Below, in pieces: positions 1 to 64,000 of a stretch of 64,000 nt of DNA. Every line of letters starts with the position of its first letter. The stretch's first letter is position 1. Source of the DNA: a virus; IMG/VR virus record IMGVR_UViG_3300046804_002762, positions 1 to 64,000 of that record. One strand, written 5' to 3'. A model generated the notes under the pieces. It was not told where the DNA came from. It did not search any database and worked only from the letters and a program-made list of their open reading frames with translations. The position numbers and the translations under genes were made by a program.

Positions 1-290
1 CAACAACTCTAGGTTCTGGAGTAGTTAATTCATCTCTAACTTCTGTTGGTACTTTATCGGGTGGTCTCAATATTGCTTCAGGACAGACTTATAAGATTAA
101 TAGCGTTAATGTTCTTGATGCAACAACTCTAGGTTCTGGAGTAGTTAATTCATCTCTAACTTCAGTTGGTACTTTATCGGGTGGTCTCAATATTGCTTCA
201 GGACAGACTTATAAGATTAATAGCGTTAATGTTCTTGATGCAACAACTCTAGGTTCTGGAGTAGTTAATTCATCTCTAACTTCCGTTGGA
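1..290 (+). repeat. 120-bp in-frame tandem repeat (at least 2.4 copies)
   Basis: Bases 1-120 and 121-240 are identical except one synonymous base, and 241-~290 is a partial third copy. The unit encodes TTLGSGVVNSSLTSVGTLSGGLNIASGQTYKINSVNVLDA. Confidence 0.95.
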
Positions 291-923
291 ACATTAAATT
301 CATTAAATGTCTCAGGAACCGCAACATTTGCTGGAATTACTACAGTTACTGGTACAACATTATTTGCAAAACAACTAAACGTTTCTGGAGTTTCTACTGC
401 AGGTTCTTTTATAAAATCTGGAGGAACCTCAAGTCAATTCTTGAAAGCAGATGGTTCCGTAGATAGTAATACTTATTTAACTTCCTCTTCAACATCTGTA
501 ACTGATGATATCTCAACAGATGCTACCAGATACCTTACATTTACAAGTTCCACATCTGGATCTATCTCTGGTGTAAATGTTTCTTCAACAAATCTCCAAT
601 ATAATCCACTATCTGGAAATCTAGCAGCAACTCAATTTACATCTCTATCTGATGCTGCACAAAAAACTAATGTAAGGCCGATAGAAAATCCAATTGAAAT
701 TACAAAACAACTTGATGGAGTTAGGTTTGATTGGATAAATAACAATAAACCTTCACTTGGTTTGATTGCTCAAGAAGTTGAAAAAGTTCTTCCAGAACTC
801 GTTGAGACCAATAGTGATGGTATTAAGTCAGTAAGTTACTCTAATATGGTTGGTCTTTTAATTGAAGCAATCAAAGAACAACAAGTTCGTATTGAAGAAC
901 TGGAGAGAAAGTTAAATGCCTAA
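3..923 (+). CDS. Tail fibre protein, C-terminal part (5' partial), with peptidase S74 intramolecular chaperone domain
   Basis: The frame of ORF 441..923 is open from the window start. It has 40-aa S/T/G-rich repeats, then 'SLSDAAQKTNVRPIE..GVRFDW..GLIAQEVEKVLPELV..SVSYSNMVGLLIEAIKEQQ', the typical S74 chaperone signature. Confidence 0.85.
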   Translation, partial: TTLGSGVVNSSLTSVGTLSGGLNIASGQTYKINSVNVLDATTLGSGVVNSSLTSVGTLSGGLNIASGQTYKINSVNVLDATTLGSGVVNSSLTSVGTLNSLNVSGTATFAGITTVTGTTLFAKQLNVSGVSTAGSFIKSGGTSSQFLKADGSVDSNTYLTSSSTSVTDDISTDATRYLTFTSSTSGSISGVNVSSTNLQYNPLSGNLAATQFTSLSDAAQKTNVRPIENPIEITKQLDGVRFDWINNNKPSLGLIAQEVEKVLPELVETNSDGIKSVSYSNMVGLLIEAIKEQQVRIEELERKLNA

Positions 924-2106
924 TCAGTTTTTATCACCAGAAGGAGATTTAGAAAACTATTTTGTAAGTGAGTATTGGTTAATTGACCAGTATATTGGCG
1001 ATGCTTTATGGATTTTGGGTTCTGGAGCTAATGGAAGACTTGGTAACGGAGCAACAACAGGTAACATAAGTACTCCAGTCACAACATTTGCTGGGGGAAC
1101 TAATTGGAAACAAGTAAGTTGTGCAAATGGACATACAGCAGCAATCAAAACTGATGGAACTCTATGGACTTGGGGTACTGGATCTAATGGAAGACTCGGA
1201 AACGCACAAGTAACCAATGTATCCACTCCAATCACCACATTTGCTGGAGGAACCAACTGGAAACAAGTAAGTGGTGGAAATATCCATACAGCAGTAATCA
1301 AAACTGATGGAACCTTATGGATTTGGGGTAATGGATATAATGGAAGATTAGGAAATGCATCAACAACCAATGTATCCACTCCAATCACCACATTTGCCGG
1401 AGGAACTAACTGGAAACAAGTAAGTTCTGGAGGTTATCATACAGCAGCAATCAAAACTGATGGAACTTTATGGATTTGGGGAAGTGGATCTGGTGGAAAA
1501 CTTGGAAATAACACAACAGTCGATACATCCACTCCAATCACCACATTTGCAGGAGGAAACAACTGGAAACAAGTCAGTTGTGGAATTTTTCATACATCAG
1601 CAATTAAAACCGATGGAACCTTATGGGCTTGGGGTTCTGGATCAGTCGGACAACTTGGAAACGCGGAAGCATTAGGAAGCACTAAATTTACTCCAGTCAC
1701 CACATTTGCTGGAGGAACTAATTGGAAACAAGTAAGTTCTGGAGATAATCATACGGCAGCAATCAAAACTGATGGAACCTTATGGACTTGGGGAAGTGGA
1801 TCTAGTGGAAAACTTGGAAATAGCACAACAGGCGATAGATCCACTCCAATCACCACATTTGCAGGAGGAAACAACTGGAAACAAGTATGTGCTGGAGATA
1901 CTCATACATCAGCAATTAAAACCGATGGAACCTTATGGACTTGGGGTGGTGGTGCTTTTGGACAACTTGGAAACGCGGCAACGAGTAATAGATTAACTCC
2001 ATCCACCATATTTGTTGGAGAAACTAATTGGAAACAAGTTGATTGTGGATATAGGAATACAGTAGCAGTCCAAGCAGGTATCAACGCCGAGTACCCACTC
2101 TCATAA
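916..2106 (+). CDS. RCC1/BLIP-II repeat beta-propeller protein (likely tail-associated)
   Basis: About 7 repeats of 'HTAAIKTDGTLWTWGxGxxGxLGN..STPVTTFAGGTNWKQVS'. It overlaps the tail-fibre stop codon. Confidence 0.85.
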   Translation: MPNQFLSPEGDLENYFVSEYWLIDQYIGDALWILGSGANGRLGNGATTGNISTPVTTFAGGTNWKQVSCANGHTAAIKTDGTLWTWGTGSNGRLGNAQVTNVSTPITTFAGGTNWKQVSGGNIHTAVIKTDGTLWIWGNGYNGRLGNASTTNVSTPITTFAGGTNWKQVSSGGYHTAAIKTDGTLWIWGSGSGGKLGNNTTVDTSTPITTFAGGNNWKQVSCGIFHTSAIKTDGTLWAWGSGSVGQLGNAEALGSTKFTPVTTFAGGTNWKQVSSGDNHTAAIKTDGTLWTWGSGSSGKLGNSTTGDRSTPITTFAGGNNWKQVCAGDTHTSAIKTDGTLWTWGGGAFGQLGNAATSNRLTPSTIFVGETNWKQVDCGYRNTVAVQAGINAEYPLS

Positions 2107-2123
2107 ATACTTAAAAAACGATA

Positions 2124-2798
2124 ATGGAAATAGCACTCATTCATAACAACTCATTAGAACTTGGTCCTTTCGGGATGAATGTTCATTATATCAATCAAGA
2201 GTTAGAAGAACTTGAAGTAGAAGAACGCATATCTCCACAAAGTTTTTCCCAACTCCCCATTCATTTTAGTGATGGACTTACTCATCTTCTTCCAACCGAA
2301 AGAGTGATTCCAGAGAATGATCCAAAGTATCAAAATGTAGGAGATTTTAGTTGGGAAATTATTGAAGAAGATGGTGTTCCCGTAAAGGTTGTATTCACTC
2401 ACGAAGTTGCTGATAAGACTTTAGAAGAAGTCAAAGCAACTCGTAAGCAAGAAGTTGCTCCAGCAAGAAAACAAAAAGAAAATACTGTTACCACTCTTAC
2501 AGTCAATAATACTGAAGTAGAAGTATCAACCTCAAGAGAAGAAAGATTGATGCTTGCAAGTAAACTTTCAGCATCTCCTGGGCCTCATAACTTTAAGTTC
2601 CAAAATACTTGGTTAGAGATTACTACAGAAGAACTTCAGTATATTGTAAGTGAAGTTGATAAAGTAGTTCAAGAAGCATTTGATTGGGAGTTAGCAAAAC
2701 TTCAAGAGATTGATGCTTGTGAGACAATTGATGAGGTTTATGATGTTGTGATTGTAGAGCAACCAGAACTAGAAACCCCTCAATTACCAGTAGAGTGA
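2124..2798 (+). CDS. Acidic tail-fibre-associated protein (DUF4376-like C-terminus)
   Basis: Late promoter TAAATA at 2104. The C-terminal 'VQEAFDWELAKLQEIDACETIDEV' pattern is typical of DUF4376-type proteins. Confidence 0.55.
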   Translation: MEIALIHNNSLELGPFGMNVHYINQELEELEVEERISPQSFSQLPIHFSDGLTHLLPTERVIPENDPKYQNVGDFSWEIIEEDGVPVKVVFTHEVADKTLEEVKATRKQEVAPARKQKENTVTTLTVNNTEVEVSTSREERLMLASKLSASPGPHNFKFQNTWLEITTEELQYIVSEVDKVVQEAFDWELAKLQEIDACETIDEVYDVVIVEQPELETPQLPVE

Positions 2799-2799
2799 A

Positions 2800-4026
2800 A
2801 TGAGTAGAGTAGAAACAACCACTAACTTTAGAGATAGTCTTGGTGTTGATTTAGGTAGAAAGTTAGTCACCAAAGACTATCTCATTAGTGTTTATCCAGA
2901 AATTGGAGATAAGATTGGTATTCCTCCAGAACTGTGGATTTGGGGTAGTGGAAGTAACGGAAAACTTGGAAACGCAGTAACAACCGATATATCCACACCA
3001 GTCACCACATTTGCCGGAGGAACCAATTGGAAACAAGTTTCTTCTAATGGAAATTCTCATACAGCAGCAATCAAAACTGATGGAACCTTATGGACTTGGG
3101 GTAGTGGGGATAGTGGACAAATTGGAAACAACTCAACAACCACCGTATCTACTCCAGTCACCACATTTGCCGGAGGAACCAATTGGAAACAAGTTTCTAA
3201 TGGAAATTCTCATACAGCAGCAATCAAAACTGATGGAACCTTATGGACTTGGGGAGATGGATCTAACGGAAGACTTGGAAATGCATCAACATCCGGTGCA
3301 TCCACTCCAGTCACCACATTTGCTGGAGGAAATAATTGGAAACAAGTAAGTTTTGGAACTGCTCATATAGCAGCAATCAAAACTGATGGAACCCTATGGA
3401 CTTGGGGTAGTGGAAGTAATGGACAACTTGGAAACGCAGTAACAACAGGTAACATAAGCACTCCAGTTACCACATTTGCCGGTGGAACCAACTGGAAACA
3501 AGTGAGTGGAGGTGATATCACAGCAGCAATCAAAACTGATGGAACCTTATGGACTTGGGGTAGTGCAAGTAGCGGAAAACTTGGAAATGCAGTAATAACA
3601 GGTAACATAAGTACTCCAATCACAACATTTGCTGGAGGAAACAACTGGAAACAAGTTGCTTGTGGAAGTATACATATGGCAGCAATCAAGACTGATGGAA
3701 CATTATGGGTTTGGGGTCTTGGAAGTTATGGAAAACTTGGAAACGGAGCAACAACAGGTAATATATCCACTCCAGTCACCACATTTGTTGGAGGAACCAA
3801 CTGGAAACAAGTTTCTAATGGAAATTCTAATACAGCAGCAATCAAGACTGATGGAACATTATGGGCTTGGGGCAGTGGAAGTAATGGAAGACTTGGAAAC
3901 GCAGTAACAACAGGTAACATAAGCACTCCAGTCACCACATTTGCTGGAGGAAATAATTGGAAACAAGTAAGTTTTGGAACTGTCCATACAACAGCAATAC
4001 AATCAGTAGATTTCTCACCATTCTAA
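2800..4026 (+). CDS. RCC1 repeat beta-propeller protein
   Basis: Same ~51-aa repeat as 916..2106. Confidence 0.85.
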   Translation: MSRVETTTNFRDSLGVDLGRKLVTKDYLISVYPEIGDKIGIPPELWIWGSGSNGKLGNAVTTDISTPVTTFAGGTNWKQVSSNGNSHTAAIKTDGTLWTWGSGDSGQIGNNSTTTVSTPVTTFAGGTNWKQVSNGNSHTAAIKTDGTLWTWGDGSNGRLGNASTSGASTPVTTFAGGNNWKQVSFGTAHIAAIKTDGTLWTWGSGSNGQLGNAVTTGNISTPVTTFAGGTNWKQVSGGDITAAIKTDGTLWTWGSASSGKLGNAVITGNISTPITTFAGGNNWKQVACGSIHMAAIKTDGTLWVWGLGSYGKLGNGATTGNISTPVTTFVGGTNWKQVSNGNSNTAAIKTDGTLWAWGSGSNGRLGNAVTTGNISTPVTTFAGGNNWKQVSFGTVHTTAIQSVDFSPF

Positions 4027-4057
4027 TAAATACCTCAAGATACATTTAATATTCTTT

Positions 4058-5398
4058 ATGAACCCTCTTGAGTTGGTCACAAAAACTCTATACTCCTTCA
4101 ACGAAAAAGAACTTACAGCACAAGTTCTTCAGGCATTTGGAAAAAGAGCAGAAACCTTTGAGCAACACAATGATGTTGCTAAAATTTTCTTTGAGATAAA
4201 AGATTTCTCAAATGCTATTACTTATGGCGAGAAAGCACTTAAGTTAGCAAGGTCAAAAGAAGAAAAATATACAACAGCAAAGAACCTGATTAATGCTTAT
4301 AATCAAAATAATTATCCGGAAAAAGCAATAACTCAAATAACAAAAATAAAATCACAAAATCCACAAGATACTGAACTTCTTCTTGAGGAAACTTTTTCAT
4401 ATTCTGCTCTCAATCAAAAAGAGAAATCAGAAAAACTTTTATTTGACCTAATTAAAAAAAGACTACCAGAAGAGATTGAAAGAAAAGCATATCATAATCT
4501 ATCCGGACATTATTTCAGGAAGGATGATATTCATACAGGACTTCAGCACTTTCTCAAAGCAGGAGAAGTAGAAGCATATAAGAATAGAAAACTTCCAGAG
4601 TATGAGAAATGGGATGGTACAGTAACTCCAGGAAGAACTGTAATTATTGATAATCAGTGTGGTGCTGGTGATGAAGTGATTCATATCAGGTTTATGAAGC
4701 ATATTAAAAAACTTGGAATGAAACCAGTCTGGACAACAACACGAAGAGACCTACAAAAAATCTTCCAATACAACGGGTTTGAAGTTGAATGTGTTTGGGA
4801 TAAACCAGAACTACCAAAGGATACTTGCTGGGTTTATGCTCTTGCTCTTCCTTATTATCTCAATCTCAAAGTAGAAGATTTAGGACAAACTCCTTACCTC
4901 AAACCACTACCACAGAAAGAAGAACAATATTCATATCTACAAGAAGATAAGAACTATAAGATTGGTACATTCTGGAACTCTGGTTCTGGATTTGAACAGG
5001 CACATTTCCGTTCAATTGATGCTGATGATTTATTCAAAGTTCTATCAAAAACTAATTCATCATTATATTCACTTCAACTACCAGACCAAACACCACCAGA
5101 AGGTTATGATGTAAAAACTTTTGATATTCCAAATCGTGATTTTACTGATACATTTTCACTTGTATCTCAAATGGACTTGGTGATTACTTCTTGTACTTCT
5201 ATTGCTCATATAGCAGCATCACAAGGTAAAGAAGTCTGCGTATTTGTACCGATTATGGAGTACTATGTTTGGACAAGTTCAACAGGAAAATCTTGGTGGT
5301 ATGGAGATAATGTTCATCTCTTTAAGCAAAAGAAACCAAGAAATTGGGACGAACCTTTGAAGCAATTGAAGGAGTTTCTAAATGATAGAGGAGTATAA
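4058..5398 (+). CDS. TPR-repeat + GT-B (GT9-like) glycosyltransferase
   Basis: Helical TPR-like N-terminus, then 'WDG..QCGAGDEVIHIRF' and 'DFTDTFSLVSQMDLVITSCTSIAHIAA..WWYG' motifs. Confidence 0.75.
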   Translation: MNPLELVTKTLYSFNEKELTAQVLQAFGKRAETFEQHNDVAKIFFEIKDFSNAITYGEKALKLARSKEEKYTTAKNLINAYNQNNYPEKAITQITKIKSQNPQDTELLLEETFSYSALNQKEKSEKLLFDLIKKRLPEEIERKAYHNLSGHYFRKDDIHTGLQHFLKAGEVEAYKNRKLPEYEKWDGTVTPGRTVIIDNQCGAGDEVIHIRFMKHIKKLGMKPVWTTTRRDLQKIFQYNGFEVECVWDKPELPKDTCWVYALALPYYLNLKVEDLGQTPYLKPLPQKEEQYSYLQEDKNYKIGTFWNSGSGFEQAHFRSIDADDLFKVLSKTNSSLYSLQLPDQTPPEGYDVKTFDIPNRDFTDTFSLVSQMDLVITSCTSIAHIAASQGKEVCVFVPIMEYYVWTSSTGKSWWYGDNVHLFKQKKPRNWDEPLKQLKEFLNDRGV

Positions 5399-5840
5399 CC
5401 TTTCTTTTCTCAATCTAAATATCATTAAGAACAAACTTCTTGAAATAGAAACCAGTTCTCACGGACTTGTAACCAAAGGTGTTTCCACTTATAATTATGG
5501 AATGCCTATTTTAATGTATCCAGAACTGACTGGATTGAAGAATGTACTTAAGCAATATATTAGATTATATTGTAATAAGTATGAGATTCCACCTTTAAAG
5601 TTTATCAACAGTTGGTTTAATATTTCACAATCAGGTAATAAACTTAAGGCACATAAGCACGAAGAAAGTATTGTAAGTGGAGCATTTTATATTTCTGGAA
5701 AGACTCCTTTAATATTTCCAGAGACCTCAATCAATCCTTATCCCGGTCTGTTAGTTATTTTCTCAAGTGATTTGATTCACTATACTGAAGAAGAAACTGA
5801 AGAACGAATTATTATTAGTTTTAATACAGATTACCTATGA
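5382..5840 (+). CDS. 2OG-Fe(II) oxygenase-like protein
   Basis: 'SWFN..HKH..VSGAFY..LVIFSSDLIHYT..RIIISFN', the cyanophage 2OG-Fe(II) pattern. Confidence 0.75.
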   Translation: MIEEYNLSFLNLNIIKNKLLEIETSSHGLVTKGVSTYNYGMPILMYPELTGLKNVLKQYIRLYCNKYEIPPLKFINSWFNISQSGNKLKAHKHEESIVSGAFYISGKTPLIFPETSINPYPGLLVIFSSDLIHYTEEETEERIIISFNTDYL

Positions 5841-6625
5841 AATTTTTATTTTTGGTTGGTTCGGCACTCAAGCATTTTCAAGAAGAAAAGTTTAGTGCTT
5901 ATGATGAACAACAAAGATTTGAACAAACATTAAAGACGATTGAATGTATAAGAGAAAAAGTACCAAATTCTTATGTCGTTTTATTTGAATGTTCTTCTAA
6001 ACTAATTGATGAGAAGCAAAAAGATACACTTAAAGAAAAAGCAGATTTGTTTTTAGAATTTTATAATGAACCAGTACTCAAACAAATCTATGAAAACCTT
6101 GAAGAAAGACCAGAACTGATTACTTATGGCAAATCATTATTAGAAACCAGAGGATTGTTGAATGCTCTTTATGTAATCAAGAAACACAATCTTTTTAGTG
6201 ATAGTCAAAGAGTATTCAAACTGACTGGAAGATACTTGTTGAATGAGTATTTTGATATTAAAGATTACGAATCAAAGTTTCTTGAGGAAAAATATGTAAT
6301 CAAAAAGTATGATTATCTTTCACAAGAAGCAGAAAATTTTGATGATAAAGAACTTGAAAATGTTTATGCTTATCTTTATGGAGCTCAAGGTATGATGGTA
6401 ACTGGTCTATGGTCTTTTGACCGTATGCTTTTTAATGAAATTGTTGAGTCACTTGAGAAAGCATTTGTTTATATGGAAAAGATGCTCCAATTTACATCAG
6501 GTACTGATGTTGAACACTCACTTTATCGGTTCTTAAACAAAAAGAACATAATCAGTATTCCAAATCTTGGTCTCACTACAATTAAAGGAATGAGTGGTGA
6601 AAATGGTGCAAGTTATCAAATATGA
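5837..6625 (+). CDS. Hypothetical protein, glycosyltransferase-like
   Basis: 262-aa ORF with 'RVFKLTGRY' and 'DVEH' motifs, inside the glycan-modification cluster. Confidence 0.45.
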   Translation: MKFLFLVGSALKHFQEEKFSAYDEQQRFEQTLKTIECIREKVPNSYVVLFECSSKLIDEKQKDTLKEKADLFLEFYNEPVLKQIYENLEERPELITYGKSLLETRGLLNALYVIKKHNLFSDSQRVFKLTGRYLLNEYFDIKDYESKFLEEKYVIKKYDYLSQEAENFDDKELENVYAYLYGAQGMMVTGLWSFDRMLFNEIVESLEKAFVYMEKMLQFTSGTDVEHSLYRFLNKKNIISIPNLGLTTIKGMSGENGASYQI

Positions 6626-7275
6626 AAATAGCAATCTTTTATCATATAGCACAAATGGGTTTGGGTGCTTTTATATATCAACAGCAAATTCATAGACTTT
6701 ATACTTCAGGATTAATCAAAGAAGCATCTCATATTCATTTTGGAGTGAATGGAAACCAAGAACTTTTTAATGTTCCTGATAAGGCAACTATAAATATCAA
6801 TCAAAACTGGAAAGAAGAAACAGATACTTTGGTTTCTTTAAGAGATTTTTGTAAACAAAATCCAGATTATAAAGTTCTTTATTTTCACACAAAAGGTATA
6901 TCTCAACACTGCCTAAATGGAGAGAGTTGGAGACTGATGATGGAATATTTTGTGATTGATAAATGGAAAGAGTGTGTAGATTATTTAAATGAATATGATA
7001 GTGTTGGAAGTAATCTTAAAATCTTAGGACCAACAACTTGGAGTGATGGTAGACAATCGTGGGAAAAAGCAGGAACTCAACATTTTGTAGGAAACTTTTG
7101 GTGGGCAAATGCTTCTTATGTAAATACTTTAGATGATGAGTTTTTGAAGAGTGATTTTAGATTAGACAGAGAATTTTGGATTGGTACTGGAAATGGTAAA
7201 ATGAAATCTTTATATCAACCAGAAGACCACGAACCTTATACATATTTTTATCAGGAGAAGGATTATGTTTCGTGA
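6622..7275 (+). CDS. Putative glycosyltransferase-like protein
   Basis: 'VLYFHTKG..WR..MEYF..HFVGNFWWA..EFWIG' motif set, translationally coupled within the cluster. Confidence 0.5.
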   Translation: MKIAIFYHIAQMGLGAFIYQQQIHRLYTSGLIKEASHIHFGVNGNQELFNVPDKATININQNWKEETDTLVSLRDFCKQNPDYKVLYFHTKGISQHCLNGESWRLMMEYFVIDKWKECVDYLNEYDSVGSNLKILGPTTWSDGRQSWEKAGTQHFVGNFWWANASYVNTLDDEFLKSDFRLDREFWIGTGNGKMKSLYQPEDHEPYTYFYQEKDYVS

Positions 7276-7618
7276 ATGTGGAGAATGTACTGCTTGCTGT
7301 TCTTGGTTGATTGGTGATGCTTTTGGATGGAAGTTTGGAGCAGGAAAATCTTGTAAGTTCTTGGAATGTAATGGATGTGGTGTTCATAAAGGACGACCAG
7401 AATCTTGTAGAGATTATCAATGTGCTTGGTCTCAATATTTACTTCCAGAAGAAATGAGACCTGATAAGTGTAATGTATTGGTTTCTGTGGAACAAAATGA
7501 GAATGGTCAATATTTAAAGGCATTAGCAATAAATAGTAAAGAAGTAACAAGTGATGTTAAACAATACCTTCAAAAGTGGAGTGAAAGTATGAACACTCCT
7601 GTGATTTTTATAGAGTAA
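7265..7618 (+). CDS. CxxCxxCC (YkgJ-like) Fe-S/Zn cluster protein
   Basis: 'RECGECTACC..CKFL..C.VH..RPESCRDYQCAW'. Confidence 0.7.
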   Translation: MFRECGECTACCSWLIGDAFGWKFGAGKSCKFLECNGCGVHKGRPESCRDYQCAWSQYLLPEEMRPDKCNVLVSVEQNENGQYLKALAINSKEVTSDVKQYLQKWSESMNTPVIFIE

Positions 7619-7640
7619 AAGTCGTTTCCAAGAATTTCAA

Positions 7641-9077
7641 ATGCCTACTTTTTATAACTTTAGAGAAAACGGACTTGATTATAGTTTTGATGATGTCTTT
7701 GTACCTGCGGACTTATTTCGTGATGGGAACTTATGGACTTGGGGTTATGGAGGTAGTGGACGACTAGGAAACGCAACAATAACCAGTGCATCCACTCCAG
7801 TCACTACATTTTCCGGAGGAACCAATTGGAAACAAGTATATATTACAACTAATCTTAGCACAGCAATCAAGACCGATGGTACTTTATGGACCTGGGGCGG
7901 TTCGGGTAATGGGAGACTTGGAAATGGACAAACAACAGGTACTTTTAGCACTCCAATCACCACATTTGCTGGAGGAACCAATTGGAAACAAGTAAGTTGT
8001 GGAAGTCAATGTGTAGCAGCAATCAAAACCGATGGAACCTTATGGACTTGGGGAGATGGATCTGGTGGAAGACTTGGAAACGCAACAATAACCAGTGCAT
8101 CCACCCCAATAACAACATTCGCAGGAGGAAGCAATTGGAAACAAGTAAATTGTGGTAGTTCTTATATGACAGCAATTAAAACTGATGGAACCTTATGGAC
8201 TTGGGGAGATGGATCTGGTGGAAGACTTGGAAACGCAACAATAACCAGTGCATCCACCCCAATAACAACATTCGCAGGAGGAAGCAATTGGAAACAAGTA
8301 AATTGTGGTAGTTCTTATGTGGCAGCAATCAAGACTGATGGAACCCTATGGGCTTGGGGTAGTGGATCTGGTGGAAAATTGGGAAACGGAGTAACAACAG
8401 GTAACATATCAACTCCAGTCACCACATTTGCTGGAGGAACCAACTGGAAACAAGTTGCTTGTGGAATCAATCATGTAGTAGCAATCAAGACTGATGGAAC
8501 TTTATGGGCTTGGGGAGATAATGATTCTGGGCAATTAGGAGATATTTTAACCGCCTTAAGATTAGGCGATCGAGGTGGATCTATGGCTGCAAGTTCTTCC
8601 GTAGTAACCGGAATAAGCACAACAGGTTTATCTATAGGAGATACACTCGTAACTACTGATCCATCTAATATATTTATCAGTGGATCAACAATAAGTTCTA
8701 TAGGTGTAGGCAGTGTTAATCTTTCTAGTGCAAACATTTCTGCCTATACTGGAGTATTTTCCTTTGCGAGATATTTCCCTCCTATATCTACGCCAATTAC
8801 AACATTTGCTGGGGGAAACAACTGGAAACAAGTAAGTGGTGGAGATTATTACACAGCAGCAGTCAAGACTAATGGAACTTTATGGACTTGGGGGGCTTCT
8901 CATTATGGTCAACTTGGAAATGGATTAAGACAAGGAGTCGGGAGTGTAAATCTTAAAAGAATAACAGATATTAGATCCACTCCAGTCACCACATTTGCTG
9001 GAGGAACCAATTGGAAACAAGTAAGTTGTGCTGATGATAATGCATCAGCACTCACCTACGACGACCCAGTGATCTAA
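7641..9077 (+). CDS. RCC1 repeat protein with internal duplication and S/T/G-rich insertion
   Basis: RCC1 repeats, a near-identical 153-bp tandem duplication (8031/8184) and a ~70-aa insertion at ~8540-8780. Confidence 0.85.
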   Translation: MPTFYNFRENGLDYSFDDVFVPADLFRDGNLWTWGYGGSGRLGNATITSASTPVTTFSGGTNWKQVYITTNLSTAIKTDGTLWTWGGSGNGRLGNGQTTGTFSTPITTFAGGTNWKQVSCGSQCVAAIKTDGTLWTWGDGSGGRLGNATITSASTPITTFAGGSNWKQVNCGSSYMTAIKTDGTLWTWGDGSGGRLGNATITSASTPITTFAGGSNWKQVNCGSSYVAAIKTDGTLWAWGSGSGGKLGNGVTTGNISTPVTTFAGGTNWKQVACGINHVVAIKTDGTLWAWGDNDSGQLGDILTALRLGDRGGSMAASSSVVTGISTTGLSIGDTLVTTDPSNIFISGSTISSIGVGSVNLSSANISAYTGVFSFARYFPPISTPITTFAGGNNWKQVSGGDYYTAAVKTNGTLWTWGASHYGQLGNGLRQGVGSVNLKRITDIRSTPVTTFAGGTNWKQVSCADDNASALTYDDPVI

Positions 9078-9102
9078 ATACTCATAACAACTGAAAAACA
9101 CT

Positions 9103-9885
9103 ATGAAGACTTTGTATTTTCTTGGAGGACTTCCAAGAAGTGGTTCTACATTATTAGGGTCACTTCTCAATCAACATCCAGACATTTATGTTTCTCCTAC
9201 ATCTCCACTAGGTGATGTAGTGACTGATATAGAAAAAATATTCAATAAAGTAGACCAACAGTTTACTTTTGACCGAAAAGCAATATCTTATAATGTTTAT
9301 AAAGCAGTTCTTGCTAACTTTTACAATCATATTCCAAAATCAACAATTCTAGATAAGCATCGGTTTTGGGGGAAGAACCTAGATACAGTTCAAATGTTTC
9401 TTTCCAACAAACCAAAAATTATAGCAACTTATCGTTCTATTCCAGAAGTTCTTACATCTTATATTTCTCTCATAGAACGGTCTAAGCACGAAGATAATTT
9501 TATTGATAATCATTTAAGAACAGATAATCTTCCAATCACAAATAATAATCGTGCTGAATATATTTGGAGATATTATGTTTCTCCATCTTATGAGAGTATG
9601 GTGTACGGTCTTACAAAATATCCAGACTGGGTTCATCTGGTAGAATATAATAGTCTTGTAGAAAATCCAGAAGCAGAGTTAAATAAAATTTATGAGTTTC
9701 TAGAGATTCCTTATCATACAAATACCTTTAATAATATTGATAATGCTTGTGGAGAACAGAAAGATGATGCTTGGGGATTAAAAGGTCTTCACGATATTCG
9801 TCCAAATCTATCTAAAATCTCACAAAATCCTATTGATGTAATAGGAGAAGAAAATGTAAAACTTTATTCCAAGTTTGATTTATGA
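9103..9885 (+). CDS. Sulfotransferase family protein
   Basis: N-terminal PAPS-binding loop 'GGLPRSGSTLL' and later 'VEYNSLVENPE..IYEFL'. Late promoter TAAATA at 9075. Confidence 0.85.
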   Translation: MKTLYFLGGLPRSGSTLLGSLLNQHPDIYVSPTSPLGDVVTDIEKIFNKVDQQFTFDRKAISYNVYKAVLANFYNHIPKSTILDKHRFWGKNLDTVQMFLSNKPKIIATYRSIPEVLTSYISLIERSKHEDNFIDNHLRTDNLPITNNNRAEYIWRYYVSPSYESMVYGLTKYPDWVHLVEYNSLVENPEAELNKIYEFLEIPYHTNTFNNIDNACGEQKDDAWGLKGLHDIRPNLSKISQNPIDVIGEENVKLYSKFDL

Positions 9886-10691
9886 AAACTCATTTGTTAG
9901 TGGTTCTTCAGTCTCATTCAAAAGGCAATAGAGAAACCGATGAAAATCATAAAAGATATTGTAATGCTCCAAAGATTGAAGTATCTTCAAGATGTATATT
10001 TTCTGTAATTGATGCTTTGAATTATGCTCAAGAACAATATCCAGATTATGAAATAGAACTCCAAATTTTTGATGACCACTCAGACCAAGAGTTTCTGGAT
10101 ATTCTTCAACGACTTATTGATACTACAAAGTTCAAAGTCAACCTAACTCATATTGAAACTTATGGCATAATGCCTTCTATACTTCGTTGCTATGAGCACG
10201 GCAGAGATTGTGGGAAGGATTGGGTGTATTTTATTCAAGATGATTTTCTTCACCAACAAAATTCTATTGAGTTGATGATACATGCGATTAATCAATTTAG
10301 TTGTAATTTGGGACAGCCCGTTAGTATTTTCCCATTTAACAAACCGGCAGAATATCATGATCCAGTAAATACTGCTGTTCCTTGCAATCTTGTGGTTGGA
10401 AAAGATCGTTATTGGAGAACTAATATACATGTTGCAGTTACTTTAATGACTCATGTTAATGTTATAAAAAACAATTGGGATTTATTTTATAAGATGGGGA
10501 CCAGCGAGGTTAGTGATAGTATGGAAATGGATAGTATTTGTAAAATCTATTATGAAAAAGGATACTACTGTTTTACACCTATTCCATCATTAGCACTGCA
10601 TATGCAGACAGAATGGGATAAGGACTTTTTTATTGATTGGAAATCTTGGTGGAATGAATATGATTTGGAGAAATTAAATGAAAAAAATTGA
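9882..10691 (+). CDS. GT-A fold glycosyltransferase
   Basis: 'IFDDHSD', 'VYFIQDDFLH' and 'PIPSLALH' motifs. Confidence 0.7.
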   Translation: MKTHLLVVLQSHSKGNRETDENHKRYCNAPKIEVSSRCIFSVIDALNYAQEQYPDYEIELQIFDDHSDQEFLDILQRLIDTTKFKVNLTHIETYGIMPSILRCYEHGRDCGKDWVYFIQDDFLHQQNSIELMIHAINQFSCNLGQPVSIFPFNKPAEYHDPVNTAVPCNLVVGKDRYWRTNIHVAVTLMTHVNVIKNNWDLFYKMGTSEVSDSMEMDSICKIYYEKGYYCFTPIPSLALHMQTEWDKDFFIDWKSWWNEYDLEKLNEKN

Positions 10692-11376
10692 AGTATTTTT
10701 AAGACATTGTTATTATTCAAAAATTCAAGAAGCACCAGGAAAACAGAGACCTGAGTGGTGGGATAAAGAAAAGGTATTTCAGAACTTTAAGAGTACTCTT
10801 AATCCAGAAACTACAAACTACACAATTATCTACGATAAACATTATGGGGAAAGAAAGGATACTTTCCTTAAAGATGAGAAAAATGTCTATGAAATAGATT
10901 GTGGTAAAGAATCTCAAAGTTTTATCCAAACTTTGAATTATATTCTTTCTCAAGATTTAGATGATGATGTGATTGTTTATTTTTTAGAGGATGACTATGT
11001 TCATCGTCCAGGATGGGATAAAGTTTTAATTGATGGATTTAGTCTTCCTGTAGAATACGTAACTCTTTATGATCATGGAGATAAGTATCAAGAGATGTAT
11101 AAAGACTTTATGACTAAAGTTCTTCATACAAAATTATCTCACTGGATGCCCGTTCCATCTACAACTAATACCTTTGCTACCAAATTTAAGACATTAAAGG
11201 AAGATAAAAATATTCATATCAAATATTCTTTAAGTTATGAGCCAACCTATGATCACGGTAAATTTTTGGAACTACATAGTAACAGAAGAACTTTGATTTC
11301 TTGTATTCCTGGTTATTCCACACATTGCGAATCAAATTTATTATCACCTTGTATTGATTGGAAAAATTACTTATGA
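10678..11376 (+). CDS. GT-A fold glycosyltransferase
   Basis: 'VYFLEDDYVH' and 'IPGYSTH' motifs. Confidence 0.7.
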   Translation: MKKIEVFLRHCYYSKIQEAPGKQRPEWWDKEKVFQNFKSTLNPETTNYTIIYDKHYGERKDTFLKDEKNVYEIDCGKESQSFIQTLNYILSQDLDDDVIVYFLEDDYVHRPGWDKVLIDGFSLPVEYVTLYDHGDKYQEMYKDFMTKVLHTKLSHWMPVPSTTNTFATKFKTLKEDKNIHIKYSLSYEPTYDHGKFLELHSNRRTLISCIPGYSTHCESNLLSPCIDWKNYL

Positions 11377-13505
11377 ATTGGAAAGATGTTTCTGGATTTT
11401 TTGATTCAGATTTAGTCTATAAATTAGCAACAAAAACATTTCCAGAAGGATCTACCTTTGTAGAGATTGGATCCTGGATGGGAAGGTCTACTTGCTGTCT
11501 AGGTCAATTAATCAAAGATTCTAAAAAAGACATTAAGGTTTATGCAGTAGATACATTTGAGGGTAGTGAAGAGCACGGAGAATTATTAAAGGAAATTAGA
11601 GAACACTCAACTTCATTATTAGAAATTTTTAAAGGTCATACATCTTTATGTGGTGTTGATCATCTTATCACTCCAATCAAAGGAGCAAGTCTTGATGTTG
11701 TAAATCAATTTGAAGATCAGAGTATTGATTTTATTTTTATTGATGCTTCCCATGATTATGCTAATGTATTAGCAGATATTAGTGCTTGGTATCCTAAACT
11801 AAAACCAGGCGGTCTTATTGCTGGTGACGACTATGCTCCATGTTGGGGTGGAGTTATTCAAGCAGTAAATGAATATTTTACTGGTAAAACAGTATTTTTT
11901 CTAAATGGTGCCTTACAATATCCATATTCACAAAAAGTTTGGCATTGGTGTCATTTTAAACAATCAAAGGAGATGAAAAAGATGGATGTAACTCTTTATG
12001 CAATCGCAAAAAATGAGGAAAAAAATGTTGAGCGATTTATTGAAAACTCAAAGAAATTTTCAAAAACAATTGTAGTTGATACGGGAAGTACAGATAATAC
12101 AGTTCAACTTCTTCGTGATGCTGGTATTGAAGTTTACGAACATCCTCAGACCAGGGAAGAATTTGATTTTTCTGCAGCAAGAAATCAAGCACTTTCCTAT
12201 GCGGAAACTGATTGGGCTTTTTCTCTAGACTTTAATGAAGATTTGGAAGACTTTTTTCCAGATGGTCTAGAAGTTGTTGCTGGAGAGTTTACTACATTTA
12301 ATCATGAACGATATGATAAAGTTGATGATAAAGAACCAACATTAGGACAAGCATCTCATACTCGTTTTCATAGAACTAAGAACTATGCTTGGGTGAATGC
12401 AGTTCACGAAACTCCAACGTTCATTCCAACAGAAGATTATCTAAACGAAGTTGCAGTTGATACAACTATTAAAATTACAAAGAATGTTCATAATACTGTA
12501 GACAAAGAACTTTTTTACCTGTCTATCTGTGAAAGAGAATTTAATAAGGATCAAACTAATACTTATTTTCTTTGGTTTATTTTCAAACATTATTTCAATG
12601 TTAAGAATATTCAAAAAGTAATTGAATTTGGTCAGCATTATTTGAATATTTCCAAACCTTATTTTGATCCAATGAGGATTGATGTTTTTATTATGACTAG
12701 CATCTCTTTAATCAGTTCTGGAGATATTCAAAAAGCATCTAATTATGCTTTCCATGCACTCAGTGAAGCAATGAATATTGGTGGAGAAATTATTGGTAAA
12801 GCATTTACTCATTTGCTGAATATTGGAAAATTAACACAAAATCCAAATATTATCGTATTTGCAACGGCATTTAATCCAGATACACTAAGACTTCCAGAAA
12901 GAACAGAATCAATTGATAAGTTGTTCTTAACTAATTTGGACGATACTCCAACTACTGCTTGGATGGGACATCGTAATTTTGCAGAGTGGATTGTAAAACA
13001 ACTGAATCCAGAAGTAATTGTAGATCTTGGAGTTGACTGGGGTTATTCTACATTCTCATTTGCTATTCCAAGAATTGGAAAGGTATATGGTATTGATAAT
13101 TTCTCAGGTGATGATTTTATTGGAACAGTAGATTCTTATCCTTTCGTAACCATGAAGAGAGATAAGTTACACCTTCAAGATAATATTGAATTCATCAAGG
13201 GTGATTTTAATGAAGTGGTAAAAACATGGGATAAGAAGATTGATATTCTTCACATTGATGGAAGTCACCATTATGAAGATGTCAAAAAAGATTTTGAAAA
13301 TTGGAGTAAATTTGTAAATGATGATGGCGTAATTCTACTTCACGATACTGCTATTGAAGATTATGATGGAAAATTCTATGGTGTTAAAAAATTCTTTGAT
13401 GAAATTGATTTACCAAAATGTACCTTTACCCACTCCTTCGGACTTGGTGTAATTTCTAAGAATGAAAAACTAATTGAATTGATTAAGAATACTTTTAATC
13501 TATGA
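11373..13505 (+). CDS. Multidomain protein: SAM methyltransferase (Methyltransf_24-like) + GT2 + helical region + second methyltransferase
   Basis: 'VEIGSWMGRS..FIFIDASHDY..KPGGLIAGDDY', then 'YAIAKNEE..VVDTGSTDNT', then 'VDLGVDWGYS..LHIDGSHHY..LLHD'. The likely start is the ATG at 11373. Confidence 0.8.
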   Translation: MNWKDVSGFFDSDLVYKLATKTFPEGSTFVEIGSWMGRSTCCLGQLIKDSKKDIKVYAVDTFEGSEEHGELLKEIREHSTSLLEIFKGHTSLCGVDHLITPIKGASLDVVNQFEDQSIDFIFIDASHDYANVLADISAWYPKLKPGGLIAGDDYAPCWGGVIQAVNEYFTGKTVFFLNGALQYPYSQKVWHWCHFKQSKEMKKMDVTLYAIAKNEEKNVERFIENSKKFSKTIVVDTGSTDNTVQLLRDAGIEVYEHPQTREEFDFSAARNQALSYAETDWAFSLDFNEDLEDFFPDGLEVVAGEFTTFNHERYDKVDDKEPTLGQASHTRFHRTKNYAWVNAVHETPTFIPTEDYLNEVAVDTTIKITKNVHNTVDKELFYLSICEREFNKDQTNTYFLWFIFKHYFNVKNIQKVIEFGQHYLNISKPYFDPMRIDVFIMTSISLISSGDIQKASNYAFHALSEAMNIGGEIIGKAFTHLLNIGKLTQNPNIIVFATAFNPDTLRLPERTESIDKLFLTNLDDTPTTAWMGHRNFAEWIVKQLNPEVIVDLGVDWGYSTFSFAIPRIGKVYGIDNFSGDDFIGTVDSYPFVTMKRDKLHLQDNIEFIKGDFNEVVKTWDKKIDILHIDGSHHYEDVKKDFENWSKFVNDDGVILLHDTAIEDYDGKFYGVKKFFDEIDLPKCTFTHSFGLGVISKNEKLIELIKNTFNL

Positions 13506-14092
13506 AGGTAGTTCAAATAGGTTCTAATAAAGGAAACGATGATCTATCAGAATACTTACTATCCAATTATGAACAGTTAGACTTTGGATTGTTTGTAGAA
13601 GCAATACCATTACACACAACAGAACTAAAAAAATGCTATTCAAAGTACAATAATATTTTTGTAGAAAATGTTGTTGTTAAGTCTCCACACTATGAAAAGG
13701 ATGAAATAAAATTTTATTTTCTAACAAGTAATAAACCAGATTATGGAATTTCATCCTGCTCAAAAGAGCACATAGAACAACATATTAGAGATATACCTCA
13801 TTTATCGGGTGGTAAAATTTTAGAATTTAATTTACCACGTATAACTATGGAAAATCTTTTAGACAAATACAGCATTGAGTCTTTAGATTTATTGGCACTT
13901 GATGCGGAGGGTATTGAATCTGATATTCTCTTAAATTTTAACTGGGAAAAATATGATATTAAGAGAGTTCAATTTGAATATATTCACTTAAAGGAAAAAA
14001 CTAATACTGTTAAGGATATGTTCCTTAATATGGGATATAGACAAGTTAAACCTATAGATAGATTTAATTTTGATTGGGCATTTGAAAAATGA
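13502..14092 (+). CDS. FkbM-family methyltransferase
   Basis: 'VVQIGSNKG..FVEAIP..DLLALDAEGIE..FE'. Confidence 0.75.
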   Translation: MKVVQIGSNKGNDDLSEYLLSNYEQLDFGLFVEAIPLHTTELKKCYSKYNNIFVENVVVKSPHYEKDEIKFYFLTSNKPDYGISSCSKEHIEQHIRDIPHLSGGKILEFNLPRITMENLLDKYSIESLDLLALDAEGIESDILLNFNWEKYDIKRVQFEYIHLKEKTNTVKDMFLNMGYRQVKPIDRFNFDWAFEK

Positions 14093-14859
14093 AGATTGTA
14101 ATTGAAAAAGGATTGTGGGAAACTGACTTCTTACTAAATGAAATTTTACCTAAAGGAGAAGTTTCTCATAATCTAAATGATGCTGCTGATGTTTTTATTT
14201 TTGCATCAAGGGCACACACATATAATGAGATATTATCAATAGTCCAAAAAACAAAACCAAAAATTATAATTTGCCTTTCTGATGAATTGATTGTAGAAAA
14301 TCTACAGCAGTTCAATCAGTTAGGCAATTATTGTGATTTATTTTTAAGGCAATATCATCATCCTCAATACACCTATACGTCAAACACAATTCACATTCCT
14401 CTTGGATATACAAATGGATGTAAAGTGTTTCAAGAACCAAAGGAATTAAATTGGTCTTTTCTTGGAGAAATCAAAACAGACCGACAAGAAATGATTGATA
14501 CATTCAGAAGTATTCCAAAACACTTTGTTGGTAAGTCTTTGTCCAAAGATTTAATGTGCAAGATATACTCTAAATCCATATTTGTTCCTTGCGGACGTGG
14601 TAATTCATCATTAGATTGTTTTAGACTTTACGAAGCATCTATGAATGGATCTATTCCCGTTCTTGTTGGTTCTCAAGATGAAATAGAATGCACTTTTAAG
14701 TATGAAGAAAATCCACCATGGATATTTGCAGAGACTTGGAAAGATGCATTAGATAAATGCGAATCACTACTAGAAAGACCAATAGATAATACACCAGTTT
14801 TGAATTGGTGGAAGAGTAGAATTGATAAGATTAAATCTAAAGTATTAGAGGTACTATGA
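14089..14859 (+). CDS. Exostosin (GT47)-like glycosyltransferase
   Basis: 'SIFVPCGRGNSSLDCFRLYEASMNGSIPV'. Confidence 0.7.
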   Translation: MKIVIEKGLWETDFLLNEILPKGEVSHNLNDAADVFIFASRAHTYNEILSIVQKTKPKIIICLSDELIVENLQQFNQLGNYCDLFLRQYHHPQYTYTSNTIHIPLGYTNGCKVFQEPKELNWSFLGEIKTDRQEMIDTFRSIPKHFVGKSLSKDLMCKIYSKSIFVPCGRGNSSLDCFRLYEASMNGSIPVLVGSQDEIECTFKYEENPPWIFAETWKDALDKCESLLERPIDNTPVLNWWKSRIDKIKSKVLEVL

Positions 14860-15212
14860 AAATTACAATTCCCATTTCTGTAGGTGAACTTTTAGATAAG
14901 ATTACTATCTTGGAAATCAAATCTATGTTCACGGATGATAAGTATGTTTTAAAAGAATTAGAAGCATTAAATTTAATCAAAAGCACTCTAACTCAATATA
15001 CTTTAGAGTATGAAGTTCAACTTAAGAAAGTAAATGAAAAACTTTGGAAAATAGAAGATAAGTTAAGAAAGTTGGAGCAAGAGCAAAGATTTGATAATGA
15101 ATTTATTGAACTTGCTAGAAGTGTTTATAAAATTAATGATGAAAGAGCAAGAATAAAAAGAGAAATTAATGAATTGTGCAATTCTGATTATAGAGAAGTA
15201 AAGGTATACTAA
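14856..15212 (+). CDS. DUF6165-like coiled-coil protein
   Basis: 'IPISVGELLDKITILEIK..LWKIEDKLR..FIELARSVY..NDERARIK', a family often found beside TPR-glycosyltransferases. Confidence 0.7.
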   Translation: MKITIPISVGELLDKITILEIKSMFTDDKYVLKELEALNLIKSTLTQYTLEYEVQLKKVNEKLWKIEDKLRKLEQEQRFDNEFIELARSVYKINDERARIKREINELCNSDYREVKVY

Positions 15213-15219
15213 ATACTTA

Positions 15220-15357
15220 AAAGTTCTTACCATTGGCGTGCGAGGTGAAAATTATTTTGGGGGAAGAATATCACAAACACAAATATACAACAGAGCACTG
15301 ACAGCATTAGAAATTCAACAAAACTTCAATGCAAATCGTGGAAGGTTTGGCATCTAA
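15220..15357 (+). pseudogene. Remnant C-terminus of a LamG/concanavalin A-like domain gene
   Basis: Translates as '..NYFGGRISQTQIYNRALTALEIQQNFNANRGRFGI*' directly after late promoter 15210 and an SD-like GAGGTG, with no ATG. Confidence 0.65.
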
Positions 15358-15539
15358 CCACTTCTTAAACTGGCACAAGACGCCACCAGAATCTCCCTGG
15401 TGGGTTTTATAGTATCTACAGTTCACCAGAGACCGATGCGGTTCTCCAACCTAGACCGATTGATTTTTATTGGTAGTTTTATGATACTGATGAACTGGGG
15501 AGTTCGTCTTACTAATGTTACTTTGAATGCATTGTTCTG

Positions 15540-15977
15540 ATGCTTACATTATACACCAGTGGATACAATTATAGCAAGCGTAGATGTAGTCGCATCGTAG
15601 ATTGGTTTGTTTCCAAACACTTTCCTAGGCATAAACTAGAGATTTCTATAAACCATCGTGGTTTAAGTCATGAGAGTGTTTATGGTTGGGTATGGGTTTC
15701 TGATTGTAACTACAGACCTCGTTCATTTGAGATTGAAATACACAATCAGATGACACCAGAACACTACACCAAGACGCTTCTACATGAACTCTATCACGTT
15801 TATCAACATGTTAAGGGTACTCTTAAGGATAAGCACGGTAAGCGTCTCTGGAGGGGCATAGACTACACGGAGACGAACTATTCAGAGCAACCATGGGAAA
15901 TACAAGCACATCAAATGGAAGAAGTACTCTATGAAGAATATCTAGAGTACTTGACAATCTCTCAAAACTCACTATAA
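15540..15977 (+). CDS. Putative zinc metallopeptidase (HEXXH)
   Basis: 'LLHELYHVYQH..PWEIQA'. Confidence 0.65.
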   Translation: MLTLYTSGYNYSKRRCSRIVDWFVSKHFPRHKLEISINHRGLSHESVYGWVWVSDCNYRPRSFEIEIHNQMTPEHYTKTLLHELYHVYQHVKGTLKDKHGKRLWRGIDYTETNYSEQPWEIQAHQMEEVLYEEYLEYLTISQNSL

Positions 15978-15978
15978 T
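15951..15978 (+). promoter_or_regulatory. Sigma70-like promoter
   Basis: TTGACA-16-TATAAT upstream of ORF 16003. Confidence 0.65.
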
Positions 15979-17362
15979 ACCTTTGTCGAGGTTAAACAAA
16001 CTATGATCTCTATGAAAATTCAGAAACCAGAATTTATCTGTGTATCTCCAAAAACTTCTGATGCAAAAGAAATCTTTGTAACTGATATGCACAAACTTCA
16101 TTCTTGTAAAGTTAAAGAACGTAAGAATGGTCTTGTAAGACTTGAAAGTATCTCTGGAAAAGTCTTTTTCTGGATGAATGAAAGTGATGATCTGAACTGG
16201 AAGATTATCAAATGAACAAACTGATCGCTCTACTATTTCTGCTTCCTACCTCTATATCAGCACAAGAAGTTTATTCAATTAATATAAATCGTTTGTGTGC
16301 AGAAATTGTAGGAATTCCTTATGCTTCTGATGATTTTTCTGATGAAGATTGGCAACAATTTAAATCTTGTGTAAATTATGTAAAAGATTTTCAAGTTAAA
16401 TAGTAGTAGAATAGGAGAACGTTATGGTTGTTTTATTTTCAGCAGCCATTATTTCTTGTCAACAAGCACTTGGTATTATTCATCGTCTTACAAAAGTCGT
16501 TGGATTAACTGAAACTCAAAAGAGTGAGATAGTTGCAGAGGTTCGCAAAGCTATTCCTTTCTGTCCAGTAATTATTAAGAACGATGCAAAGTGAAACTTA
16601 TGAAGACAAATGGAACAGGGGACTTACTCTGTTTGAGGAAAGTGTTCTAAAACCTGATGTTGAATTGAGACAGTGTGCTCATAATCAACAGTGTTATAAT
16701 CAACTTATGGAAGTTCGTCAGCAAGTTCTAGAATACTTAAAGGCATTAAGAAGATGAGTTCTACTTACATATATTTGATCATCTTTGGATGTGCTGGATA
16801 TCTAATTTCAACAGATCCAAGCATTGCCAAAGCAGTAGTCTTTATTACTAAAATTGTTAAAAATAAGTTTATCATATTCAAGTGGTGGTTCATTCATAAT
16901 CCCAAAACACCTTGGGCTAGATATTCAATGCACCGTCGTTCAATGAAGATGGCAGAAGAACTAATGAAAGAGTTTGAAGAAAAGAATAGATGAGTATAAG
17001 TGCGTAGGCATAAATTTTTGTTAAGAAACTCACACAAAATACCTAGATAGTGGTACAATATTGGAGTGAGAAAACAATGAAAGAAAACCAATCTTTATTA
17101 TGATGTTCTTTGTGCATGGAGGTTATTATGCACAATTTAATTTCTTTTAATCAACTAGCTGCTTGGAAACAACTTGAACCAACTATAAATGAATTCATTG
17201 ATCATCATGAACTGATGAATGACTATTTTAATTGTATGATTGAATGTGATGACGATCAGCAAAGTTGCAAGCGAATATGTAGAGAGATGTTGTCTTCTTG
17301 AACCAGTTAAATATCCGTCCATACGCCCTTGACTTTTGCAGTCAGGGGTTTTATATTTTAAA

Positions 17363-17484
17363 TAAATACTAGTGCCTTATTGGGAAATAAAGGTAAAAAA
17401 TGGTGGAATGATGGAACTAATAGTAAATTTTGCAAAGAGTGTCCTGGCGATGGGTGGACTTTGGGTAGAATAAGACACTGGTAA
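17363..17484 (+). pseudogene. Homing endonuclease remnant
   Basis: TAAATA late promoter followed after ~12 nt by 'GNKGKKWWNDGTNSKFCKECPGDGWTLGRIRHW*', a C-terminal motif typical of phage HNH/GIY-YIG endonucleases. No start codon or nuclease domain. Confidence 0.65.
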
Positions 17485-17530
17485 AACTGGCACACTCCAA
17501 ATTGACACACCACACAAATTCCACTATACT
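17474..17530 (+). promoter_or_regulatory. Sigma70-like promoter with upstream AACTGGCACA box
   Basis: AACTGGCACA 17485-94, TTGACA 17502, 17-nt spacer, TATACT 17525. Confidence 0.75.
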
Positions 17531-18150
17531 GAACTCATTGATTCAAACCTCTAACAATGTACGAAGCGACTGTCCAGTTCAAGTTTGATGCAACCTGGAC
17601 TCCCAGTTATAGTTCTTCATTTTCTGATGATGACTTTATCCCAGAAGAACACTATTTGATCACTGCTCCCGCTGCTGACTTGAACGCCAAGCAGTATTTC
17701 AAACTGTTTGAAAAGTTCTTGTTGTGTGTTGGTATGTGCCCCGCAAGTATCCGTAGTGGTGCGATGTCGTTGGTCTTTAATGATTTTGTGAGTGAAGAAG
17801 AACAACGTAAAGTCTGTAAAGAATATGAACTGACGATGGATGAGGACCTTGATGAGAAGTTTAAGGAATGGAAAGTCCGTGATGAAGAATGGGCACGACT
17901 AAAAAAAGGTCCTATGGGAACTGTACTGAATGAAGAGGAACTGACGAATCTGGAAGAAGGGCAATGAGTGATAGAGCAAAAGAGTTTATGAGTTTCGTTT
18001 GGGACCAACGAAACAATCAAGGTGCTGATACTGAAGAGAAACTGGTTGCTGCTATTCTTTCAATCGCTGCTGAGTATGTAATATCATACAACGCACAAGA
18101 TGGTAGAGTAGTTTTGGATAAAAATGACATTCTACAACTTGCGGAGGAAC

Positions 18151-18246
18151 TAAATAATAGTGCTTGATTAAGTCGCATTTCTCAAGTGGAAGGGGGCATT
18201 TTGCCCTTTTCTTATATAAATAATATTGCGACTTAAATCAAAGCAG
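18151..18246 (+). promoter_or_regulatory. Endonuclease leader module (late promoter / hairpin / terminator / late promoter / complementary arm)
   Basis: TAAATA 18151. Arm tgcttgattaagtcgca pairs with tgcgacttaaatcaaagca. Internal hairpin gaagggggca-ttt-tgcccttttc. TATAAATA 18215. Confidence 0.7.
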
Positions 18247-18858
18247 ATGGAATACTACACTTACGCATACCTGCGTGAAGATGGAACACCTTACTATATT
18301 GGTAAAGGTAAAAATCGCAGGGCTTTTGATAGGAAAAAGCACACCGTATTTGTTCCTTCTACAAACAGGATACTTTTATTGAAACAAAATCTAACAGAAG
18401 AAGAAGCATTTAGGCACGAAATCTATATGATTGGTGTGTTTGGTAGAAAAGATTTGGGAACTGGTATTCTTCATAATAAAACTGATGGAGGAGAAGGTTC
18501 AAGTGGATATAGGCATATTAATGAGTATAAAAATACAATTAGGCAAAAACAATTGAAACGATGGTCAAAGGAAGAAGAAAGAAATAAAATAACGGGTGAT
18601 AAAAATCCATTTTTTGGCAAAAAACACACTAAAGAAACAAAAGAAAAAATATCTGCTGATAGTAAATTGAGAACTAAAGGTTCTGATAATGGAAATTCAA
18701 AATCGTGGAAAATAACTTTTGAAAATGGAAAAGATGTAATTACTGATTGTATGAGTTCTTGGTGTAAAATAAATTCCTACAACTATTGGAGTGTCATAAA
18801 TGTGTATAAAAACCTTTCCAAAAATCACAAGGGTATTGTTTCCGTAATTCAATTGTGA
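18247..18858 (+). CDS. GIY-YIG homing endonuclease with NUMOD3 motif
   Basis: 'YYTYAYLREDGTPYYIGKGK..R..E..GILHNKTDGGEG' and 'NPFFGKKHTKETKEKIS'. Confidence 0.85.
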   Translation: MEYYTYAYLREDGTPYYIGKGKNRRAFDRKKHTVFVPSTNRILLLKQNLTEEEAFRHEIYMIGVFGRKDLGTGILHNKTDGGEGSSGYRHINEYKNTIRQKQLKRWSKEEERNKITGDKNPFFGKKHTKETKEKISADSKLRTKGSDNGNSKSWKITFENGKDVITDCMSSWCKINSYNYWSVINVYKNLSKNHKGIVSVIQL

Positions 18859-21800
18859 TATAATATAAAAAAAGAATTTATTATGAAACTTATTTCATTC
18901 AACCGACGTGAAGATTTCGGAACAGATTTTTATGTTCAAATCGTCAATATCAAAAGGTTCTCATTACTCCAAATCTCAATCAGTTGGAATGATTTTAAAT
19001 CCTGGCCTTATCTTCAAATTAAATCGGGGACTGGAGATGTTCTTGATGTTCTGTTCTGGGTATATAAGTTTGGAATTGATGTAACAATTCTGGGACGAAC
19101 CTGGACTTGGGATCACCTAAAAGATATTGATTTTGATAAGGACGAAGAAAATGTTTAGCAAACCACTTCTGGGCACAAATACAAAGAAAACTAAACTATC
19201 TTGGGTTGAATATATCTGGCAATCTTGTATCATTCAGGGATGGTATAACTGTTGGTATGCCTTTAAGAACTGGGGTGACTTGATGGGCGATAATTATCAA
19301 GAATATGCTCTTCTTGTGTCTGATGACCCATTAGAGCAATGTATTCTATACTTTTGGGATAGTTTAGAAGACGAAATTTATCCCAAACATTTCTTGGAAA
19401 GTTTGCTTCAAATAGTGGATGATATTGATACTGGTAAAGAAAAAGTAGTTCCACTTGATGAAGATTTCTTTGATAGAATGAAAGAACTTGTTGGTGATGT
19501 TGTAATTGACCTTGATGAAAAATTAGAAAATGAAGACCTTACCTGATAAAAAAACACTTGATATATTTTGGACGGTCGCAACAAGTTCCAGTATTGAAAC
19601 TGGCACAAGACCCCATTACGGATTCGCAAAGATGTTGTATGATTACCTTGCGGACATTGAACCACCTGTAGGACTTGCTGATTCAAAATGAGTTTTTCTA
19701 AAACTGTCTCTGTTTGTGCTGCTCTTGCAAGTATTTTTGCTGCTGGAGCTGCTGGTTGGAAACTGGCCAATGAAAATCAATCGCAACCCGTAGAGCAAAC
19801 AAAAGATGTTTCTGCTTTTGAAGAAAAAATTAATAACCTTGAAAAACAACTAGAAGAAGTTAAAGAACAACCAAAACCTGTAGTAGTACAACAACCTACT
19901 GTTCTTCCTCCTCTTCCACCTGTCCCTGAACCTAAACCAGGAGAAATTGAATGACCTACGATCAACTCTACGAGCATATTCTTAATTATGTTTCTCTGCC
20001 TTATCCTGTTATCACTGGTGATATTACCAACTGGACAGGAAAACCTCTTGAACACGATAAGAAACGTGCCTGTCTAATTCTTGGTGCTTTTATGGAGTTT
20101 AACCTTGATTGTCTTGATGAAGGTGTAGATCCTCGCACACTTGATATGACTGGTTTTGTGAATGAAAAACTTGATGAGTTGGAGGGCAAATGAGATTTCG
20201 TGATATTGAGTTCCGTTGGAGTAAATGTAACAACAAGTATGAACTCGTCAAGTGGTATCCTCAAACTCACGGTGAAACTTGTTGTGTCGTTGCTTTCTTT
20301 GATAAAGACAAAGAAGGTTATGATATGAGAACCATAGGTGATAGGTTCTTTGAGGATAAAGATGCGTGGGTTGTTGGTAAGTATGCTCTGGAGTTTCTAA
20401 ATGCTATCTTCCAAATTGAACAAGATGAAGAGGAACTGAAATGACTAAAATCCAACTCAAATCTGTCACAGTAACTTACACCAGAACTCTCACAGTTGCT
20501 CCCACAACTGAAATGTTTGAGGACTGGGAGGATTATCCAGACCAAGAAGGATTCGAGAGTTTAGTGATTAATCAATTGTTTGATATAATCCATAATGAGA
20601 TGGGAGGACCAGCAAATCCTATGCCTTACACTGATGTAAAACAGTTTGAAACCGTTGAGATTGATTGGGAAGGTGATGAAGATTATGACTGAACGAGTAA
20701 AATTCACACACATCACACGAGTGATTGACCCAAAGACACGCATTCATTATCTTGACGCAATAGACACCAACGGAAATCATTGGACTGCTGAAATGTCTCC
20801 TAAGATTGAACCTTGGATGGTTTATACTAAAATGTGGAAAAAAGATACAGGATTGCCTTATGACTAAACATCCTACAAAAGATTGGGAATGGGAAGAAAC
20901 TGCCGAAGTCGCATTTCAGGAATGGTTCAACGGAGAGTATGGTAATTTTACATTCCGTTGTGAATGGTTCTTTGGAGATTGTGAAGTTGAGGATGTGAAT
21001 ACTCGTAAGGATTTGATGACTAAGTGGGTTCATTCCGCATTTTTGACGGGTTATAATACTGGGAGATGCTCCAAGACAGATGAGTGATCTAATCTTCTAC
21101 ACAAATAATGAGGAAACTTACCGCATTTCTTTTCCAACTCTTGGAACCAAATGTCCTGAAACTAAACTTGAAATCAAAATGACTGAACCCGACATCTCAA
21201 AAGTTCTCATAGAAGGAGACTACGCAACCATTATGGGTGTGAAGTATAAGAGAGTGGAAGAACCAAAAAGTTTCTATGATAAACTTTGGGAAGAACTTGG
21301 AAAGAAAGTAGGATATGGTATTGATTGTGATGAACTGACTGATAGGGTTATGGATTTGATTAAGGATAATATTCCAGGGTGTGCTGAAGGTCTTGGTTTG
21401 CCCGAATGGTATTTGGGTTATAATGAAGCACTACGCAGAGTAAATAGGAGGTTGTTTGAACGATGACTGAATATCAACCAACTCCACAAACACCAGAGCA
21501 AGTAGATGAAGGTCTTCGTGAGGCTTTTAGACAAGCAATCAAAGATGGTGTGATGGATGCTACTCCTTACCTGAACCAAATGAATTTTAACACAGATATT
21601 GAAAAAACAGAAGCAGAAATCAAAGTGCTTCAAAAGAAACTTGAACTCCTTAAAGAGATTGAGACACATAAATCTCAACCAAGAATGTATTTTGAACTTG
21701 GTGGTAAATTTGAGATTGTCTCTTATAATGGTGAGAATTATTATCGTCTGGAATATCCAAGTGCTATTATTTGGTATAAGAAAAAGAAACCTAATGATGG

Positions 21801-23217
21801 TATGATGCTGGTTCGTATTACTGATGGTGAAACTTATCGTTTACTTGAAGGTGTGTGGTTCAACGATGTGAAGAAGGGGAAGTATGACTGAATGTACCTG
21901 TTCCTATCTTCAAATAGGAACCAAAACCTCCAACACTAAAAACCTCAATCCCGATTGCCCTCTTCACGGAACTGATAGTGTATGGTATAATAGTCCAGAA
22001 CAAGTCAAAAAAAGAGAAGGAAGGTCTCAACAACTTCGGGAACTTTATGATGCTGCTCGCAAAGCAAGAGAGAAACTAAATGAATAACACTCAAAAAATT
22101 CAATCTGAAATTGATGAATTACATAAAAAGTTTGATGTTCTTCAATCACAATCTGCATCTTTAAGTGAATTGAATAGTGTGCGAAGACAGTTAAATGTTG
22201 CTTATGAAAAGTTGAGGAAGAACTAAAATGACTAACCCAGAAATCATCGTAGAACGAAAAAAATACGGAAGTTCTGCTATGGATTATACTATGAGAGTTT
22301 ATCAAAAACTTGATGAAGAAACCATAATGATTGATGGTGTGAAGTATCAAAAAGTAGAGGAACCAAAACCAAAGATACTTTATGAGATGTTCTGTAAGGA
22401 ACACGGACAATTTATAAACAGAGATGTTATTTGTGAGATTGTTGAAAGATGGTTGCCTGATGAAGATGATGGTGATGATAGATATGCTTGTGGTTGGAAT
22501 GATTGTGTTGAAAAGTTGAAGTTGAGGTTAAAATGACTGAACGACTAAATCATAAACTTGATGTAAGTAAAATCAAAACACTCACAGATGTAAAGAATAT
22601 CTTTGAGTGTATGTGTTTGTCTTCTAATGCGAGTGAAGAGCACGAAAAGTATGAACTCCTCAAAGAATACTTCACACTTCCAAATGAGCCACAAGAACTT
22701 ACTGGATTTAAACTACCACGCAAATCATTAGAAGAAATCTCACAAGAGTTTGATGAGAAGATTGATAAACAGATTGAGGATGTAGAATACAAGTTCGCAC
22801 AACTCAAATATTATCAAGAGTATCAGTTTAGTAAAAAGATTACCAAGATTATTGAGGATATTGAGTATGCTCGCAAGAATGGAAGTTTTCCAGCAAAATT
22901 AGATTACTCTAAACTTACTGCGACTGGTGGTAATATTACTTCCAATTTTGTAATTAAAGAAGGTGGTAAAGAAGTCGGTTATTACACATTTGGTTCGGGA
23001 TATTTGAGGTATTATATGAGGAAGAAACCGACTGCTATTAGTCGTTGGTTTATGAAAAATTGTCTTTCTTTTGTATGGGTTGATGTATGATGACTAAACC
23101 AACAGATGAAGAACTTGATAATTTCATTCAAGGTTATTTGAGTGATGGTGAAGATTGGTGGTATGATGAAGAAATCGTAAGAGGACTTGCCCGTGCTTTA
23201 CTTGAACATTTTGGTGA

Positions 23218-23274
23218 GGACACTTGAAGAACTGGCACAGGAGCATCCCACAGGTGCTCCTTTTGCCTTATAAT
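23218..23274 (+). promoter_or_regulatory. Promoter with GGACACTT-N4-AACTGGCACA box
   Basis: The box ends at 23239, followed by 29 nt and TATAAT at 23269. Confidence 0.65.
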
Positions 23275-25658
23275 GACTTCATACACAAAGGAACTCCAAA
23301 TGGCAATTGACACCAGCACCTGTATCAACATCCTTCCTGATGAGGAATGGTATTACACAGTTGAAGATTCAAATATTGTCACCAGTGATGATGGTTGTAC
23401 TATTTCCTATTGGCAAGATGGAAAACGACATACTCACATTACTATGGAAAAAGAAGAAGCACTCGCAATCGCAGACGCAATCTACAAACTTTTTAAGAAC
23501 TGAAATGCACTACGAAACTGACATCATCATTCATCAGTATTCATCTGATGGAGATTTTTATTACAAACTCAAAGTCACAGATGTAATCAATATGGATTAC
23601 TACTATGATGGTAGTGCTTCTACCCTTGATGATGTTATGGAATGTATCCAACTTCACCTCAAACAACACCAGAACTGAAATGACTGACCAAGAAAAACTT
23701 TACAAACTCTGTATTCTTGAGTTGCTGATTGCGATTGATGAGGATGTAGTGGATTGGAGGAACTATCCTAAACTCTGGACAGCAGTTGGACTTGCCGACA
23801 GAACTCTTGACATTTGGGCAGGAGACAATCTCAAACAAATGAAAGCAGAACTTGAAGAGGTGTAAAAACTAAATGAAATACAACATCAAAAAACAACAAA
23901 TCATTCAAAATGAAGAAGATGGTTGGAGTTTTCAATTTTGGGAAGAAGTAGATTTTGTAAAAATTGTTTATTTTGAAGAACCACTTTCAAAAACAACAGA
24001 ATTTCGTATTCCTAAAGATTGTGTAGAATATTTTATTGATGCTTTGGAGAACCTGAAATGACTGACTTTTCTCAAGAACGATTTGTTGATTTAGGACAAA
24101 CACTCTTTGTTGAGTGGTTGAGAACCTTGAACAATGCCCAAAATTCAACTGAAGAAGAAAGACGAGAACTATTCAAGTTTGCTGCTGAAATGTCTTTTGA
24201 AGCAGTAGAAGAGTTTGCTAAAGTATTCCGTCATCAAGAGGAGAACTGAAATGACCACCAATTTCACTGAACAACAACGACAAATTTTATCAATTGTTCT
24301 GTTTGAGCAAGTTGGTAAATCTTCGGAAGGAGAACAGATGGACAAAGAAACACTGGAACTTTATAAGGAAATTGTAAATCAAAAGATTTCTACTCTGGGG
24401 GTAAAATGACTATCAGAGAAACTGAACTTCTCAAACTCTTTTCCAAAGCAAACCAACTTGATTTAAGTGTTGAAGTTTGTGAGGACAAAGATGGTGATTA
24501 TGTAATTCGTATCTATGAAATGTTCCATCCAGAAGGATTTGATGAAACAGTATTCATCAATCAACAAGGTGAAACTAACTGGGATAAGAGATGTTATAGT
24601 TTTGATTATATGATGGATGTTCTTGATGAAAAGTTGGAAGAAAAACGACAAGAGGAAATCAAAGAACAAAAACGACAAGAACTTCTTGCTCGTTTGACTG
24701 ATTTTGAAAAGGACTTGCTTGGAGTAAAATGACTGAACGAGTAAAATTCAAAACTATCACACGAGTGATTGACCCAAAGACACGCATTCATTATCTTGAT
24801 GCTGTTGATGAGAATGGATATCACTGGACTGCCGAAATGTCACCACATGAAGAGAGATGGTTGTGTTATACTGATATCTGGAAAAAAGACCCACAACAAC
24901 CTTACGATCTATGACTGAAACCGACATCTCAAAAGTTCTCATAGAAGGAGACTACGCAACCATTATGGGTGTGAAGTATAAGAGAGTGGAAGAACCAAAA
25001 TCAGTAGTAGAAGAAGCATACAAGGACTGGTGTGGTGAGTATCCAACAGGTGGTCCAAGTGAAGATGCGAAATGGGGTGCTTTCCTAGCAGGTTATCAAG
25101 TAACACAACCAAAAGCAGTTCCAGTTGATGAACCTGATTGGTATGATGAAGTAGAATGGGATGAAAAAGATAATCCAAAACCTATGGATGAGGTTGTGAA
25201 TAGATTGGTGGAAAAGTGGAAGACCGACCCACCAGAGTTTCTGAAGTTTGAATTGGGTAAAACTCTGGAAGATTTGATTACTCGGTGGTGGTTGGATACT
25301 CATACAGTCCATAAAGATTGGGATGTTCCAACTTGTGTTGATGATTTGATTGACCAAATTCAGTTGTGGTTGCCTCGTGAGCAATCAGCAGAAGGAAGTC
25401 AAAGTATTTCTGTGATTGATACAGTTGATGGATATAATGACTGCCTCACTAAAATTAAATCTAAGTTGAGGAACAAACGATGAGTAAACGAAACTTTAAG
25501 CAAGAACTCTATTATTCCTACTATGAGGATATAGAGGATGGTAGAACAGCTGAAGCGATTGATTATACTGCTTTGATTGGTATTATCGCAGAGTTGTGTG
25601 ATAGAATTGAAGAACTTGAAAAAGACAACGAACTTCTGAAATCTTATGCTTGGGAACG

Positions 25659-25973
25659 ATGATTGAAACTTTGATTGCTGGATTGACTTGTGGTATCACT
25701 ACATACTATGGTCTAGGAGATGGATTTCATGGACAAAAAACCGCCAATGGTGAACGGTTTGATGCTTATCGTTGGACTGCAGCTCATCCTTATCTGCCTA
25801 TGGGCACGAGGATTCGAGTAACAAATCAAGATAATGGTAAACAAGTAATTGTACGAGTGAATGATCGTGGACCTTATTCTCATGCTGATTTGGATCTCTC
25901 TTATGCTGCTTTTGCTCACATTCAATCCACTAGTAAAGGTAATGCCACCGTCTGCTGGAGGGTAGTGGGATAA
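25659..25973 (+). CDS. RlpA-like (double-psi beta-barrel) lytic transglycosylase domain protein
   Basis: 'YYG..FHGQKTANGERFD..TAAHPYLPMGTRIRVTN..VIVRVNDRGPY..LDLS.AAF'. Confidence 0.85.
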   Translation: MIETLIAGLTCGITTYYGLGDGFHGQKTANGERFDAYRWTAAHPYLPMGTRIRVTNQDNGKQVIVRVNDRGPYSHADLDLSYAAFAHIQSTSKGNATVCWRVVG

Positions 25974-27869
25974 AAATGACTGAAGACATTCAACAACCAA
26001 ACGGCGACTTTCTAAAGAACTATCCAGATGTGACTCGTGTTGAAGTGATTACTGGTGATGGACGAGAGTTTGTTCGGTACGAATGCTCTAATGTTCAGGT
26101 AAGTCTTCAGGACGACGGACAAACACTTAAAGTATTTCTTTTTACGACTTATGACTGATTATTCTTGGTTAGAACCAATGGAGAGACGCACAAAAGAAAT
26201 AAGGGAAGAAACCCAGAGAATCAAAGATGAAACTGAAAAAATGAGACAAGAAACTCATAATCTTCCAGTTCCTGATGATGCCCCTTGGTTGAACTTATCA
26301 CAAGAAGAAGTGAATGAATTGAGAAATAAGAAGTTTGAACTTACTCAATACGGCAAACAGAGGTTTAAAGAAATGACGGTAGGACAACTAATGGACACTG
26401 AAAAGTTTCAAGAAGAGTTTGCTAAATCGCAAGTATTTGATGCTGATAAGTTTGCTGAGGAAAATAGTATGGTAAGAAATCATCGCATCCTTGAACGATA
26501 CAATAACTTCTACAATCTTGAGTGTTCTGGTCTTTCTCACGGCACACCGATCACCCCAGAGTTTCAACAAGCTATGGCTTTGGAATGTATGTTGGATGCG
26601 TTGAGATGTGAGAACCTTAATCACGAATTTGATATGGTTCCAACTGCTGATATTAACGCACTGATTGAAGGTTTGTATCAACAAGGTAAAGATTATCTTG
26701 AAAAGGTGAGGGCAGTTCAAGAACAGGCACAAGGAAACTCCAAAACCGATTTGGATGCTCTATAATATCCTCATACACAGAAACCTGATGACTTTTCAAC
26801 CTTACAACATTGTTCCTGGAACTGAAATTATTCACAGTACCATTGATTTCTATGAATTCTCTGATGAAGCAAAAGGTATGACTCATACCGTAAAACTTCA
26901 AGCAGATAATGGTGGAGTTTATCTGGAATCCACAGGAAAACAGCACGACAGTGAGCACAGAGGCATCACTGAATATATGTCTATCCCAAACAAAGAACTT
27001 GCGATTGTCGTTGCTCGTCGCATTCTTGAACTTTATCAGGTAAATTAAAATGAAAATCCAATTCAAAGGACATCAAGCAACAGACCGAGAAGTAGAACTC
27101 TCACAACAAGAACTCTTCCAACTCTTTGAGATTATGAGAGAAGAGTTTGAAAATCACATTACATATTCACGATTTAATAATTGTTATCCCAGCGACATTG
27201 AAAAGGACATTGTAGATTTTTGCAATTCTCATAATGTTGATGTGGAATATGGTCGTGATAGAATTTCTTTCTTTAAATCTATTCTTAATAACCTTAAGAA
27301 CCCATACCAATGAACCTCACATACCGACAACTGATTCTTCTTACAACTGCTATCACAGTGTTTTATGATGAGGTCGCAAAGACTTCTACACCTGAACTAA
27401 AACAAGAACTGATGGAACTTGGTGAGATTATTCAGGAAAATGCTATGATGAGGAAAAGGGCAGATGAACGACGGAAAAATGACTAAAAAATTCTGTAAGG
27501 ATTGTAAATGGTATCGTAAATCCTGGATTGAACATATCTTTTTTAGAACTAATTCGTATGATATGTGTGCCTCTCCAAATACTACTGATGACCTTGTAAC
27601 TGGATATAAACAACGATTTTGTGATATGCTGAGAGCAAATCGTTGGAAAGAACTTGATTATGCTTGTGGTCCTGAAGGAAGATTTTTTGAGGAAAAGAAA
27701 TGAAATGGATTAAGAATCCAGACGAGATTGTACTGGAGGATGTGAAGATGGTTCATTATGAGACAATGGAAGAAGGTCGTGCTGTGTGGTTGGGAATCTA
27801 TCTTAACAACGGTCAAATATTTCACTTAAACATTGGTGGTGATAATCTTTATGTTAATTATAGTGAGGA

Positions 27870-27925
27870 GACACCTGACTAACTGGCACAAGGATACTCC
27901 AGAAAGGACTTGGATGCCCTATAAT
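27870..27925 (+). promoter_or_regulatory. Promoter with AACTGGCACA box
   Basis: AACTGGCACA 27881-90, 29 nt, TATAAT 27920. Confidence 0.65.
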
Positions 27926-30900
27926 GGTTTTATAAACCCAGAGACCAATGAACCCCCTACAAAGATACAAGAACTGGACTCGTAAACAGTATAACAAATA
28001 CTATTATGAGTATGACTTTCAACCTAACTTTAAGTGGAATCCTTTTGACACAAACAATGACTGGGTTTATGACCTTAAGAAGTGGAGAAACTTTATTTGG
28101 GGATTGCAGAGTATAGGACATGCCTGGGAAGCATACACTTATTGGATGAGAGATATGAAGTATTCTTATAAACTTCCTTATGCGATGTGGAGTGAGTTGA
28201 ATGATGGATGGATGTATATGTATGAGTATTCTTGGGCGAAGAAATGAACCTTCATAAACTTTTTATATCAAATAGATTTCTCCGATATACTCCATTCTGG
28301 TGGTGGTATCGTTTGATATCTCATCAAGGATTTCGATTTGATGATTACCATATTTGGGGAGAGTTTTGGAGTTCTCTGAATGGTGGATGGTTGGATATGA
28401 ACTACAAGTGGGAGTTTGAGAAGTTCTGGGGTAAAGGAGCAAAACCTGAGCGCATTGTTGTATCAAAAGAAGCATACGATTCTCTTGTTAAGAGACTTAA
28501 TGCCCCACCAGATCCTAAAGTAGTTGAAAGATTAAAAGAGATTATGACAAAATCAGCACCTTGGGACGATGACAGAGAAATCTAAAATCTTCTATAATAT
28601 CTGGTGTTGTGCTTATCAACGACGATGGATGTATAAAGGAACACCACGAGAACACAGAGAACATACTACAATTCGTATGTGTCTAGATATGAAAGACGTT
28701 AAGTTCTACCAGTTTGATACTGATAAACCACATTATCTAAAATGAAAGTTACCGAACATAACATTACCGAGTGGAAACTAAACCAAGAAGAAATCAAAAG
28801 TTTAATCCATCTTACAAAACTTGAAATCAAACGGTGTGAGGGTGATAGCGTTACACAAACTTATTATGGTATCATTTTAGGCAAACTATTGATTATGAGA
28901 AACGATGTTTAGTACACCAGTTAGAGGAACAGCATCAAAGAAAAATAGAACTACCTTAAACTGGTGGGAATATTGGATCGGTCATTGCTGGATGATGGGA
29001 TGGCAAAATATTCGCGGATCTTTTCGTATTTGGAAAGATCTAATGACTGGTAATTATAAGGATTATGCACTAATGTGGTATGATGATCCTTATGAGGAAT
29101 GTGTTAGTTGGTTCTGGGGAACTCTTGGTGATGATGATACTTTGCCTAAAGAGTTTCTTGAAGGATTGCTAGTTCAAGTAGCACAAATTGAAAGTGGTGA
29201 AGTGAAACCAATTCCATTCACTCAAAAAATGTTTGATAAACTTGAAGACCTTGTTGGTGATATTGAAGTAAACCTTAATGAGAAATTAGATGATGACGAT
29301 CTTTGATTTAGTTCACGATGAACGTAGATATGGTTGGGTAGTTGATACTCGCTATCAGTGGATTAATATGCTTACTAAAATGCAAAGAAATAATCCAAGA
29401 CGTTTCAAAGAGTTTCAATACTCCACTGCAACTTTTTATCATCACCTAGATAGAGTACAACAAGAGCAAAATCTATACGATTAGTATTATGGGTATGTTT
29501 GATTATGTCCGTTCTTCATATGACCTAGGAGAACAATTCACAGAAGTAGAGTTGCATACAAAAGATATTGAGGATGGACTTGGTGGTACAATGTCTCAGT
29601 ATTGGTTAGATAAACACGGATATTTGTATACTATTGATTACTCAGGAACTGCAGACTTTATAGAACTTAAAGAAGGTGATGAAGGTTATAATGAAACTCA
29701 TAAGTGGTGTAACTTTACTTGGAAACCAAATGGAAATAAAGGTAAGGTCACTCCTTGTTATTTGACGAAATACATTGAGGTTTATCCTGCATCTTGGGAC
29801 GGTGAATGGACTGACTGGCCCACCTGCAGATTGCACTTCAAGTATGGTAGACTGATGGACTATGAATATATGACTAAACGATGATCTCTACAGAACTATT
29901 CCCTTACGAAAATCATCCATACAGATTAGAGTTTGGTGAAAAGAAAAACTCTACAGTCTGTTTCTTTTCGTGTGAGGAACACTTGCAAAAATACCTGACA
30001 CGGTATAAACTAGATACAAAGACAGTTAAAATTGATTATCGTGATGGAAAACCCCCTAAGTCTAGTAAAACAGACAAGAACAGTGTGGAACAAAGAACTA
30101 GAAAGACCAGTAGTGGAGGTTCTAGTAGAAGTAGAGGGAGCACCAAAAAGTTGGATTCCACTGGAACTTCTAGTCGCACTCGCAAACCTAAATCAAAATG
30201 AACGAACAGACCAAACTAATCTTAGCACTTCAACAAATTGATAACCTTACAAGTCTTTTGGAAGGCAATCAGTATCAAGACTTCTTATACAGTAAACTTA
30301 TTTCTGCACGAATTGAATTACAGAGGCAATTAAATCATTATGGAACAAAAACTCATTGACGAAGCATTCTATGTGGAACAAAAACAATGGGGAACGTGGC
30401 AATCACATTATCCTGATGGAAAAGGTATTATCACATCACTGACTGAAGAAGAATGTGTGAGAGCAACAAGATATTACCTGAAATGGAAACAGGAAGGTGC
30501 TATAAATGAAAATGTAGTAACCTATTCTGGCACTGTGGATGGAAAACTTTAGAGCAGGAAACAATGTAAAATTTATTGGTTGTTCAAAAGAACAAATACT
30601 ATGGGGAAATAATACAGACCCTACGGGCATTTTAATTGTGGGTAATACATATTATGTTGAACATGTGGAAATACACTCACAGCACACAAAATTGACACTT
30701 CGCGGTGTTTCTGGTAAATTTAACTCAGTTTGTTTTGAAAAAGTATGACAACACGCACCTTTATTGATAAGAATGGAAATGAGTGGAGTTGGGAAGAAAC
30801 CGAAGAAGTATTGAAAGCACTAAAGGAACTTCATGAAACTAAGACTAACACCGAACCAGCAAATCTGGGCTAATGTGTTTAAATGTGCCGTAGAAAGGTC

Positions 30901-31693
30901 TAATCTTTACTTTGCTGATAAAGACTTAGATAGACACGCAAGAGAGCACACTACAGTTGTATTAGCACTTCAAAAAGGAGAACAGTTTTGGAAAGAACTA
31001 CTGTAGAATATCCTTACCATGTTCTTGATGAAACAACTCCTTGGTATGAGTGGTTAATGTATTGTGAAATATGCCATCAATTAGACGTTCCAGGGCAACC
31101 TTCTCTGGGACGTTTTATGGCATATCGTAGATACTTAAAATCTATTGGACTTTTGTAATGATTAAAAGATTACTTAATTGGTTTATTAGTCCATCAGAAA
31201 AACCTATTCTATGTGACGATTACAATGTTTATGATAAACTACTAGAACTAGAAGAAAAATATGAAAATCTTCTATGTGATTTTGTAAGGTTGGAAGAAGA
31301 AAATATAGAAACTACAAATACTCTCTACGAACTTATGAATTCTATTGATGCAGTTGATGCACGTATAGATATTTTAACTCTAGAAAAGTGGAAGGATAAA
31401 GATGTATGAATTTGACAATAATTTTGAAAAAGCACTTGCACACTTTGGAACAAGAGTTGAAATTATCATTGCACTTGAGATGGGTGGAAAGTTAGATGCT
31501 GACACTGCTTACAAAAATATTAAATACGAACTTAAAGAACTCAAAAGAATTAGAAAGAAGCACAACAAGGAAGTGCAGTAAATGTGATGTTGAGTATCCA
31601 CTTGACATTGAATACTTCCAACGTGTAAAATACTTTAAGGATGGATATAGTTTTTATTGCAATGAATGCGACAAACCTCCTAAAAAAGAAGAA

Positions 31694-31797
31694 TAAATAA
31701 TTACACCTATTGAGACTGCAATTTCATAGGTAAGATTAGGTGCTCTTATGAGCACCTTTTCTATTATAAATATTAGTGCAGTCTCAATAGAATAGAA
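31694..31797 (+). promoter_or_regulatory. Endonuclease leader module
   Basis: TAAATA 31694. ctattgagactgca (31707-20) is the perfect reverse complement of tgcagtctcaatag (31777-90). Hairpin aggtgctc-ttat-gagcacct followed by TTT. TATAAATA 31765. Confidence 0.7.
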
Positions 31798-32433
31798 ATG
31801 AATTATCTAAAGGTTTATTGTAATCTAATCAGGAAAGCAGAGAACAGAATTCCTCCTGAAGATTATACGGAAAAGCACCATATATTTCCAGTAAGCATTT
31901 ACGGAAAAAATGATAAAATTGCAATTCTTACTGGAAGAGAGCACTATATCGCACACGAATTGCTGGAAAGAATTTTTATAAAACGATATGGATTAAAGGA
32001 CAAAAGAACTATTAAAATGATAAACGCTGTTATTGCTATGAAAGGTAATGGTAATTATATTAATTCATATCTTTATGAGAAAAGTAGAAAAAGATTTTCA
32101 AATTCTTTAAAAAGTATTCCAAAATCGGAAGAGCATAGGAAGAAAATGTCAGAGGCTTCAAAAAGAAGATATGAGAATATGGAGGAAAGAAAAAAGACAT
32201 CAGAGCAGATGAAAAAATATCATAAAAATATTGATACAACTGGAAAAAATAATTCGAATTATAATAATGGATGTTATTATGAATTAACAAGTCCACTTGG
32301 AGAAATAGGTTATACGAATAAATTGGATGTTTTTTGTAAAAGAAATGATTTATCCAGGTCTGGTTTTTGGAAAGTCATAACATATAAACAAAAGAAAGAC
32401 CACAAAGGATGGTCGGTTAGAAAACTGGACTAA
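31798..32433 (+). CDS. HNH homing endonuclease
   Basis: 'YTEKHHIFPVSIYG..LTGREHYIAHELL' and NUMOD3-like 'KSEEHRKKMS'. Confidence 0.85.
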   Translation: MNYLKVYCNLIRKAENRIPPEDYTEKHHIFPVSIYGKNDKIAILTGREHYIAHELLERIFIKRYGLKDKRTIKMINAVIAMKGNGNYINSYLYEKSRKRFSNSLKSIPKSEEHRKKMSEASKRRYENMEERKKTSEQMKKYHKNIDTTGKNNSNYNNGCYYELTSPLGEIGYTNKLDVFCKRNDLSRSGFWKVITYKQKKDHKGWSVRKLD

Positions 32434-32488
32434 TAATAGACAATCTGTAAAACCTGTGCTATGATATAGATACAAATTAATTAAACGG

Positions 32489-33136
32489 ATGGATTACAAA
32501 AAGTATTCTCTTGAAAATCTTGAGAAGTGGATTGAAGACGCAATCAATAGTAGTGAAGCATCGCCACAAGAAATTTATGATGTTATCAAAAATGTAGTGA
32601 GTGATAACTATTATTGCTACAAAAATCACACTGAAAGGTGTTATGAACTTCTTGCTCTTCTGAATGGTAATGGGAGGGGACATATTCCAGCATACGATGA
32701 ATATGTTGAGAAAAAAGAAAATCTTGTATGTGATAAAGATGATAAGTCTCCCAAGTGTCAAAAAGCATGGAGTGATTTTTGGGAAGAGAATTATTATCCT
32801 GAAGAGCATAATCAATACACTGAAGAAGAACTGAACGCAATGTGCGACAAGGCAGCATCAGACCAAGAAAAACAAAAGTGTCGTGAATATAACCTGCGTG
32901 AGGCAGAGTATTATGACAAGAGAGCAGAACTTGATGCTAAAAAAGATAAAGTAGTCAAATGGAAACTTCCTGTTGAGATTGATGGTATGAGCGGTGAGTA
33001 TTATGTTAACTTCCCTGATGACTTGATGGAAGCAGCAAATATTGGAGAGAATGATATGGTAGAATGGATAGATCAAGGCAATGGGTCATATTTTTTGCGT
33101 AAAGTAACTAAACCTATTGGAATTGATGAGTGCTGA
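32489..33136 (+). CDS. Protein with C-terminal AbrB/MazE-like DNA-binding domain
   Basis: C-terminal 'GEYYVNFPDDLMEAANIGENDMVEWIDQGNGSYFLRKV'. Confidence 0.6.
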   Translation: MDYKKYSLENLEKWIEDAINSSEASPQEIYDVIKNVVSDNYYCYKNHTERCYELLALLNGNGRGHIPAYDEYVEKKENLVCDKDDKSPKCQKAWSDFWEENYYPEEHNQYTEEELNAMCDKAASDQEKQKCREYNLREAEYYDKRAELDAKKDKVVKWKLPVEIDGMSGEYYVNFPDDLMEAANIGENDMVEWIDQGNGSYFLRKVTKPIGIDEC

Positions 33137-33843
33137 TGGTTAAATTCATCAATGCTTGTTTAAATGGATTGATATACAGCACGGGAAATATCTGTGTTGT
33201 TGACTATCCAAATCCATCTGTGGTAAAATATTATGAATCTGGTAAGTCCTGTTATGTCAACGGGATTTTTTATACTAAATGTGAGGATAGATTAAATGGC
33301 TCTTTCGCAACAAACCCTGGAACATCTTCTGGAAGCAGAATCACACCTTCGTACTGCAATTAAATCCGCGGCTTCTAATGAAAAACCTTTGGTAGTTAAA
33401 CAACTCTCACAACTTCTTTTTGATATAGAGCAATGTAAGAAGTTTGAGGAATTGATGGATATGATTGATAATAGAAACCCTGGAAGTAGGGGATCTTTTG
33501 GTTCTTTATTTGATGACTAAGAAGTGTTAAGTAATTCCAAAGACATTCTTAAGAATTCTTTATTTTGATAGATAAGATGTTATGATAGCAACACAATATT
33601 CGCGAATTATGACCCTTCCATCAAAAAACAATAATAAACTCACCGATTCAGAATTTAATGAAATGGTTGCTCTTAAGAATGCAATCAACTATGATATTGC
33701 TCAAGTTGTTCCTGAAAAAATGGAAACATTTACGGAATATTTTGTAAGGAGTTTAAAAGAACGTGGCGGTTGAATAAGTGTCACAAGGGGGGATTTACAA
33801 GTCCCTTTTTTTACTCTATAGTCTTTTTAAGATAAACTCAAAA

Positions 33844-34251
33844 ATGAATTTCAAAACAGTTTTGCTTGCGTCAGTGTTTGTTGCACCAGTTCCTGTATTT
33901 GCACAACAAACAAACATTTATCAAGTCTGTACTAACTATCAAGAGAATTATTCACCTGGATATTATGATAGTTATGGAAATTATGTTCAGGGAAGAGTAA
34001 ATACTGAAAGTTATAATGTTCAATGTGGAACTGGTACATATTATCGTCCCAACGGAGGTAATGTTTATCAATCACCAGTAGTTGCTCCTGTGGCACAACC
34101 TAGAGGATATTGTTCTCCTGCAAGAACTACTCTTGGTGGACTTTTAGGAGGAGGAATTGCTGCTGCAGTTTCTAAAAAAAATGCTTGGAGTTGGGCAATT
34201 CCTCTGGGTGTAGTACTGGGAACTGGTGCAGCAAACGTAAATTGTTACTGA
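33844..34251 (+). CDS. Secreted/membrane protein with glycine-zipper-like C-terminus
   Basis: Signal-like N-terminus 'MNFKTVLLASVFVAPVPVFAQQ' and 'LGGLLGGGIAAA..PLGVVLGTG'. Confidence 0.55.
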   Translation: MNFKTVLLASVFVAPVPVFAQQTNIYQVCTNYQENYSPGYYDSYGNYVQGRVNTESYNVQCGTGTYYRPNGGNVYQSPVVAPVAQPRGYCSPARTTLGGLLGGGIAAAVSKKNAWSWAIPLGVVLGTGAANVNCY

Positions 34252-34359
34252 ATATGGAAGCGGTACAGAGACCTTGTGACAATTGAAGAAGTGGCACACA
34301 AATCTCCACAAGAGGCACAAAAGACCCTATAGTACATTTGTTGATTTGAGGAACCTACC

Positions 34360-34770
34360 ATCGCCACTCGCTCTCGCATCGGTCTTGAACTTAAGAACGG
34401 CAGTATTCTGTCTGTCTATCATCACTGGGATGGTTATCCTGAGTGGTTGGGTCGTATTCTTACTACTCACTACAATACTCGTGCTAAAGCAGCAGAACTG
34501 ATTGATGGTGGTGATATGAGTTCTGCTTGGACTAATGCTGGTTGGAATAACGAAACCCGCGCACAAGGTCCGCTGTATTATACCGAGCGTGGTGATGAGT
34601 TTATTGCCCCTCGCCTTGATGCTGATCTGTGTGAGTATCTGAATAACACTAGTGAAGTGTATGCTTATGTCTTCCGTAATGGTCAGTGGGTATGCTATAA
34701 TATGAATCTGTTTGATGATACTAAACTCCCTGAAATCGTTGAAATTCCCTCTGGTGCTCTTGCTGTCTGA
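34360..34770 (+). CDS. Conserved phage hypothetical protein, apparently starting at ATC
   Basis: GAGGA-7nt-ATC GCC ACT CGC reads (M)ATRSRIGLELKNGSILSVYHHWDGYPEWLG. An in-frame TGA at 34342 excludes an upstream start. Confidence 0.65.
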   Translation: MATRSRIGLELKNGSILSVYHHWDGYPEWLGRILTTHYNTRAKAAELIDGGDMSSAWTNAGWNNETRAQGPLYYTERGDEFIAPRLDADLCEYLNNTSEVYAYVFRNGQWVCYNMNLFDDTKLPEIVEIPSGALAV

Positions 34771-35421
34771 CCTATGAAAACTTCTACTGCTATTGGTGTT
34801 ATTGCTGGTGCTATTGTTATTGTAACTGTTAGCATCTTATTTGAAGCGTGGTTGCTTGGACTGATTCTATCTTGGTTTAATGTATTCTTGACCTTCGGGC
34901 AGAACCTTGCTATTGTGGTTCTTGCTAATATGATTTTCAAAAACTCTGGGAGTTCTTCTAAATGAATCGTAAGTACATCACCGTATTTGCATTAGGTTTC
35001 CTTGCTATGATTGGTTGGAATGTCTTTCTAGTACAACGCGATGAGCGAATGTATGATGCTTATTATCGCACAAAAGCGATAGAGAACCTCAAAACTCCTC
35101 CAAGTAATCAAATTAGGTGATTTACTTTCTTCTCATTTCTGCGGCATTTGGATGGTTCTTTTTTGTACTATTCTCTAAACATTTTGATTACCTAGACGAA
35201 CACAAACGCAAATGATTCCACAACGTATTCGAGAACTGATTATGAACGCAGAACGTGAAAAGATTGCCCGTGAGTTTTGGGAGGAAATTGAACAGGAAGC
35301 AGCAAAACTTGAAGTAACTGTGGACTATTATCTTGCTGAGTTTTACTGATGACTTTTATTCTTGGTATGCTTACTGGTATTCTTTTGACAGTCGGAACAT
35401 CCCTTATTGTTGCTTCCAACA

Positions 35422-35450
35422 TTGACAAAGAAGACAATCAATTCTAAACT
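35422..35450 (+). promoter_or_regulatory. Sigma70-like promoter
   Basis: TTGACA-17-TAAACT before ORF 35474. Confidence 0.65.
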
Positions 35451-35473
35451 TAAGAGGTAAATTACACAAAAAA

Positions 35474-36678
35474 ATGGCACAAAAGTTTCTCTATATCTTG
35501 GACTATTTCGTTCCACAGTTTCAATCGGAATATGGTGGATTGCTTAACGTAATCGCAGAAAATGATGAAGAATGTTTTGATGTTGTTGTTGAATGGGATA
35601 ATGAAACCTGGACAGAATACTACAGCAAACTACGAGAAAACATTGTAAAAGCACAACGCTTTCCTCTTCTTGAAAACGAAGAATCTTGTGTAGTTGAATC
35701 CTTTACGACCTGATGATTGACACATCTTTGAATCGTCTTGAGTTTAATCTGAAGCAACAGTATCAAGAACGCATTACATTTTTACAACAAAAGATCACAG
35801 AACAACAGCACGAAATACTGAGACTTCAGGAGCAAATCAAATATATGTCAAAAGATAAGTTCTATGACTGTTGAACTTCCATCTTCTTTCTTTCATTCTC
35901 CCCCAAAAGGATATTATTATGAAGCAACTGAGTTCAAACGAAATGTTATCAGTATTTGGTTATGTAATACTCGCAAGTTTGACTATAATAATGGTGCTGA
36001 AACCAGAACTATACACTCCTTCTACAACACCAAAACCAGAGAATATTTTGCCCCGATCAATAGTAGAACCATCGGTGCTTGTGTAAATATCAAGAACACG
36101 CGGAACTATACCGCGATGCCGATAAACCAATCAATTCTGGAGTCTTGTTTCGTATGATCATCGAAGAGGGAACCGAAGTCATTTACAAAAGCATTTCTGG
36201 AGTGATTGCATTTGCCTCTGATCAATATGTCTCAATTCTTTTCAGAAAAGGAAAACACAAATCTCAAGATGTGAAGATCGTAGTTTATCAAGAAGATTTT
36301 AAGAATGTTGTGCTAGCAGATGGAAAATGAAGAAGAGTAATAACTGGTGGCGATGGTGGGCAAAATCCATCGGAGAGAAAGCATCCAAATGTGATAAAGA
36401 AAGCGACACGGTTGCGGTTATTCGCACCGTGATTTTTGCTACTTATTTGATTACAAACTGCTTTATAGTGGCAGGCGTAATTAGGCACTGGAATGATAAA
36501 CCTCAAATTGAAATCTTTATTGAAAATCCTTATGAAGTACCTGGTACAGTATCTCCAACCCAAAAAGAAGGGTTACTCCAAGCAAACCGCAACTTTGCTT
36601 ACGATTGATGATGCAGAATTCTGGTGTAAAGTGATAGAAAAGAAAGGTGCAAAGGATATAAAGATATTGGTTCAATAA
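35474..36678 (+). other. Small hypothetical ORFs (35474, 35864, ~36154, 36327, ~36532)
   Basis: Packed + strand ORFs with no assignable function. Confidence 0.55.
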
Positions 36679-36896
36679 ATAACTAAAAAGTATTAAAATG
36701 AAACCAACACCCAGACAACTTCAAGAAACTTATAAAATTCACGATCAACTCGTAGAGCATCTTATCTCTGAAGGATATGCTGATGATGAAAAATCTGCAG
36801 ATAACATTATCAACGGAATGAGCGAAACTTGGTTTAATTTGATTATTAACGATAATAATTCTTGATTATTTCAAATATATCAAAACAAGAAGAAAG

Positions 36897-37487
36897 ATGC
36901 TAACATTCAAAGAGTTTTATAGTATTTGTGAAGGGAAAAAAACAAAAGATCTTCCATATGTAGTTCCTGGTACTTATCAAGAAAAAGATGGTGTAAAGAT
37001 ATACACTCTCAAGAGAGATGATGGACAAAAGAGAGAACCAATCAAGTCTGCAAAGAAAATATCCAAAATGCTTGATAAGCAAGGTGGAATTGGTGGTAAA
37101 GCAATAAAAAAAGCAATAAAAAAAGCAGGAAAGAAAGTTAAATCAGTCTCTGAAGATCTGGAAGCAAGAAGACAGCAACTTGCAAAAAGACAAAGAGATA
37201 ATGTTTCTGCATTTAGGGAAAGATCCATTGCATCAGTAAATGCACAGAGAGAAAGAGTTGCAAATCAAAAAGAACGCGAAGAGTTAAAGAGGGAAATTAA
37301 GAAAGAACTGCAGACAGAGCAGCATCCCACAATGCAACCCAATGAATATAACAAACAGGTAGCAAGACAATCTGCACGTTGGAAAGGTATGCAAATCCGT
37401 CAGGCACATGGTGAAATGGAGCACGAAGCAGGAGCACAACTAGCAGCAAAGAAAGCAAGAATGAAAGCAATTATGTCAAGAAAATAG
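36897..37487 (+). CDS. Basic late protein, putative internal head protein
   Basis: N-terminus 'MLTFKEFYSICE' resembles the T4 capsid-targeting sequence. It lies downstream of TAAATA 36676 and is K/R-rich. Confidence 0.5.
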   Translation: MLTFKEFYSICEGKKTKDLPYVVPGTYQEKDGVKIYTLKRDDGQKREPIKSAKKISKMLDKQGGIGGKAIKKAIKKAGKKVKSVSEDLEARRQQLAKRQRDNVSAFRERSIASVNAQRERVANQKEREELKREIKKELQTEQHPTMQPNEYNKQVARQSARWKGMQIRQAHGEMEHEAGAQLAAKKARMKAIMSRK

Positions 37488-37491
37488 TACA

Positions 37492-37593
37492 TAAATAATG
37501 ATGCCTTAATTGACTCGCATCTTTAAGGTTGGAGAGGAGAAATCCTCTCCTTTTAATATAAATAATACTGCGAGTCAATTTAAGAGCAGAACT
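37492..37593 (+). promoter_or_regulatory. Endonuclease leader module (near-identical to 47195..47294)
   Basis: TAAATA, arms aattgactcgca / tgcgagtcaatt, hairpin ggagagga-GAAA-tcctctcc followed by TTTT, then TATAAATA. Confidence 0.75.
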
Positions 37594-37679
37594 ATGGAAA
37601 TCCAAAAGAGTATTACTATACCTATTATTCTTATGAAGAATGGGGTAGAGGATATATTGGCAGTATGGGAAAGAATTGA
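37594..37679 (+). pseudogene. Frameshifted, truncated GIY-YIG endonuclease
   Basis: ATG 37594 is out of frame with 'KEYYYTYYSYEEWGRGYIGSMGKN*' (the GIY-YIG N-terminal motif). It ends 3 nt before the first 35-bp repeat. Confidence 0.7.
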
Positions 37680-38335
37680 TAAAAACTTTGGGGCCTTGAA
37701 AGTGTTCTAATAATGTAAGCACTCAAACTCAAATGGAAGACTTTGATGACCTTTTAGTAGAAGAGTTTTCTTCTTTTGACTTTCTTGAAGAGATGAATGA
37801 AGGTCTCTTTGAAGAGCAAGATAATTTGAAATCCTTCAACAACTATTTGAACTCCAATTACGATTGCTGATTATGACTCCTGACACTTACACTTTTTCTG
37901 GCGATGCTGTTACCTTCCTTGGTTTGGTTGGTGTTGCTTCAACGCTTCTTATTGTTGTTACTTCTTTCCGCAGGTTTTTCAACAGTCCTTACAATGTTCG
38001 TGTGACACCTAAAGTTACTCAAGAGACCACCACTGAAATTACTGAATCCTGAACTAATGACTCAAACTGTAAACGTCCTGCCTCATCTTGAAGAACTGAA
38101 AAATGCTTGGCGTAAGCAAGATTTTAAGTTCAGTTCAACACAAAATGAAGAGTATCAAATGCTTCTTCAAGCACGACGAGAAAGGGTTAGGTGGTTCTAC
38201 GAAACTGGTCAAGTATGTAAAGTCAGTAAATCTGCACAAGATAAACTGAAGGAAGACAACTAAACAATGGTGCTGCAGTTGAGAAACTGAACACTGACTC
38301 TTGACTAAATACCTAAAAAGACTTATTCTGTAGAG

Positions 38336-38938
38336 ATGAAAACATTTTCTCAATTTTGTGCAGAAGCATATGATGCTTCCTTTATGTCTGGAGCACAAAT
38401 TCGCAGAACAGGCGAAGGTGGGCGTATTGGATCTTTGAGAAAAAAGACTGCCCCCGAAAAGCGTAGAATGGCACAGGCAAAACCAGGAGAAGAAAGAAAA
38501 CCAACAGAATATAAACCAAGAAAGGATATTGGTACTCAAAGACAAGCATCTACAAGAGTTCAACAACCAACACAAGAACGTGGATCTGCTGATGTAAAAG
38601 CAAAAGCAGCAGCGGCAGCAAAAGAAGAAAGAAAGAAAGCAGCACTTGCTAGAATTGCTGCAAAGAAAGGTGGAGCAGCACCAGCAGCAGAAAAACCAAA
38701 AGCAAAAGAAGCAGAAAAGACAGCAACTAAACTACTTGCAAAGAAGAAAACTGAAGTAGATTTAAGACCTGCTGATCAACCAAAACGTCCTGTTGTTGGT
38801 ATGTCAAGAGAGAAAAGAAAGGACATTACAAGAAGAGGTCATAGAAAACTTGAAACTCTTGTAAGACAATCTGAGGCAGAAAAGCAAGGTAAGAAACCAG
38901 AGCAAGTTCAACTTAAGCACGACTATAGACCTAAGTAA
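38336..38938 (+). CDS. Lys/Ala-rich late protein, putative internal head protein
   Basis: TAAATA at 38306. N-terminus 'MKTFSQFCAEA' resembles T4 IPIII 'MKTYQEFIAE'. Confidence 0.55.
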   Translation: MKTFSQFCAEAYDASFMSGAQIRRTGEGGRIGSLRKKTAPEKRRMAQAKPGEERKPTEYKPRKDIGTQRQASTRVQQPTQERGSADVKAKAAAAAKEERKKAALARIAAKKGGAAPAAEKPKAKEAEKTATKLLAKKKTEVDLRPADQPKRPVVGMSREKRKDITRRGHRKLETLVRQSEAEKQGKKPEQVQLKHDYRPK

Positions 38939-39503
38939 TCTAACTCTGGGGCCTTGAAAGTGTCCCTGTAGTATAAGCACTTCCTTCATAATGGACCGAA
39001 TCGAAATCCAACGCGCACTCTATGATGCTCGCAATGAGTATGCGAAGGCAAAGAAATCTGTAGAGTTTTGGACTCGTGAGATTTCTTTCTTGAAAGAGTG
39101 TGAAGACAACCTCAATAAAGGTCGCACTGGTGATTGGTTGTTTAATGAAATGTTTGGCGATACTCCACTCGCTGAAGAAGTTTATGGGGGTTGATTAAAC
39201 CTCATCAGCACGCTCAGATTAACCTCTAAGCGTGCTATTTTTGTCTTTAGATACCAAACCACTGAGAACAATGAATTACATTCAGATCCCTGATTATGTC
39301 TATGAGCGTATGCTCAAGACTCTTCAAAATGGCGTCGATGTGTGCTATAATGTAGATCATTCCTCGGATATTACTGAACAGTCTCCGAGTTATGCAAATG
39401 GTTACAGTCGCGCTACAATGCAGAGTGTGATCTCTGATTTGAAATACTGCAAAGAGCAACAGAACTAAACTCTGGGGCCTTCAAAGTGTCCTTATATTAG
39501 ATA

Positions 39504-40745
39504 ATGATTCCAATGCAAATCCAACTTCGCCCTCATCAAGAACGCGGTGTTGCTGCTATGCAAAAGCACCCTAAAGGTCAACTGATCGTTCCAACGGGAG
39601 GAGGAAAAACTCTCAAGATGATCTATGATGCTCTGCGCGAGTTGCAGTCTGAAACTCCCCAGACCATTGTTGTTGTTGCTCCTCGCATTTTGCTTGCTGA
39701 GCAACTTTCTGCTGAGTTCCTTGAGTTTATCACCAACGCCAAGGTTTTTCACGTTCACAGTGGCGAAACTCATCACGAGTCTTCCACTCGCCCTCGTGAG
39801 ATTCGTAACTGGGTTGATGCTAATGCTGGCAATCATCGCCTGATTGTAACCACCTACAATTCTCTGTCGCGTCTCCAAGTAGCAGAGATTGATGTGGATA
39901 CGATCTACTTTGATGAGGCACATAACAGCGTTCAGCGTCATTTTTTCCCTGCAACTGAGCACTTTGCTGCTAATGCACGTCGCTGCTACTTTCTGACGGC
40001 AACCCCAAAACATTCTCTTGCTGTCGGCAAACCAGGGATGAATGATGCTGCTGTTTATGGTCAGGTGATCTGCAAAGTTCCTGCTCCTGAGTTGGTTGAA
40101 GGTGGATACATTGTTCCCCCTAAAGTGATCGTCAAGCAACTGCCTATGGTAACTGGTAAGCAGACCAACTTCGACCGTGATTCGGAGAATCTGCTAGAAA
40201 CCATTGATGACAATCAAGTCGGCAAGATTTTGATCTGCGCTAAGGCAACCAAGCAGATTGTTTCTCTGGTTTCTGAGACTGACTTCTGTTCTGAGTTGGA
40301 GTCTCGCGGTTATTCTTGGATGTATATCACGGCAAAGACGGGTGCTGTCATCGACGGTAAGAAAGTGAACCGTGAGGTATTCTTCGACACGCTATCTGCC
40401 TGGGGTAAGGATAACGATAAGAAGTTCGTTGTTCTCCACCACTCCATCCTGGCAGAAGGTATCAACGTGTCGGGTTTGGAAGCAGTTCTCTTCCTGCGTA
40501 ATATGGACTTTATTGGTATCTCCCAAACTATCGGACGCTGTATCAGGTTGCATCACGATGATGCCAAAGGTCTGCGCGATGGACGTATCGAACCTGGCAA
40601 CCTTGCTCAGTATAGCAAATCGTTCGGTCTTGTTTGTATTCCCATTTACTCAAAAGTAGGAATCGCTACTGCCCGCGCAGTTCAGTCTGTCGTTGATACG
40701 ATCTTTGAGAAGGGCGAACCTGCCATCAGCACTGTGAGGCGGTGA
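39504..40745 (+). CDS. Superfamily 2 DEAH helicase (ResIII-like)
   Basis: Q motif 'LRPHQ', Walker A 'PTGGGKT', 'DEAH', 'TATP' and 'QTIGRCIR'. Confidence 0.9.
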   Translation: MIPMQIQLRPHQERGVAAMQKHPKGQLIVPTGGGKTLKMIYDALRELQSETPQTIVVVAPRILLAEQLSAEFLEFITNAKVFHVHSGETHHESSTRPREIRNWVDANAGNHRLIVTTYNSLSRLQVAEIDVDTIYFDEAHNSVQRHFFPATEHFAANARRCYFLTATPKHSLAVGKPGMNDAAVYGQVICKVPAPELVEGGYIVPPKVIVKQLPMVTGKQTNFDRDSENLLETIDDNQVGKILICAKATKQIVSLVSETDFCSELESRGYSWMYITAKTGAVIDGKKVNREVFFDTLSAWGKDNDKKFVVLHHSILAEGINVSGLEAVLFLRNMDFIGISQTIGRCIRLHHDDAKGLRDGRIEPGNLAQYSKSFGLVCIPIYSKVGIATARAVQSVVDTIFEKGEPAISTVRR

Positions 40746-40862
40746 GTCTCACAGTAGACTCAAGGCCCTGACTGGACTGAAAACCTGATTTTTCTGCAAT
40801 TCTACCTGAAGGGTGTCATAGGTCATCCTCCGCAACCAAATCAACGATTTTTTGGAAAGTGT
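40741..40862 (-). repeat. ~121-bp element, inverted homolog of 50201..50321
   Basis: The reverse complement aligns almost without gaps to 50201..50321: acactttc..tcg..attt..tgcgg(a/g)ggatgaccta..aat.gca..ggtttt..gagac.cacc. Confidence 0.75.
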
Positions 40863-40872
40863 AGAATAGGGC

Positions 40873-40901
40873 TTGAAATCCCTACCCAAAGTTGTTAAAC
40901 T
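40873..40901 (+). promoter_or_regulatory. Sigma70-like promoter
   Basis: TTGAAA-17-TAAACT upstream of ATG 40933. Confidence 0.6.
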
Positions 40902-40932
40902 ATCTCCTGTAGTTGCTTTTAGCACAAACACA

Positions 40933-41919
40933 ATGACTATTATTTCTATTCCCCTGAAAGGCGTTTCGCCTCAACTTCGCGCTGAAATTGAATCTAAACT
41001 TCCCGAACCTCTTAAAGTTCCTGGTTGGAAGTTTAATGGTTATCAATGGCGTTTGCTGTCACAGATTAACACCAAAGATTCTGAAGGAAACACTGACAAT
41101 AGTGTTAGAATCTCTGGAACTGGTGACAATGAGACCTTGCAGATTTCTCTCCGTAAGGGTATTGATGTAAATAAACTTACCCCATCAATTTATCCCAACG
41201 ATAACTTGATGAATGGATTCAATAGGATTAAAAATCTTCTTGAAATTGGATACAAAGAGTGGATCTTTGCAGAATATGTTGAAGATGAATCTACTCGCAG
41301 TGAGTTTCAAGAATCTTTTGAAGAATGTTTGGATGACTTTCGCGCCGCTGCAAATGCGGGAGATGGTCAGAAAGTAATCAGCGACAAAGAAGTAGAAGAA
41401 CTTGCCAGAAAGAGATTTGGGCATCGTAAGGATCAGAGTAAGCAATCTATTGCTAAATGGATTCGCACTCTTGATCTTAATTGGAGTGGTCAAAAGATTG
41501 ATGGTGTAGCTAACAAAGTCTCTAAAGATTTTACGCGCAAAGGTGTAATTGAATCATACAATCGTGATGAAGCACAACAGTTTCTAAACGATAATGGTAT
41601 TGGTGCTGATCTTCTTAACACTAAAGATTCTACTCGTGTTGCACGTCTTTATCCTCAAATTATGAGGAACTTTGTTAAAAATGGTGTAACTATGGATCTT
41701 GCATTGTTTGATAGTGACGCTTGCTCTCACGAAGAACTTGATAATCGCCAAAAAGAAACCCTTGATGAACTTAAAGAGTATGATGAGTTGGTTATGCAAT
41801 ATGCCGCAAAGCGTATGCTTATGATTGGTATTCATCCTTGGAACATTATTGGTTCAATCTCTCAAAAGATTGGTGTTGAAGAACAGAAACTGGAAAATGG
41901 TTTGGTTCCTGTAGAATGA
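40933..41919 (+). CDS. Hypothetical protein with possible ParB/Srx-like N-terminal domain
   Basis: 'PSIY..LMNGFNRIKNL' resembles the ParB GxxR motif. The assignment is weak. Confidence 0.4.
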   Translation: MTIISIPLKGVSPQLRAEIESKLPEPLKVPGWKFNGYQWRLLSQINTKDSEGNTDNSVRISGTGDNETLQISLRKGIDVNKLTPSIYPNDNLMNGFNRIKNLLEIGYKEWIFAEYVEDESTRSEFQESFEECLDDFRAAANAGDGQKVISDKEVEELARKRFGHRKDQSKQSIAKWIRTLDLNWSGQKIDGVANKVSKDFTRKGVIESYNRDEAQQFLNDNGIGADLLNTKDSTRVARLYPQIMRNFVKNGVTMDLALFDSDACSHEELDNRQKETLDELKEYDELVMQYAAKRMLMIGIHPWNIIGSISQKIGVEEQKLENGLVPVE

Positions 41920-42145
41920 AAGAAGGATTTACAATGTTCAAAGACACCTATGCTGCTGTTCCTTACGGGAATCAGTATCTTATCATTCACAATGGTCAGC
42001 AACTTGAGAAACTGTGTAGGACTGAAAGTTCTGCACGGAAATATATCACTGACCATAGGAAAAGTGTGTCATTAGGCAAACTTCCAATGTGATTCTAACT
42101 TTGGGGCCTTGAAAGTGTTCCTATAGTGTAGTCACCTATTCCCAA

Positions 42146-42688
42146 ATGACTTTTTACTGGACGTTCGTTGACACTCTTGTTAAGAACGTCGCTACCATCA
42201 GTGCCATTGTTGTTGGAGTCAGTCAGTTTCTGATTCGTTCATTTAATGAGAACAATGGTCGTGAAAAAGTTCGTGCTGCAACGCTTCAATTCCTGAAGTT
42301 TGTTGATACGCTGATTGAATTTGGTAAAGCACAACTTTCTCCTGCTGAAGTAGTAGAGCAACCTCAAGTTGTACCTGCTACTGTTACCAAAACCCGCAAG
42401 CGTCGTTCCGCTTGATAAACTGTCACAAGAGCACTTGCAATTCAGCAGGTGCTCCTTTATTGTACATTTGTTCTTGAAACTCCAATGATTTTCCTTACTG
42501 TTCCCGACCACGGTTGTGTTTATACTCTCTCGCAAGAAGATGGGGATGAGTTGTATTATGCTCCCATCTATGCAAATGGTAATGTAAATCTTGAGGAGTT
42601 TGCTCCTGTAGATTTAGATTCTGCAGATATGGATGAGATGGAACTCTTTGATATTCGCAATCGTCTTGCCAAACTGATGGAGGTTTAA
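42146..42688 (+). other. Two small hypothetical ORFs (42146..42415, ~42485..42688) with an internal AACTGTCACA promoter
   Basis: ORF track, plus AACTGTCACA 42418 and TTGCAA-17-TATTGT. Confidence 0.55.
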
Positions 42689-42738
42689 TGTAACTCTGGG
42701 GCCTTGAAACTGTACCTATAGCATAACCATTAGACAAA

Positions 42739-43236
42739 ATGACTCCCGAACAGAGATTCCAACAACTATTTGAGGAAATGTATCAACTTTGTGAAGAGCA
42801 AGGTTGGGGAGATCCTTTCAGTTATGCTCGCTCCCGTGAGATTCATCTTGCTGGTATTCTTGGGCATAAAGTAGCAGAAACCTATTCTGGTGCTGATGCT
42901 GTGGATGAAGATGGTGAATGTGAGTATAAATCTACCATTGCCAATTCTATCAATGGGACGTATAATGGTATCAGTGTTCAAGATACCTGGGAAGAGCAAG
43001 AGCGTTATTTAATTGAGGAGAAACTTGGTAAGTATTCCAATCACTATATTGCTCGCTATGAGGGTGGCAAAGTTGTAGAAGTTTGGAAACTGACTGGTGA
43101 TAATGTGCTGATGGTTCTGCTTCCTAAACTAAAGAAAGATTGGGAGCGTAAGATTCACGGTAAGCACAAAGATCCCCGTCTCTCTGGTAATCTAACTAAG
43201 AAAGAAATCCAACAGTTTGGGACTCGCATTGTATGA
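42739..43236 (+). CDS. Putative PD-(D/E)xK restriction-like endonuclease
   Basis: 'E..GADAVDEDGECEYKS' fits D-Xn-E-x-K. It overlaps the downstream MTase (ATGA). Confidence 0.5.
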   Translation: MTPEQRFQQLFEEMYQLCEEQGWGDPFSYARSREIHLAGILGHKVAETYSGADAVDEDGECEYKSTIANSINGTYNGISVQDTWEEQERYLIEEKLGKYSNHYIARYEGGKVVEVWKLTGDNVLMVLLPKLKKDWERKIHGKHKDPRLSGNLTKKEIQQFGTRIV

Positions 43237-43784
43237 CGATTGATAGTGGAAAACTAATGTATTCGGAGGGTAACAATGACGAATGTTACACTCCGTTTTA
43301 TGCTGTAACTCCCATTCTGAAGTATATTCCCAAAGATGCAAAAGTCTGGTGTCCTTTTGACACTGCTGAGAGCGAGTTTGTTAAGCAAATCTCCCAAACT
43401 CATAGTGTAGAATACTCTCACATAAGTGAAGGAAAAGATTTCTTTACCTATGAACCTTTTCACTGGGATGTGATTGTATCCAATCCACCATTCACAAACA
43501 AACGTAAGTTCTTTGAGCGAGCATTATCATTTGACAAACCATTTGCTCTGATTATGACTAACACTTGGTTGAATGATAGTGCTCCGAAGCAGTTGTTTAA
43601 GGACAAGGATTTGCAACTGTTGATGTTTGACAAGCGTATGAAGTTTAACAGTCCTGATGGTCGTCCAAACGACAAGATTACGTTCAGTTCTAGTTACTAC
43701 TGCTGGAACTTTCTTCCCAAGCAAATCATTATGGAAGAACTTAACATACCAAAGAGCACATCAGAAGCAAAACTTCCTCTATAA
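43233..43784 (+). CDS. Small amino (N6-adenine) DNA methyltransferase
   Basis: 'DECYTP..VWCPFD..GKDFF..DVIVSNPPF', with NPPF as motif IV. Confidence 0.8.
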   Translation: MTIDSGKLMYSEGNNDECYTPFYAVTPILKYIPKDAKVWCPFDTAESEFVKQISQTHSVEYSHISEGKDFFTYEPFHWDVIVSNPPFTNKRKFFERALSFDKPFALIMTNTWLNDSAPKQLFKDKDLQLLMFDKRMKFNSPDGRPNDKITFSSSYYCWNFLPKQIIMEELNIPKSTSEAKLPL

Positions 43785-43819
43785 CACTAACTCTGGGGCC
43801 TTGAAACTGTACCTATAGT

Positions 43820-44716
43820 ATGAAGAACACTCACCTAGAACATCCTGAAGATAGCATCCTTACGGGTGATCTATCTGTGCTTGATTGGTTCTCTGAACCT
43901 GATAGTTCGATCAGTGTCAAGATAGATGGTGCTCCTGCCATAGTTTTTGGTACTGATCCTGAAACTGGTAAGTTTTTTGTGGGCACCAAGTCGGTATTCA
44001 ACAAGAAAAAGATTAAGGTTAATTATAGTATTGAAGACATTCTGCGGAATCACGGTAACACTGTTCGCGTTGCAGAGATTCTTATTGCCTGCTTCGACAA
44101 TCTGCCCCGAATTGATGGTATCATTCAAGGTGATTTCATTGGATACGGTGGAGACGACACTTATCGTCCCAACACTATCACTTACAAGTTTCCGAATTGT
44201 GTAGAGGAAGCAATTATCTTTGCTCCTCACACTACCTATTCTGGTCCTAATTTGCGTGAGTGTGTTGCATCTTTCGGTGCAGATGTCCCTGACTGTGAGA
44301 ATGTGAAATGGGTGCAACCTGAGGCATCTATTTGCCCTCATCGTGAGGATATTGAAGATGTGTGCAAGTTTGCTAAACAAATGAGCACTCTATGTGAGTT
44401 CGTAAGTAACAAACAAGTAGCAGAACTCAAAAAAGTCATCAATTCCTACATTCGTGAGGGTAAGGAGGTGGATGAGCATGAAATTGCAGAAAATTTCGAT
44501 GTTGATGTGAACCTGCTGCGACTGTGGAAGTTGGTGTATTCAATCAAGGTCGATTTGTTCTTCTTCATTGATGCTGACGACAGTATTTCGTGTGAGATTG
44601 GTGGAAGGGAGTCTGTTCACGAAGGTTTCGTAATGACCAACAAGTTTGGTACTTACAAAGTAGTTGACCGCGCAGAGTTTAGCAGACTCAATTTTACACT
44701 TGAAAAGAGTTGGTAA
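43820..44716 (+). CDS. DUF6267-like protein with ligase-type KxDG motif
   Basis: 'KNTHLEHPED..SVKIDGAPAIVFG..FFVGTKSVFNK..QGD..EGFV..KVVDR.EFS..NF'. Confidence 0.65.
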   Translation: MKNTHLEHPEDSILTGDLSVLDWFSEPDSSISVKIDGAPAIVFGTDPETGKFFVGTKSVFNKKKIKVNYSIEDILRNHGNTVRVAEILIACFDNLPRIDGIIQGDFIGYGGDDTYRPNTITYKFPNCVEEAIIFAPHTTYSGPNLRECVASFGADVPDCENVKWVQPEASICPHREDIEDVCKFAKQMSTLCEFVSNKQVAELKKVINSYIREGKEVDEHEIAENFDVDVNLLRLWKLVYSIKVDLFFFIDADDSISCEIGGRESVHEGFVMTNKFGTYKVVDRAEFSRLNFTLEKSW

Positions 44717-44745
44717 CTCTGGGGCCTTGAAAGTGTCCTTATAGT

Positions 44746-45513
44746 ATGAGCACTGCACAAAGTCAAATGATTAACCAAATCGCTGAAATGATTGTGGATG
44801 CTGCTAATGATCCACGCACCGCCGATAACATCCGCGAAATGCACAAACACCCACAAGGTGCAGAAACTTTGCGTCTGATTGTGCGTGATAATGTAGCAGG
44901 TGCTGCTGATGTAGTTGCTAATGCTCTCTGGAACAATCTCTGAAACTAAAATGACTACCACGTTCGCAGAATACGCTGCACAGAAAGATGCACAAAACAC
45001 AATCTATCTTAACATTGTTAAGTATGGTCTGATGCTATGTGATGCTCTGACCGCTGATGCGCCTGATAATTACTTCTATGAACTGGATAGTTCTGGTCGT
45101 AAGTATCATCGAATCTGGATGTACATTGGCGATCGTCGTGATAGCATCCACGCCTTTATTGATAAGAAAACAGGTTCAGTATTGAAACCTGCAAGTGTAA
45201 AGGCACCTGCAAAGGGTGAGCGTTACAATCTCCTCTCTATTCCTTCCCGCGAGAAGTGTCTTGAGAGTGCAGATTGGTCGGGTGGTTATCTTTACGCAAA
45301 ATGAACTACAAAGATCAACTGCTTCTTGAAATCAATCAAATCTGGCAGCAACTTACTGATGCTGGATGTAAAAATGCTGCTGATGGTGTAGATGCTGCGA
45401 TTGCTTCTGCAGGTAATGACCTGACTAAGATTATGGCAGCGCACGATTATGCTTGCTGGCATTTACAAGAACTGGAAAAAATGAGTTTGATTGATTCAAC
45501 AATTATTGAGTGA
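44746..45513 (+). other. Three small hypothetical ORFs (44746, ~44951, ~45301)
   Basis: ORF track. The first ORF begins at the terminal ATG of a repeat copy. Confidence 0.6.
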
Positions 45514-45519
45514 AATGAA

Positions 45520-46017
45520 TTACTCTAACATCATAACCTTTACATAACCTTTATGTGACTTTCTATTACCTTTTGCTACATTACATAGATGTGACTTTGA
45601 GAGATTATTCTCACGACAATACTTCGCAAGATTAGTAACTTCAATAACTTCTCCAGTTTCTTTAGTTAAAATCCAACTTTTTTCTGCTATTGTTCTACCT
45701 TCATTCTCAAACTTTTCTCTTTGAGATTTATTACCTTTCACTCCATTCTCTTTAACCTTATCTGGATTTTGTTCTCTCCACTTTTTACCACCTTCTAAAA
45801 TAACATCCATAAATGCTTTATTTCTTGCTCTTCTAAACTCTGGATTTTTTACATCACCTAAAATCATTTTGTAAGCACAAAAATCTTTATAATCTCCCAA
45901 CAACTTCCACTCACAAAAGTGAAACATAGCGTGTTGAGTTGGTGTTACTTCCACAAGATTTGTTGGGTCGTCGGTCCCACCTCTGTGTTTAGGAATGATG
46001 TGATGTTTGTGCTTCAT
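45520..46017 (-). CDS. HNH homing endonuclease (opposite strand)
   Basis: 'KHKHHIIPKHRGGTDDPTNLVEVTPTQHAMFH', a C-terminal NUMOD1-like region and a minus-strand TAAATA at 46045-40. Confidence 0.85.
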   Translation of the reverse strand: MKHKHHIIPKHRGGTDDPTNLVEVTPTQHAMFHFCEWKLLGDYKDFCAYKMILGDVKNPEFRRARNKAFMDVILEGGKKWREQNPDKVKENGVKGNKSQREKFENEGRTIAEKSWILTKETGEVIEVTNLAKYCRENNLSKSHLCNVAKGNRKSHKGYVKVMMLE

Positions 46018-46183
46018 TTTTAACCAAAGTTGCCATTATTATTTAGCACAATATTATGCTTTTGATAACACTACCGATCCTAAACTTCAACGCTTCATTT
46101 ATACGGAGATCAAAAAGATTCTCATTCAGCAAGGTAAATGGTGAGCAACAGTAACTCTGGGGCCTTGAAAGTGTCCCTATAGT

Positions 46184-47194
46184 ATGAGAACAACCACTGA
46201 AACCAAGATGAACACCAACATCGTCTCCGAAATCTACTCCTATCACACGAATTGGAAGGAGGGTAAAGTCAACCAGATGTGGATTCAGCAAGTGAATGAC
46301 AAGTTCATCGCTATTGCATACAATCCCGAAAAGAATGTTTCGATGCCTATGTCGAAACCCCGCACTTCCTACCAAGAGACTCTCAAATGGGTTCGCGGTT
46401 GGTGTGGTACTTTCTGCACACTTCCTGCCTGATTGATTATGCTAACCTCTGGAATCTTAGTCCTGGTTGCTTACTCTTTAGGAGCAGCACAAGTCCTTCT
46501 CGTCCAACACTTTCTTCGCAAATGAATAAACTCACTAAAGCACAAAAAGAGATTCTTCTCACTCTTGAGAATGGAGATGAAGTTCTCAACTGGTCTCAAC
46601 GGATGCGAGCACTTCAACCGCTGATTGATGCTGGTATTGTTTATATCAAAGAAACCAAAGATCCAAATGGTCATACAAACAGTGTAAGAGTCGCACTGGT
46701 TGATTGATGATGAAAAACTATCGCGTTCGTGTTGAAACTAACGATGGATGTGTGACGATTTGGTATGAGAAATCCAATGCAAAGACTGCGGACAAACTGA
46801 TACTCAATCGGGTATACAATCAACTCTGTGGTCTAAACATTAAAGAAATCTCTGTTAATCCCTCTGTCTGATCATGACTGACCTTCGTTATTCTACTGGT
46901 GAGGAACTTGAGCAGTTCTTGTATGAGAAATGTCGTGAAGATGCTGACCTTCTGGCAACTATCATCAGCGAATATGTGTCCTCTCTGAGTGATAGCAAAC
47001 TCTTTGAACTTGAGGACTTTCTTTCTAACAACTTTGGAGACGATTGAATTGTGAAATACGAAGTTAAAATGTATCAAGGTGGAAGAACTTTCGTTGAAGA
47101 AGTTTATGCTCCTGACCCCAAATCTGCAAGAGAGACTGCACAAGTTCGCAATCCTTCGTGTAAAGTTATTGGAGTAAATGTTTCTTTCAAGTAA
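46184..47194 (+). other. Cassette of ~5 small hypothetical ORFs
   Basis: Starts at repeat ATG 46184. The ORFs are packed. Confidence 0.55.
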
Positions 47195-47294
47195 TAAATA
47201 ATGATGCCTTAACTGACTCGCATCTTTAAGGTTGGAGAGGAGAAATCCTCTCCTTTTAGTATAAATAATACTGCGAGTCATTTCAAGAGCAGTT
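47195..47294 (+). promoter_or_regulatory. Endonuclease leader module (near-identical to 37492..37593)
   Basis: Same sequence and architecture with a few substitutions. Confidence 0.75.
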
Positions 47295-47828
47295 ATGCAA
47301 AAAGTAAGCGTTCAAGCATTGAACGAATGTTTCAATGTATCTGGCCCCGATTATGTTGAAATGCCTGAAGATTGGAAAGATGTTGGTAATGAGTATCTAT
47401 CAATTTTAGCAAGTAAAGCAGGTAAAATAAGTGCAGAAGTACAGAGAGAAAATCAAATAGGTATTTTTTCATTAACAAAAGAAGATAGGGTGAAAAATGG
47501 AAGAAAGGGAGGTTTAATTTCTGGAAATAATAATAAGAAAAACAAAACGGGTTTCTGTGGAAGAAGTAAAGAAAAGATGAGTATAGATGGTAGAAAAGCG
47601 GGAAAAATAGGAGGAAAAGTTAATGGCAAATTAACTTACGAAAATAAAACTGGTATTCACGGATTATCTAAAGAAGAAACAAAAAGAAATGCAAGTATGG
47701 GAGGAAAAGTAATAAGTTCTCAAAGATGGAAATGTTTAGTTACGGGATTTATTTCAACCGCTGGTGCATTAGGAAATTATCAAAAAGCAAGAGGAATTGA
47801 TACTTCGCAGAGAGTAAGAGTTGAATAA
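47295..47828 (+). CDS. Homing-endonuclease-related protein lacking an evident catalytic domain
   Basis: G(R/K)KGG repeats and C-terminal 'QRWKCLVTGFISTAGALGNYQKARGID', resembling HNH C-termini. No HNH or GIY-YIG motif is visible. Confidence 0.5.
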   Translation: MQKVSVQALNECFNVSGPDYVEMPEDWKDVGNEYLSILASKAGKISAEVQRENQIGIFSLTKEDRVKNGRKGGLISGNNNKKNKTGFCGRSKEKMSIDGRKAGKIGGKVNGKLTYENKTGIHGLSKEETKRNASMGGKVISSQRWKCLVTGFISTAGALGNYQKARGIDTSQRVRVE

Positions 47829-48694
47829 TACTCAATGCAACTTTCAAATAACAGTAACTCTGGGGCCTTCAAAGTGTCCCTATAGTATGAGCACAACCTT
47901 TTCCGTCCGATTCGATTCCAATGCACTCAATTCGCCTGAGTATATTGGACCTTTCTACACTGAAGATGAGGCACAAGATTATGCTGATGATCGCAACAGT
48001 TCGTTAGCATTATCAGGTGTTCCTTCAAGTGTAGCATTTTACTCTGTTGTTTCCTGATTATGAAGTTCATTGGTAACTGCATTAACTCTTTTGATGAGAA
48101 TGGTGATTGTATCATTCCTTCACTTCCATTCGCAAATGTTACAGAGTTCGCTCAACTTGTGGAAGAAAGTGATAATGTAGAGATTGGTGATTTCATTATT
48201 CAATACAACGAAGAAACCGACGTTCATTCATTCTACTTTAACTGATTATGTTGTTCCAAGTTACTGCAATCGAGTTTGATTACGATGAAGATGATGACTT
48301 TCCCGAGCATCAATTCTCAAACATTACCGATGAAACAATCGGTATGATTTGGGAAGCAGATGATGAAGATGATCTAGTTGAAGAGATTACTGCTGCAACA
48401 GGTTGGTGTATCAAATCTCTTGATTATCGCCACATTCTGAAATGATTTCCCTTCCTAATTTCACAAACAAAATGACATTCACTGATTCACTGATTTCACA
48501 AGGTTATGTCTTCGATGATGAGAATTATGATGGTTGTTATGTAAAGCAAGATGCTGATGGTTTCATTCACCTTTATCAGGAAAATGTGGATGATGAAACT
48601 GACACTCTCTGGAATTATGTAAAGATGACTGAGGATTATGATGTCATCGAAGAAAAGACTTTTGCTCCTAACTGCAACTAATTTCACAAACAAA

Positions 48695-48842
48695 ATGGAC
48701 CTTACTCAAGAACAATACGATTCGTCGAACTGTAGCAGTTGCAGGTCTTAAAAAGACTTTCCCACTTAACATTCACGGTCGTATTTACAACACTCAAAAG
48801 GAATATGATGATGCACTTGCTGACTTTATCAATGGTCTCTAA
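48695..48842 (+). pseudogene. Chimeric/frameshifted paralog of ORF 49086..49277
   Basis: ATG 48695 (MDLTQEQYD..) is out of frame with 'RTVAVAGLKKTFPLNIHGRIYNTQKEYDDALADFINGL*'. Compare 'RMVSDAGRQNVTYPRNIHGRIFETEADYKEALADFINGL*' in the intact gene. Confidence 0.7.
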
Positions 48843-50200
48843 TTCTAACTCTGGGGCCTTGAAAGTGTCCCTATAGTATGAACAACACTCCAATCGACTT
48901 CCAAACCGACATCACTCCTACACTTCTGGAGTTTATGTGCAACAATCACACTGATCTGAATGACTGTGTAGACTTTGTTTGCTGTCAATTTGATCTCGAT
49001 GCAACTGATGAGTTGATTGATCAGATTGCAGATGAGTTTGATGCTTTCTTCGGTAACTGATTCACACAAACACTTTTCCCACTAATTGAAACAAATGACA
49101 AACTACAATCCTTACGTTCAAAACCTGATTGAGATGGGTTACGATGAGCAAGACTGCCGTATGGTTTCTGATGCTGGTCGCCAGAATGTAACCTACCCTC
49201 GTAACATTCACGGTCGCATCTTTGAGACTGAAGCAGACTATAAAGAAGCACTTGCTGACTTCATCAATGGTCTGTAGAGTTAAAGTTACTCACCTCCAAA
49301 GTGTCCTAGTAGTATGAGCACTGACATCACCCCGATTATAAATCTATTTCAGGAGTTTGCATCTAATCTGCCTGATGGATTCTGGAAGTTTATTGTACTT
49401 CTCTTCCTTGTTTATGGATTAGGTGCTTTGATTGCATTTAATTCTTCTTCCAAAGACAACACAAGTCCTCTCTTCTGGGTTGACTTCTCTGATGATTCTG
49501 ACATCAACGGCGATTCCTGATTTCAAACTATGATCTACACTTCTCCTCTCACCTCTAAAGTCTATCAAATCGTTGAGACTTCACACACACGCAATGCCTG
49601 GGATGAGCAAGGCAATCTAACACCTTATCAGCAATCTGTCTTTGAGATCTATTATGAAGGACAGAAAGTGCAGTTTGCATTAACTGCTGAAGGTGTTGCT
49701 GCGAGTGTAGCACATCTTGAGAATCCTGGTCCTGATGTATCTTCCCGCTATGATTGATGGCAAGGAGACTAACACTTAAGAGTCCATCCCAAGTGAAAAC
49801 TATTGCCCTCATTTTTGCTGTTGCGTTTATACTCTCACCTGGAGTTCGCAACATCACCTCTAGCACATTACACACTGTAGCAAACATTATCTCACAACAA
49901 CAATGAGTTTCTCAACTGCTGAAATTACTGCTCTTAAATCATTGATAGAGTTTCATGATGATTGGGATGAAGTAAGTGAACTTATGGGCACTGATATAGA
50001 AGCATTGTACGAAAAAGTTTGTGAACTTGACACCAATGATTGAGACTGATTTTTACATTTTAAGTGGCGAACAATATCAAGAGTTTTATACCGAAGCACA
50101 GAAGATTGGTGTGACTATTGATTACTTTCTTGATGAGTTTTGTTATGTTGAAGGACCATACATTGTGAGTGATTAAGCAGCACATCTTTCTCACTAATTA

Positions 50201-50321
50201 ACACTTTCACTTTTTTCGACAATTTCACTGCGGGGGATGACCTAGACTGCCTGACAAGTGAAATCGCAAGTTTTTTCGGTTTTTGCTTGAGTGCTGGACT
50301 GGGATCTCAGCGAGACGCACC
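50201..50321 (+). repeat. ~121-bp non-coding element, homolog of 40741..40862 (inverted)
   Basis: See the alignment given for 40741..40862. Confidence 0.75.
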
Positions 50322-53094
50322 TGAGACTGAGACCTGATACCAGCAGCAGCGAGCAAATCCTACAAAGTAACACAAACTCTTCAGTGAATAACAGTAACTC
50401 TGGGGCCTTGAAAGTGTCCCTATAGTATGAGCACTTCCCAAATGATCCAAGATAACATCGATCGCATTCAAGATAGCATCAATCTGGCATCCAAACTTGC
50501 CCGAGACAATTATGATGCTCGCAATGGCATTATTGACCGCATGAGAATTGATTGGTCTGAACATGCACATCGTTTGACTTATATTGCAGGTGAGTGTTCG
50601 TATTACTTTCCTCTGCACAATCAGAACGGCGATAAGATTAACGAGGTGAAACTCTATTGTCGTTGCTCTCCTACTGTAAAAGGAGGAGTTCGCTTCTCTT
50701 ACACTCTGAACGGTAAGACTATTGCTCGCACCAAGATTGTGAATCGTTTGATTGAACTGGGAGTTTGAATTATGAATCTCTATATCATCAACGAAGTCCT
50801 GTCTGATTATACCTCTGGAATGGCAGTAATTGCTGCTGAGTCTAAGGAACACTGCCGCGAGTTGTTTATCGAAGAGTTTGGCGAATACTATGCTGATTGT
50901 TTCGATAAGGATGCAAAGTTCACTGTTATCGAAGGTGTAAATCATGTTGCTGGTGTGGTAGATTATGTGTACGGTGGAGGTTGATTCCTACCTCACTGCC
51001 AATTAAAGTTACTCACCTCCAAAGTGTCCTAGTAGTATGACAACCACTGAAATGACCAAAATGACTCAAACTCCCTCCGAACTTCTCTACAACGAAGCAC
51101 TCAACTTTCTGGTTAATTACTTCAATCATTTTGATAAAGAGGAACTTCAATTTTATGGCAAACTGTATGTGAGCGATATTGTCAACATTCTTGGATATGC
51201 GACCTTTGAAGATAATCTTAACACTGAGGTTGGTTATATTTCCAATGTGACGACTCTGAATCGTCTCCGCAATGAAATTGTCGATCGTTTCTATAACTAA
51301 CTATGACTGCATTTGTAACTCCCAAAAGCAAAAAAGCACAGAATCGTTTCTGTAACTTAATGAATCAAAATAATGAATGTATTGTTGAGCAACATCGAGG
51401 TGATAAGGTGTTTCTCACTTCTGCTAACGGTAAGTATCACTTTTGGGCGAATCTTAACCACGACAAAGACTGGAACATTGAGTTGAATTAAAGTAACTCT
51501 GGGGCCTTCAAAGTGTCCTAGTAGTATGAACATCACTGACCTCTTCGATTCCATCAAACTCTCTGAGCAACTTGCGCTCGAAAACTATCAGCAACGCAAC
51601 GGTGTTGTTGATTATCGTCTCGATGGAGTTTGTCATCACTACTTCGCAAAGTATGATCTGAATGGCACTCGCACTGGTGAGATTTGCCTCACCTGTAAAG
51701 TTTCCAAAACTGTAAAAGGTTCACTTCGTTATACTTTCCAGATCGACGGTAAGCGTATCGCAGAGAAGCAAATCCCTGCAGAGTTTAACCTTCTGGGTGC
51801 CTTCCGTAATTGAAACTCTGGGGACTTGAAAGTGTCCCTATAGTATAACCACAACGCTTCTCACAATGCGAGTCATCGAACGTCAAATGAATCAAGCAAT
51901 CTCCCAAGAGATTGATTGGAAAAAGGATAACACTGAAGTTATCAACATTGAAGGTGTAAGTTTCGTCTATCTGTATAGCAATCTGATTGCAATGGTAGGT
52001 GATACTTGGTTGGAATTGTTTGATGGTGGGCATAAGTCAGCAACCACCAAGTCTCGTCTTAATGCTATTCTGAAAGAGCATGGAAATAGCGAATACATCT
52101 ACCAGAAAAACTTCAACTGGTTTGTGTCTACCAAGTACGGTGATGTTCCTTTCAATGATGGCATCAAACTGAACTGAACTATGATGACTGATACCGACAA
52201 AGTGTTCGCACTAACTGAACTTCTCAATGACGTAATTCACACTCTTGAAATGAAACAGTATGACATCGAAGATGCTACTCTGTCTTATGAATGTGTGACT
52301 GATGCTGATAAGTTTCGCCAAAAGATGATCGACATTCTTTATCCCAACAAATGACAAAATCCTTCAAAAAGTTCATCTGGAAAGACTCTAACTCCGACCA
52401 AACAAAGGTTATTCTTGCCAGGTCAGAATACCAAGCAAGGAAACAAAACTTCGGCAATCTTGCTGGTTATCTTTACTCTCACTCTGTTCCTCTTAACTGA
52501 TGTTCACGATTCGTTATTTCACTCCTTATCAACAAGTCTGGAGAACGCAAAGTTTCTCTACATTAGAGGAAGCAAATCGTATGGTTGACTTCTATCGCTC
52601 TTGTGGATCTCCTGCTGAATTACTAACCAAATGACTGAACTTCAAAAAGATTCAATTCTTGCAAACATCGTTGAACAAGTACAATCTCGAATCACATATC
52701 TTGTCGAGCAAAATCTAATTGAAGAGTCTTATGCTCTGTATAAGGAATGGGAAGAACATCTAGACGATAATATCAGAGAACTTGAAATTATCACTGTTAT
52801 TGACCTCACTACAATTAACTGATTATGATTACTCTCACCACTGTTAATCTGCCTTTCATCATTAACAAGGAAAAGACCAAAGATGAGAAGCAAGAAGGTA
52901 TGTTTGCTCTCTACTTTTACAGTCGAAAGATTATACACAAGAACAGAGTAAGGTATAAGTTTGAACCTCTAAGATTCGATGGTAAGCAAGCACGTTTCAA
53001 GTCAAGAAAGGATGCCAAACGTTATGCTCAGTACCGATTAGGGATTGATTGATTATACTGTAGAGAGGGTACTTATACCCTCTTTTTTTATTGC

Positions 53095-53871
53095 TTACTG
53101 ATAGAACCAATAACAACCTTTCCAGGTATATTTGTGCGGATGTTTGAGTGATTTAGTACAACCACTATCTCCACCAGTGCCCAGTTCTCTCCCTGCTGCT
53201 CTTACACTTGGGAAGGCATATTTGATTTTATTTGTTACTTTATCTACGCCATAAATCGCATAACTTTTCTTTTTATCTTCCAACTTGATTATTCTGTGCC
53301 CCTTAACTTTCCATCCGTGTTTAATGTAACGATGAAGATTTGAAACTGCTATATCTAAACTCTCAGCACATTCTGTTATACTATCATAGTAAGTTTCTTC
53401 CAAGGTATCAACATTTATTGTTTTTACCTTAACTCTACTATGTTTACCATCACCTCTAATAGTAAAATTAGCACCACTTCTTTTCATTCCTTTTCTTATA
53501 TTTTCTATGTGCTCTGGTGTTTTCTCAACTCCAGTCATTGTGTCGCTTATTCTATCTTTTAGTTCGTCGCTTATTCTATACTGTCCTCCAGCACCTGATG
53601 TCTGATTGTAACCATTATTGTAGGAATTGTATTCACTAATCCAGTAAGTTTCTCTTTCATCAAGTATATCTGATGAACACTCTTCTATCACTCTTATGTT
53701 AAACTTATCTGCCCCATATTTGCGAAGAGATTTGTATAGTGGAGAGGGATTCATTCTCCTCGCTTCATATAGATGTTCTTTCCATCTTTTGTTCAGTTCA
53801 TTTATAGTTTGACCCACATAATACTTACCAGTTTCTTTATTGTAGATTGCGTAGATTATTCCTTGGTTCAT
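53095..53871 (-). CDS. GIY-YIG homing endonuclease (opposite strand) with NUMOD motifs
   Basis: 'GIIYAIYNKETGKYYVGQT..RWKEH..E..WISEYNSYNNGYN'. Confidence 0.9.
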   Translation of the reverse strand: MNQGIIYAIYNKETGKYYVGQTINELNKRWKEHLYEARRMNPSPLYKSLRKYGADKFNIRVIEECSSDILDERETYWISEYNSYNNGYNQTSGAGGQYRISDELKDRISDTMTGVEKTPEHIENIRKGMKRSGANFTIRGDGKHSRVKVKTINVDTLEETYYDSITECAESLDIAVSNLHRYIKHGWKVKGHRIIKLEDKKKSYAIYGVDKVTNKIKYAFPSVRAAGRELGTGGDSGCTKSLKHPHKYTWKGCYWFYQ

Positions 53872-54134
53872 TACTGATAAGACGCTCTAATAATATGTAT
53901 AAATAGCAGGTTTTTTACTGATAGATTGCTATACTAAACTGTGGAAAACTAAATGTAAAATAAAAGGTATAGTAGTTTGTTATACCGTTTGTATTATATT
54001 TGATAAATGTGAGTTCTTGTAGTGATCTTACCCGACGTTAGCACAGGACCGCACTTTTGTCAACCCCAGCGTCACAAAATCCCCACAATCCCCCCGCATA
54101 AAATCACCATCCCCTCATAAATACCCTCAAGACC

Positions 54135-54163
54135 TTGACACAAACTCCCAGGCATCTTACAAT
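54135..54163 (+). promoter_or_regulatory. Sigma70-like promoter
   Basis: TTGACA-17-TACAAT, followed by SD AGGAG and ATG 54192. Confidence 0.75.
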
Positions 54164-54191
54164 ACACTCATAACACACCAGGAGCGTACTT

Positions 54192-54365
54192 ATGTCAGTT
54201 GCTTATAGTCAGGCACAGAAGCAGCGTTATAGAATCACTCTGGATTTATCAGTGTTCGGTGACTTCGACCCCCACCAGATTGATTGGGAGAAGTTATTCA
54301 AGTTGGAACCTGCAGAGAAGTGTGAGGCGTATGTAGAGGACTTAAGTACACCTGACCGTTGGTGA
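54192..54365 (+). CDS. Small hypothetical protein (57 aa, below the ORF-track cutoff)
   Basis: MSVAYSQAQKQRYRITLDLSVFGDFDPHQIDWEKLF..., with a promoter and SD. Confidence 0.65.
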   Translation: MSVAYSQAQKQRYRITLDLSVFGDFDPHQIDWEKLFKLEPAEKCEAYVEDLSTPDRW

Positions 54366-54436
54366 GTGTTAGTAACTCTGGGGCCTTGAAAGTGTCCCTA
54401 TAGTATAGACACCAATCAACCGCAAATCTCCGACAA

Positions 54437-55774
54437 ATGACTATTCTCAAAGACATGTACACTGGTAAAGTTCGTCTCTCTCTTGTGGAATATGATGCCT
54501 TCCTGAGTGCAATCGAAGGTCTGCAATCGTTCGTTTTGAGCACCAACGCAGATTGTGAAATGGCATACGATTGGGTATGCGATCAGTGCAACATTCATTC
54601 CTTTGTTGCTGATCACTACGCTTGGGATTTGTTCTTCAAAACCTACGAATCTGCAATCGACTGAGTTACACTTTTCCCACTTCAATTCTTCACCAAATGA
54701 CTAACACTTTCCGAGTTGTAATTCCTACCGCTGATGGTATACAAGTCGCTGGAGAGTTTCCTACTCGCTTGTTCGCAAGTATGTTCCAGCAAGTTATCCT
54801 TACTGATCGCGGTCTTAAGTGTATGATTGAAGAGTTCATTAACGGTCAATGGTTGGACTGAATCCTTCCATTCTCACTTACACTTTTTCCCCTAAACTTT
54901 TCCTGAAATGACTGTTACTTACCAACGCAATGCTCTCGACATTTCCTATAACGGTTGGGAGAATTATGAGACCTGGAATGTTGCTCTCTGGATCAACAAT
55001 GATGAGGGTTTGTATGACATCGCTCGTCGTTGTGATGATTATCAAGACTTCGTAGATGCGGTCGAAGGACTTATCTCTAAGACGCCTGACGGAGTATCAT
55101 TCACTGACCCGAAAGTGAACGTGATTCAGATTAACTCAGACTTGTTCGATTTCTAGTCTTAAGTATCACTCACCGATCACACAGTTACTAACACTCAAAT
55201 GACTCAATCACGCACCGTCACCTTCACTAACGTTCAGGACAATGTGGAGCGTACTGTAGAGTTTCCTGATTATAGCAGTGCCTACCGATTCGTCACCACT
55301 TTGCATATCGCTGGTGTCCAAGCAGTGGTTAATCTTCTCCCTGAAGATATCGCTGCCTGATAACACTTAAGACTCACACAGTTACTCATACACAATGCGT
55401 TACATTTCCTCCAGTCGTTATACGCTTGATGAGATCGCTGAGCAATGTCGTCTGGCAGTATTAGCAGCAAGTCCTAACACTCAAGAGCGTACAGATCTTT
55501 ATACTGAGGTCCGTAAGTTCTATCACTACAGCAACCCTCTCCTGGTTGCACAGTAAGGTATCACAAGAGGAATGAGATGCGCCTCTATAAAGACACTCAC
55601 CAAACACACAGTTTCTAACAACAAACAACACAAATGTCTAAGCAAGTTCTCATCTCTCTGCTGGCACAAGGTAATACTGGTGCTGAGATTCTTCAGATCC
55701 TGGATACTCTGGGCAGTGAGCAATCTTCGGAGGGTGCTTATAATGAACCCACTGCAGATGTGATCGAGTTCTGA
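54437..55774 (+). other. Six small hypothetical ORFs (54437, ~54697, 54908, 55199, 55395, 55634)
   Basis: ORFs with AC/pyrimidine-rich, SD-less leaders. Confidence 0.55.
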
Positions 55775-56289
55775 TACTAACTGTGTGCCCCTTGGTTGTT
55801 ATACAGAGCGTGAGTGATGTTGACACTGAGGGGCACTTATGTTATGATTGGTGATGATAGTGATTTGGCAGTGTTTTGCGCCGATTGTTTATATCGGCGC
55901 GGCGGCGTTGTGTTATAAACCCGCCCTGATGCCCCCCCTTATTAAAAAAAGCCAACTACCCTAACCTACAGAGGTGACAAATCGACCTCTAAATATAAAT
56001 CTCATAAAAATTTTCCGGAGTATAAAAAATGTTTACGAGGTGGATTCATAAGAAAGGAAAGTCTTGCCCGGATAAACGTTGTAGGAGTTATAAGACACAA
56101 GCAAAGGCAAATGGTGCGCGTAAGAGAAAAAAGAAGTAAACCTTACTGGGGATTTTGGAAGGTTGTGTTAGCGGGCTGGATGATTCGTTATCCACGTCCT
56201 TTTTTTGTGACACTTGGATTTTGCATGTTTGTGATATATAATGCAGTAACAAAATGAAATAGAAAAAAAAAATTCCGGAGAAATTTTTT

Positions 56290-56484
56290 ATGACTAGCAA
56301 GATATATCACATATATGCAAAGGATAGGTGCATATTTCATTCAATCAAAGAAGAAGAATTCAAGACAACTTGGAATACTCTGAAAAATATGGTTGGATTA
56401 ATGAAAACTGACTATACTGTAGATGATTTGTCCTATGAGGAGTTGATTGTAAATAAAGAGACAATTCTAAATTCTTCTCATTGA
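56290..56484 (+). CDS. Small hypothetical protein
   Basis: ORF track, with an SD-like GGAG upstream. Confidence 0.6.
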   Translation: MTSKIYHIYAKDRCIFHSIKEEEFKTTWNTLKNMVGLMKTDYTVDDLSYEELIVNKETILNSSH

Positions 56485-56509
56485 CAAGACATATATAGAC
56501 TGTTAAAAT
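56481..56509 (+). promoter_or_regulatory. Sigma70-like promoter
   Basis: TTGACA-17-TAAAAT. Confidence 0.7.
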
Positions 56510-56534
56510 TGATATTGAAGGTTATTTTTAACTT

Positions 56535-57302
56535 ATGGCAAAAGGATTTACTATTAAAGCTACTGCACCAAAGCCCAAAGAACAAGAATGGGACATTGAT
56601 GCAATTAAAGAAAGAATGCGAGGAAAATCTATTGTATTTTGTCTTCCTGGAAGGGGATGTTCATTTATTTTTCTAAAAGCATTTGTACAACTTTGTTTTG
56701 ACATGGTTCAAAACGGAATGAGTATTCAAATTTCACAAGATTACTCATCGATGGTTAATTTTGCTCGCTGCAAATGTTTAGGAGCAAATGTTCTTCGTGG
56801 TCCGAAACAAATTCCTTGGGACGGTAAACTCGAATATGATTACCAACTTTGGATTGATTCGGATATTGTCTTTGATTCTACCAAATTCTGGCAACTTTGT
56901 GATCTATCTTTTCCTGCTGATGGAGAAGAAAAGGAAATTGTAGCAGGATGGTATGCGACTGAAGATGGACACACAACTTCAGTCGCACATTGGTTAGAAG
57001 AAGATGATTTCCGCAAAAATGGCGGAGTTATGAATCACGAAACTGTAGAAAGTATCTCAAAGCGTCGTAATCCATTTACAGTTGATTACACTGGATTTGG
57101 TTGGGTTCTGATTAAGAAAGGTGTCTTTGAGAATCTTGAATATCCATGGTTTGCTCCAAAAATGCAACAATTTGAATCTGGAAATGTACAGGATATGTGT
57201 GGAGAAGATGTTTCATTCTGCCTTGATGCAAAAGAAGCAGGATTTGAGATTTGGTGTGATCCTCGTATCCGTGTTGGGCATGAGAAAACTCGTATTATTT
57301 GA
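56535..57302 (+). CDS. GT-A fold glycosyltransferase-like conserved cyanophage protein
   Basis: 'LWIDSDIVF', 'TGFGWVLIKKGVFE' and 'GEDVSFC..GFEIWCDP..VGHEK'. Confidence 0.75.
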   Translation: MAKGFTIKATAPKPKEQEWDIDAIKERMRGKSIVFCLPGRGCSFIFLKAFVQLCFDMVQNGMSIQISQDYSSMVNFARCKCLGANVLRGPKQIPWDGKLEYDYQLWIDSDIVFDSTKFWQLCDLSFPADGEEKEIVAGWYATEDGHTTSVAHWLEEDDFRKNGGVMNHETVESISKRRNPFTVDYTGFGWVLIKKGVFENLEYPWFAPKMQQFESGNVQDMCGEDVSFCLDAKEAGFEIWCDPRIRVGHEKTRII

Positions 57303-57455
57303 TGACTAAACACTACGACATTTTATACAAAGGTTGTAAAATATATCAGAACCTCACCATCGAAGAGTGTAGTGAGGTTCTACAAGACCTCTCAGAGCGT
57401 TTTTTCTCGGAAGAGGATATTGATCCAAATTTAATTGAACTGGAGGAAATTAAAC

Positions 57456-57596
57456 ATGGCTAAAGGTGGAAACAATAAGACAGTATTTGAACCCGGAGCA
57501 CCGAAAAAGACTCGTCAAGGACGCTCAGCAAGAACTCTTTTGAGTGCAACCTCTCGTAATGGACGAAAGAAAAAATACCGTGGGCAAGGAAAATAA
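57456..57596 (+). CDS. Small basic protein (46 aa)
   Basis: Strong SD GGAGG. Reads MAKGGNNK..PKKTRQG..RKKKYRGQGK. Confidence 0.65.
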   Translation: MAKGGNNKTVFEPGAPKKTRQGRSARTLLSATSRNGRKKKYRGQGK

Positions 57597-57597
57597 A

Positions 57598-57825
57598 ATG
57601 CTCCAATTAAATCCACAAATCCCAGTCATTACTCCTAAAGGTAATGGTTGGGCTTTTTTTTGTATTGATCGTTCTCAAGAGCACGATTTAGAATGGGTTG
57701 TCTTCCTAGATAATAATGGAGAGTGTTGGACATTTAAAAATTCTGACCTTCGTATTCAAAAAAATTACACTCTTCATAGAAATAATCCATCCGGATTTAA
57801 CTCATGTACTACACTGATCCAATAG
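57598..57825 (+). CDS. Hypothetical protein
   Basis: MLQLNPQIPVITPKG..WVVFLD..ECWTF. Confidence 0.55.
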   Translation: MLQLNPQIPVITPKGNGWAFFCIDRSQEHDLEWVVFLDNNGECWTFKNSDLRIQKNYTLHRNNPSGFNSCTTLIQ

Positions 57826-58421
57826 ATGAATGGAATTCTATTCATAAAGATGATCTATGGGTATATAATAAACTCTTTTTAGCACACTCTCTAGGGTATC
57901 TGTGCGGTCCTGTAGGAACTCCCGTTCTATCTCCAGACTACTATATCGTCAGACCAAGTATTAATTTACTAGGGATGGGGAGATTTTCTCGTGTAGAATG
58001 GATTCATAAACATACGGATCATTTTCATCCATCAGAATTTTGGTGTCAAAGATTCTATGGGCAACATATTAGTGTTGATTTTAATAACAAAAATTCAAAA
58101 CTTGTGGTTTTAGGAGATAGATATGACAATGAATCTTTGTATAAATGGAAAAAGTGGACCAAAATTGATGTAAAAATTGAATTTCCGTCAATTTTAAATA
58201 GTTTAAGGGGCAATTATGAGTGGATCAATTGCGAATTTATAGGGAGTAATCTTATTGAAGTACACTTTCGCCAAAATCCAGACTTCCGTTATGGAAATAC
58301 TGTTGCAATTCCGGTTTGGAAAGGTGAGGAAGTTCAAAAAAGAAAAAATTTGAAATTTGTTAAAGATGAAGACTATCTAAGAGAAGGATTTTACATCGAT
58401 ACTCGGGATAGAACCCCGTAA
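57804..58421 (+). CDS. Hypothetical protein, possibly ATP-grasp-like
   Basis: 'YIVRPSINLLGMG..INCEFIGSNLIEVHFR.N'. Confidence 0.45.
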   Translation: MYYTDPIDEWNSIHKDDLWVYNKLFLAHSLGYLCGPVGTPVLSPDYYIVRPSINLLGMGRFSRVEWIHKHTDHFHPSEFWCQRFYGQHISVDFNNKNSKLVVLGDRYDNESLYKWKKWTKIDVKIEFPSILNSLRGNYEWINCEFIGSNLIEVHFRQNPDFRYGNTVAIPVWKGEEVQKRKNLKFVKDEDYLREGFYIDTRDRTP

Positions 58422-58453
58422 AAAGTTCTGATTTTAACAAATCAGGAGCAAAA

Positions 58454-58711
58454 ATGACCAAAAAAGTCGATAAAGACCAAAATTTTATGAAAAATGAGTG
58501 GGGAACTCAATATTTGTCAAGTGAATACGGGTGGGAGTCTAAAATTGAACAACAGAAGATGCTTCGCGAGATTGCAAACGATGAATTGACTCCTAAAAAA
58601 CATGATTTTTTTCATCAAAATGAAATTCATGCCAAAATACGCAATGATAATGATTATGATGATTGGGAATATGGCACAGAACCTCTTTATGAATTAAAAA
58701 ATTGTGAATAA
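58454..58711 (+). CDS. Hypothetical protein
   Basis: ORF with SD AGGAG. Confidence 0.6.
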   Translation: MTKKVDKDQNFMKNEWGTQYLSSEYGWESKIEQQKMLREIANDELTPKKHDFFHQNEIHAKIRNDNDYDDWEYGTEPLYELKNCE

Positions 58712-58735
58712 ATAAATTTAGTTCTAACATAATTC

Positions 58736-59137
58736 ATGCCTTTAGAGCGGGTAAGTCAGGGTTTTAAAGATATTAGTATGACTTTTCAGTCTAATCCCCT
58801 GAACAGTGATCTTATTGCACTAAAAAATGAGACTGCTATTGCTCGCTCTATTAAAAACATCGTATTTACTCTTCCCGGAGAAAAGTTTTTTAACGAAAAC
58901 TTTGGATCCAGTATTTCAAGGGTTCTTTTTGAAAATGTTGATGAAATTTCTGCATCTATTATTTCCGATGAAATTAGACAATCAATAATAAACTATGAAC
59001 CGAGGGTTAGACTAATTGATGTTCAAATTTATCCGGATTATGATAATGGTTCTTTTGACGTAATAATCATATATGAAATCATAGGAGTGGACGTTGTTCC
59101 ACAACAATTACAATTTGTATTGCAACCTACTAGGTAA
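58736..59137 (+). CDS. gp25: Baseplate wedge subunit, T4 gp25-like
   Basis: 'AIARSIKNIVFTLPGEKFF..FGS..I.NYEPRV'. Late promoter TAAATA 58708. Confidence 0.9.
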   Translation: MPLERVSQGFKDISMTFQSNPLNSDLIALKNETAIARSIKNIVFTLPGEKFFNENFGSSISRVLFENVDEISASIISDEIRQSIINYEPRVRLIDVQIYPDYDNGSFDVIIIYEIIGVDVVPQQLQFVLQPTR

Positions 59138-61063
59138 ATGCCATTAGTAAATTTTTCAAATCTGGATTTCGACCAGATTAAAACAACACTCAAAGATTAT
59201 TTAAAAGCGAATTCCAATTTTACTGATTATGATTTTGAAGGGTCAAACCTTTCATCAATTCTTGATGTTTTGGCATATAATACTTACATAACCTCATATA
59301 ATGCAAATATGGTTGCAAATGAGGTTTTTATAGATAGTGCAACCCTTAGAGAAAATGTAGTTGCTCTTGCTAGAAATATTGGTTATATGCCAAGATCTAA
59401 AAAATCTGCAACAGCAACAATAAGTTTTTTTGTTGACACATCAAACATTTTCCCAAAATTGACATCCCTTACTTTAAAGAAAGGTATTGTAGCAACATCA
59501 TCAGGATCTTCTGGTAATCAATCTTTTGTTTTTTCAATATTGGATGATATTACAGTTCCAGTTTTTGATGGAATTGCAACATTTGATAATATAAAAGTTT
59601 ATGAGGGGATTCTTTTAACGAATAACTTTACATATTCTTCTAGAAATCCAAATCAAAGATATATTTTGCCAAATTCAGGCATAGACACAGATTTAATATC
59701 AATAAGTGTTAAAAATAATGCACAATCATCAATAGTTCAGAAATATACCTTTCAAGATAGTCTTTTTGATCTTGATAAAGAGTCTAGAGTATATTTTTTA
59801 CAAGAAATAGAAGATGAGAGATATGAAATTATTTTTGGCGATGGGATATTTGGGAAAAAACTTGATGAGGGAAACTATGTAATCATTAATTACATTACTT
59901 CTAATGGTAGTAGTGCAAATGGAGTTTCTCAGTTTACTTTTTCCGGAAAATTAACATATACTAGAAATTCTATAGAATATACTGTATCGACAGGAATTTC
60001 CTTAATAACCACTATTTTATCGGCATCTGGTGGAGAAAACATAGAATCAGTAGAATCCATAAAAAAGTATGCACCCAGAGTATATGCCTCTCAAAATAGA
60101 GCTGTCACTGCAAATGATTTTGAAACTCTAATTCCATCTAAAATTTATAAAGAAACTGAATCTATATCAGTTTTTGGTGGTGAAGATTTAGTGCCACCAC
60201 AATATGGAAAAGTTTTTATAAGTATTAAACCTAGATTTGGTGATGTTATTCCAAATCTAATAAAAGATAATATTAAGTTAAAATTAAAAAAATACATAGT
60301 AGCAGGTATAGTTCCAGAAATACTAGATCTTAAGTACCTTTATCTTGAGATAAACTCTAAAGTTTATTATAATACGAACTTATCACCATCTTCAGAATAT
60401 GTGTCGAGTATTGTTCAACAAAATGCATTAAAATATTCTGAGTCTACAGAGTTAAATCAATATGGAGCAAGATTTAAATATAGTAAATTTTTAAAGATAA
60501 TAGATGATAGCCACGAATCGGTTACTTCAAACATAACAACACTCCAAATGAGAAGAGATTTGAGAGTATCTTTAAATACTTATGCAGAGTATCAAATTGG
60601 ATTTGGAAATGAATTCTATATAAAAAATATAAATGGTTATAATATCAAAACAACCGGATTTAAAATCGATGGATTGTCTCAAACTGTTTATGTTGGAGAT
60701 ATTCCTAATGCAGACAAACTTACAGGTTCTTTATTTTTATTCACTATAGATTCCATAAATTCATCTTCTCCTACAATTTTGAGAAGAAGTGTTGGAAAAA
60801 TTGATTATGTGAACGGTATATTGACACTCAATCCCATTAATATTTTATCAGGAAAGATAAAAGATGGTCAAACCATCATTGAAATATCTGCTATTCCAAA
60901 ATCAAATGATGTTATTGGAAAACAAGACCTTTATTTGCAACTAGATATTAATAACAGTACTTTTGATATGGTTGTTGATGACATTTCATCAGGTCTAGAT
61001 CCTTCAGCATCAAACTACATTGTATCATCAAGTTATAACAACGGAAATTTAGTAAGATCATAA
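59138..61063 (+). CDS. gp6: Baseplate wedge subunit, T4 gp6-like
   Basis: 'LDFDQIK..FTDYDFEGSNLS..LAYNTY..NEVFIDSATLRENVVALARNIGY..QNRAVTANDFE..PPQYGKVFISIKP'. Confidence 0.92.
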   Translation: MPLVNFSNLDFDQIKTTLKDYLKANSNFTDYDFEGSNLSSILDVLAYNTYITSYNANMVANEVFIDSATLRENVVALARNIGYMPRSKKSATATISFFVDTSNIFPKLTSLTLKKGIVATSSGSSGNQSFVFSILDDITVPVFDGIATFDNIKVYEGILLTNNFTYSSRNPNQRYILPNSGIDTDLISISVKNNAQSSIVQKYTFQDSLFDLDKESRVYFLQEIEDERYEIIFGDGIFGKKLDEGNYVIINYITSNGSSANGVSQFTFSGKLTYTRNSIEYTVSTGISLITTILSASGGENIESVESIKKYAPRVYASQNRAVTANDFETLIPSKIYKETESISVFGGEDLVPPQYGKVFISIKPRFGDVIPNLIKDNIKLKLKKYIVAGIVPEILDLKYLYLEINSKVYYNTNLSPSSEYVSSIVQQNALKYSESTELNQYGARFKYSKFLKIIDDSHESVTSNITTLQMRRDLRVSLNTYAEYQIGFGNEFYIKNINGYNIKTTGFKIDGLSQTVYVGDIPNADKLTGSLFLFTIDSINSSSPTILRRSVGKIDYVNGILTLNPINILSGKIKDGQTIIEISAIPKSNDVIGKQDLYLQLDINNSTFDMVVDDISSGLDPSASNYIVSSSYNNGNLVRS

Positions 61064-61067
61064 CAAA

Positions 61068-64000
61068 ATGACAGAAAAAAGAATTCAAATTAAGGACATT
61101 GTAAATAATCAACTTCCACAATATGTGAAAGAAGATTATCCTCTTGTTGCAGAATTTCTTAAACAGTATTATTTGTCTCAGGAATTTCCGGGTGGACCTG
61201 TAGATTTAATACAGAACATTGATAGGTATATAAAGGTAGATAATACCACAGAACTAGTAGATTATGTTCTTCTACAATCCGATATTTCTATCATAGAAGA
61301 AAATATATCAGTAGACTTTTTAAATTTTGAGCAAAATCAAATCGATTTTCCAGATAATTATGGATTAATATCAATAGATGATGAATTAATTTTATATGAA
61401 ACTAAAACTTTAACTGGGTTTGAAAAATGCTATAGGGGATTTAGTGGCATAATATCCCATAAGAATGTAAATGTTGGAATAGCCTCTACTTATAGTCTTC
61501 GCCCTTCCGATGAATTAATTTTCAAAAAATCGGAGGCATCTTCTCACAAATCCGGCACAAAAATTTATAATTTAAGTTCTTTATTTTTAAAAGAATTTTT
61601 ACTCAAATTAAAATACCAATTAACACCTGGGTTTGAGAATAGAAGTTTTGTCGAAAAGGCTAATGAAGCGACTATTATTAAACAAATAAAAGATTTTTAT
61701 AGAAGTAAAGGTACGGATCAATCGTTTAAAATTTTGTTTAGATCTCTATATGGTGAAGATGTAGAAGTAATACGTACAAAAGATTTTCTATTCAGACCAT
61801 CGGATGCTCAGTATAAAATAACAAATGATTTTATTGTAGAAAAAATATCTGGTCCTATAGAAAAGATCACTAATTTAACATTATTTCAAGATGAATATTT
61901 AAATATTCCAAAATCTTATGGTACTATAACTGAGCCTCTTGAGGAGATAGTTTCTGAAGATGGAAAAATATTTTATAAATTAAAGATTGATGGTGGGTAT
62001 AATAGAGACCTCATATATGATGGGTCTACCTATGGAAATTTTTCAGTGCATCCCAAAACTAGGGTTATTGGGAATTACAATATACAATCTACTTCAATAG
62101 ATGTAGATTCTACTGTAGGTTTTCCAAATAATGGAGAATTTTTAGTAACTTATGAGGATGGCACGCAGGGTGTAATTTTATACAATTCCAAAAGTTTAAC
62201 CCAGTTTATTGATTGTACTAATATTACAAAAAATATTTTAGATAATTCTATAATCTCGGTTAACACATATGCATATGCCAATACCGACGATGGCGAAGAA
62301 ATTAGAGTAAGAATTGTTTCCACTTTGAATAATCTAGATATTCCAGATGATAATACTTTGTTTAGTGAAGGAGACACTATAAAAATAAAAACACTCGGGT
62401 TTGAAGATGGAGATTCGAGATTAAATTCATGGTTATTTAATTTGCCTATTACTTATGATGTAGAGTCTTATAGTATATTTGATAATTTTGATAACACTTA
62501 TTCATTAACTTTAAAGGATAATCACACTTTAAAGGTTGGAGATACATTACAAATCATTGATAACTTAGGTAATACCAAACAATCCACTATAATTGATGTA
62601 ACTTCGGATAAAACTATTCTTATTGTGGGGCAAGGATTTTTGCCAGAAAGTTTGTATAAAATAAAGAGGAATATTTTAAAAGGAAAATCATCAAAATATT
62701 CATATATTGGAGAAATATCAACCAATATTCAAAACATTTACACAAATAAAAACAATGATATATTAATTGCTTCTCCTTCTATTCCATATTATCCAAACTG
62801 TGATTTGAATTTAAACAATAGATCTGTTTCTTTTTCCGGATCTTACAAATCTGGATCTACGATCTTTAAATTAACTTCTTCCACTGATCATGGATTTTAT
62901 ACGGGAGACAGTGTTTATTACACTCCAGAAAAGGAAACAATACAAACTAATGATATTGATGGAAATACAAATTCTTTTGAGATAATAGCATCCTCTTTGT
63001 TTGATGAAGGAATTTATTTTGTTAAAAGAATAGATAAAAATAATATTAAACTGGCAAAAAGTAAGTCTGATATCTTATATGAGAAATATGTATCACCTGA
63101 GGATGATGTCGTAATCAATGATAATAAAATAGAGTTTATAGAATTTAGTGGGAAAGAGATTAGATCTCAAAAATTATTAAGAGAAATTTCTAACCCAATT
63201 ATATCAGAAAAAAAAGAAACAACCATTCCCGGATTTACAGGAATTTTAATTAATGGTACAGAAATTTTAAATTATAAATCAAAAGATAAAATTATTTTTG
63301 GACCTATAGAAAAAATTGATGTAGTTTCTGGAGGATCTGATTATGATGTAATAAATCCACCAAAATTAATAATCTCAGACTCTGTAGGAAGCGGAGCTAC
63401 TGGACATTGCTCAGTTTCGGGATCTTTAAAAGAAATTCGCATATTGGATCCAGGTTTTGATTATTTGGAAGACCCTATTGTGCAAATTACAGGAGGAAAT
63501 GGAATTGGTGCGGTAGCCAAATGTAATACTAAATTAATTACACATAAATCAACATTTAATGCAGAAAAAGGATCTGGTTTGGTTGGAATTGGTAGTTCTA
63601 TTTCTACTGTAGGATTTTCTACTTACCATAAATTTAGAAATGGGGAAGAAGTAATATACAAAACTAACTCCCATAAGGCAGTTGGAGGATTATCAACAGA
63701 TTCTAAGTATTATATTTCCACAGTTTCGACAACAAAAATAAAATTACATAGGACATTAGGAGATGCTATTTCTGGAATAAACACGATAACACTGAGTGAT
63801 TATGGTATAGGAAATCATGATTTTGAATGTGTAAATAAAAAAAGAATTTTATCTTCTATAAGTGTAGAAAATTCTGGAAGTGGATATCAAAATAAAAAAA
63901 GAACTACTTCATATTCGGGCATTGACATTTCTTCAGATACAATAACAATAGAAAATCACGGGTTTCTTTCTGGAGAAATAATAAAATATACTACCACAGG
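61068..64000 (+). CDS. gp7: Baseplate wedge initiator, cyanophage gp7-like (3' partial)
   Basis: ATG 61068 'MTEKRIQIKDIVNNQLPQYVKEDYPLVAEFLKQYY..KDFYRSKGT..LFRSLYGE'. It follows gp6 and appears open to the window end. Confidence 0.8.
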   Translation, partial: MTEKRIQIKDIVNNQLPQYVKEDYPLVAEFLKQYYLSQEFPGGPVDLIQNIDRYIKVDNTTELVDYVLLQSDISIIEENISVDFLNFEQNQIDFPDNYGLISIDDELILYETKTLTGFEKCYRGFSGIISHKNVNVGIASTYSLRPSDELIFKKSEASSHKSGTKIYNLSSLFLKEFLLKLKYQLTPGFENRSFVEKANEATIIKQIKDFYRSKGTDQSFKILFRSLYGEDVEVIRTKDFLFRPSDAQYKITNDFIVEKISGPIEKITNLTLFQDEYLNIPKSYGTITEPLEEIVSEDGKIFYKLKIDGGYNRDLIYDGSTYGNFSVHPKTRVIGNYNIQSTSIDVDSTVGFPNNGEFLVTYEDGTQGVILYNSKSLTQFIDCTNITKNILDNSIISVNTYAYANTDDGEEIRVRIVSTLNNLDIPDDNTLFSEGDTIKIKTLGFEDGDSRLNSWLFNLPITYDVESYSIFDNFDNTYSLTLKDNHTLKVGDTLQIIDNLGNTKQSTIIDVTSDKTILIVGQGFLPESLYKIKRNILKGKSSKYSYIGEISTNIQNIYTNKNNDILIASPSIPYYPNCDLNLNNRSVSFSGSYKSGSTIFKLTSSTDHGFYTGDSVYYTPEKETIQTNDIDGNTNSFEIIASSLFDEGIYFVKRIDKNNIKLAKSKSDILYEKYVSPEDDVVINDNKIEFIEFSGKEIRSQKLLREISNPIISEKKETTIPGFTGILINGTEILNYKSKDKIIFGPIEKIDVVSGGSDYDVINPPKLIISDSVGSGATGHCSVSGSLKEIRILDPGFDYLEDPIVQITGGNGIGAVAKCNTKLITHKSTFNAEKGSGLVGIGSSISTVGFSTYHKFRNGEEVIYKTNSHKAVGGLSTDSKYYISTVSTTKIKLHRTLGDAISGINTITLSDYGIGNHDFECVNKKRILSSISVENSGSGYQNKKRTTSYSGIDISSDTITIENHGFLSGEIIKYTTT

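Follow-up and report, generated by a model that had tools for sequence, protein, structure and literature searches.

The analysed window is a stretch of 64,000 nucleotides from a contig that measures 95.7 kb in total (44% complete) and that belongs to an uncultured T4-like cyanomyovirus, the hosts of which are freshwater cyanobacteria. Between 37.7 and 54.4 kb it carries an array of ORFs of 36–298 residues, for which family matches are rare, together with two homing endonuclease genes; these genes lie around uvsW, which the array flanks, and the whole has its syntenic counterpart in the small-ORF region of phage Syn9. A short repeat is present at 16 of the approximately 52 gene junctions of this array. 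A previous inspection of the letters alone (the sequence-only reading) had described 14 type-A and two type-B copies, co-oriented, intergenic and confined to 16.7 kb, and this description was confirmed by a repeat search and by a scan of the whole contig with the 16-nt core pattern. The scan gave 14 forward and no reverse matches in the 95.7 kb, all at 37,690–54,395, and no further copies in the rest of the contig outside 37.7–54.4 kb; likewise, the 31-nt consensus with up to three mismatches gave 11 matches, versus none in 100 shuffles. The type-A copies correspond to the repeat families D1/D2 and the two identical type-B copies, at 49280 and 51003, to D4. All copies are on the plus strand and occupy gaps of 29–71 nt between plus-strand ORFs, with the exception of copy 1, which lies at the end of a degenerate ORF.

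Copy 1 (37683–37722) is of type A and has a degenerate 3' half, TTCTAATAATGT. Copy 2 (38941–38980) is an ATA variant of type A, with the start codon at 38991, and copy 3 (39467–39506), also of type A and with a degenerate -10-like part, is directly 5' of the uvsW helicase gene (39504–40745). Copy 4 (42096–42135) is a GTA variant of type A, and copy 5 (42691–42730), of type A with the private variant GAAACTGTACC, is the left border of an R-M-like cassette (42739–43784, plus strand). This cassette consists of two overlapping genes, one for a 165-residue protein (phrog_35715, with a PvuII-like match below threshold) and the other for a DNA methyltransferase of 183 residues (phrog_799). Copy 6 (43788–43827) has the same private variant as copy 5, and its ATG at 43820 is the sole plausible start of the DUF6267 gene (43820–44716). 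Copies 7 (44714–44753, ATG 44746), 8 (46152–46191, ATG 46184; the type-A consensus), 9 (47855–47894, ATG 47887), 10 (48846–48885, ATG 48878) and 12 (50395–50434, ATG 50427) are of type A, and copies 11 (49280–49321, ATG 49314; 5' half GTTACTCACCTC) and 13 (51003–51044, ATG 51037) are of type B and identical over 38 nt. Copy 14 (51494–51533, ATG 51526) is a chimera that combines the 5' half of type A with CAAAGTGTCCTAGTAGTATGA, the 3' variant found in both nearby type-B copies. Copies 15 (51813–51852, start codon 51866) and 16 (54373–54412, start codon 54437) are again ATA variants of type A.

The copies have a common 3' core, AAAGTGTCCCTATAGTRT, and around this fixed core the 5' half is interchangeable, being CTCTGGGGCCTT in type A and GTTACTCACCTC in type B; the latter is the form present in the cultured phage SynMITS9220M01. 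A logo built from 290 distinct copies (those of this contig and of 79 IMG/VR stretches) revealed a conserved block from -5 to +33; conservation ends a few bases downstream and is followed by a G-poor, A/C-rich stretch. Residues T22, A23 and T27 hardly vary in any of the variants, type B and TGTAGTAT included, and form the TAnnnT pattern of a -10 hexamer, i.e., the -10-like TAGTAT at positions +22 to +27, which adjoins the conserved box AAAGTGTCC. A purine is present at +21, +26 and +28 in 97–99% of the copies. According to the logo, the element has no -35-like hexamer at a spacing of 16–18 nt; the observation that TTGAAA and TATAGT are only 7 nt apart, from which it had been concluded that this is not a standard sigma70 promoter, was correct, and sigma-70-type matches in the array region are at chance level (48 found versus 50.1 expected). 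No other recurrent promoter-like motif was detected in this region. Type A folds with approx. -9 kcal/mol, with z-scores mostly from 0 to -1, into a small and weak hairpin; type B has no hairpin, no U-tract follows the element, no compensatory changes were seen in the 290 copies and no Rfam match was found. Strong predicted terminator hairpins are limited to four in the 17 kb, two of them in a duplicated module.

The repeat is not a peculiarity of this contig, since a scan of relatives, which the sequence-only reading had proposed along with that of the whole genome, detected arrays of the core in 79 IMG/VR stretches. In SynMITS9220M01, the complete genome of which measures 190 kb, the core occurs nine times, always on the plus strand and only at 38.9–50.0 kb, around uvsW. 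Another cultured phage, S-SM2, is a carrier of the core as well. Syn9 has four to five copies of an element of its own, only at 46.3–53.0 kb, in the syntenic region before the baseplate genes gp25/gp6. A search of 596 Gb of bacterial genomes showed no enrichment of the core, with 15 scattered single matches, none of them cyanobacterial; it is a phage-specific sequence and no host motif.

Another characteristic of the element is its relationship with the start codon. The nine ATG codons that had been said to form the last bases of repeat copies (those given above for copies 6 to 14) each start an ORF, of 56–298 codons. Among 279 copies, 144 (approximately half) have an ATG at positions +26 to +28 that partly coincides with the -10-like hexamer; in 134 of these 144 (93%) it shares the reading frame of a following ORF with a minimum of 40 codons. 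In approximately 40% of the ATG-bearing copies no alternative start is found nearby; one example is the DUF6267 gene, for which this holds in the window, in the relative L027 and in SynMITS9220M01. An in-frame ATG over a -10-like hexamer is unexplained by ordinary promoter geometry. The other copies of the array are followed by leaders of 10–30 nt that are A/C-rich, G-poor and, as the sequence-only reading had noted, devoid of a Shine-Dalgarno sequence; this trait is not special to the repeats, because no gene in the array has a Shine-Dalgarno sequence.

Comparison with relatives revealed that several differences in gene content have their borders in the repeats, as had been anticipated when the repeat was proposed to serve as a crossover site. 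The methylase-containing cassette of 1.07 kb (42713–43788) is missing in six relatives (L014, L027, L034, L066, L067 and L083); at the empty site one repeat remains, and the flanking alignments overlap by 22–34 nt within this single repeat, which in L027 keeps the private variant GAAACTGTACC. In L036 this cassette is found on the other side of the DUF6267 gene, so that the order of the two is reversed, and the block borders coincide with the edges of repeats. Further repeat-to-repeat indels correspond to 42121–42686, 44753–46150 and 49321–51526, for a total of four distinct indels of this kind and one cassette permutation, to which the chimeric copy 14 can be added. Block boundaries amount to 8.2 per repeat junction versus 2.6 per other junction (approximately threefold; Mann-Whitney p = 6e-5), an enrichment that is inflated because the conservation of the repeat makes alignments end sharply and because the relatives had been selected as carriers of it. 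At the protein level the excess is small, given that gene adjacency was broken in 78% of the comparisons at repeat junctions versus 71% at other junctions, and a number of clean indels are repeat-free at both ends. The crossover claim is supported by the repeat-to-repeat indels, the permutation and the chimeric copy, and the repeats are favoured, but not exclusive, recombination seams. As a whole, the interpretation given by the sequence-only reading is supported in part.

The element is most likely a promoter that is specific to the phage and belongs to the early class; it has TAGTAT as its -10-like hexamer and lacks a canonical -35. As judged from the sequence, this reading is plausible and the best available. 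We assign a probability of roughly 0.6 to a lineage-specific early promoter element whose identical copies double as substrates of homologous recombination; the promoter part of this proposal we infer, whereas the comparison of relatives shows the recombination part. The element would head the transcription units of early-type small genes in T4-like cyanophages, and the host RNA polymerase would most likely read it through TAGTAT and the box AAAGTGTCC. If the geometry of the -10 were ordinary, transcription would begin at approx. +33 to +35, leaving leaders of 7–10 nt to the common start position at +41 to +44. With 16 tandem co-oriented copies and almost no terminators, most genes would additionally be included in read-through transcripts, and it is proposed that this coverage is the reason why any ATG within the element has to keep the reading frame of the next gene. 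As a by-product, the identical copies of 35–40 bp are substrates for the homologous recombination of the phage itself, and gene blocks between two copies are therefore deleted, inserted and permuted among relatives in a PeSL-like manner. A start near +34, however, would leave the genes that depend on the embedded ATG without a start codon in the transcripts from their own promoter, which would then serve downstream genes only; the DUF6267 unit is a single gene, and this counts against such an arrangement. Also against the proposal count the lack of a -35 element at 16–18 nt and the limited similarity with the element of Syn9 and P-TIM40, which has in common an AGTGTC box and a TATA-type -10, at a spacing that differs by approximately 30 nt.

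Alternatively, the promoter may have an unusual geometry, in which transcription starts at or just upstream of its own ATG (+21 to +26) and yields leaderless or near-leaderless early mRNAs, an explanation that we consider rather unlikely. It may be read through the upstream (T/S)AAAGT hexamer acting as the -10 or with assistance from a phage protein injected with the DNA; the version in which transcription starts at or within a few bases of the embedded AUG, and the box AAAGTGTCC is recognised by a factor delivered with the phage DNA, seems to us unlikely. The in-frame ATG at +26, its being the only plausible start in so many copies, and the purines at +21, +26 and +28 speak for such a promoter, and a single-gene unit with an ATG-only start has been kept in three divergent phages. 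The absence of the element from host genomes is also consistent with it, and in SynMITS9220M01 the hexamer at +9 to +14 is TAAAGT in eight of nine copies, a fair -10 that would place the start near +21. Nevertheless, in type A this hexamer is GAAAGT or CAAAGT, with the first T missing, and the Syn9 element has no upstream hexamer of this kind and its ATG is located at least 17 nt after its TATAAG. Moreover, the near-invariant TAnnnT would be left without a role, and the in-frame ATG can be explained by read-through from upstream copies. If true, the version with a delivered factor would represent a new means by which a T4-like phage takes over a host polymerase that it leaves unmodified, and the promoter would itself contain the start codon.

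Less credence is given to a role at the RNA level, in which the element would not be a promoter but, within long polycistronic transcripts, a site of processing or a region where translation is initiated independently of a Shine-Dalgarno sequence; we regard this as improbable. The end of the element coincides with the start codon or precedes it by a fixed 15–18 nt, its AU-rich context UAUAGUAUG is followed by the G-poor stretch, and both this and the general lack of Shine-Dalgarno sequences would suit such a role, as would the small hairpin that type A is able to form. However, all genes need translation and the element is present only at the minority of junctions mentioned above, no other promoter class is visible that could produce the long transcripts, and the hairpin lacks compensatory changes, is missing in type B and has no Rfam match.

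A likeness to T7/SP6 had been suggested for the end of the repeat. A promoter for a T7/SP6-type single-subunit RNA polymerase, with the G of CTATAG as +1, is close to refuted and has only a very slight chance of being correct: the core GTGTCCCTATAG matches the SP6 promoter at 12 of 18 positions and the common core, of approximately 21 nt, is similar in length to such promoters, but conservation reaches approximately 15 nt further upstream than in these, and the analogy is weak because no gene for a single-subunit RNA polymerase (PF00940) was found in the contig, SynMITS9220M01 (MT408532) or Syn9 (NC_008296), a search in which the control genomes gave no match either, so that it carries little weight on its own. 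We know of no single-subunit RNA polymerase in T4-like cyanophages.

Equally remote, and disfavoured, is the idea that the copies act as target sites in site-specific recombination, i.e., as an integron-like attC array. The gain, loss and permutation of cassettes with borders inside the repeats agree with it; nevertheless, tyrosine recombinases (PF00589; controls positive in 14 of 14 genomes) and serine recombinases (PF00239; controls positive in 12 of 14) were absent from the 44%-complete contig and from the complete relative MT408532, in agreement with the earlier statement that no integrase is present in the window. In addition, the overlaps at the crossovers range between 22 and 42 nt, which fits homologous exchange, and many indels have no repeats. 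The term "integron-like" is not supported, because there is no recombinase, each cassette has its own promoter-like copy and no conserved inverted-repeat structure of the attC type is apparent. From these comparisons, the system appears to be one of PeSL-like shuffling and not an integron, and the proposed early promoter element would supply the homology.

The design itself is already known in T4-type phages, and its significance here is that promoter repeats doubling as recombination seams for accessory genes are extended from enterobacterial and vibrio T4-type phages to cyanophages. In these, an early-type element with interchangeable 5' halves and a fixed core is accompanied by concrete cases, including a methylase cassette that moves between repeat-bounded slots. 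The in-frame ATG within the -10-like hexamer has implications for the transcription of early cyanophage genes and for their translation in the absence of a Shine-Dalgarno sequence. The only paper found on the question judged a shuffling mechanism of this kind unlikely for the region studied in S-PM2 (PMC4503421).

Integron cassette arrays resemble the one described here in having short, co-oriented gene cassettes with a recurring site, attC, between them. Integrons, however, have an integrase, a folded attC and one common Pc promoter, whereas here there is neither integrase nor folded structure and every unit has its own promoter-like copy.

A closer parallel is the novel regulatory element that Doron et al. 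reportedly described in 2016, which is said to drive early genes of Syn9 and P-TIM40 and to be conserved among T4-like cyanophages. Both are phage-specific, deviate from the sigma-70 consensus and are present in few to many co-oriented copies, restricted to the cluster of small ORFs that surrounds uvsW and precedes the baseplate genes; this confinement to early small ORFs and the co-orientation with the genes were found in this contig, SynMITS9220M01 and Syn9. In the Syn9/P-TIM40 element, TGTGACAGTT...AGTGTC(A/C)CA lies approximately 30 nt upstream of TATAAG or TATAAT and the ATG follows 17–20 nt later, whereas here the AGTGTCC box directly adjoins the -10-like part, within which the ATG often lies; the pattern GTGT-N3/4-TATARKR was not enriched in P-TIM40. 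The copy number here is three to four times higher, and to our knowledge a role as a recombination seam has not been reported for that element.

The PeSLs (promoter-early stem-loop cassettes) of the T4-type phages RB49/phi1, T4/PST and KVP40/nt-1 (Arbiol et al. 2010, PMC2839356; Comeau et al. 2014, PMC4122927), which the sequence-only reading had cited as a precedent, are a fitting analogue of the array. They consist of strong sigma-70-type promoters joined to a transcription-terminating stem-loop, and their authors themselves likened the system to integrons (PMC2839356; PMC4122927). In contrast with the PeSLs, the element studied here has no -35 at 16–18 nt and thus differs from a sigma-70-type early promoter, it has no terminator stem-loop (there is no U-tract, the type-A hairpin is weak and lacks covariation, and type B has none), and its start codon often overlaps the -10-like hexamer. 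In both systems, short conserved regulatory repeats separate small non-essential ORFs in a hyperplastic part of a T4-type genome, no dedicated recombinase is present, and where relatives differ by an insertion, a deletion or a replacement, the borders are inside the repeats.

The intergenic repeat is a real and well-defined feature, and all that the sequence-only reading had stated as fact about it was borne out. The + strand carries all 16 copies, 14 of type A and two, identical to each other, of type B, from 37,683 to 54,412; every copy occupies an intergenic gap of 29–71 nt, and nine of them finish with the ATG start of an ORF. A scan of the whole contig, a check that had been proposed from the start, revealed no copy outside the array and none on the reverse strand; likewise, the consensus with up to three mismatches gave 11 matches versus none in shuffled sequences. 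The copy at 51494 is a chimera, formed by type A and the 3' variant of the local type-B copies. The window makes up the first 64 kb of its parent IMG/VR contig, which is 95.7 kb long and has an estimated completeness of 44%.

The type-A pattern recurs in 79 IMG/VR stretches, where it often forms arrays of up to 10 copies in the same orientation. In a logo built from 290 distinct copies, conservation extends from -5 to +33 (numbering from the T of TGGGG), with the consensus AAC(T/C)CTGGGGCCTT(S)AAAGTGTCCCTATAGTAT(G/A)A(G)CAC followed by a G-poor, A/C-rich stretch. The 5' half is exchangeable: type B (GTTACTCACCTC) and a few further forms share one 3' core. The cultured marine phage SynMITS9220M01 carries nine type-B copies, on one strand only and within 38.9–50.0 kb, with no further good match elsewhere in the complete genome (190 kb); at least three copies are present in S-SM2. 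The closest DNA matches to the window lie at the uvsW helicase and come from T4-like myoviruses of Synechococcus, and the best DNA sources matching the stretch are freshwater metagenomes; among the sequencing runs listed, no RNA run matched 44000–53900. The repeat region is syntenic with Syn9 47–54 kb (gp69, uvsW gp75, gp79, gp90) and with SynMITS9220M01 41–50 kb, in both cases immediately before the baseplate genes gp25/gp6. At the syntenic place, and nowhere else in its genome, Syn9 has four to five copies of a different element, and P-TIM40 carries a Syn9-like one. This early-region element common to Syn9 (46.3–53.0 kb; stretches L009/L010) and P-TIM40 (stretch L092, 12898–18343) has a layout unlike that of the repeat: TGTGACAGTT, 3–5 nt, (T/A)AGTG(T/G)C(A/C)CA, ~30 nt, a TATAAT-like hexamer, ~20 nt and ATG; a loose GTGT...TATA pattern showed no enrichment in P-TIM40. 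No published description of the motif of the repeat was found in the literature.

From its sequence and distribution, the repeat is most likely an early-class promoter of this clade, with the -10-like part and the AAAGTGTCC box read as its probable functional core. This reading is favoured because the array has no rival promoter motif, because the TAnnnT signature is nearly invariant, and because of what is known of picocyanobacterial promoters and reported in the 2016 work of Doron et al. Across 17 kb of co-directional small genes no other recurrent promoter-like motif was detected, sigma-70-type matches stayed at chance level, and only four strong terminator-like hairpins were predicted. T22, A23 and T27 are almost invariant in all the repeat variants, which matches the TAnnnT pattern typical of -10 hexamers (here TAGTAT or TAGTGT); taking TATAGT as the -10 hexamer breaks down in 23% of the copies, where position 21 is G. 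Picocyanobacterial promoters, marine as well as freshwater, often consist of a -10 element alone. Doron et al. reportedly showed that a novel element, conserved across T4-like cyanophages, drives the early genes of Syn9 and P-TIM40.

Transcription from a TAnnnT -10 would be expected to start near +33 to +35. In 144 of 279 copies, positions +26 to +28 form an ATG that overlaps the hexamer; 134 of these ATGs share the frame of an ORF of 40 codons or more (the other two frames gave 0 and 6). Where this ATG is missing, the start codon falls between +41 and +44, most often at +43, a position that is not in frame with +26; when the +26 ATG is present, a second in-frame ATG is often found at +41. The DUF6267 gene (43820–44716 in the window) starts at the +41 ATG in the relatives L066, L034 and L083; in the window, in L027 and in SynMITS9220M01 15 nt have been lost, so that the ATG of the element is the sole start there. 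A plausible explanation is that ribosomes meet this ATG chiefly on read-through transcripts from upstream copies, which fits the tandem promoters and the scarcity of terminators. That transcription begins at or before the ATG, yielding the leaderless messages suggested earlier, is considered improbable.

A likeness to T7/SP6-type promoters had also been proposed; it is unlikely, since no single-subunit RNA polymerase gene was found in the contig, SynMITS9220M01 or Syn9, a search in which the control genomes also gave no match. A hairpin or PeSL-type stem-loop in the repeat was rejected (weak fold, no covariation), as was a host origin of the core, for which 596 Gb of genomes gave 15 scattered single matches, none cyanobacterial and no more than expected by chance. 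Rfam and tRNA scans gave no matches, and a search for traces of a small RNA that could pair with the repeat tail, made with the reverse complements of six core/tail words (8–12 nt), gave only two isolated matches in the window, at 16675 and 25702. The late promoter TATAAATA is about as dense in the array as in its flanks. As a general trait of the region, none of the ~60 + strand genes at 36000–56500 has a Shine-Dalgarno sequence; their start codons follow A/C-rich, G-poor sequence or overlap the preceding stop (ATGA, TGATTATG).

The proposal that the repeats also serve as crossover sites, evaluated by comparing indel borders with repeat positions among relatives, held in part. Alignment blocks against 79 related stretches often start at the 5' edge of a repeat or finish at its 3' edge. 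A 1.07-kb cassette (42713–43788) encodes a methyltransferase (phrog_799) and a second protein whose PvuII match is below threshold; because PDB and NCBIfam searches gave nothing, the assignment of the latter as a nuclease stays weak. This cassette is missing in six relatives, where the flanking alignments overlap inside one repeat; the empty site of L027 has a private variant (GAAACTGTACC), the same that flanks the cassette on both sides in the window. Its neighbours also vary: gene 41916 directly precedes it in L059, L060 and L061, in L036 it follows the DUF6267 gene instead of preceding it, with borders at repeat edges, and in L037 its downstream neighbour is different again. Three further repeat-to-repeat indels were found, to which the chimeric copy can be added. 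There were 8.2 borders per junction at the 16 repeat junctions versus 2.6 at 36 others (p = 6e-5), an excess that is inflated because alignment ends are sharper at a conserved repeat and because the relatives were picked for carrying it; at the protein level, adjacency was broken in 78% of comparisons at repeat junctions versus 71% at others. Contigs from four DNA runs showed many joints at repeats and were left out of the evidence, since the mapping of any shared repeat would produce such joints. Clean indels without a repeat occur at 40860–41915, 47194–47834, 37879–38037, 52177–52350 and 54712–54878. Therefore, given this biased excess, the small protein-level gap and these repeat-free indels, the repeats are favoured but non-exclusive seams.

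The first of these indels is a 1.05-kb insertion directly 3' of uvsW, with no repeat on either side, that carries a 328-aa ORF (40933–41919) without Pfam, PHROG or NCBIfam matches; it is missing at the identical junction from at least 12 related stretches and present in L036, L060 and L034. The window also contains a 99-nt module in two copies (37491–37589 and 47194–47292) that are 96% identical. Each has a terminator hairpin (GGAGAGGAGAAATCCTCTCC and a T-run) and, after it, the T4-type late promoter TATAAATA; the second stands in front of a 177-aa gene (47295–47828), and L027 and L029 lack this copy and its gene together. Two free-standing homing endonuclease genes inside the array, of the HNH (45520–46017) and GIY-YIG (53095–53871) types and on the - strand, may add to mosaicism independently of the repeats. 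Two related conserved non-coding stretches, 40741–40872 and 50177–50330, are mutually inverted, and the former terminates in GGAAAGTGTAGAATAG, similar to the repeat core. Two proteins of ~200 aa encoded where the array starts (36897–37487 and 38336–38938) are very basic and have no family matches; SynMITS9220M01 has a homologue of the second.

The interest of this system lies mainly in a start codon built into a -10-like hexamer and in the clear mobility of cassettes in a cyanophage. The comparison with an integron made by the sequence-only reading was not sustained: the array has neither a recombinase (no integrase or resolvase genes were found in the contig or in the complete relative SynMITS9220M01) nor an attC fold, and each of its units has its own promoter-like copy. 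Although the repeat misses two defining features of the PeSL cassettes of T4-type phages, the sigma-70 consensus promoter and the terminator stem-loop, the array works in a like manner.
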